A DNA stretch of 32,000 nt from Pseudomonas aeruginosa. Lineage in GTDB: Bacteria; Pseudomonadota; Gammaproteobacteria; Pseudomonadales; Pseudomonadaceae. Within the stretch, counting starts at the first letter, position 1, and each line of letters starts with the position of its first letter. A program made the translations under genes and the position numbers. The DNA lies in assembly GCF_001457615.1 (NCBI RefSeq), contig NZ_LN831024.1:3060001-3092000 (forward strand), in the 5' to 3' direction. The notes beneath the pieces are model-generated. The model saw only the letters and a list, made by a program, of their open reading frames with translations. It made no database searches and was not told where the DNA came from. Positions 1 through 32,000 of the stretch are shown here, piece after piece.

Positions 1-1
1 G

Positions 2-1036
2 ACCCACGCCCTCGACCTGCACACCACCACCAAGCGCCAGTTCCTGGAAGCGATCGAGCGCGACCTGTTCAAGCCACGCGGCTGGGACTACAAGGTCCAG
101 TTCACCGGCCCGACCGGTGCCGACGCCGTCGAGGCGGCGTTGAAGCTGGCGCGCAAGGCGACCGGGCGTACCAAGGTCGTATCGTTCTACGGGGCTTACC
201 ACGGCATGACCGCCGGCGCCCTGGCCGTCACCGGCAACCGCACTCGCCGTGGCCCTGGGCTTTCCACCGACGTGGTGTTCGTGCCCTACGAAGACAGCCC
301 CTATGGCGAATTCGACAGCATTGGCTTCCTCGAGCGCCTGGCCAACGACCAGGGCAGCGGCTCGGAGCTGCCGGCGGCGGTGATCGTCGAGTCGGTGCAG
401 ATCCAGGCCGGCGTCTACCCGGCTTCCAACCAATGGCTGCAACGCTTGCGCAAGTGGACCACCGACCACGGCGTGCTGCTTATCTGCGACGAGATCCAGG
501 CCGGTTGCGGCCGCACCGGCGACTTCTTCGGCTTCGAGCGCTCCGGGGTGGTGCCGGACCTGATCACCTGCGCCAAATCGATCGGCGGCTTCGGCCTGCC
601 GATGGCGATCGTGTTGCTTCGTGCCGGGCTGGATGTATGGCAACCGGGCGATCACATCGGCACCTTCCGCGGCAACCAGTTGGCGTTCCTGACCGCCCGC
701 ATCGCGCTCAGCTATTGGCACGATGAGCAGTTCCTGAAATTGCTGGCCGGCAACTGCGCGGCCATGGAGCGCGCAGTTGCCGGCTTTGCGGAAATTCCAG
801 GCGTCGCGTCCGCGCGTTGTCGCGGCATGATCGCCGGCATCGATTTCGGCCGCGGCAACGTCGAGGTCGCCAAGGACGCCCAGCAGCGCGTGCTGCAAGC
901 GGGCGTGCTGGTCGACCGCTGCGGCCCGAATGGCGAAATCATCAAGCTGATGCCACCGCTGAACACTCCGACCGACCAACTCGAAGACGGCCTCAGGGCC
1001 TTCGGCGAATCGGTCGCGGCAGCGCTGGGCGAATAG
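2..1036 (+). CDS. Class-III PLP aminotransferase, diaminobutyrate--2-oxoglutarate transaminase (EctB/PvdH/Dat) family; 5' end lies outside the window
   Basis: The frame is open from base 2 with a stop at 1034-1036. Family motifs seen: CDEIQAGCGRTGDFFGFE, CAKSIGGFGLP (Schiff-base Lys) and WQPGDHIGTFRGN. High GC3 coding bias. Confidence 0.85.
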   Translation, partial: THALDLHTTTKRQFLEAIERDLFKPRGWDYKVQFTGPTGADAVEAALKLARKATGRTKVVSFYGAYHGMTAGALAVTGNRTRRGPGLSTDVVFVPYEDSPYGEFDSIGFLERLANDQGSGSELPAAVIVESVQIQAGVYPASNQWLQRLRKWTTDHGVLLICDEIQAGCGRTGDFFGFERSGVVPDLITCAKSIGGFGLPMAIVLLRAGLDVWQPGDHIGTFRGNQLAFLTARIALSYWHDEQFLKLLAGNCAAMERAVAGFAEIPGVASARCRGMIAGIDFGRGNVEVAKDAQQRVLQAGVLVDRCGPNGEIIKLMPPLNTPTDQLEDGLRAFGESVAAALGE

Positions 1037-1100
1037 CTGCCAGGGTCACCCTTCGGCCTGTGTTGAAGCGCAGGCCGGAGACCTGTTGGACATCAGCCAG

Positions 1101-1109
1101 AACAATAAT
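1101..1109 (+). promoter_or_regulatory. AACAATAAT (AAnAAnAA-type) tract directly 5' of SD AGGAGA (1111-1116); candidate Hfq/Crc site
   Basis: Read directly. The motif sits 2 nt upstream of the SD that serves GTG 1125. Confidence 0.4.
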
Positions 1110-1124
1110 CAGGAGACCTCGAGC

Positions 1125-2045
1125 GTGCGTGAACACAATGATGAAAGCTTCGAGTTCGAAGTGTCCGTGATCGGGCTCGGAGCCATGGGAACCATCATGG
1201 CCCAAGCGTTGCTCAGGCAAGGCAGGCGCGTGGCGATCTGGAACCGCTCACCCGGCAAGGCCGCGGCGCTCGTCGCCGCTGGCGCTCACCTGTGCGAGAG
1301 CGCCGAAGCCGCGCTGGCTGCAAGCCCGGCCACGATCTTCGTGCTCCTGGACAACCAGGCGACCCACGAGGTGCTCGGGATGCCAGGTGTGATGCAGGCA
1401 CTGGCCAACCGTACGATCGTCGATTACACGACCAACGCCCGGGACGAGGGCCTGGCGCTTCAGAGTCTCGTCAACCGCGCGGGCGGCCATTACGTCAAAG
1501 GGATGATCGTGGCCTACCCGCGCAACGTTGGTCGTCGCGAAAGCCACAGCATTCATACCGGTGATCCTGAGGCCTTCGAACGGCATCGGGCGCTGCTTGA
1601 GGGGCTTGCCGGCCATACGACGTTCCTCCCCTGGGACGAAGCATTGGCCTTCGCCACCGTGCTCCACGCGCATGCGTTTGCCGCGATGGTGGCTTTCTTC
1701 GAGGCCGTGGGGGCTGGTGTCCACTTCGGCCTGCCGCCTTCGAAGACCGCTCGGCTCATGCTCGACACGTCGCGCTTTTTCGTCGCCGATGCACTCGAGG
1801 AAGCGGTCCGTCGGCTGGAAGCGCAGGATTTCGCAGGCGATCAGGCGAGGCTCGATGTACATGCCCAGGCCTTCGCCCATATCGCCGGAGCCCTGCACGC
1901 ACAAGGGACCTGGACGCCGGTCTTCGACGCGCTGTGCCAGGCCGTGCAACGCGCGGCAGCCATGGGCTATGGCGACCAGGACATCGTAGCCGTCACCCGC
2001 CTGTTCGCCCGCGAATGCGACACCGCAAGCGCGGCGGGACAGTGA
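1125..2045 (+). CDS. NAD(P)-dependent oxidoreductase with 6PGDH/beta-hydroxyacid-dehydrogenase fold, imine-reductase-like
   Basis: N-terminal Rossmann motif VSVIGLGAMGTIMAQALL..VAIWNRS. The GxGxxxKxxNN lysine motif of true beta-hydroxyacid dehydrogenases is absent, as in IRED-like proteins. Start set at GTG 1125, 8 nt after AGGAGA; the track ORF begins at TTG 1086. Confidence 0.7.
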   Translation: MREHNDESFEFEVSVIGLGAMGTIMAQALLRQGRRVAIWNRSPGKAAALVAAGAHLCESAEAALAASPATIFVLLDNQATHEVLGMPGVMQALANRTIVDYTTNARDEGLALQSLVNRAGGHYVKGMIVAYPRNVGRRESHSIHTGDPEAFERHRALLEGLAGHTTFLPWDEALAFATVLHAHAFAAMVAFFEAVGAGVHFGLPPSKTARLMLDTSRFFVADALEEAVRRLEAQDFAGDQARLDVHAQAFAHIAGALHAQGTWTPVFDALCQAVQRAAAMGYGDQDIVAVTRLFARECDTASAAGQ

Positions 2046-2118
2046 CTGCGCTGCGCTTCTAAGGTCCGCGTGGATAGCGCCCGAAGACAACAACTATAAA
2101 AAATCGCTGGAGAATCAT

Positions 2119-2271
2119 ATGCGCCGATTCGGTTTTCTACTGGCTGTCCTTGTACTGGTCATCTTCCTGAGTGCACTGTTTTCGAAGCCTTCCGTCGTCA
2201 ACCGCGGGACGGCTCAGCGCATGGAGCACTACCCCACCGTCGGTATCGGAGACATCTTCCGGGGGCACTAG
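2119..2271 (+). CDS. Hypothetical 50-aa single-pass membrane peptide (MRRFGFLLAVLVLVIFLSALFSKPSVVNRGTAQRMEHYPTVGIGDIFRGH)
   Basis: Below the ORF-track length cutoff and found by eye. SD GGAGAA (2109-2114) lies 4 nt before the ATG. An A-rich tract (2084-2104) lies upstream. One clear hydrophobic helix follows an RR motif. GC3 is about 70%, lower than neighbouring genes. Confidence 0.3.
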   Translation: MRRFGFLLAVLVLVIFLSALFSKPSVVNRGTAQRMEHYPTVGIGDIFRGH

Positions 2272-2334
2272 CCAGGCCTCGGGCGACAGACAGCCTCGAA
2301 GCCTGCCACCCGTTCGACAGCGACCGTGTGCGCC

Positions 2335-3993
2335 TCAGTGGTCTATGGCTCCGCTGGCGCCAAGGCCGGCCTGGCCTCGTACGTATTGGTCGGCGAAGGC
2401 TGCCCTTTCCGCCATGGCCCGCTTGGTCCGGTCCAGGCGGGAAACGCCATACGCCACCAGGAACGCCAACGGCATGGAGAACAGCGCAGGCTGGGTATAG
2501 GGGAACAGCGGCTCGGCGAAGTGCAACACATCCACCCACACCAGCCTGGAGAAAACCACGAAGCCCATGGCGCTGAACAACCCGACGTAGCCACCGGCCA
2601 ACGCGCCACGGGTGGTCAGCCCCGACCAGAACATCGACAGGAACAGCACCGGGAAGTTGGCCGAAGCGGCGATGCCAAAGGCCAGGGCGACCATGAAGGC
2701 CACGTTGATGTTCTCGAACACGATGCCCAGGGCTATCGCCACCAAGCCAAGGCCCAGGGTTGCCAGCTTGGTTACCCGCAGCTCCTGCGCCTCGCTGGCC
2801 GCGCCCTTCATGATCACCCGCGCATACAGGTCATGGGCGATGGCGGACGCCCCGGCCAGGGCCAGGCCTGACACCACGGCCAGGATGGTGGCGAAGGTCA
2901 CGGCGGAGAGGAAGCCCAGCAGCAGGTTGCCTCCCACTGCCTGGGCCAGGTGCATGACCACCATGTTGCCCCCGCCCAGCAGCTTGCCTCCCGCTTCCCC
3001 GCCCTCGAAGAACCGGGGCTGCTGGCTGACGATCACGATCGACGCCAGGCCCAGCAGGAAAATGACATTGAAGAAGTAGCCGATGAACCCGGTGGCGTAG
3101 AGCACCGACTTGCGCGCCTCCCGGGCATCGCCGACGGTGAAGAAACGCATCAGGATGTGCGGCAGCCCGGCGGTGCCGAACACCAGCCCCAGGCTCAGCG
3201 ATAGCGCGGTCAACGGGTCGGCCAGCAAGCCACCAGGGGCCAGCAGGCGTTCGCCCAGGGCATGGCTATCCATCGCCTGGCTGACCAGCCTGTCATAGCT
3301 GAAGTCGAATTCGCGCATCGCCAGGAACAGCACCAGCGAGCCGCCGACCAGCAGCAGGAATGCCTTGACGATCTGCACCCAGGTGGTTGCCACCATACCG
3401 CCGAAGGTCACATACAGCATCATCAGCGCACCGACGATCACCAGGGCGATCTGGTAGTCCAGGCCGAACAGCAGCCTGATCAACTGCCCGGCCCCGACCA
3501 TCTGCGCCACCAGGTAGAAACACACCACGGTCAGCGATCCGATGGCGGCCATGGTGCGCACCTTGCCCTGGTCGAGACGGTACGAGGTGATGTCGGCGAA
3601 GGTGAAGCGGCCCAGGTTGCGCAGCCGCTCGGTCATCAATAGCAGCAGTACCGGCCAGCCCGCGAAGAAGGCGATGAGATAGATGTAGCCATCCATCCCG
3701 GAGCTGTAGATGAGCGCGGTGATTCCCAGCAGCGTGGAGGCGGACATGTAGTCGCCGGCCAGCGCCAGGCCGTTCTGCCAGCCCCGGATACCGCCACCGG
3801 CGCTATAGAAATCCGCCGTCGAATGGGTCCGTCGCGCCGCCCACCAGGTGATGCACAGGGTGAACAGCACGAACACCATGAACATGCCGATGGCATGCAG
3901 GTTGAGCGGCTGGCGCTGGCCAGCGTCCAACGCGGGCGAGGCCAACAGCAGGCCGGAGTGCAGCGACAACGCCAGGGGAAGGAGCTTCTTCAT
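2335..3993 (-). CDS. lvaG: Cation/acetate symporter (ActP/SSS family) permease; LvaG-type
   Basis: Near full-length collinearity with E. coli ActP as I remember it (FYSAGGGI.G.QNGLA.AGDYMSA, GTAGLPHILMRFFTV). Start set at ATG 3993 (MKKLLPL). The longer track ORF to 4329 overlaps the DUF485 gene in another frame. Confidence 0.9.
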   Translation of the reverse strand: MKKLLPLALSLHSGLLLASPALDAGQRQPLNLHAIGMFMVFVLFTLCITWWAARRTHSTADFYSAGGGIRGWQNGLALAGDYMSASTLLGITALIYSSGMDGYIYLIAFFAGWPVLLLLMTERLRNLGRFTFADITSYRLDQGKVRTMAAIGSLTVVCFYLVAQMVGAGQLIRLLFGLDYQIALVIVGALMMLYVTFGGMVATTWVQIVKAFLLLVGGSLVLFLAMREFDFSYDRLVSQAMDSHALGERLLAPGGLLADPLTALSLSLGLVFGTAGLPHILMRFFTVGDAREARKSVLYATGFIGYFFNVIFLLGLASIVIVSQQPRFFEGGEAGGKLLGGGNMVVMHLAQAVGGNLLLGFLSAVTFATILAVVSGLALAGASAIAHDLYARVIMKGAASEAQELRVTKLATLGLGLVAIALGIVFENINVAFMVALAFGIAASANFPVLFLSMFWSGLTTRGALAGGYVGLFSAMGFVVFSRLVWVDVLHFAEPLFPYTQPALFSMPLAFLVAYGVSRLDRTKRAMAERAAFADQYVRGQAGLGASGAIDH

Positions 3994-4313
3994 GCGCCCT
4001 GCTCCTCTTCCAGCCCAGCGACCAGAGCCTGGGTCAGGCGATCGAATTCGCCGTTGGCGCGGTACACATAGAGCGCCGACAAGGCACAGAAGAACACGAA
4101 CAGGAACACGCCGGCGGCGACGCCGAAGGTCATGTTCGAGCCCTGCGCCAGACGCCTGGCAATCAGCTCGGGGCAGAACGATACCAGCGCGATGTAGCCG
4201 TGGAACGTGGCCAGGATCAGCAGGAGCAGGCTCAGGGTGAAACGGTTTCGGCGCGCCACCAGTTGCTGGAACCGGGCACTGGCGCGGATACGTGCGTATA
4301 GCAGGCTGGACAT
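3990..4313 (-). CDS. lvaF: DUF485 / YjcH-like small inner-membrane protein, partner of ActP-type permeases; LvaF-type
   Basis: 107 aa with two hydrophobic helices. ATGA 4-nt overlap with the downstream permease, the classic yjcH-actP arrangement. Confidence 0.85.
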   Translation of the reverse strand: MSSLLYARIRASARFQQLVARRNRFTLSLLLLILATFHGYIALVSFCPELIARRLAQGSNMTFGVAAGVFLFVFFCALSALYVYRANGEFDRLTQALVAGLEEEQGA

Positions 4314-4332
4314 GGGACACCTCGGGCAACCT

Positions 4333-4346
4333 AGTTATTGTTATGG
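4333..4346 (-). promoter_or_regulatory. AACAATAAC (AAnAAnAA) tract upstream of SD GAGGTG of the DUF485 gene; candidate Hfq/Crc site
   Basis: Minus strand reads CATAACAATAACTAGGTTGCCCGAGGTGTCCC-ATG. Confidence 0.4.
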
Positions 4347-4369
4347 AATGTGCGGGTGCGGCAGCGCCA

Positions 4370-6061
4370 TCAGCGGCCGGCGTCGCCGGCCTCCTCCTCC
4401 TGCCGGGCCCACTCGCGCAGGACGAACTTCTGGATCTTGCCGGTGGCGGTCTTGGGCAGTTCGGTAAGCGTCACATGCCGCGGTGCCTTGAAGTGCGCCA
4501 GGCGCTCGCGGCACCAGCGGACCAGATCGTCACCCGTGGTTCTGGGTAAGGCATCCGCCCGCAAGGCGACGAACGCGTGGGGTGTCTCGCCCCAGCGCGA
4601 ATCCGGGCGCGCCACCACCGCGGCCTCGACCACCTCGGGGTGCTGGTAGAGCACTTCCTCGATCTCCAGCGAGCTGATGTTCTCGCCGCCGGAAATGATG
4701 ATGTCCTTGGCCCGGTCCTTGATTTCCACGTAGCCGTCCGGGTGCAGCACGGCCAGGTCGCCGGTGTGCAACCAGCCGTCGGCCAACGCGGCACGGGTGG
4801 CCTCGGGGTTGTGCAGGTAGCCTTTCATCACGGTGTTGCCCCGCACTACCAGTTCGCCAAGGGTGCGGCCGTCGGCCGGGACCGGACGGCCGGTGTCGGT
4901 ATCCAGCACCGTGGCCTCCTCGAGCATCGGGTGGGCGACGCCCTGGCGGCTCATGAACTGGGCCCGGGCCTCCAGCGGCAATTCGTCGACCCCCGGCTGC
5001 CACAGGCACAGGGTGCTGGGGCCGTAGCTTTCGGTCATGCCGTAGGCGTGGGTGATGCTGAAGCCGCGTGCTTCCATGGCGGCGATGACCGCGCTGGGCG
5101 GCGCGGCGCCGCCGGTGATCACCGATACCGGCACGGCAGGGACGCTGGCATGCTCGGCATGGATCAGCATCGACATCACCACCGGCGCGGCGCTCAGGTG
5201 GGTCACCGCATGCTCGGCAATGGCGGCGTGGATCGCATCTGGCTGGACCTTGCGCAGGCATACGTGCGTGCCACCGGACAGCGTCACCGCCCAGGTATGG
5301 CTCCAGCCGTTGCAGTGGAACATCGGCAAGGTCCACAGGTAGACGCTGCGCGGCCCCAACTGGAAGATCAGCGCGCCGGCGCAGGCGTTGAGGTAGGCGC
5401 CGCGGTGATGCAGGACCACGCCCTTGGGATCCCCCGTGGTGCCGGAGGTGTAGTTGATGGCGATCGACTGCCATTCGTTCTGCGGCGCACTCAGCGGCCG
5501 CCCCGGGTCGCCCTGGGCCAGAAACGCCTCATAGTCCAGGTCGTGGGCGAGGTCGGCTCGCTCGGCCTGGTCATCGTCGATGCCCACCAGCAAGGGCGGC
5601 GCATCGAGCATGGCCAGCGCCTGCTGGGCCACGGCACCGAACTCACGGTCGCAGATCAGCACCCTGGCCGCGCAGTGGCGCAGGATGAAGGCGATGCTGC
5701 GTGCCTCCAGGCGAATGTTGATGCATACCAGCACCGCCCCGGCACCGGGTACGCCATAGTGGGCCTCGAGCATTTCCGGGATATTCGGCGCCAGTATCGC
5801 CACCCGCTCGCCCGCTTGTACGCCGACCCGCTCCAGGGCACTGGCCAGGGCGCAACTGCGCTCGTGCAACTGGCGGTAGCTGTAGCGCCTTGCGCCATAG
5901 ACCACCGCATCGCGCTGCGGGTACACCTGCGCGGCACGCTTGAGGAACGACAGCGGCGACAGCGGGACATGGTTGGCTTCGTTGGGAGCAAGCTCATGCT
6001 CGAGGGTCGGAACCATCATGGCAGCCACCTCATCGACACATTGCTCGGGTCTTGCACGCAC
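4370..6061 (-). CDS. lvaE: AMP-dependent acyl-CoA synthetase/ligase (short/medium-chain); LvaE-type
   Basis: AMP-binding motifs YTSGTTGDPKGV, TGD and GKIQK are present. The start is ambiguous. GTG 6061 lies 7 nt after AGGAGG (6069-6074). ATG 6067 is only 1 nt after the SD. ATGATG 6019/6016 (MMVPTLEH) is the homology-style start. The track start 6118 overlaps the SDR gene. Confidence 0.9.
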   Translation of the reverse strand: MRARPEQCVDEVAAMMVPTLEHELAPNEANHVPLSPLSFLKRAAQVYPQRDAVVYGARRYSYRQLHERSCALASALERVGVQAGERVAILAPNIPEMLEAHYGVPGAGAVLVCINIRLEARSIAFILRHCAARVLICDREFGAVAQQALAMLDAPPLLVGIDDDQAERADLAHDLDYEAFLAQGDPGRPLSAPQNEWQSIAINYTSGTTGDPKGVVLHHRGAYLNACAGALIFQLGPRSVYLWTLPMFHCNGWSHTWAVTLSGGTHVCLRKVQPDAIHAAIAEHAVTHLSAAPVVMSMLIHAEHASVPAVPVSVITGGAAPPSAVIAAMEARGFSITHAYGMTESYGPSTLCLWQPGVDELPLEARAQFMSRQGVAHPMLEEATVLDTDTGRPVPADGRTLGELVVRGNTVMKGYLHNPEATRAALADGWLHTGDLAVLHPDGYVEIKDRAKDIIISGGENISSLEIEEVLYQHPEVVEAAVVARPDSRWGETPHAFVALRADALPRTTGDDLVRWCRERLAHFKAPRHVTLTELPKTATGKIQKFVLREWARQEEEAGDAGR

Positions 6062-6068
6062 ATACATA

Positions 6069-6089
6069 CCTCCTGTTCTTGTTGTTATT
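6069..6089 (-). promoter_or_regulatory. AAT-AAC-AAC-AAG-AAC (five AAN repeats, 6075-6089) fused to SD AGGAGG (6069-6074); candidate Hfq/Crc site
   Basis: Minus strand reads GCGCAATAACAACAAGAACAGGAGGTATGTATGTG, in the SDR-ligase intergenic gap. Confidence 0.5.
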
Positions 6090-6102
6090 GCGCCAGGGCG
6101 CG

Positions 6103-6870
6103 TTACAGGCTGCTGCACAGGTGGCCGCCATCGACCACGATCTCGGCGCCGCTCATGGCCCGCCCGGCATCGCTGGCGAGCAGCAGCAAGGCGCCGTCCA
6201 GGTCCGCCGGCACGCTGAAGCGGCGGCTGGGGATACGCGAGCGCAACTTGTCGCCGGCCTCGCTGGCCAGGAAGGCCTCGTTCAGGTCGGTCATCACGTA
6301 GCCGGGCGCCAGGGCGTTCACCCGGATGCCATGGCGCGCCAACTCCAGCGCCATGGCGCGGGTCAGGTGGGCCAGGCCGGCCTTGGCCGCCAGGTAGGGG
6401 CCGACGGCGCCGGCCACACGGCTGGCGAGGATCGAAGTGACATTGATCAGGCTGCCGCCCTTCCCCGCCGCGACCATGCGCCTGGCGCTTTCCTGGGCCA
6501 CCGCCCAGGCGCCCTTGAGGTTGGTGTCGAGCACGCGGTCCCAGCTTTGATCGTCGCAGGCCAGCAAGGGCTGGCTGTCGCTCACCCCCGCATTGTTGAC
6601 CAGCACATCCAGCGGGCCGGCGGCATCGAGCACCCGGCAGATATCCTCACGGCAGGTCACATCGAGGGCAAAGGCCTGCGCCCGCCCTCCCGCCACCTCG
6701 ATGGCCTCCACCAGTGCCTGCAGCGGCGCCTGGCGCCTGGCAGTCACCACCACCTCGGCGCCTGCGGCGGCCAGGGTCATGGCGAAGTGGCGGCCCAGGC
6801 CGCTGGAGGCTCCGGTCACCAGGGCGCGGCGCCCGTCGAGGGCGAACAGTCGGGTCAGGTTCGGCTGCAT
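6103..6870 (-). CDS. lvaD: Short-chain dehydrogenase/reductase (classical SDR); LvaD-type 4-oxoacyl-CoA reductase candidate
   Basis: TGASSGLGRH, NNAG and Y..AAK motifs. Its start shares one nt with the stop of the upstream ACAD gene (TGATG). Confidence 0.9.
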   Translation of the reverse strand: MQPNLTRLFALDGRRALVTGASSGLGRHFAMTLAAAGAEVVVTARRQAPLQALVEAIEVAGGRAQAFALDVTCREDICRVLDAAGPLDVLVNNAGVSDSQPLLACDDQSWDRVLDTNLKGAWAVAQESARRMVAAGKGGSLINVTSILASRVAGAVGPYLAAKAGLAHLTRAMALELARHGIRVNALAPGYVMTDLNEAFLASEAGDKLRSRIPSRRFSVPADLDGALLLLASDAGRAMSGAEIVVDGGHLCSSL

Positions 6871-8042
6871 CAGCGGGCCTCCAGGCGCTGGTCGAGCAGT
6901 TTCTTCGCCAGGCTCATGCGGTGCACCTCGCTCGGGCCGTCATAGATGCGGAACGGGCGAATGTCGCGGAAGATCCGCTCCACCACGGTGTCTCCGGTCA
7001 CCCCGCGCCCGCCCAGTACCTGGACGCAACGATCGACCACCCGCCACAACGCCTCGGCGCTGATCACCTTGGCCATGCTGGAGTCGACATTGGCCCGCCG
7101 GCCCTGGTCGAGCACCCAGGCACAGTGCCACACCGCCAGGCGCACCACGTGCAGGTCCATCATGTTGTCGGCCAGCATGAAGCCCACACCCTGGTGCTCG
7201 CCCAGCGGCTTGCCGAAGGCGTCGCGGGTGCGCGCATAGTCGCAGGCGATGTCGTGGGCGCGACGCGCGGCGCCCAGCCAGCGCATGCAGTGGGTGAGCC
7301 GCGCCGGCGCCAGGCGCACCTGGGCATACCGGAACCCCTTGCCGATCTCGCCGAGCACATCGCTCGCCGGAATACGCAGGTTGTCGAAACGCAGCTGCCC
7401 GTGGCCACCGGTGAAGCAGCTGTCCAGCGAGTCCAGCTGACGCTCATGGATGATGCCGTCGCGTTTCATGTCGGTCAGGAACATGGTCGCCGTACCATCC
7501 TCCATGCGCGCCATGACGATGCCGAAGTCGGCGCCTTCTGCGCCGGTGATCAGCCACTTGCGGCCATTGATCAGGTAGTCGTCGCCATCGCGGGTGGCGG
7601 TGGTGCGCAGCATCGAGGGGTCCGAGCCGGAGCCTGGCGCAGGCTCGGTCATGGCGAAGCAGGAACGGGCATGGCCCTGGACCAGCGGGCGCAACCAGCG
7701 GTCTTTCTGCGCCTCGGTGGCGACCATGTCCATCAGGTGGATGTTGCCTTCGTCCGGGGCATGGATGTTCAGCGCCACCGGGCCCAGCGGCGAGTAGCCG
7801 GCCTCTTCGAAGACGATCGCCTTGGCCACGTGGCTCAGCGCCAGGCCACCCATTTCGCGGCTGGCGTGGGGCGTCAGCAAGCCGGCCGCGCGGGCGCGGG
7901 CCACCAGGTCCTGGCGCAGGGCGTCGCTGGGGCCGTGGCTGTCCTGGCGGGGGTCGTTCTCGAGCGGGATGACCTGTTCGGCGATGAAGTCTCGGGTCTT
8001 GGCCTGCAAGGCGAGCAGTTCGTCCGGGAGGGTGAAGTTCAT
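6870..8042 (-). CDS. lvaC: Acyl-CoA dehydrogenase family protein (ACAD10/11-like C-terminal type); LvaC-type
   Basis: 390 aa with ACAD N/M/C-domain pattern (CFAMTEP..GSD, KWLITGA, ...IYDGPSEVH). SD AAGGA lies upstream. Confidence 0.9.
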   Translation of the reverse strand: MNFTLPDELLALQAKTRDFIAEQVIPLENDPRQDSHGPSDALRQDLVARARAAGLLTPHASREMGGLALSHVAKAIVFEEAGYSPLGPVALNIHAPDEGNIHLMDMVATEAQKDRWLRPLVQGHARSCFAMTEPAPGSGSDPSMLRTTATRDGDDYLINGRKWLITGAEGADFGIVMARMEDGTATMFLTDMKRDGIIHERQLDSLDSCFTGGHGQLRFDNLRIPASDVLGEIGKGFRYAQVRLAPARLTHCMRWLGAARRAHDIACDYARTRDAFGKPLGEHQGVGFMLADNMMDLHVVRLAVWHCAWVLDQGRRANVDSSMAKVISAEALWRVVDRCVQVLGGRGVTGDTVVERIFRDIRPFRIYDGPSEVHRMSLAKKLLDQRLEAR

Positions 8043-8092
8043 GGTTGTCCTTCTGGATGCTTGTCTGTCGGGAATGAGATGGCTGACGCCGT

Positions 8093-8449
8093 TCAGGGCA
8101 AGGCCTTGGGATTGCTGATGGCCAATCGGGCGAGGGTGACCTGGCGCAATGTCTCGACCAGGGTTCTATGGTTTTGCGGGGCGTCATGGCTGCCCAGGCG
8201 AATGGCCCGTGCCAGTTGGCGGCGCAGGTCGGGCAAGGCTGCGGGCGCCTCGTCGACCAAGGCGGCCAGACGTGTCCGCTCCTGGTCCTCGGCCAGAGCC
8301 CCCAGGCGGCTTTCGCGGGCTGCGATGGCCATGGCATTGGCGATCATCAGGGCCGGGTAACGCAGCTCGCCGGGCAGCGCTGGCAGCAGTTGCTCCAGAA
8401 GCGTCGAGCGAGCGATGTCGAGCAGTTCATGGGCATCGGGCTGGGTCAT
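8093..8449 (-). CDS. lvaB: Small (118 aa) helical protein, DUF6285-like partner of the kinase; LvaB-type
   Basis: ATGA overlap with the upstream phosphotransferase gene. Size and position match the about 12-kDa LvaB of the P. putida lva operon. No enzymatic motif seen. Confidence 0.7.
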   Translation of the reverse strand: MTQPDAHELLDIARSTLLEQLLPALPGELRYPALMIANAMAIAARESRLGALAEDQERTRLAALVDEAPAALPDLRRQLARAIRLGSHDAPQNHRTLVETLRQVTLARLAISNPKALP

Positions 8450-9501
8450 GGCGCTTCGGCTCCGGTCATGTGCAGGATGTCGAGCTCAAGCTCCGGCAGC
8501 AGTCGTGCGGTCAGTGCCAGCTCAATGGACGGCTCTTCGCCGGACAGGTGGCGCTGGCCTTGCTGCAGGGCGATCACCGCCCAGCGCAGGGTGGCCATGA
8601 CCTGCCAGTAGTGCAGTTGGCTGCGCTCGATACGCAGCGGAGACACCTCGTGGTAGCCCCCCAGGAAGTCCTCCAGTTGGCCGATACCGCCGGCCTCGAG
8701 GTCTGGGCGGGTGAAGCGCCAGCAGCGGGCGGTGAACCAGCCGAGGTCTTCGCACGGGTCGCCCCAGCCGGTGAACTCCCAGTCGAGTACGGCTTCGAGT
8801 CCCTGTTCGCTGGCCAGGTAGTTGCCGGTGCGGTAGTCACGGTGCAACAGACACAGGATGCTGTTGCGCGGTGCGTGCAGCTCGCACCAGCGCAGGCCCC
8901 ACTCCAGCACCGGATAGGCATCGGCGAGGGTGTTGAGGTAGTGGCGATAGGCGTCGATGGTCGCCAAGGCCGGTGAGCGGGTTGGCATCGGCAGGAAATC
9001 CAGCGCGGCGCACGGCGGGCGAACCTGATGCAGGCGCGCCAGGTTGGCGCCAAGCTGCGCCGCCAGCTGCGCCCGGCCCTGGGTGCCGGCGCCAGCGCTG
9101 AGCAAGCGACCGGCGGCGACACCCGGCACGTACTCCATCAGGAAGAACACCCGCCCATGCACGCGCATATCGCGGCACAGCCACAGCGGGCGCGGTACTT
9201 TCACACCGGCCTGATGAACCACTTGCAGCACCGCGAACTCCTGTTCTCGGTCAAGGCTGGCGGGTAGCGCGGAAAGCGCATCGCTGCGCAGCACCCAACG
9301 CCGGGCGCCAGCCCAGGGGCCGCCTTCGATCAGCAGGTCCAGCAGCCAGTTTTCCTGGATGGCGCCGCCGCTCAGGCGCTGGCGTGCCTGGATGACCACC
9401 CGCTTCGCTGCGGCGTGCTCGCGGATGAACTCGACCAGTGGCTGGTCGTCCGGGGCCACGAATGTCTCGCCGTCCCGTACGGTCGTAGGAGGAGTGCTCA
9501 T
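8446..9501 (-). CDS. lvaA: Aminoglycoside-phosphotransferase (APH)/protein-kinase-like fold phosphotransferase; LvaA-type 4-hydroxyacyl-CoA kinase candidate
   Basis: APH-like features: RLSGGAIQENW nucleotide-loop region, catalytic LLHRDYRTGN (HxDxxxxN) and DWE. Start set at ATG 9501 (MSTPP), with ATG 9528 as an alternative. The track start 9642 would lie upstream of the sigma54 promoter. Confidence 0.85.
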   Translation of the reverse strand: MSTPPTTVRDGETFVAPDDQPLVEFIREHAAAKRVVIQARQRLSGGAIQENWLLDLLIEGGPWAGARRWVLRSDALSALPASLDREQEFAVLQVVHQAGVKVPRPLWLCRDMRVHGRVFFLMEYVPGVAAGRLLSAGAGTQGRAQLAAQLGANLARLHQVRPPCAALDFLPMPTRSPALATIDAYRHYLNTLADAYPVLEWGLRWCELHAPRNSILCLLHRDYRTGNYLASEQGLEAVLDWEFTGWGDPCEDLGWFTARCWRFTRPDLEAGGIGQLEDFLGGYHEVSPLRIERSQLHYWQVMATLRWAVIALQQGQRHLSGEEPSIELALTARLLPELELDILHMTGAEAP

Positions 9502-9544
9502 GGGGTTGTAGGGCCTGCCTGTAGTCATGTTGTCAGACAGCTTT

Positions 9545-9560
9545 AGCAACGCCTGGGCCA
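9545..9560 (-). promoter_or_regulatory. Sigma54 (-24/-12) promoter TGGCCCAGGCGTTGCT driving the lvaA-G operon
   Basis: Minus strand reads TGGCCC-AGGCG-TTGCT, against consensus TGGCAC-N5-TTGCW. GG and GC are at the correct 12-nt register. It sits 17-44 nt upstream of the candidate lvaA starts and next to a sigma54 activator gene. Confidence 0.7.
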
Positions 9561-9596
9561 ATTTTCGGGATATGCCTGTAACCCGCGCGCTCTCTG

Positions 9597-9618
9597 GCGC
9601 CAGGTTTTTCCATGGCGC
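9597..9618. promoter_or_regulatory. Inverted repeat GCGCCA-N10-TGGCGC, candidate activator (UAS) site in the lvaR-lvaA divergent region
   Basis: Read directly, about 40-60 bp upstream of the -24 element. No known consensus is available to compare against. Confidence 0.3.
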
Positions 9619-9697
9619 TCGACGAAGCAATCCGGGTTTCACTTTTGCAACGAACTGATTCAGTATCGAAACAATTCAATTCTGAACAGGTCTCGAC

Positions 9698-11650
9698 ATG
9701 CGTCCTCCCCTTTCCCAGGTCGTCGTGCTGGTCAGTCACCTTCAACGACCTCGGCAGCGCAGTCGCCTCGCCAGCCTGGTGGCCGGCCTGGCGGCGGGCT
9801 ACCCGGACGTCCATATCGAGGTGCTCGACACCTCGGTATCCGAAGCCCTGCAAACCGCCCGCGATCTCGAACAGCGCGGCAAGGCCGACGTGTTCGTCTG
9901 TGCTGGCGCCACTGCCGCCTACCTGCGTAGACACCTGGCACGTCCGGTTCTGACGATGCGCGTTGGCGGCGGAGACCTGTTGCGTGCGCTGGAGCAAGCC
10001 CGCGAACACTCCTCCCATGTCGCCCTGCTCAGCTACAACCGCATCGACCGGGACCTGCAAGCCATGCGAACGCTGTTCACGGTGCAGGTTCACCAGGTCG
10101 CCTACACCACCCTGGAAGAGGCTCGCCAGGCTGTCCTGGAGGTAGCCCGGCTGGGTTGCCGCAGCATCATCGGTTCGTCGACGGTGGTGGAGCTGGCGGA
10201 ACAGGCAGGCCTGCACGGCGTGCTGTCGCTGAGCGAAGACACTGCGCGCAAGGCGCTCGAGGAAGCCATGGGAGTCCTCGACAGCCAGCGCCTGGAGATC
10301 GCCAAGCGGCGGCATCTGGACGCGGTGCTGCAACACATTCCAAGCGGTGTGGCAGCGGTCGACAACCAGGGTGTGGTGCAATCGCTCAACCCTGCCCTTG
10401 CCCAGTTGCTGGAGTTGCCGGTCAGCTCGGCTCTGGGTCGACCGTTACAGCAGCTATGCCCGGAGCTTGACCTGCAACAGGCGCTAGAGGATGGCGGTGG
10501 CGAGGAAAACCGGGTGATCCGGCTGGGCTCGCACGCCGTGGTCAGCAATCTCCTGCCGATCCTGGAGAATGGCGAGCGTACCGGCCTGGTGCTCACCTGC
10601 CAGGACATCACCGCCGTGCAGCGCGCGGATCAACGCATCCGCTCCACTCGCCGTCCAGGTGCCTTCACCGCGCGTTACCGGCTCGAACAACTCAACGGCG
10701 CGAGCAAGGCCAACCGTGAGATGTTGCAACTGGCCAAGCGCTTTGCCGCCAGCCATTCGACCATCCTGATCACTGGCGAAAGCGGCACCGGCAAGGAACT
10801 GCTCGCCCAAGGGATCCATAACGAGAGCCCTCGCCGGCACGGGCCTTTCGTCGCCATCAACTGCGCGGCGTTTCCCGAGTCGCTACTGGAAAGCGAACTG
10901 TTCGGCTACGAGGAAGGCGCCTTCAGCGGTTCGCGCAAAGGCGGCAAGCCCGGCCTGTTCGAGGCGGCTCACCGTGGCACGCTGTTCCTCGACGAGATCG
11001 GCGACATGCCTGTGTCGCTGCAGACTCGCCTCCTTCGTGTATTGCAGGAGCGAGAGGTCTTGCGCCTGGGCGGCACCGAGCCGATCTCCATCGACGTGCG
11101 CATCATCGCCGCCACCCACAAGGACCTGGGGGCCGCCATGAAGGATCGCGAGTTTCGCACCGACCTGTATTACCGGCTGAATATCCTGCGCTTGCAGACC
11201 ACTCCCCTGCGCGAGCGGCCCGAGGACATTCCTCTGATTTGCCAGGGAATCAGCCAGCGCCTGCTGGTCCAGGGCCAGCCACCGGGTGCCGCAGGCATAA
11301 CGACGCTCCTGCTACCCTACCTCGTCCGCCATTCCTGGCCCGGAAACGTCAGGGAACTGGAGAATGTCATCGAACGGGCGATGCTCTCCGCCAGCGAAAT
11401 CTTCCATGAGCACGGCGTGGATGAGCATTACCTGGCTCGCGTGCTGCCCGAGCTATTCGAAGGCCAGCCTCAGCCCAGGTCCCGGAAAGAGCCATCGCGC
11501 ACAAAGGATTTGCACGCCATCGGCAAAACCGCGCAGTTGCGCTACATACAGGAGACGCTGGACAGCTGCCAGGGCAGCCTTGACGAGGCTGCGCGTCGGC
11601 TCGGGATCAGCCGGACCACGCTGTGGCGGCGGCTTCGCTCGGCACGCTGA
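9698..11650 (+). CDS. lvaR: Sigma54-dependent transcriptional activator, PrpR-N / PAS / AAA+ / Fis-HTH architecture; LvaR-type
   Basis: PrpR-type N-domain, a central PAS-like segment, AAA+ motifs GESGTGKE, GAFSGS (GAFTGA loop variant) and LFLDEIG, and a C-terminal HTH (ISRTTLWRRL). Confidence 0.9.
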   Translation: MRPPLSQVVVLVSHLQRPRQRSRLASLVAGLAAGYPDVHIEVLDTSVSEALQTARDLEQRGKADVFVCAGATAAYLRRHLARPVLTMRVGGGDLLRALEQAREHSSHVALLSYNRIDRDLQAMRTLFTVQVHQVAYTTLEEARQAVLEVARLGCRSIIGSSTVVELAEQAGLHGVLSLSEDTARKALEEAMGVLDSQRLEIAKRRHLDAVLQHIPSGVAAVDNQGVVQSLNPALAQLLELPVSSALGRPLQQLCPELDLQQALEDGGGEENRVIRLGSHAVVSNLLPILENGERTGLVLTCQDITAVQRADQRIRSTRRPGAFTARYRLEQLNGASKANREMLQLAKRFAASHSTILITGESGTGKELLAQGIHNESPRRHGPFVAINCAAFPESLLESELFGYEEGAFSGSRKGGKPGLFEAAHRGTLFLDEIGDMPVSLQTRLLRVLQEREVLRLGGTEPISIDVRIIAATHKDLGAAMKDREFRTDLYYRLNILRLQTTPLRERPEDIPLICQGISQRLLVQGQPPGAAGITTLLLPYLVRHSWPGNVRELENVIERAMLSASEIFHEHGVDEHYLARVLPELFEGQPQPRSRKEPSRTKDLHAIGKTAQLRYIQETLDSCQGSLDEAARRLGISRTTLWRRLRSAR

Positions 11651-11662
11651 GCAAAACGATGC

Positions 11663-11690
11663 GCCTGGGCGATGCGGAACTCGCCCAGGC
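11663..11690. terminator. 9-bp GC-rich hairpin (GCCTGGGCG-N10-CGCCCAGGC) between convergent lvaR and the MCE operon
   Basis: Perfect stem. On the minus strand it is followed by GCATCGTTTTGC. There is no U-run on the plus strand. Confidence 0.5.
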
Positions 11691-11715
11691 ATGGACGCGG
11701 CCGGTGCCGTGAAAC

Positions 11716-12219
11716 TCAATTGATCAGCGGAACCTGCTTGCCGATCTGCAACGCCTCCAGCGCGTCCAGTTGCGCTTCGATCTGCAGGAAGCGCATGGCC
11801 CGCCGAGGTGACATCTTCTCGGCCACTTCCTGCACGTACCGGTGCAGCACGGCCAGCTGTTTCTCCTGCAATCCCCGATAGAGGTCGACCATCCTCGAAG
11901 CTTCCGCGTCGGTAATGCTGCCGGAACCATAGGCGCGGGCATATTCGAGCAGGAGCTGGAATGTCTCCTTGTGCAGGCTGTCCGTTTCGCCTCGGTAGCG
12001 TGAATAGATCGGCCAGAACGTCTCGGCTTCGGTACCGTCCAGCGCCATGTTTGCCTCGACCATCCGTTTGCGCTTGTAGTTGATGGTTTCCAGCTGGTTC
12101 CTGATCTTTTCCTTGTGCTCGTTCATCACCTGCTCGACCGATGGCAGGGGTTCGTCGGCATGAGCGGCAAGGGAAAGGGTCGCGACCAGGGTGGCCACGA
12201 AAAGCAAGCGCCTGGACAT
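11716..12219 (-). CDS. Secreted (Sec signal peptide, non-lipoprotein) all-helical protein of unknown family, third gene of the MCE operon
   Basis: Start ATG 12219 lies 7 nt after AAGGAG. Signal peptide MSRRLLFVATLVATLSLAAHA|DE, with no Cys. Charged, helix-prone sequence with FWPIYSRY and LQEKQLAVL segments. It lies 58 nt downstream of the MCE gene. Confidence 0.7.
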   Translation of the reverse strand: MSRRLLFVATLVATLSLAAHADEPLPSVEQVMNEHKEKIRNQLETINYKRKRMVEANMALDGTEAETFWPIYSRYRGETDSLHKETFQLLLEYARAYGSGSITDAEASRMVDLYRGLQEKQLAVLHRYVQEVAEKMSPRRAMRFLQIEAQLDALEALQIGKQVPLIN

Positions 12220-12277
12220 CGGCGTTCTCCTTCTGGGTTGATCGAATGGATTCATGCTGCCGCGGTGCGATGCGACA

Positions 12278-14581
12278 TCAACGGGCCCCGCGCCTCAGGG
12301 CGATCCTGGGCGCCCACTCCAGCCATTCGTCATTGGCCGAATCGAACAGGGCGAAGGTCTGCCCCGGCTTGGCGGGCTCGCCCATCTGCGCATTGTTCGG
12401 GGTGGCGAAGGCAATGCCGCCCTCCATCAGCGCCTCCATCGACTCGGTGCGTAGCGACAGACCCTTGAACAGGCTGGCGTCGACGCCGAAGCCGCTGGCA
12501 TTCCAGAAACGGCTGCCGGTACGCACCAGCGGTACGTAGCTCGGTTCGATGAGGATGCTGATCAGCACCCGGTCGGCCTGTTCGCCCAAGGCCAGGTCGA
12601 CGACCTTGCCCACCGGGATCTGCCGGTAGGTCACCAGGTTGCCCGGCTTGATCGAGCCCTTGCGCGGCGCACTGAGGGTCAGCCGCAGGCCGTTTTCCCG
12701 ACCCAGCAGGTTGGGCGCTTCGGCGAGAGTCTGGAAGCGTGCCTGGCGCTCGCTCGGCGTGCTCGACGGCAGCGCCTCGATGTAGGGGCCGCTGACCAGG
12801 GTTCCGAGGTTCTCGGTACGCAGCAGGCCGAGCGCCGGACGCACCACCCAGAAGCGGGTTCCGCTGCGGGCGACGCGCTCGCCGGCGGAAGTCAGGCGGG
12901 CCTTCATCAGTACCCCGGAGAGGTCCGGGTTCAGCTCGACGCTTTCGATCTTGCCGATGTCCAGGCCCTTGAAGCGGATCGGCGTGCCTTCGCGCAGGCC
13001 GTCGGCATTGTCGATGCTCAGCTGGATCTCCACGCCACGGGCCATCGCCGCCTCCTCGCTGTCGAAGAGGGTGAAGCGACGCACCTTGGTCACGGTCGGC
13101 GCCTTCGGATCGAGGGTGTCGAAGGAAATCCCGCCGGTGATCAGGGTCTGTAGCGACTCGCTCTTCACCTGCACGCCGCTGAGGTTGCCGGTCAGGGTGA
13201 TCCCGCTGGAGTTCCAGAAGCGCGTCGAGGTATTCACCAGGTGCGCGTACTCCGGCTCGATGTGCACACCCACCACCACTCGCTGGCGGTCGCGCGACAG
13301 CTGGTAGCTCTGCACGCTGCCGACGCGGACCTGGCGGTAGAGGATCGGCGCGCCGATGTCGATCGAGCCGAGCTTGTCGCTGGTCAGCACCAGGTGCAGG
13401 CCGGGCGCGTCGGTGTTCAGCGGCGGCGCTTTCGGGCGGATGGTGAACTCGCGACTCGGCGCGCCGCTCTTGGCGAAGCGCACGTCGATGTAGTTACCTT
13501 TCACCAAGGCCTCGAGGCCGGTGATGCCGGCCAGGGAGATGCTTGGCTTGACGGTCCAGAATTCGGTGCCTTCCAGCAGCATGTCCTCGACCCGCGGATC
13601 CATCGCCAGGTCGGCAGTGGCGCTGCTGTAGTCCTTGCCCATGTCGATCGACTTGACCAGGCCGACCTGCACGCCGTTGAACATCACCGGGGTGCGGCCC
13701 GGATCGATACCACTGACGTCGTTCATCTTCAGCTTCACGCGCAGACCGGCCTGGGCCGCGTCGTAGTCGTCGTACAGGCGGAACGGCTTGCTCGGATCGG
13801 TCGGCGGGCTGTCGGTGCGGTTCTCCGGGGTGGAGAAGGCGATACCGCCGGCGACCAGGGTCAGCAGCGACTCGCTGTGCACCTTGAAGCCGGACAGGCC
13901 GCCGGAAATGGAGATGCCGCTGGCGTTCCAGAATCGCGTGTGCTTGCGCACCAGGTCGGCGTAGGCCGGCTCGATGTGCACCTTGATCTCGATGGTCCTC
14001 TGGTCATCGCCCAACTGGAAGCTCTTCACCTGGCCGACCTGGATCTGCCGGTAGAACACCGGGCTGCCCTGCTCCAGGGAGCCCAGGCGATCGGCCTTGA
14101 GGGTCAGGTGCAGGCCGGGCAGCCTGTCGGAAAGGGGGGGCGGCTGCTTCAGCGCGGTGAAGTTGCGTTCTTCCTTCTCGCCCTTCACCGGATCGACCGC
14201 GATGTAGACGCCGGAGACCAGGGTTTCCAGGCCGGTGACGCCAGCCAGGGAAACCCGCGGCTTGACCAGCCAGAAGCGAGTACCCTTGCTCAGGTACTGG
14301 CGCGCCTCCTTGTCCATTTCGATGGTGGCCACCACGCCCTTGATATCTTCGCTGACATCCAGCGCGACGACCTTGCCGACCGCGATGCCCTTGTACAGCA
14401 CCTCGGTCTTCTTCGCCTGGATGCCATCGCTGCTCTCGAAGCGCACCTGGATCAGCACCCCTGCCTGGTCGTAGGCGCGCCAGCCCAGCCAGGCCCCGAT
14501 AGCCAGGGCCACCAGCGGCAGCACCCAGATCGCCGACCAGTTCGAGGTCTTGTGTTTCTTCGGGCTTGGCAAATCACTCAT
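12278..14581 (-). CDS. Six-MCE-domain intermembrane lipid-transport protein (PqiB/LetB family)
   Basis: N-terminal TM anchor (WSAIWVLPLVALAIGAWLGW) like PqiB. Six MCE repeats are visible as three tandem pairs: GTRFW..SLAGVTGLETLVSG, HTRFWNASGIS, GTEFW..SLAGITGLEALVKG, STRFWNSSGIT, GTRFW..LGTLVSG, GSRFWNASGFG. It has no long C-terminal needle helix. The start overlaps the pqiA-like stop by 8 nt. Confidence 0.9.
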   Translation of the reverse strand: MSDLPSPKKHKTSNWSAIWVLPLVALAIGAWLGWRAYDQAGVLIQVRFESSDGIQAKKTEVLYKGIAVGKVVALDVSEDIKGVVATIEMDKEARQYLSKGTRFWLVKPRVSLAGVTGLETLVSGVYIAVDPVKGEKEERNFTALKQPPPLSDRLPGLHLTLKADRLGSLEQGSPVFYRQIQVGQVKSFQLGDDQRTIEIKVHIEPAYADLVRKHTRFWNASGISISGGLSGFKVHSESLLTLVAGGIAFSTPENRTDSPPTDPSKPFRLYDDYDAAQAGLRVKLKMNDVSGIDPGRTPVMFNGVQVGLVKSIDMGKDYSSATADLAMDPRVEDMLLEGTEFWTVKPSISLAGITGLEALVKGNYIDVRFAKSGAPSREFTIRPKAPPLNTDAPGLHLVLTSDKLGSIDIGAPILYRQVRVGSVQSYQLSRDRQRVVVGVHIEPEYAHLVNTSTRFWNSSGITLTGNLSGVQVKSESLQTLITGGISFDTLDPKAPTVTKVRRFTLFDSEEAAMARGVEIQLSIDNADGLREGTPIRFKGLDIGKIESVELNPDLSGVLMKARLTSAGERVARSGTRFWVVRPALGLLRTENLGTLVSGPYIEALPSSTPSERQARFQTLAEAPNLLGRENGLRLTLSAPRKGSIKPGNLVTYRQIPVGKVVDLALGEQADRVLISILIEPSYVPLVRTGSRFWNASGFGVDASLFKGLSLRTESMEALMEGGIAFATPNNAQMGEPAKPGQTFALFDSANDEWLEWAPRIALRRGAR

Positions 14582-15194
14582 TCTCGTCGTCCAGATTGGT
14601 GTTGTCCCAGATAAGCCGGGGGTCGAACGTCACGGCGGCGAGCATGGTGAGCACCACCACGCTGGCGAAGGCGGCGGCGCCGAGATTGGCCTCGATGCTC
14701 GCCAGGTTGCCGAAATTGACCAGCGCCACGAGGATGGCGATGACGAAGATATCGAGCATCGACCAGCGCCCGACCCATTCGATGAAGCGGTACATCATGA
14801 TTCGCTGGCGGGCCGACATCGGCTGGTGCCGCTGCACCGAATAGAGCAGCAGGGCGATGCCGACCAGCTTGAAGGTGGGGACGACGATACTGGCGACGAA
14901 CACCACCAGGGCGATGGGAAACATGTCGGCCTGGATCAGGGTCACGACCCCGCCCATGATGGTCGCCGGGGAGCCCTTGCCGAGCATGTTGACGGTCATG
15001 ATCGGCAACAGGTTGGCGGGAACGTAGAGAATCATCGCCGAGATCAGCAACGCCCAGGTACGGGCAATGCTGTTCGGCCGCCGAGGATGCAGCTTCGCGC
15101 CGCAGCGACTGCAACGCGGATGCTCGTTCCCGTCGGCGCGATTCAACTGGTGGCACTCGCCGCAGACCAGAATGCCGGCATCGATCGCACGCAT
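14574..15194 (-). CDS. Single-module (half-size, 206 aa) PqiA/LetA-family membrane protein with N-terminal zinc ribbon
   Basis: Collinear with the C-terminal half of E. coli PqiA as I remember it (LYVPANLLPIM, VVPTFKL, EWVGRWSMLDIFVIAIL, TFDPRLIWD). It has the CGEC...CSRC motif. Start ATG 15194 lies 6 nt after GGAGAA. The 79-codon upstream extension in the track has GC3 of only about 67% and is rejected. Confidence 0.85.
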   Translation of the reverse strand: MRAIDAGILVCGECHQLNRADGNEHPRCSRCGAKLHPRRPNSIARTWALLISAMILYVPANLLPIMTVNMLGKGSPATIMGGVVTLIQADMFPIALVVFVASIVVPTFKLVGIALLLYSVQRHQPMSARQRIMMYRFIEWVGRWSMLDIFVIAILVALVNFGNLASIEANLGAAAFASVVVLTMLAAVTFDPRLIWDNTNLDDENE

Positions 15195-15481
15195 TGTCGT
15201 TCTCCAGGATCTCTGCCGGGACGGTGATGGTTTGTCGTCGTCCAGCGCGGCGGCCAACCTGTGCCTTGCCCGGCAGGGAATGGGCACGGGGAAACCACCT
15301 GTCGGGGGAAGCTGCCGTCGGAAGACGATTCTGTCCGGGGCGTTACAGCGATGGCATGGGTTCGGCCACTCACGCGCATCAGTTGTCCGCTCGGCTCGAT
15401 CTGGCCAGGCTGGGCCGGACTCGCTATTCATGCCGCTTGGACGACGATCGAGCGCTGGGATCGCATGATGCTTATATAGTT

Positions 15482-15507
15482 CACATGAGTCAATATTGTC
15501 TCATGTG
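15482..15507. promoter_or_regulatory. 26-bp near-perfect palindrome CACATGAG-T-CAATATTG-T-CTCATGTG in an AT-rich patch; candidate operator
   Basis: Read directly. 24 of 26 positions are self-complementary. It sits immediately 3' of TATAGT (15475-15480), in the lowest-GC stretch of a 648-bp spacer. Confidence 0.5.
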
Positions 15508-15842
15508 TTTTTCTCCATCGCGCTATACGGAGCCAAGCGGCGATCCTGCCAGGGAGGCATCATGGCATTCGCCACGGAAGGAAGGACCCCCGGAGAGATT
15601 GTGGCGCGCCTCCTGTCTCATGCCGATGCAAGTGGCGGTATCGGCCGAGAATCCCTCGACACCGAGAAGCGGCTTTTCCGCGTCCAGGCATGGGACGATA
15701 GGAGCACTCGGGCAGCCCTGGATCGATACTCGCTTTACAGGCAGGAACACCGGCGGGCCTCTTCCGGGGCTCCTCCAGTGTCCTGCTGCACACCTCTGAG
15801 GCTCCGATATCCTCCGAACCTCGTCTTTGCCCGGTTCCTCTT

Positions 15843-17426
15843 TCAGTCAATCGCCGCCCGCGTCCCAACCCCGTCCACCAACCGCGCAATCCCCAATGGG
15901 TTGCCATCCTTCAGCGCTTCCGGCAGCCACGCGTCCGGGTAGTTCTGGTAGCACACCGGGCGCAGGAAACGGTCGATGGCCAGGGTGCCCACCGAGGTGC
16001 CGCGGGCGTCCGAAGTGGCCGGGTACGGGCCGCCGTGGACCATCGCGTCGCAGACTTCCACGCCGGTCGGGTAGCCGTTGAGCAGCAGGCGTCCTGCCTT
16101 CTGTTCCAGGAGCGGTACCAGGTCGGCGAAGGACGCCAGGTCTTCCGCTTCGGCGATCAGGGTCGCGGTGAGCTGCCCGTGCAGCCCATGCAGCGCGCGC
16201 TTCAGTTCGGCGTGGTCGGCGACCTCGACGACCACGCTGGCCGGGCCGAAGACTTCTTCCTGCAGCAACTCGTCGCCCTCCAGCAGCAGGCTGACGTCCG
16301 CCTGGAACAGTTGCGGCCGGGCCTGGCGGCCCTCCTGCGGTTGCCCGGCGAGATGGCGGACGCGCGGGTGGGCGTGCAGCGCCGCCAGGCCTTTTTCATA
16401 GCTGGCCAGCGTGCCGGCGTTGAGCATGGTCTGCGCCGGCTGGTCGTCCATGCGGGCGGCGAAGCGTTCGAGGAACGCCGAGAATTGCGCAGAGCGGATG
16501 CCGATGACCAGCCCGGGATTGGTACAGAACTGGCCGCAGCCGAGCACCACCGAGGCACTCAGTTCGTCGGCCACGGCCTCGCCGCGCTTCTTCAGCGCCG
16601 CCGGCAGCAGCACCACCGGGTTGATGCTGCTCATCTCGGCGAACACCGGGATCGGCTGCGCCCGGGCGGCCGCCATGTCGCAGAGGGCGCGGCCGCCCTT
16701 CAGCGAACCGGTGAAGCCGACCGCCTGGATCGCGGGGTGGCGTACCAGCCGCTCCCCTACTCCGCCGCCGTAGATCATGTTGAACACGCCCGCCGGCATG
16801 CCGGTGCGCTCGGCCGCGCGGAGGATCGCCGCGGCGACCCGTTCGGCGGTGGCCATGTGTCCGCTGTGCGCCTTGAACACCACCGGGCAGCCGGCGGCCA
16901 GGGCCGCGGCGGTATCGCCGCCGGCGGTGGAGAACGCCAGGGGGAAGTTGCTCGCGCCGAACACCGCCACCGGGCCGAGGCCGATCCGGCACTGGCGCAG
17001 GTCGACGCGTGGCAGCGGCTTGCGTTCGGGCCGGGCGCGGTCGATGCGCGCGCCATGGAAGTCGCCGCGCCGCAGGACTTCGGCGAACAGGCGCAGCTGG
17101 CCGCTGGTGCGGCTGCGTTCGCCCTGGATGCGCGTGGCCGGTAGCGCGGTTTCACGGCAGACGATGGCGACGAAATCGTCGTCCAGCGCGTCGAGTTCGG
17201 CGGCGATGGTATCGAGGAATTCCGCGCGGCGGCTGGCCGGCAGTTGCCGGTAGTGCGGGTAGGCGCTGGCGGCGGCTTCGGCGGCGGCGTCCACTTCTTC
17301 CGGGGTGGCTTGCACGAAGCGGTACGGCAGCGCCTCACCGCTGGCGGCGTCGAGGCTTTGCAGGAAGAGCGTGCCGGCCGCGCTGCGGGCGCCGCCGATG
17401 AAGTTGTGTCCGAGGATGGCTGTCAT
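15843..17426 (-). CDS. Aldehyde dehydrogenase, alpha-ketoglutarate semialdehyde (2,5-dioxovalerate) dehydrogenase type
   Basis: 527 aa ALDH of the long KGSADH type (FGASNFPLAFS, FTGS, EMSSINP, GQFCTNPG). It is the last gene of the lyxonate-type operon. Confidence 0.9.
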   Translation of the reverse strand: MTAILGHNFIGGARSAAGTLFLQSLDAASGEALPYRFVQATPEEVDAAAEAAASAYPHYRQLPASRRAEFLDTIAAELDALDDDFVAIVCRETALPATRIQGERSRTSGQLRLFAEVLRRGDFHGARIDRARPERKPLPRVDLRQCRIGLGPVAVFGASNFPLAFSTAGGDTAAALAAGCPVVFKAHSGHMATAERVAAAILRAAERTGMPAGVFNMIYGGGVGERLVRHPAIQAVGFTGSLKGGRALCDMAAARAQPIPVFAEMSSINPVVLLPAALKKRGEAVADELSASVVLGCGQFCTNPGLVIGIRSAQFSAFLERFAARMDDQPAQTMLNAGTLASYEKGLAALHAHPRVRHLAGQPQEGRQARPQLFQADVSLLLEGDELLQEEVFGPASVVVEVADHAELKRALHGLHGQLTATLIAEAEDLASFADLVPLLEQKAGRLLLNGYPTGVEVCDAMVHGGPYPATSDARGTSVGTLAIDRFLRPVCYQNYPDAWLPEALKDGNPLGIARLVDGVGTRAAID

Positions 17427-17447
17427 GTCGACCTCATACAGGGGAAG

Positions 17448-17471
17448 CCCCGCCGGGGATGGCCGGCGGGG
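17448..17471 (-). other. Intercistronic 9-bp all-GC hairpin (CCCCGCCGG-N6-CCGGCGGGG) between the FAH-family gene and the ALDH gene
   Basis: Perfect stem read directly. It lies within a 127-nt gap and is followed on the minus strand by a GAGG SD and the ALDH ATG. Confidence 0.4.
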
Positions 17472-17553
17472 TTGGAGCCAAGGCTCCGCAGGAATGAAGG
17501 AAACCGTGCCGCGGGTCTCTCGTGAAGGTCTCGCCCATGCACGGCGGCGGAAC

Positions 17554-18549
17554 TCAGAGCGCTACCACCCGCCCCGGCGTCAGTGCGGTCTCGACGGCGG
17601 CGATGCCATTGCGCAGCGGCGCGCCGAACTCGGCCATGGCGATCTCGAAGACATCCCCCGGAGCAGCCTTGATCCCGTCGGCGAAGGACAGCGTGGCGGT
17701 ACCGAAGTAATGCACGTGGACGTCGCCCGGACGGAGGAACTGCGCGTACTTGAAATGGTGGTACTCGAGGTTCTCCAGGCTGTGGCACATGTTGTCCTCG
17801 CCGGAAAGGAACGCCTGCTGCCAGAGCACTTCGCCGTCGCGCAGGATCCGGCTCTCGCCCTGCAGGTGGCGCGGCAGTTCGCCGACCCGCAGCTCCGGCC
17901 CGTAGCAGCAGGCGCGTAGCTTGGAATGCGCCAGGTACAGGTAGTTGCGGCGCTCCATCAGGTGGTCGGAGAACTCGTTGCCCAGGGCGTAGCCGAGCCG
18001 GTAAGGCCGGCGGTCATCGCCGATCAGGTAGAGCCCGACCAGCTCCGGTTCCTCGCCGGCGTCCTCGGCGAAGGCCGGTAGCGGGAAGTCCGCGCCGGGG
18101 CGCACGACGATGCCGCCGTCGCCCTTGTAGAACCATTCGGGCTGCGCGCCGACCTGGCCCGCCGGTGGCTTGCCGCCCTCCAGGCCCCACCTGAAGATGC
18201 GCATGGTGTCGGTCAGCGCGGTCTCGTCGCCCTGGTTCTGCTGGTGCATGCGGTCGCGCGTCGCGGCGCTGCCCAGGTGGGTCAGGCCGGTGCCGCTGAC
18301 CAGGCAATGGGCCGGGTCGTCATGATCCAGCGGCGGCAGCACCCTTCCCTCCTCCAGCAACCCGGCATAGTCCGGGCCTGGCTCGCTGCCTCGGCGCAGC
18401 ACCTCGTCGTGCAGGCCGCTGCCCGCGCGAATCGCCGCCAGCCCCAGTTCGCGCGTGCTGCGCACGCCGCGCAGCACCTGTATCCCGGCGCCTTCGACGA
18501 CGCCGACCCGGCGCTGCCCTGCCCGGTCCTCGAATTGAATCAGCCGCAT
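17554..18549 (-). CDS. Fumarylacetoacetate-hydrolase (FAH) superfamily protein; 2-keto-3-deoxy-pentonate (L-lyxonate-type) dehydratase candidate
   Basis: 331 aa and GguC/AraD-like in length. It is sandwiched between an enolase-superfamily acid-sugar dehydratase and KGSADH, which is the known lyxonate arrangement. AGGAGG SD upstream. Confidence 0.8.
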   Translation of the reverse strand: MRLIQFEDRAGQRRVGVVEGAGIQVLRGVRSTRELGLAAIRAGSGLHDEVLRRGSEPGPDYAGLLEEGRVLPPLDHDDPAHCLVSGTGLTHLGSAATRDRMHQQNQGDETALTDTMRIFRWGLEGGKPPAGQVGAQPEWFYKGDGGIVVRPGADFPLPAFAEDAGEEPELVGLYLIGDDRRPYRLGYALGNEFSDHLMERRNYLYLAHSKLRACCYGPELRVGELPRHLQGESRILRDGEVLWQQAFLSGEDNMCHSLENLEYHHFKYAQFLRPGDVHVHYFGTATLSFADGIKAAPGDVFEIAMAEFGAPLRNGIAAVETALTPGRVVAL

Positions 18550-18576
18550 CTCGGCTCCTCCTGTGGGCTCCGACTA

Positions 18577-19752
18577 TCACTCGATGATGATGAAATCCTT
18601 GAGGTGCTCTTCGGATATCTCCAGGCCCAGGCCGGGCTTGTGGTCGTCCAGCTGGATATAGCCGTCGACCGGCTGCGGCTCGCCCTTGAACACGTAGTAG
18701 AACAGCTCGTTGCCGACCTCGACGTCGAACACCGGGAAGAACTCGGCCATCGGCGAGGCGGTGCTGGCCATGGTCAGGTGATAGTTGTGCAACTGTCCGG
18801 CGTGCGGGATCACCGGCACCGACCAGGCCTCGGCCATGGCGTTGATCTTGCGCGCGGCGGTGATCCCGCCGACGCGGTTGGTGTCGTACTGGATGACGTC
18901 CACCGCGCGGCGCTCCAGCAGGTCCTTGAAGCCGTGGCCGGTGAATTCGTGCTCGCCGCCGGAGATCGGCATGATCCCCATCTTCTTCAGCTCGACGTAG
19001 CCCTCGATGTCATCGGCGATCACCGGCTCCTCCAGCCAGCGCGGTTCGAACTCGGCGAGCTTCGGCAGCATCCGCCGGGCGTATTCCAGGGTCCAGCCCA
19101 TGTAGCATTCGAGCATGATGTCGATGTCCGGCCCGGCCAGTTCGCGTAGCGCGCGGACCTGCTCGATGTTCCTGCGCATGCCCGTCGGGCCGTCCTTGGG
19201 GCCATAGCCGAAGCGCATCTTCAGCGCGGTGAAGCCCTGGTTCAGGTAGCCCTGGGCCTCTTCGAGGAAGGCGTCGAGGTTGTCGTTGGCGTAGAGCTTC
19301 GAGGCGTAGGTCCAGATCTTCTCCTTGGTGCGGCCGCCGAGCAGCTTGAACACCGGCTTGTTCACCGCCTTGCCCATGATGTCCCAGATCGCCAGGTCCA
19401 CCGCCGAGATGGCTGCCATGCCGATGCCCTTGCGGCCCCAGGCGTGGGTGCGGCGATACATCTTCTGCCAGATGTACTCGTTGTCGAACGGGTCTTCGCC
19501 GATGCAGATCGGCGCCAGGTAGAGGTCGACGATTTCCTTCGCCACGCGCGGCGCCAGGGCGCAGTTGCCGATGCCGACGAGGCCGTCGTCGGTCTCGATC
19601 TCTACCACCAGCCAGCCGTGGAAGCGGAACGAACCCATGGCGTCTCCCTTCTCGAACAGGATGTCGCTGGCATTGGTGCAGAAGTGCGCCTGCGGCGGGA
19701 CGACCTTGCCCTTCCATTCGAAGACGCGGGTACGGACGGATTTGATTTTCAT
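18577..19752 (-). CDS. lyxD: Enolase-superfamily (mandelate racemase subgroup, RhamD-like) acid-sugar dehydratase; L-lyxonate dehydratase candidate
   Basis: 391 aa and collinear with L-rhamnonate-dehydratase-like proteins ([45 protein letters not shown]). The gene context matches the published LyxD cluster of P. aeruginosa, from memory. Confidence 0.8.
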
Positions 19753-19782
19753 GTCGCAGCTCCTATCGGTGCGTAGTGTGGG

Positions 19783-21105
19783 TCAGCCGGCCTGCCGCGC
19801 TCGCAGCGGGACGGACGACGATCCGGAAGTCTTCAGCCGGGCCAGCAGGCAGGCGCCGAGCAGGCCGACGGCGGCCAGGGCGAACATGCCGGCGCGCGGG
19901 TCGGCGAACTGGCTTTCCATGAGGGTCTTGAGGTTCGGCGCGACGAAGCCGCCGAGGTTGCCCAGGGAGTTGACCAGGGCGATGCCGCTGGCCGCGGCCG
20001 CACCGCTCAGGTAGCCGGTGGGAAGGGTCCAGAACAGCGGCTGCACCGAGACGAAGCCGGACGCGGCGAAGCAGAAGGCGATCACCGCCAGGCCCAGGTT
20101 GCCGGCCAGCGCCGAGGCGGCGATACCGGCTGCGGCCATGCCCAGCATGGCCACCGCGAGCTGGCGATGCTGGCCGCTGCGGTCGGCCTGGCGGGTCACC
20201 AGGCGCGTTACCACCAGGGCGCAGACCCAGGGAATCGCGGTGATCAGGCCGACGTTCAGGCCGACCTGGCCGTCGAGGAAGCTGGCGATGCGGGTCGGCA
20301 GGTAGAACACCACGCCGTACACGCTCATCTGGATGGTGAAGTAGACCAGGCAGAACTTCAGCACCTGGCCGCTGCGCAGGGCGCTGAGGAAGCCGTGCGG
20401 GCCGCGTGCCTGTTTGCGGGTGTCTTCTTCGGCCAGCTCGCCTTCCAGCGCCCGCTTCTGCTCGTCGCTCAGCCAGCCGGCATCGCGCGGGCGGTCGACC
20501 AGGTAGAAGTAGGCGGCAATGCCGACCAGCGAGGCCAGCAGGCCCTCGGTGACGAACAGCCACTGCCAGTTGGCCAGGCCGAAGATGCCGTGGAACTCCA
20601 GCAGCCAGCCGGACAGCGGACCGCCCAGCACCAGCGCCAGCGGCAGGCCGAAATAGAACAGGCCGAGCGCCTGGGCACGGCTGCGCTGCGGGAACCAGTA
20701 GGTGAGGTAGAGGATGATGCCGGGGAAGAAGCCCGCCTCGGCGACGCCCAGCAGGAAGCGCAGGACATAGAAAGTCATGGCGTCGTCGGCGAACATCATC
20801 GCCGCCGAGACCAGGCCCCAGGTGACCATGATCCTGCACAGCCAGACCCTGGCGCCGAGGCGGTGCAGCATCAGGTTGCTGGGTACCTCGAAGCAGGCAT
20901 AGCCGATGAAGAAGATGCTCGCGCCGAACGCGAAGGCGGCATCGCCGAGGCCGGTGTCGGCTTGCAGGAAGGCCCGCGCGTAACCGACGTTGGCCCGGTC
21001 GATGAAAGCCAGTACATACATCAGGACCAGGAAAGGCAGGAGCCGCAGGCGGCTGGTGGCGATCGCCGAGGACAGCAGCCTGGCGTGGTCGTTCATGGCG
21101 CTCAT
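19783..21105 (-). CDS. MFS transporter, anion:cation symporter (ACS; TtuB/DgoT-like) family
   Basis: 440 aa from ATG 21105 (MSAMNDH) with 12-TM MFS character and the FIDRANVG motif. The track start 21210 runs through the promoter region. Confidence 0.9.
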   Translation of the reverse strand: MSAMNDHARLLSSAIATSRLRLLPFLVLMYVLAFIDRANVGYARAFLQADTGLGDAAFAFGASIFFIGYACFEVPSNLMLHRLGARVWLCRIMVTWGLVSAAMMFADDAMTFYVLRFLLGVAEAGFFPGIILYLTYWFPQRSRAQALGLFYFGLPLALVLGGPLSGWLLEFHGIFGLANWQWLFVTEGLLASLVGIAAYFYLVDRPRDAGWLSDEQKRALEGELAEEDTRKQARGPHGFLSALRSGQVLKFCLVYFTIQMSVYGVVFYLPTRIASFLDGQVGLNVGLITAIPWVCALVVTRLVTRQADRSGQHRQLAVAMLGMAAAGIAASALAGNLGLAVIAFCFAASGFVSVQPLFWTLPTGYLSGAAAASGIALVNSLGNLGGFVAPNLKTLMESQFADPRAGMFALAAVGLLGACLLARLKTSGSSSVPLRARQAG

Positions 21106-21111
21106 GGAGGG

Positions 21112-21130
21112 CTTCCTTCTTGTTGTTGTT
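21112..21130 (-). promoter_or_regulatory. AAC-AAC-AAC-AAG-AAG (five AAN repeats) fused to a GGAAG SD; candidate Hfq/Crc site
   Basis: Minus strand reads GAACAACAACAAGAAGGAAGCCCTCC-ATG. Confidence 0.5.
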
Positions 21131-21214
21131 CGACGCGGAGGCGGCATGGCCGCTTGCGTTGGGCCGACTGTAGCCAGGCCGCTCCCGCGCGGATAATCAC
21201 TTCTGCGCATTCAT

Positions 21215-21265
21215 CGATAACCCCAGGCAATACCTTTTAACCAATCAGCCAATCGCCGGTTATCG
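21215..21265. promoter_or_regulatory. Dyad CGATAACC-N35-GGTTATCG upstream of the MFS-lyxD operon; candidate operator pair
   Basis: Perfect 8-bp arms at 21215-21222 and 21258-21265. The same arms and the same 35-nt spacer recur at 26083-26133. Confidence 0.55.
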
Positions 21266-21290
21266 GGCAGCAGCGAGAACGGCCCTGCGC

Positions 21291-22541
21291 TCAGAGCAGC
21301 GGCAGGGAATACGAGAGGATCAGGCGGTTCTCGTCGACATCGGCGGCATGGTTGGACCGCAGCATGGCGTTGCGCCAACGCAGGCCGAGGTTCTTCAGCG
21401 GGCCGCTCTGGATCACGTAGGCGACGTCCACGTCGCGTTCCCAGGCGCGGCCGTCGTCCATCGCCTTCGTCCGGGCATGGGCGCCGTTGGCGTAGCGGGC
21501 CATGGCGGTCAGCCCGGGAATGCCCAGGGCGACGAAGTCGTAGTCGTAGCGCAGTTGCCAGGAGCGCTCGCCGGCGCTGGTGAAGTTGCGCACCTGGATG
21601 TCGTTGACCAACGGCGTGCTGGTGCCGGCGATGTAGAGCATCCCGTCGTCGCCGTACATGCGCTGGTAGCCGGCGCCGAGGCTGTGGCCGCCGCGGGTCG
21701 CGCTGAAGAAACCGGTCAGCGCGCGATTCTCCAGTTCCCCGAGCTTCGCGGCACCTTCGTCGCGCGTGTCGAAGAGCCCGACGCTGACGCCCAGGCGCCA
21801 GCCGCCGAAGCTCTGCTTGTGGCTCAAGCTGTAGTAGTCCTGCCGGTAGATGTCTTGCAGTCGCGCCTGCCACAGCCCGACCTGGCTGCGCTCGGCATTG
21901 AAGCGGTACTCCGCGCCCAGGTAGTCGAAACGGTCGGAGAACGCCCCGCCGCGCCCATCCACCGAGAGGTCCTGGTGGTCGCTGGAGTTGCGCTGGCTGA
22001 GCGAACGCATCTGCCCGCCGTGCAGGGTCAGGCCGGCGATTTCCCTGGAGGTCAGCATGCCGCCCTGGAAGGTCTGTGGCAGCAGGCGGCCGTCGTTGCG
22101 CAGGAGGATTGGCAGTTCCGGCAGCAGTTCGCCGAGCTTCAGCTCGGTATTCGACAGCTTCAGCTTCGGCGCCACGCCCAGTCGCGCGTAGTCGTCCGCT
22201 GCGCGTCCGTCGGCGTGGCGTGGCAGCAGCCCGGAGCCAGCACGATCAGGGCTGCTGTCGAGCTTCAGGCCGAGCTGGCCGAGCAGCTCGACGCCGAGGC
22301 CCAGGGTGCCCTGGGTATAGCCGGACTTCGCCTGTAGGAGAAAGCCTTGGGCCCACTCCTCCTGTTTCGACTGCGCCGCGCCGGGCTGGCGGAAGTCGCG
22401 ATTGAAATAGAGATTGCGCAGGCCGAGGCTGACGCTGGCGTCTTCGATAAAGCCCTCGGCGCCGGCGAGCGACGGCAGGCCGGCCAGCAGGACCGGAGCG
22501 AGCGAGGCGGATTTCAGCAGGTTCGGAGCGGAACGGGTCAT
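21291..22541 (-). CDS. OprD-family (OpdK-subfamily-like) substrate-specific outer-membrane porin
   Basis: 416 aa with a signal peptide, then EGFIEDASVSLGLRNLYFNRDFR, and a C-terminal LILSYSLPLL, all hallmark OprD features. The position corresponds to the porin I recall as OpdG (PA2213) in the PAO1 cluster. This is unverified. Confidence 0.95.
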   Translation of the reverse strand: MTRSAPNLLKSASLAPVLLAGLPSLAGAEGFIEDASVSLGLRNLYFNRDFRQPGAAQSKQEEWAQGFLLQAKSGYTQGTLGLGVELLGQLGLKLDSSPDRAGSGLLPRHADGRAADDYARLGVAPKLKLSNTELKLGELLPELPILLRNDGRLLPQTFQGGMLTSREIAGLTLHGGQMRSLSQRNSSDHQDLSVDGRGGAFSDRFDYLGAEYRFNAERSQVGLWQARLQDIYRQDYYSLSHKQSFGGWRLGVSVGLFDTRDEGAAKLGELENRALTGFFSATRGGHSLGAGYQRMYGDDGMLYIAGTSTPLVNDIQVRNFTSAGERSWQLRYDYDFVALGIPGLTAMARYANGAHARTKAMDDGRAWERDVDVAYVIQSGPLKNLGLRWRNAMLRSNHAADVDENRLILSYSLPLL

Positions 22542-22557
22542 TGTTGTTTTTCCTTTT
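22541..22557 (-). promoter_or_regulatory. A-rich AAGGAAAAACAACA tract (AACAACAA running into the ATG); candidate Hfq/Crc site
   Basis: Minus strand reads GGGAAAAGGAAAAACAACA-ATG. Confidence 0.4.
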
Positions 22558-22713
22558 CCCAGGCCGAAGCGAGCCGTGGAGCGCTGCGGCTCCAGGCGAT
22601 GTGTCTCTCGTCGAAGGTGCGACGCCTCCTGCCCCGCCGCGACGGTACAGGGAGGCGCCAGGGAGCGCGTTACGAAGGGGCGGCGCTCTGGTTGTCGCGT
22701 CGCATGCAGGCGA

Positions 22714-23727
22714 TCAGGCTTTGCGCCTGCCCATCCGGCAGGCGATCTCGAACGCCTGGCGGGTGGCGCCGACGTCGGCCCTTCCCTGCCCGGCGATATC
22801 GAAGGCGGTACCGTGGGCCGGCGTAGCGATGGGGATCGGCAGGCCGCCCTGGACGGTCACGCCGCGGGAGAAGCCCATCAGCTTGATCGCGATCTGCCCC
22901 TGGTCGTGGTACATGGTCACCACCGCGTCGAAGGCACGGGCGTCGCCCTGCACCTTGAGGAAAATGGTGTCGGCGGGATACGGGCCGTCGGCGGCGATCC
23001 CCTGTTCGCGCGCCTTCTGCACCGCCGGAGCGATGATGTCCAGCTCCTCGCGGCCGAAGCTGCCGTTGTCGCCGTTGTGCGGGTTCAGTCCGCAGACGCC
23101 GATGCGCGGCCGCGCCAGGCCGCTGCGGCGCAGCGCGTCGTCGATCAGGCGGATCGCCTCCCCTACCCGCTCCTGGCTGAGCAGGCCCGGCACCTCGGCC
23201 AGGGCTACGTGGGAGGTCACCCGCGAGGTCCAGAGGTCGTCGAGGACGTTGAACTCGCAGAACGGGCCGCCGAACCCCAGGCGCTCGGCGAACCAGTGCA
23301 ACTCGTCGCTGTGGTCCATGCCGGCCATGTGCAGCGAGGTCTTGTTCAGCGGGCCGAAGAGGATCGCATCGGTCCTGCCGCTGCGGGTCAGTTCGAGGGC
23401 CAGCGCGAGGGTCTCCAGGCTGTAGCGGCCACCGACGGCGCTCGCTTCGCTGCGTGGGAACTCGTCCCCGCCCTGGCTGAGCCAGGGATGCAGCAGTGGC
23501 GTGGCGTCGGCGAAATCCAGGGTCTCCAGCGCGTCGATGCGCCGGTAGGGGAATTCGCAGCCGGCGATGCGCATGCCGCGACGCATTTCCGCTTCGTCGG
23601 CGATCAGCACGATGTGCGCCTTCTCGCGCACCTCGGTGTCGGCCAGCAGGCGGGCGATCAGTTCCGGGCCGATGCCGGCCGGATCGCCCAGGACCATGGC
23701 CAGTCGCGGTAGGGATGGAGCGTTCAT
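22714..23727 (-). CDS. PdxA-family NAD-dependent oxidative decarboxylase (4-hydroxythreonine-4-phosphate dehydrogenase-like); 2-carboxy-L-lyxonate decarboxylase candidate
   Basis: 337 aa with PdxA motifs (LGDPAGIGPE, GLNPHNGDNG, TMYHDQG, TPAHGTAFDIAG). ATGA overlap with the upstream amidohydrolase gene. Confidence 0.85.
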   Translation of the reverse strand: MNAPSLPRLAMVLGDPAGIGPELIARLLADTEVREKAHIVLIADEAEMRRGMRIAGCEFPYRRIDALETLDFADATPLLHPWLSQGGDEFPRSEASAVGGRYSLETLALALELTRSGRTDAILFGPLNKTSLHMAGMDHSDELHWFAERLGFGGPFCEFNVLDDLWTSRVTSHVALAEVPGLLSQERVGEAIRLIDDALRRSGLARPRIGVCGLNPHNGDNGSFGREELDIIAPAVQKAREQGIAADGPYPADTIFLKVQGDARAFDAVVTMYHDQGQIAIKLMGFSRGVTVQGGLPIPIATPAHGTAFDIAGQGRADVGATRQAFEIACRMGRRKA

Positions 23728-24683
23728 GGGGAAGTCCTCGGGTCGGGCGACGCCTGCTGCAGGCGCACGGTGTCGGGTACGGTGCGGTAGATGCGCCGCG
23801 CGTTGCTATGGAAAAGCCGTTCCTGGTCGGCGTACGGCAGGTCGGCGACGATGCGTTTGAAACCGCCATAGATGTCGTCGAACGAGCCGCACAGGCTGTC
23901 CACCGGGAAGTTGCTGGCGAACATCGCCCGCTCGACGCCGAACAGGGCGATGCTTTCGCGGACGATCCAGGCGTTGTCCTCGACGCTCCAGCGCCGGCCG
24001 GCCTGGCCGATGCCGGAGATCTTCAACGCCACGTTGGGGCATTCGGCGAAGCGCGCCATGGCCCGTTGCCAGGCGGCCAGCCCCTCCTCGCTGCGATCGG
24101 ACGGCAGGCCGGCGTGGTTGAGCACGATCAGCGTATCGGGGAAGTCGCGCGCCAGGCATGCGGCCTCGGCGAGGTTCCACCAGGGTGTCTGCAGGTCGAA
24201 GTGCAGGCCGTGCCGGGCCAGCTCGGCATAGCCGCGACGCCAGCGCTCGTCGCTCATCAGGCTGCGCAGCTCGCCGACCTGTTGCGGGCGTTGCGGACCG
24301 CCGGGCTTGTGGCGGACGCTGCGGACCCGTGCGAAGCCCGCCTGCGCCGCCAGCACCTCGGCGGCGTCCGGCGCGTCCAGCCAGGCCTGCGCCACCACCG
24401 CGTGGGGCGCGCCATGGCGTTCGGCGAGGTGATGCACGAAGCGGGTTTCGCCGAGCGGATCGCGCGGGTCCCACTCGGTTTCCACGTAGACCGTCTCGAC
24501 CACCCGGTGTGCGCCGACGTCGCCGAAGTAGTCCGCCGGCAGGTAGCGGCGCTTGATCGCGCTGTAGTCGCCGTAGCGGAACGGAATCTTGGCGTCCTCC
24601 GCGAGCCAGGGGTGGTAGTTCGCCTGCGGGTCCCAGAAATGATGATGGGCGTCGACGATCGGCCCGTCGTACAGCTCAGCCAT
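23724..24683 (-). CDS. Amidohydrolase_2 (PF04909-type) metal-dependent hydrolase; sugar-acid lactonase candidate
   Basis: 319 aa with N-terminal IVDAHHHFWD and LNHAG plus a late Asp region typical of the LigI / fuconolactonase subgroup. 8-nt overlap with the upstream MFS gene. Confidence 0.85.
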   Translation of the reverse strand: MAELYDGPIVDAHHHFWDPQANYHPWLAEDAKIPFRYGDYSAIKRRYLPADYFGDVGAHRVVETVYVETEWDPRDPLGETRFVHHLAERHGAPHAVVAQAWLDAPDAAEVLAAQAGFARVRSVRHKPGGPQRPQQVGELRSLMSDERWRRGYAELARHGLHFDLQTPWWNLAEAACLARDFPDTLIVLNHAGLPSDRSEEGLAAWQRAMARFAECPNVALKISGIGQAGRRWSVEDNAWIVRESIALFGVERAMFASNFPVDSLCGSFDDIYGGFKRIVADLPYADQERLFHSNARRIYRTVPDTVRLQQASPDPRTSP

Positions 24684-26001
24684 GCTTTGCCTCGGTCTTG
24701 TCCAGGGAAATCAGCAGGGTGCCGGCGATGAAGGCTGCCGAGCAGAGGGCGAAGAAGCCCAGCACCGCGGCATATCCGCCCAGGTGTTGCAGCAGCAGCC
24801 CGACCAGGATCGGCACGGCGATGCCGCCGAGGCTGCCGGCCATGTTCATCACCCCGCCGACCAGGCCGACCCGGGCCGGAGCGGCGAGCAAGGCCGGAAA
24901 GCTCCAGTACAGGCTGCCCCACATCAGGAAGAAGGCGGTCAGCGCCAGCAGGGTCACGGCGGCATAGGCATCTTCCAGGCTCGGCAACAGCAGGAAGGCG
25001 ACCAGCGCCGCGAGGCCCGAGACCGTCAGCAGGCCCTTGGCCGCCAGGCCGCGGCGCACGCCCTTGCGGATCAGCAGGTCGCAGAGGAAGCCGCCGACCA
25101 GGGAACCGACGGCGCCGCAGAGGAAGATGACGAAGGTCGCGGCGCCGATACCCTTGATATCGAAACCGCGCGCCTGCGCCAGGTAGCTAGGACCCCAGGT
25201 CAGCAGGCCGAAGAACACCATGGCCCAACTGGCGCGGCCGAGGACGATACCGACCAGGGAGCGGCCGGCGATGCCCAGTCTTCCGCCGGCCTGGCAGTCC
25301 GCTTCGGCGAGCGGGGTGGTGCGGTCGGCGTTGATCCGGCCCAGCTCGGCGGCGTTGACCCCGGGATGCTCGGCCGGGTCGTCGCGCAGGTAGTGCCAGG
25401 CCAGCCAGGCCATGGCCAGGGTGGCGATGCCGGCGATGAAGAAGGCGCTGCGCCAGGAGCCGAGCACGGCGATCAGGTAGGCGATGACCAGTCCGCCGAG
25501 AGCGACGCCCAGCGGCCCTCCGCAGTCCATCAGCACGGCGCCGCGGCTGCGTTCGCTGGAGCCCAGCCACAGCGAGTTGAGCTTGCCGCCGGAGGGGAAC
25601 AGCGGCGCTTCCGCCGCGCCCAGGGCGACCCGGGCGAACATCAGCGACAGGCCGCCGCTGGCGAAGGCCGCGAGGGTCTGGAAGGCTCCCCAGAGGCCGG
25701 TGGACCAGCCGATCACCCGGCGCGGGCCGTAGCGGTCGATCAGCCAGCCGCCGGGAATCTGCAACAGCGCGTAGGCCCAGAAGAAGCTGCTGAGGATCAG
25801 CCCCTGCATGCTCGGCGTGAGCTGGAATTCACCGGCGATGGTGGGCATGGCGATGGACAGCGAGACCCGGTCGACCAGGTTGATCACCGTCAGGGCGAAG
25901 ACGATGGCGAAGATGCGCCAGCGGACGTTGCTGGGTTTTGCGGCAGTGGCCTTGTCCTGGGCAGGATCAGCCTGGAGCACGGCGGTCTGTGCCTGAGCCA
26001 T
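24676..26001 (-). CDS. MFS transporter, anion:cation symporter family (hexuronate/glucarate-transporter-like)
   Basis: 441 aa from ATG 26001 (MAQAQTAV) with motif LVDRVSLSIAMP...GWLIDRYGPRRV. The track start 26100 lies in the promoter region. Confidence 0.9.
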   Translation of the reverse strand: MAQAQTAVLQADPAQDKATAAKPSNVRWRIFAIVFALTVINLVDRVSLSIAMPTIAGEFQLTPSMQGLILSSFFWAYALLQIPGGWLIDRYGPRRVIGWSTGLWGAFQTLAAFASGGLSLMFARVALGAAEAPLFPSGGKLNSLWLGSSERSRGAVLMDCGGPLGVALGGLVIAYLIAVLGSWRSAFFIAGIATLAMAWLAWHYLRDDPAEHPGVNAAELGRINADRTTPLAEADCQAGGRLGIAGRSLVGIVLGRASWAMVFFGLLTWGPSYLAQARGFDIKGIGAATFVIFLCGAVGSLVGGFLCDLLIRKGVRRGLAAKGLLTVSGLAALVAFLLLPSLEDAYAAVTLLALTAFFLMWGSLYWSFPALLAAPARVGLVGGVMNMAGSLGGIAVPILVGLLLQHLGGYAAVLGFFALCSAAFIAGTLLISLDKTEAKHG

Positions 26002-26009
26002 GGGTCGTA

Positions 26010-26029
26010 CCTCTTTTATTGTTGTTCTT
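26010..26029 (-). promoter_or_regulatory. AAG-AAC-AAC-AAT-AAA (five AAN repeats) fused to SD AGAGG; candidate Hfq/Crc site
   Basis: Minus strand reads CAAGAACAACAATAAAAGAGGTACGACCC-ATG. Confidence 0.5.
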
Positions 26030-26082
26030 GTGCTGCGGAACTGGGTTGGCAGGTCCGGCAGGCCCACTATCCGGCTTTCCAT

Positions 26083-26133
26083 CGATAACCGTCTAATCAA
26101 AGCTGCTCATACGGCCATTTCCTACGGTTATCG
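26083..26133. promoter_or_regulatory. Dyad CGATAACC-N35-GGTTATCG in the MFS / tctC divergent region; second copy of the operator pair
   Basis: Perfect 8-bp arms at 26083-26090 and 26126-26133, with a 35-nt spacer identical to the 21215-21265 copy. The left arm is embedded in the identical 11-mer CATCGATAACC in both copies. Confidence 0.55.
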
Positions 26134-26162
26134 CTCCAGGTATCCGACATCCGCTTCCACTC

Positions 26163-26212
26163 ATAACCCCAGGCTATCGGTGTATGCCTTATTTTGAGTG
26201 GACGCTTATCGG
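26163..26212. promoter_or_regulatory. Additional related half-sites toward tctC: ATAACCCCAGGC (26163-26174), TATCGG (26175-26180), TTATCGG (26206-26212)
   Basis: The 12-mer ATAACCCCAGGC is identical to 21217-21228. The TATCG core recurs twice more. Confidence 0.35.
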
Positions 26213-26240
26213 TGCGCTTCGCACACTCCGCTCTACCCAT

Positions 26241-26261
26241 AACAACAATGACAACCAGAGG
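26241..26261 (+). promoter_or_regulatory. AAC-AAC-AAT-GAC-AAC tract followed by SD AGAGG; candidate Hfq/Crc site
   Basis: Plus strand reads CATAACAACAATGACAACCAGAGGTCCTCC-ATG. Confidence 0.45.
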
Positions 26262-26267
26262 TCCTCC

Positions 26268-27281
26268 ATGCGTACCGCATATGCGCGCTCCGTCCCCTCC
26301 TTCCTGGCCGCTTGCGCCCTGCTCTGCTGCACCACCCTGCCCGCCCTGGCGGCTGCCTGGAAACCCGAAGAGAACCTGGAGATCGTCGTCGCCGGCGGTC
26401 CCGGTGGCGGCACCGACCAACTCGCCCGCCTGGTCCAGTCGGCGATCAGCCAGAACAAGCTGCTCGACGTCAACACCGTGGTGCTGAACAAGGGCGGCGG
26501 CAACGGCGCCGAAGCTTTCCTCGACCTGAAGCTGGCCAAGGGCAACGCGCACAAGCTGGTGATCGGCACCAACAATGTCTACCTGCTGCCGTTGGTGGCC
26601 CGGCTGGGCTACCAATGGACCGACCTGACGCCGGTGGCGGCGGTGGCCGAGGACGACTTCATCCTCTGGACCTACCAGGCGGCGCCGTGGGCGGACGCCG
26701 CGGCGTTCCTCGCCGATCTGAAGAAGGACGCGGCAGGCATGCGCTTCGGCGGCAGCCAGTCGAAGGACGTCGACCAGACTCTAAGCCTGCTGCTCGGCAA
26801 GCAGGTCGGCGGCAAGCTGACCTACATCCCCTTCAAGAGCGGCAGCGAGGCGTCCATCCAGTTGGCCGGCAGGCACATCGCCGCCAACCTCAACAACCCG
26901 GCGGAAAGCCTCAGCCAGTGGCGCGGCGGCCAGGTCCGGCCGCTCTGCGTGTTCAGCCACGAGCGCATGATCTACACCGCCAAGGTCGCTGCCGAGCAGT
27001 CCTGGGCGGACATCCCCACCTGCCACGAGCAGGGCCTGGGCATCGACCAGTACCGCTTCCCGCGCACCGTGTTCCTGCCCGGCGGAGTCAGCGACGAGCA
27101 GCGCGCCTTCTACGTCGAGTTGATGCGCAAGGTCAGCCAGACCGCCGAGTTCAGGGACTATGTCGAACGCTCGGCGCTGGCGCCGACCTTCCTCGCAGGC
27201 GAGGACCTGGTTAGCTACATCGAGAAGGACCGCCAGCGCGTCATCCCGCTGTTCCAGGAAGCCGGCTGGCTTCGCCAGTAA
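26268..27281 (+). CDS. tctC: Tripartite tricarboxylate transporter (TTT) periplasmic substrate-binding protein, TctC/Bug family
   Basis: 337 aa with a signal peptide (ACALLCCTTLPALAAA) and the GGPGGGTD motif typical of Bug/TctC. Start ATG 26268 follows the AGAGG SD. Confidence 0.9.
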   Translation: MRTAYARSVPSFLAACALLCCTTLPALAAAWKPEENLEIVVAGGPGGGTDQLARLVQSAISQNKLLDVNTVVLNKGGGNGAEAFLDLKLAKGNAHKLVIGTNNVYLLPLVARLGYQWTDLTPVAAVAEDDFILWTYQAAPWADAAAFLADLKKDAAGMRFGGSQSKDVDQTLSLLLGKQVGGKLTYIPFKSGSEASIQLAGRHIAANLNNPAESLSQWRGGQVRPLCVFSHERMIYTAKVAAEQSWADIPTCHEQGLGIDQYRFPRTVFLPGGVSDEQRAFYVELMRKVSQTAEFRDYVERSALAPTFLAGEDLVSYIEKDRQRVIPLFQEAGWLRQ

Positions 27282-27308
27282 CCCGCGTAGCGCGACCAGG
27301 AGACGAAC

Positions 27309-27839
27309 ATGTCCAGCTCATCCGATGCGCCGCTGGTCGCCACCCGCTGGGTGGAGATCGGCCTGGCGCTGTTCACCGCCGCGCTCGGCGCGATCGTCAT
27401 GTACGGCAGCCAGGATATCGGCATCGGCTGGGGCGACAGCGGCCCCGAGGCCGGCTATTTCCCCTTCTACATCGGCCTGCTGCTGAGCGCCGCCAGCCTC
27501 GGCAACCTGCTCTTGGCCCTGTGCCGCTGGCGGGCGCTGGGTACCTCGTTCGTCGCCCGCACGGCCTTTCGCCGGGTGCTTGCGGTGTTCCTGCCGATCG
27601 CCGCCTACGTGGCGGCCATGCCGTTCGCCGGGATCTACCTCGCCTCCGCGTTGTTCATCGCCTGGTTCATGTGGCGCGACCGTAGCCGCGACAAACCCTA
27701 CGGCGTGCCGCTGATCGTCACGCTGTCCTGCGGTGCGGCGCTGGCCAGCTACCTGGTCTTCGCCGTCTGGTTCAAGGTCCCGCTGGATGCCGGAATACTG
27801 GTCGACCTTGCGGCCTTCGTCGGGAGCGCCAGGCCATGA
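27309..27839 (+). CDS. tctB: TTT small membrane subunit, TctB family
   Basis: 176 aa with four hydrophobic helices. It lies between tctC and tctA with a 4-nt overlap onto tctA. Confidence 0.85.
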   Translation: MSSSSDAPLVATRWVEIGLALFTAALGAIVMYGSQDIGIGWGDSGPEAGYFPFYIGLLLSAASLGNLLLALCRWRALGTSFVARTAFRRVLAVFLPIAAYVAAMPFAGIYLASALFIAWFMWRDRSRDKPYGVPLIVTLSCGAALASYLVFAVWFKVPLDAGILVDLAAFVGSARP

Positions 27840-29356
27840 GCGAATTCGATTCCCTGATGCAGGGCATGAGCCTGGTCCTCAGCGCCCATCACCTCGGCCT
27901 GATGGTGATCGGCGTGCTGCTCGGCATCCTGGTCGGCGTGCTGCCAGGCCTCGGTGCGCCGAACGGGGTGGCGCTGCTGCTGCCGCTGACCTTCAGCATG
28001 TCGCCGGTGTCGGCGATCATCCTGCTTTCCTGCATGTACTGGGGCGCGTTGTTCGGCGGCTCGATCACCTCGATCCTGTTCAACATCCCCGGCGAGCCGT
28101 CGTCGGTGGCCACCACTTTCGACGGCTACCCGATGGCGCGCAACGGCCAGGCCGGCGAAGCGCTGACCGCCGCCTTCACCTCGGCGCTCCTCGGGGCGCT
28201 GGTCGGCGTGCTGCTGCTGACCTTCCTGTCCACCCATATCGCTCGCTTCGCCCTGGCGTTCAGCTCGCCCGAGTTCTTCGCCGTCTACCTGCTGGCGTTC
28301 TGCACCTTCATCGGCATGAGCCGCAACCCGCCATTGAAGACCCTGGTGGCGATGACCATCGGCTTCGCCATGGCCGCCGTGGGCATGGATACCGTGTCCG
28401 GCGAGCTGCGCCTGACCTTCGACCAGCCCTGGCTGCTTTCCGGGCTGAGTTTCGAGGTGGCGGTGATCGGCCTGTTCGGCATCGGCGAGATCCTCTGCAC
28501 GGTGGAGGAAGGCCTGGTGTTTCGCGGCGAGCGCGCACGCATCACGCCGATGGTGATCCTGCGTACCTGGGCCAGGCTGCCGCGCTACTGGCTGACCTGG
28601 CTGCGCAGCGCGCTGGTCGGCTGCTGGATGGGCGTCACTCCGGGCGGCCCCACCGCCGCCTCGTTCATGAGCTACAGCCTGGCGCGGCGCTTCTCGAAGA
28701 ACCGCGAGAACTTCGGCAAGGGCGAGGTGGAAGGCGTGATCGCTCCGGAGACAGCCGACCATAGCGCCGGCACCAGCGCCCTGCTGCCGATGCTGACGCT
28801 CGGCATCCCCGGCTCGGCGACCGCCGCGGTGATGCTCGGTGGCCTGATGATCTGGGGGCTGCATCCCGGGCCGACGCTGTTCGTCGAACAGCACGACTTC
28901 GTCTGGGGCCTGATCGCCAGCATGTACCTGGGCAACGTGGTCAGCCTGATCGTGGTACTGGCGACCGTGCCGCTGTTCGCCTCGATCCTGCGGATTCCGT
29001 TCGCCATCGTCGCACCGATCATCGTCATGGTCTGCGCCATCGGCGCCTACTCGGTGCACAACGCCATGCTCGACGTGGTCCTGATGCTGCTGTTCGGCGC
29101 GCTCGGCTACCTGTTCAAGAAACTCGGCTACCCCATCGCCCCGCTGGTGCTCGCCGCGGTGCTCGGCGACAAGGCCGAGGACGCGTTCCGCCAGTCGATG
29201 CTGTTCTCCGACGGGCAACTCTCGGTGTTCTGGTCCAACCCGCTGGTGGCCAGCCTGACCGGCGCGGCGCTGGCGATGCTGCTCTGGCCGTTGCTGGCGC
29301 GGTGCGCCGGGGCGCTGTTCCGGCGTGGCCGGCGGAGTCTCCGGCATGCCGCCTGA
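27836..29356 (+). CDS. tctA: TTT large permease subunit, TctA family
   Basis: 506 aa polytopic protein with conserved GVLPGLG...and GIPGSATAAVMLG segments characteristic of TctA. Confidence 0.95.
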   Translation: MSEFDSLMQGMSLVLSAHHLGLMVIGVLLGILVGVLPGLGAPNGVALLLPLTFSMSPVSAIILLSCMYWGALFGGSITSILFNIPGEPSSVATTFDGYPMARNGQAGEALTAAFTSALLGALVGVLLLTFLSTHIARFALAFSSPEFFAVYLLAFCTFIGMSRNPPLKTLVAMTIGFAMAAVGMDTVSGELRLTFDQPWLLSGLSFEVAVIGLFGIGEILCTVEEGLVFRGERARITPMVILRTWARLPRYWLTWLRSALVGCWMGVTPGGPTAASFMSYSLARRFSKNRENFGKGEVEGVIAPETADHSAGTSALLPMLTLGIPGSATAAVMLGGLMIWGLHPGPTLFVEQHDFVWGLIASMYLGNVVSLIVVLATVPLFASILRIPFAIVAPIIVMVCAIGAYSVHNAMLDVVLMLLFGALGYLFKKLGYPIAPLVLAAVLGDKAEDAFRQSMLFSDGQLSVFWSNPLVASLTGAALAMLLWPLLARCAGALFRRGRRSLRHAA

Positions 29357-29423
29357 GCCTGCGTCTGGCGGCGGGGTGGATTTCTTGTCACCCTGGGTCT
29401 CCCCGCCGCCAGCGAGATACGCC

Positions 29424-30371
29424 ATGTCCCGGATTCCCGACGCCAGCATCATCCACAGCCGCCTGCGCCTGCGCCAGTTGCGCCTGATGCTGGCCCTGGA
29501 GGAACTCGGCTCGCTGCGCCGCGCCGCCGACGAGATTGGCATGACCCAGCCGGCGGCGACCAAGATGCTCCACGAGGCCGAAGACCTGCTCGGCGTCGAG
29601 TTGTTCGAGCGTTTGCCGCGCGGCATGCGCGCGACGCCTTTCGGCGAGACGCTGATCTATTACTCGCGGATGATCTTCGCCGAGCTGTCCGGGATGCGCG
29701 AGGAACTGGTCGCGCTGGAATCCGGCAACCTCGGCCGGGTCACCGTCGGAGCGATCCCGGCGCTGGCCTCGAGCCTGCTGACGCGCACCATCGCCACCCT
29801 GAAGCAGAGTCATCCACGGCTGTCGATGAGCATCCAGGTGGACACCAGCGACGTGCTGGTCCAGGCCCTGCAACAGGACCAGCTGGACGTGGTGCTCGGA
29901 CGCATCCCCAGCGGCGCGCGCACCGACGACCTGGTGTTCGACAGCCTCGGCGAGGAAGAACTCTGCGTGGTGGTCGGCGCGCAGAACCCGTTGTCGCAGG
30001 CACGCAAGCTGGACTGGGGCGAGTTGCAGGAGCTGACCTGGGTGTTGCAGCAGCACCCCAGCCCGATGCGCGGGATCGTCAACCAGGCCTTCCACAATGC
30101 GCGCATCGACCTGCCGAGCAGTATCGTCGAGACCACCTCGATCATGACCCTGCTCTCCCTGCTGCAACAGACCGACATGATCGGCATCACTCCACGCTCG
30201 GTGATCGAGGACTACCCGGGCAAGCACCTGCTGGCGATCCTGCCGATCCAGCTGGAGCCGCGCCTGCCGCCCTACGGCCTGATCACCCGACGCAACCGGG
30301 TCCACTCCTCGGCCATGCAGACCTTCATGGCCAGCGTACATGCCGAACAGGCGCGGCACCTGGCGAAGTGA
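29424..30371 (+). CDS. LysR-family transcriptional regulator
   Basis: N-terminal wHTH (LRQLRLMLALEELGSLRRAADEIGMTQPAATKMLHEAE..LGVELFER) plus a LysR substrate-binding domain. Start set at ATG 29424; the track start 29325 overlaps tctA. Confidence 0.9.
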   Translation: MSRIPDASIIHSRLRLRQLRLMLALEELGSLRRAADEIGMTQPAATKMLHEAEDLLGVELFERLPRGMRATPFGETLIYYSRMIFAELSGMREELVALESGNLGRVTVGAIPALASSLLTRTIATLKQSHPRLSMSIQVDTSDVLVQALQQDQLDVVLGRIPSGARTDDLVFDSLGEEELCVVVGAQNPLSQARKLDWGELQELTWVLQQHPSPMRGIVNQAFHNARIDLPSSIVETTSIMTLLSLLQQTDMIGITPRSVIEDYPGKHLLAILPIQLEPRLPPYGLITRRNRVHSSAMQTFMASVHAEQARHLAK

Positions 30372-30452
30372 GCGGCACTAGCACAAATGAGCTAATAGCC
30401 GCGAGCCGGCTGGACCTCTAACATCCTGCGGCATTTCAACGGAGTGAATGCC

Positions 30453-30929
30453 ATGCCCTCGATCAAGCCCTTCGGTCTCGCCCTGCTCGTCCTCGGTCTC
30501 AGCGCCTGCGCCTCCCTCGGTCAGTCGGGGAATCGCGACAACGAGGTCAAGGTCGCCGCGCAGAAGCTCATCGGCCAGCCCGCCGGCAAGGCCTTCGAAC
30601 TGTTCGGCAAGCCCGACCAGGGCCTCGGCCCTTCGTCCTACGGTAGCGGCGGCTTCTACGCCTGGAACCGCGTGCGGACCCACATGGGGCCGGACAAGGT
30701 CTTCATACAGACCGGCACCGAGTACGTCGGCCAGCGCGAGACCTGGGTCGGCGTCGGTGGCCAGGGGGTCGCCGGCATGGCGCCGGTGAGTAGCGAGGCG
30801 GTCTATCGCAAGACCGGCTACTACGAGAACGAGACCATCCTCGACTATTTCTGCAGCATCACCCTGTACACCGACAGCCGGGACATCATCACCAACGCCA
30901 GTGTGATCGACTGCCGGGACAGCCGCTGA
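30453..30929 (+). CDS. Lipoprotein of unknown function
   Basis: Lipobox LGLSAC after a hydrophobic h-region. GGAG SD lies 8 nt before ATG 30453. Two further Cys residues lie near the C terminus. I recognise no family. Confidence 0.75.
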   Translation: MPSIKPFGLALLVLGLSACASLGQSGNRDNEVKVAAQKLIGQPAGKAFELFGKPDQGLGPSSYGSGGFYAWNRVRTHMGPDKVFIQTGTEYVGQRETWVGVGGQGVAGMAPVSSEAVYRKTGYYENETILDYFCSITLYTDSRDIITNASVIDCRDSR

Positions 30930-30947
30930 CGGGGCCGCCGGGCCCCG
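30930..30947 (+). terminator. GC hairpin (CGGGGCC-GCCG-GGCCCCG) right after the lipoprotein stop, followed by a pyrimidine/T-rich tail
   Basis: 7-bp stem with a tetraloop, then GCCTTCCTTCTCG. The U-tract is imperfect. Confidence 0.45.
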
Positions 30948-31045
30948 GCCTTCCTTCTCGACGACGAACCCCCGACGCGGAAGCCCTGCGGATCATGGCG
31001 TTACGCTATCGTTTTTTATTTCCTTGAATCCTTGTTTTCATACCT

Positions 31046-31066
31046 CTTATTTCGTCTGGAAATAAG
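31046..31066. promoter_or_regulatory. AT-rich inverted repeat CTTATTTC-N5-GAAATAAG in the promoter region of the ABC-transporter gene
   Basis: Perfect 8-bp arms inside an approximately 100-bp AT-rich island (about 31000-31100), 160 nt upstream of the SBP start. Confidence 0.35.
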
Positions 31067-31227
31067 ATAGATCGATTCATTCTTTTCTCCCGACCCTTGG
31101 CCCCTGCCAAACTCCCTTCGCCACGGGATACCCCCGCGCCGACATGGCGGCATTCCCATCCGGAATGTCCGCCCCACATTGCAAGGCCCTGATCGTCGAT
31201 CGCGGCCGACAAGGAGCTGGAACTTTC

Positions 31228-32000
31228 ATGAAGAAACTCCCCGCCATCACCGCCCTCGCCCTCGCCCTGATCTCCGGCCTGGCCCAGGCCGACCGCCTGG
31301 AGGACATCCGCAAGGCCGGCGTATTGCGCGTCGCGTCCTTCGACAGCAACCCGCCGTTCGGCTTCGTCGACGCCAAGAGCAAGCAGATCGAAGGCCTCGA
31401 CGTCGACTATGCCAAGGCCCTGGCCGACAAGCTGGGCGTCCGGCTGCAAGTGCTGCCGACCAACCCGGCCAACCGCATCCCGCTGCTGACGGCGAACAAG
31501 GTCGACCTGGTCCTGGCCAACTTCACCATCACCCCGGAGCGTGCGCAGCAGGTGGACTTCAGCATCCCCTACTTCTCCTCCGGCCAGCAGTTCATCGTCA
31601 AGAAAGGCACCCTGACCTCGCCGGAAGTCCTCAACAAGTGGCGGGTCGGCGTGGACAAGGGCACGGTCAACGAAGGCGTGCTGCGCGAGAAGTTCCCCGG
31701 CGCCAAGGTCATCGCCTACGACGACACGCCCTTCGCTTTCACCGCCCTGCGCAACGGCCAGGTCCAGGCCATCACCCAGGACGGTCCGAAGCTGATCGGC
31801 CTGCTGGCCAACGTGCCCGACCGCGACAAGTACGAAGTGCCGCCCTTCACCATTTCCAACGACCTGATCGGCGTCGGTATTCCCAAGGGCGAGAAGGCCC
31901 TGACCGAGTTCGTCGACAAGAGCCTGCGCGAGCTGGAGCAGGACGGCCAGGCGCAGAAGATCTACGACACCTGGTTCGGTCCGCAGACCAAGACCCCGCT
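31228..32000 (+). CDS. Polar amino-acid ABC transporter periplasmic substrate-binding protein (PBP type 2 / family 3); 3' end outside the window
   Basis: Not in the ORF track because no stop falls inside the window. AAGGAG SD (31211-31216) lies 11 nt before ATG 31228. Signal peptide MKKLPAITALALALISGLAQA. Family motifs GVLRVASFDSNPPFGF, DVDYAKALA and DLVLANFTITPER. Confidence 0.9.
   Translation, partial: MKKLPAITALALALISGLAQADRLEDIRKAGVLRVASFDSNPPFGFVDAKSKQIEGLDVDYAKALADKLGVRLQVLPTNPANRIPLLTANKVDLVLANFTITPERAQQVDFSIPYFSSGQQFIVKKGTLTSPEVLNKWRVGVDKGTVNEGVLREKFPGAKVIAYDDTPFAFTALRNGQVQAITQDGPKLIGLLANVPDRDKYEVPPFTISNDLIGVGIPKGEKALTEFVDKSLRELEQDGQAQKIYDTWFGPQTKTP

Follow-up and report, generated by a model that had tools for sequence, protein, structure and literature searches.

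The window, that is, the whole 32-kb stretch of DNA analyzed here, is P. aeruginosa PAO1-like, and 24 of the 24 PAO1 primers of Reen et al. (2013, PLoS One 8:e54479; PMC3557286) map to the expected places in it. The genes of the PA2214 operon were assigned by Pfam, NCBIfam, and primer mapping, those of the PA2210 operon by Pfam, NCBIfam, and synteny across about 45 Pseudomonas loci, the tct genes by Pfam, and the regulator by its HTH_1 and LysR_substrate domains. They are as follows:

15843–17426, minus strand: aldehyde dehydrogenase, PA2214 operon
17554–18549, minus strand: AraD1/GguC-family protein (the PA2216 "FAH" gene), after LyxD
18577–19752, minus strand: LyxD, downstream of PA2214
19783–21105, minus strand: MFS1 (PA2214), first gene of the L-lyxonate operon
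21291–22541, minus strand: OprD-family porin, PA2210 operon
22714–23727, minus strand: PdxA-like protein, PA2210 operon
23724–24683, minus strand: amidohydrolase/lactonase, PA2210 operon
24676–26001, minus strand: MFS2 (PA2210), first gene of its operon
26268–27281, plus strand: tctC
27309–27839, plus strand: tctB
27836–29356, plus strand: tctA
29424–30371, plus strand: LysR-type regulator PA2206 (PcaQ-like)

tctCBA (PA2209 to PA2207; 26268–29356, plus strand) encodes a tripartite tricarboxylate-type transporter, and about 45 Pseudomonas loci share the LysR-tctABC/MFS2-lactonase-PdxA-(porin/MFS1)-LyxD cluster in synteny. The PA2206 expression primers of Reen et al. match exactly at 29414–29429 and 30357–30371. 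The top NCBIfam match of PA2206 is PcaQ (TIGR02424), with 163 bits against a cutoff of 303.8; thus, PA2206 is not a PcaQ equivalog. Unlike most classical LysR members, its gene is not divergent from a target gene, and PA2206 is not autoregulated (PMC3557286).

The first-pass annotation had described the arms CGATAACC and GGTTATCG, 35 nt apart, in front of both MFS-led operons. As shown by exact matching, CGATAACC lies at 21215–21222 and 26083–26090 and GGTTATCG at 21258–21265 and 26126–26133, forming site 1 (21215–21265) and site 2 (26083–26133), both with a 35-nt spacer and both containing the 11-mer CATCGATAACC. Elsewhere in the window the 8-mer is absent, in agreement with the annotation; its count of 4 compares with 0.29 expected and was attained in 0 of 100 shuffles. 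Three more related elements had been listed near tctC, and their positions hold (ATAACCCCAGGC at 26163–26174, TATCGG at 26175–26180, and TTATCGG at 26206–26212), but they are really one slightly degenerate third copy of the 43-bp-register module, tCATAACC-N35-GcTTATCG at 26161–26211, facing tctC. Phylogenetic footprinting covered more than 40 Pseudomonas species (MFS2 operator, n = 45 sequences; tctC, n = 41; MFS1/LyxD, n = 34), and arms and spacing were kept across the orthologous promoters (MFS2 module, n = 45; MFS1, n = 34). The spacers, previously called unrelated in sequence, hold strongly conserved blocks in orthologues, e.g., TTTGATTAGACG. The 51-bp MFS2 module had 0 indels in 45 sequences, and ATA...TAT and TTTGATT.GACGGT.AT were invariant. 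The operators are different in alphaproteobacterial clusters whose divergent LysR is unrelated (36 to 38% identity).

The arms are very probably the outermost half-sites of three PA2206 operators at sigma-70-type promoters, P_PA2214, P_PA2210, and P_PA2209. All three promoters have one layout, typical of LysR-type regulation: a 15-bp T-N11-A recognition dyad (RS; ATAAC-N5-GyTAT) at about −71 to −57, centered near −64; a second, weaker dyad (AS2-like) 21 bp downstream of the RS, at −50 to −36; a poor −35 hexamer 21 nt after the RS; and a −10 of the form nAnAnT. Dyads with at most 2 mismatches from ATAAC-N5-GTTAT number three in the window, exactly the three RS, and the 858 kb of Pseudomonas loci hold 99 dyads with at most 1 mismatch, about 91 of them in these promoter regions. 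The order RS, 21 nt, hexamer, 17 or 18 nt, −10 is the same in the three window promoters and also in a P. putida locus (L038), and a Ralstonia pickettii locus has the same RS-to-−10 geometry with a good −10, TATAGT. A sigma-70 consensus scan of both promoter regions found no strong promoter; hence, the −64 position of the RS rests on conserved but weak hexamers. The promoter hexamers, like the transcription starts, are predictions from sequence at all three promoters. The predicted elements are listed below:

P_PA2214, 21258–21265, minus strand: upstream accessory half-site, CGATAACC on the minus strand (right arm of site 1), −105 to −98
P_PA2214, 21217–21231, minus strand: RS, ATTGC-CTGGG-GTTAT, the published "LysR box 3" (EMSA truncations, primer mapping), predicted −71 to −57
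P_PA2214, 21196–21210, minus strand: AS2-like dyad ATGCG-CAGAA-GTGAT, −50 to −36
P_PA2214, 21190–21195, minus strand: weak −35 hexamer TATCCG, 21 nt after the RS
P_PA2214, 21167–21172, minus strand: −10 hexamer TACAGT, start near 21159
P_PA2210, 26117–26133, minus strand: RS ATAAC-CGTAG-GAAAT (26117–26131) plus CG flank, −73 to −57
P_PA2210, 26096–26110, minus strand: AS2-like dyad ATGAG-CAGCT-TTGAT, −50 to −36
P_PA2210, 26083–26099, minus strand: AS1-like site TGATTAGACGGTTATCG, −39 to −23
P_PA2210, 26066–26071, minus strand: −10 hexamer GATAGT, start near 26059
P_PA2209, 26163–26177, plus strand: RS ATAAC-CCCAG-GCTAT, −71 to −57, best dyad in the window
P_PA2209, 26184–26198, plus strand: AS2-like dyad ATGCC-TTATT-TTGAG, −50 to −36
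P_PA2209, 26195–26211, plus strand: AS1-like site TGAGTGGACGCTTATCG, overlapping the −35-like TGGACG (26199–26204)
P_PA2209, 26222–26227, plus strand: −10 hexamer CACACT

At P_PA2214, the left arm of site 1 falls within the RS, which is conserved as ATCAC-CCCAG-GTTAT in other species. Its AS2-like dyad matches those of the other two promoters in position and pattern, with A-50 (≥90%), T-49, and G-38 A-37 T-36 invariant or nearly so in 34 species, and the −10, 17 nt after the −35-like hexamer, is kept as TAnAnT in 34 species, only positions 3 and 5 varying. This promoter lacks a downstream GTTATC half-site; instead, a lone conserved ATAAC lies 43 bp upstream of the strong, promoter-proximal RS half. 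The upstream ATAAC is invariant in 34 of 34 orthologous promoters, with variable flanks; its distance to the GTTATC of the RS is 37 or 38 nt, except in one sequence, where it is 36 nt. PA2206 did not bind a fragment carrying the upstream half-site without the full box 3 in EMSA (PMC3557286), and we regard this half-site as a putative accessory element.

At P_PA2210, the RS contains the right arm of site 2 (26126–26133). The window's own copy is a poor dyad (ATAAC-N5-GAAAT); the orthologues have ATAAC-CCGAG-GCTAT, a T-N11-A dyad with A18 T19 ... A31 T32 invariant (n = 45). Within the AS2-like dyad, A39 T40 and T49 to T54 are invariant (alignment A2). The AS1-like site overlaps the −35-like TAGACG (26090–26095), ends in the left arm of site 2 (26083–26090), and shows a nearly invariant TTTGATTAGACGGTTATC (n = 45), while ATAGT of the −10 is invariant (n = 45), 11 to 12 nt after TTATC. 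At P_PA2209, the RS has one mismatch to ATAAC-N5-GTTAT, and ATAACCCCAGGCTATCGGTGTATG, A-50 T-49 and TTTTGA of the AS2-like dyad, and CACACTC, 17 nt after the −35-like hexamer, are kept in 41 sequences. TTGAsTAGACG is kept in all sequences; the outer half of the AS1-like site, CTTATCG, which forms the third module's degenerate right arm, occurs only in the window and four loci (L002, L005, L010, and L017).

An extra GTTATC (AS1-like) thus lies at −29 to −24, in the −35/−10 spacer, at P_PA2210 in all species and at P_PA2209 in the aeruginosa clade. It is 43 bp from the outer RS half and inverted, which is the pattern first noticed. At P_PA2210 and P_PA2209, the arms are therefore the outer RS half plus the AS1-like half-site; at P_PA2214, they are the extra upstream half-site plus the promoter-proximal RS half. 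When the promoters were compared in sliding register, RS-on-RS identity was 0.49 to 0.51, module-on-module identity was 0.32 to 0.35, and the background was 0.25 ± 0.04. Thus, the architecture is not identical in the functional sense that had been proposed: the 51-bp module, at about −73 to −23 at the MFS2 and tctC promoters, is displaced by 32 bp and flipped at the MFS1 promoter (about −105 to −55). It is unlikely that P_PA2214 is instead built exactly like P_PA2210, with the distal arm as RS, box 3 as an AS1-like site over the −35, and the −10 at CAGAAGT/CATAAGT, 11 nt after TTATC. The identical arms and 35-nt spacer, the shared GGTTATCGATG.A....G.A.AGTG downstream of the proximal arm in the window promoters, and the secondary peak at a shift of −32/−33 (0.32 to 0.35) fit such a build; however, shift 0 is far better (about 5 to 6 versus about 2 standard deviations above background), CAGAAG/ATAAGT lacks the critical −11 A or −7 T, and TAnAnT further downstream is kept with a typical −10 pattern. 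Moreover, box 3 is high affinity and indispensable in EMSA while the distal fragment alone is unbound, which is the behavior of an RS rather than an AS1.

We also considered an attenuator or riboswitch-like element instead of a protein-binding site, in which a leader or read-through RNA would fold so that the arms pair as an 8-bp stem around a 35-nt loop. Complementarity is perfect over 8 bp at two sites, and site 1 lies only 26 nt past the porin stop codon, where read-through transcription is possible. Yet compensatory changes were found in 0 of 8 pairs (45 sequences), with values not above shuffles; the outer two pairs were broken in 28 to 31 of 45; the arms lie upstream of the predicted transcription starts; no Rfam match was found at E ≤ 1; and protein binding to one arm is published. 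A stem is effectively refuted by the missing covariation and Rfam match, the arm positions, and the published binding, and we give it almost no credence.

That a single transcription factor, the nearby LysR, acts on the MFS1 promoter is borne out by experiment. PA2206 increases the activity of PA2214-lacZ in both P. aeruginosa and E. coli, binds the 21265→21075 fragment at nanomolar concentration with three complexes in EMSA, and requires 5′-ATTGCCTGGGGTTAT-3′ for binding (PMC3557286). This sequence is window 21217–21231 and includes the left arm of site 1. The half-sites, moreover, match the PcaQ-type motif and are LysR-type, as had been suggested. Of the further claim that this LysR co-regulates both MFS operons and tctCBA, the MFS1 part is experimental, and extension to MFS2 and tctCBA is most likely; the regulation of PA2210 and PA2209 would follow from their predicted operators. 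Action by an unlinked factor (e.g., a GntR-, IclR-, or LacI-type sugar-acid regulator) or by two independent proteins, PA2206 being incidental at box 3, seems quite improbable. It would fit the report (data not shown, no inducer) that PA2207 to PA2209 expression is unaffected by PA2206 (PMC3557286), the lone half-site 43 bp away, which is unusual for a single dimeric site, and the P. fluorescens group distal site GATAACCCTATC, itself a small palindrome. The unaffected expression of PA2207 to PA2209 also counts against PA2206 control of tctCBA. On the other hand, no second regulator gene is kept beside the LysR in the conserved cluster of the Pseudomonas loci compared; a syntenic PA2206 orthologue, 80 to 88% identical in 43 loci, co-occurs with the operators in 43 of 43 complete Pseudomonas loci; the half-sites fit the motif of PA2206's own subfamily; and activation in E. 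coli speaks for direct action.

The inferred PA2206 operators resemble those of PcaQ, the nearest named subfamily (TIGR02424), in Sinorhizobium meliloti and Agrobacterium (ATAACC-N4-GGTTAT), with the same half-site ATAAC/GTTAT and the same position near −65 (the PcaQ site is centered at −65.5; PMC5002191). The PA2206 dyad is 1 bp shorter (15 versus 16 bp), and its targets are sugar-acid transport and catabolism genes rather than protocatechuate genes. BenM/CatM, CbnR, DntR, and OccR operators likewise have a high-symmetry T-N11-A near −65, weaker sites over the −35, and a span of about 50 bp per tetramer (PMC11495319); unlike in those systems, the regulator gene does not lie divergent to a target, PA2206 reportedly does not control its own expression, and P_PA2214 swaps the downstream AS1-like half-site for an upstream one. 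In the PA2206 operators, the RS is 21 bp from the second dyad and about 32 to 42 bp from the outer site. These distances resemble sites 1, 2, and 3 of the BenM benA operator. In CysB systems, an extra upstream site can be bridged with the activation site by one tetramer in the absence of inducer, and several EMSA complexes form. CysB reportedly has such an accessory site, CBS-K2, upstream of the cysK activation site (work of Hryniewicz and Kredich, 1994). Reen et al. cite CysB work for their three-complex pattern (PMC3557286). Unlike CysB accessory sites, that of P_PA2214 is a putative single 5- to 6-bp half-site at a fixed 37/38-nt distance.

In the LysR family, the RS lies near −65 and AS1 over the −35/−10 region, and induction causes a slide to AS2 (PMC11495319). 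Following this standard "sliding dimer" model, we infer the roles of AS1, AS2, and the inducer. Without inducer, one tetramer would bridge the two strong outer half-sites: at P_PA2210 and P_PA2209, it would sit on RS and AS1 and cover the −35 region, and at P_PA2214, on the upstream half-site and RS, parked away from the promoter. When the inducer is present, the second DNA-binding pair would shift to the AS2-like dyad and RNA polymerase would be recruited; this inducer is probably L-lyxonate or an upstream acid derived from ascorbate. The looping invoked previously is not needed, as 51 bp is the usual footprint of one LysR-type tetramer (PMC11495319).

The operator had been thought undescribed; in fact, box 3 was published in 2013, and the PA2209-side box TTTCCTACGGTTA (window 26118–26130) appears in Fig. 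S6 of the same paper as an in silico match only, among 18 (PMC3557286). The regulator and one box were already known, because Reen et al. showed PA2214-15 activation and binding to ATTGCCTGGGGTTAT, and the arms are mostly an ordinary, partly known operator. Locus, protein, and 15-bp box are the same in both studies, and the likeness to the PcaQ motif was noted there. What is new is the predicted PA2210 and PA2209 operators, the putative accessory half-sites, and the wide conservation. Reen et al. described a single box and called PA2206 a "non-classical" regulator of oxidative stress that has few homologues beyond P. aeruginosa and leaves its neighbors unaffected, whereas here PA2214, PA2210, and PA2209 each have a predicted multipart operator (RS, AS2-like dyad, and either an AS1-like or an upstream half-site) that has classical geometry and is conserved together with the PA2206 gene across more than 40 species of Pseudomonas. 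Compared to that description, the targets would form one catabolic regulon, in which PA2206 activates genes for the catabolism of L-lyxonate and vitamin C breakdown products.

All 24 PAO1 primers of Table S1 in Reen et al. 2013 (PMC3557286) mapped as expected in the window, with exact matches for 21, which identifies it as P. aeruginosa DNA of PAO1 type. Here the LysR-type regulator is PA2206, the two MFS genes are PA2214 (MFS1) and PA2210 (MFS2), and tctC is PA2209. Pfam and NCBIfam matches gave the following genes.

Genes of the cluster
15843-17426, minus strand: aldehyde dehydrogenase
17554-18549, minus strand: AraD1/GguC-family protein
18577-19752, minus strand: enolase-superfamily acid-sugar dehydratase
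19783-21105, minus strand: MFS1 (PA2214)
21291-22541, minus strand: OprD-family porin
22714-23727, minus strand: PdxA-like protein
23724-24683, minus strand: amidohydrolase_2 (lactonase-like)
24676-26001, minus strand: MFS2 (PA2210)
26268-27281, plus strand: tctC (PA2209)
27309-27839, plus strand: tctB
27836-29356, plus strand: tctA
29424-30371, plus strand: LysR-type regulator PA2206

The pathway assignment of this cluster relies in part on domain matches: PA2215 and its neighbors reportedly form an L-lyxonate pathway (work attributed to Ghasempur et al., 2014, reference 42 of PMC6336799), and the lactonase/PdxA-like pair is said to be part of a bacterial ascorbate pathway (attributed to Stack et al., 2020, as cited in PMC11066805). 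PA2206 carries the N-terminal winged-helix HTH_1 (Pfam, 2.1e-17) and C-terminal LysR_substrate (8.4e-43) domains that define a LysR-type protein of about 300 residues, and is similar over its full length to the TsaR, BenM, and OxyR structures. The classical LysR arrangement, a regulator divergent from a target and negatively autoregulated, is not seen here: PA2206 lies 3' of tctA on the same strand. The longest ORF of the gene opens at GTG 29325, within the final part of tctA; with the ATG at 29424 as start, as for expression in Reen et al. 2013 (a primer matches 29414-29429), the tctA-PA2206 gap is 67 bp. A scan for ATAAC-N5-GTTAT dyads found none upstream of PA2206, this gap included, and PA2206 has been said not to be autoregulated, its own promoter being unbound (PMC3557286). 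The sole other regulator in the window, a sigma-54-dependent activator with PrpR_N, PAS, and AAA+ domains (9698-11650, plus strand), faces a divergent minus-strand cluster for an APH-family phosphotransferase, an acyl-CoA dehydrogenase, a short-chain dehydrogenase, an AMP-binding enzyme, and a sodium:solute symporter, and has no relation to the operators described here. The minus-strand segment 12278-15431 encodes a PqiA-like protein at 14574-15431 and, at 12278-14581, a protein containing six MlaD domains; the two are a paraquat-inducible PqiAB-type lipid-transport pair.

The inverted arms reported by the first-pass annotation lie where it placed them, the left arm CGATAACC at 21215-21222 and 26083-26090 and the right arm GGTTATCG at 21258-21265 and 26126-26133, with a 35-nt spacer both near MFS1 (site 1) and near MFS2 (site 2A) and with CATCGATAACC enclosing the left arm in both copies. 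Within the 32 kb, the 8-mer is confined to these four positions (0.29 expected), a count that 0 of 100 shuffles reached; together with the orthologue alignments, this marks the pattern as real, non-random, and conserved. Three more related elements had been listed separately at 26163-26212. They are present, and pairwise alignment and a mismatch-tolerant scan showed that together they make a third module that keeps the 43-bp register: tCATAACC-N35-GcTTATCG, spanning 26161-26211 and directed toward tctC (2B). In a MAFFT alignment of both window intergenic regions, site 1 was paired with 2B, not with 2A, and the third copy was thus recognized. Recent promoter duplication as the sole cause of the likeness was rejected: the MFS proteins are only ~28% identical, and the promoters are each conserved in 34 to 45 species.

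Imperfect dyads of the T-N11-A type, ATAAC-N5-GyTAT, lie at 21217-21231, 26117-26131, and 26163-26177, and their ATA/TAT is unchanged over 34 to 45 orthologues. These three recognition-site (RS) dyads are exactly the matches to ATAAC-N5-GTTAT found in the window with up to two mismatches; of 99 dyads with at most one mismatch counted over 858 kb of Pseudomonas loci, about 91 fall in these promoter regions. A recurrent dyad-like match, ATAACACAnGGTGAT, occurs in five comparison loci (L007:16653, L008:15412, L016:13660, L019:15402, and L021:15406); it was discarded as a fourth target, since in L008, the locus checked, it falls within a conserved ORF of 387 aa on the other strand and is a coding-sequence coincidence.

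The operator had been thought undescribed, a view that does not hold for PA2214, where it was published with EMSA data as "LysR box 3," 5'-ATTGCCTGGGGTTAT-3' (PMC3557286). In that work, PA2206 raised PA2214-lacZ expression in P. aeruginosa from 6 to 29 Miller units and turned on the promoter in E. coli as well, His-tagged PA2206 bound the -160 to +31 fragment at nanomolar concentrations in three complexes, and truncation mapped the binding to box 3. In the window, box 3 occupies 21217-21231 and corresponds to the left arm of site 1 together with a 12-mer singled out by the first-pass annotation. When the EMSA fragments of Reen et al. 2013 were mapped to the window, the fragment 21265 to 21075 was bound and the fragment 21242 to 21075, without the distal arm, was bound strongly; a fragment from 21423 to 21226, with the distal arm and only ATTGCC of box 3, and one from 21216 onwards were unbound. 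The same paper lists "PA2209 TTTCCTACGGTTA," which is window 26118-26130, among 18 untested in-silico matches (Fig. S6), and states as data not shown that PA2205 and PA2207-09 are unaffected by PA2206 (PMC3557286). Published EMSA evidence for direct binding thus covers the PA2214 box (PMC3557286); our literature search found no paper tying PA2206 to PA2209 or PA2210, and the main text of the HT-SELEX atlas does not mention PA2206.

All three promoters can be read in one frame, consisting of the 15-bp RS, 21 nt, a -35-like hexamer, 17 or 18 nt, and a -10-like hexamer.

Recognition sites and candidate promoter elements
P_PA2210: RS ATAACCGTAGGAAAT, -35-like TAGACG, -10-like GATAGT
P_PA2209: RS ATAACCCCAGGCTAT, -35-like TGGACG, -10-like CACACT
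P_PA2214: RS ATTGCCTGGGGTTAT, -35-like TATCCG, -10-like TACAGT
Ralstonia pickettii cluster (L058): RS ATAACGCCAGGTGAT, -35-like TAGTAG, -10-like TATAGT

We inferred the promoter numbering because a simple consensus scan yielded no strong sigma-70 promoter in either region, an absence that fits activator-dependent promoters. The -10 candidates all read nAnAnT, with changes only at tolerant positions. If GATAGT, CACACT, and TACAGT are the -10 elements, the RS centre would lie at -64/-65 in every promoter; the family norm is near -65 (PMC11495319), with -65.5 for the site of PcaQ (PMC5002191). A second common dyad (AS2-like) occupies -50 to -36, 21 bp from the RS. Its positions T-49, G-38, A-37, and T-36 do not vary in any of the three promoter classes; A-50 is likewise fixed for MFS2 and tctC, and occurs in at least 90% of the MFS1 sequences. 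Like the lower-symmetry activation sites of LysR operators, which overlap -35 within a total span of about 50 to 60 bp, the conserved AS2-like block and an AS1-like block at -39 to -23 overlap the -35 region, with 51 bp from arm to arm; we infer that both act as activation sites. Three other promoter candidates were rejected: CTGGCT-N-AAGTCGC in the MFS1 leader as a sigma-54 promoter (GG-to-GC spacing of 10 nt, not 12), TTGACT/TTGATT at -40 to -35 as the true -35 (a spacer of 21 to 22 nt to any -10-like hexamer), and GATTAT at 21193-21198 as the MFS1 -10 (many species read GATTAG).

On this predicted numbering, the arms of P_PA2210 would fall at -73 to -66, the outer RS half, and at -30 to -23, a GTTATC half-site in the -35/-10 spacer that is the outer half of the AS1-like TGATT-AGACG-GTTAT; P_PA2209 of the window is arranged in the same way. 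At P_PA2214, they would fall at -105 to -98, a lone upstream ATAAC, and at -62 to -55, the promoter-proximal and better RS half, so that the 51-bp module is offset by 32 bp and has the opposite orientation with respect to the promoter. We compared P_PA2214 with P_PA2210 and P_PA2209 of the same species by ungapped identity over -75 to -5 at each shift. Identity was 0.49 and 0.51 with RS placed on RS and 0.32 and 0.35 with module on module, against a background of 0.25 +/- 0.044. The two operons therefore probably do not share an identical architecture in the functional sense, and the published EMSA agrees with the RS-on-RS register: box 3 behaved as an anchor of high affinity, and the distal arm by itself was not bound.

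A search with the lactonase gave 80 loci, onto which the window proteins were mapped. In about 45 Pseudomonas/Phytopseudomonas loci, LysR-tctABC faces MFS2-lactonase-PdxA-(porin/MFS1)-LyxD (the lyxonate dehydratase) and downstream genes, and the fetched DNA of 43 of these holds a LysR orthologue of 80 to 88% identity. The regulator is thus widespread; few homologues had been noted beyond P. aeruginosa (PMC3557286). The MFS2 promoter (alignment A2, 45 sequences) keeps a 51-bp module without indel, with the consensus ..ATAaC-N5-GcTAT-CgCC.TAT.....AG.TTTGATTAGACGGTTATC-N11-GATAGT and the invariant blocks ATA/TAT, TTGATT.GACGGT.AT, and ATAGT. The tctC consensus (41 sequences) is ATAACCcCAGGCTATCGGTGTATgtatTgTTTTGAsTAGACG-N17-CACACTC, the outer CTTATCG half-site being confined to the window and four close relatives. 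The third class (A3, 34 sequences) precedes MFS1 or, if that gene is missing, LyxD; it has a lone invariant ATAAC, 37 or 38 nt (36 in one sequence), and a GTTATC that closes the box 3 dyad ATCAC-CCCAG-GTTAT, followed by CcGGATACGCATAAGTGATTAtCCG, about 17 nt, and CTGGCT-A-n-A-n-T.

This third promoter is missing in species with LyxD directly after PdxA. In these loci (L002, L010, L035, L042, L046, L049, and L051, around 10950-12100), which belong to Phytopseudomonas, the P. oryzihabitans group, and one unclassified Pseudomonas isolate (L035), MFS1 and the porin are also lacking, and the lyxonate genes are joined to the MFS2-led operon. In the window, the back-to-back tctC and MFS2 operators have RS centres 44 bp apart; in many species, REP-like palindromic inserts such as CTGTAGGAGCGAGCTTGCTCGCGAT separate them (L008, L009, L013, L016, L018, L019, L021, L024, L025, L029, and L030), and the two operators thus work independently. 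In Ralstonia pickettii chromosome 2 (L058:5180-5260), the RS is followed by 21 nt, the -35-like hexamer, 17 nt, and the -10-like hexamer, directly after a LysR gene and before a TctC/Bug-like gene heading a pdxA-lyxD-MFS-lactonase operon; with this geometry, the operator type reaches beyond Pseudomonas. In a metagenome-assembled genome labelled uncultured Bartonella sp., the intergenic region that separates a LysR of 49% identity from pdxA-lyxD-MFS-lactonase (L062:5260-5300) includes CATTAGACAGTTATA. This sequence resembles GATTAGACGGTTATC, a block that is invariant in Pseudomonas, with no clear RS at the expected distance.

The alignments also bear on whether the inverted arms form an RNA stem. 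Among 45 sequences, no compensatory change was found in the stem pairs, two outer pairs were disrupted in 28 to 31, and no stem measure exceeded shuffles; Rfam gave no match at E<=1, and we reject the stem. As to recognition of the arms by another regulator, the cluster has no other conserved regulator gene. Alphaproteobacterial clusters with an unrelated LysR (36 to 38% identity) have other operators, ATAAC-N5-GTTAT being absent from their LysR-MFS2 intergenic regions. The naming of PA2206 as the regulator was most likely right and, at PA2214, is borne out by the published EMSA and activation. The likeness of box 3 to the PcaQ motif ATAACC-N4-GGTTAT has been remarked on (PMC3557286), yet PA2206 scores 163.2 bits against the PcaQ equivalog TIGR02424, for which the curated NCBIfam cut-off is 303.8. 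The PcaQ operator is 16 bp and precedes pca genes, whereas the dyad here has the same half-sites in 15 bp and precedes MFS, tctC, and lyxonate genes.

All three leaders carry AACAACAA just 5' of the Shine-Dalgarno sequences of MFS1, MFS2, and tctC (21120-21130, minus strand; 26019-26026, minus strand; 26241-26248, plus strand), and an A-rich ACAAnAAyAAtAAAA is retained at the same position in orthologues. We read it as AAnAAnAA, the "CA motif" to which Hfq/Crc binds during catabolite repression in Pseudomonas; this suggests that control by PA2206 is complemented by catabolite repression at the level of translation.

The operator layout fits the sliding-dimer model (PMC11495319), and the looping proposed earlier is unnecessary. 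A tetramer would be anchored at the RS. In the ligand-free state, its second DNA-binding pair would extend to the far half-site, which is 43 bp away from the outer RS half; with ligand, this pair would sit one helical turn nearer, on the AS2-like dyad, and the weak -35 would be where polymerase is recruited. The far half-site of P_PA2210 and of P_PA2209 covers the -35/-10 spacer, and the promoter would be kept shut. At P_PA2214, the sole far half-site lies upstream, and ligand-free protein would be parked off the promoter. Such upstream parking resembles the CysB accessory sites; it may explain both the activation of PA2214 by over-expressed PA2206 without added inducer and the three EMSA complexes. 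From gene content, the inducer is likely, as a guess, L-lyxonate or an earlier ascorbate-derived acid.

Co-regulation of both MFS operons, as first proposed, is supported by three RS, a common geometry, and conservation, control of PA2210 and PA2209 being a prediction. A bolder reading, which as a whole we consider possible but rather doubtful, is that PA2206 does not deserve the "non-classical oxidative-stress" label and is the pathway-specific sensor of a Pseudomonas-wide ascorbate-breakdown/L-lyxonate regulon (PA2207-PA2217), employing a fixed two-way 43-bp "outer half-site ruler." Where the ruler runs downstream of the RS (PA2210 and PA2209), the ligand-free tetramer would rest on -35 and the promoter would be shut; where it runs upstream (PA2214), the tetramer would be held away from the promoter. 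If true, one regulator would give promoter-specific basal logic, and the reported oxidative-stress phenotype of PA2206 would be a consequence of catabolizing oxidised products of vitamin C. Reviews from 2024 still class PA2206 only as an oxidative-stress and virulence-linked regulator (PMC11495319 among them).

What is new is incremental and not a new kind of regulatory system: two more predicted operators, putative accessory half-sites, an apparently classical geometry, and the broad conservation of PA2206, which was earlier called non-classical and nearly species-specific. Two published claims would thereby be corrected, the near-absence of homologues beyond P. aeruginosa and the lack of action on neighbors. 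PA2206 gains a testable regulon and operator model, linked to the adjacent L-lyxonate/ascorbate-derived sugar-acid pathway and predicting PA2210 and PA2209 as direct targets. The three natural operator variants, with a downstream AS1-like half-site, without one, and with an upstream half-site, together offer a natural test, on a small scale, of the way in which accessory half-sites may tune LysR-type promoters, useful for biosensor design.
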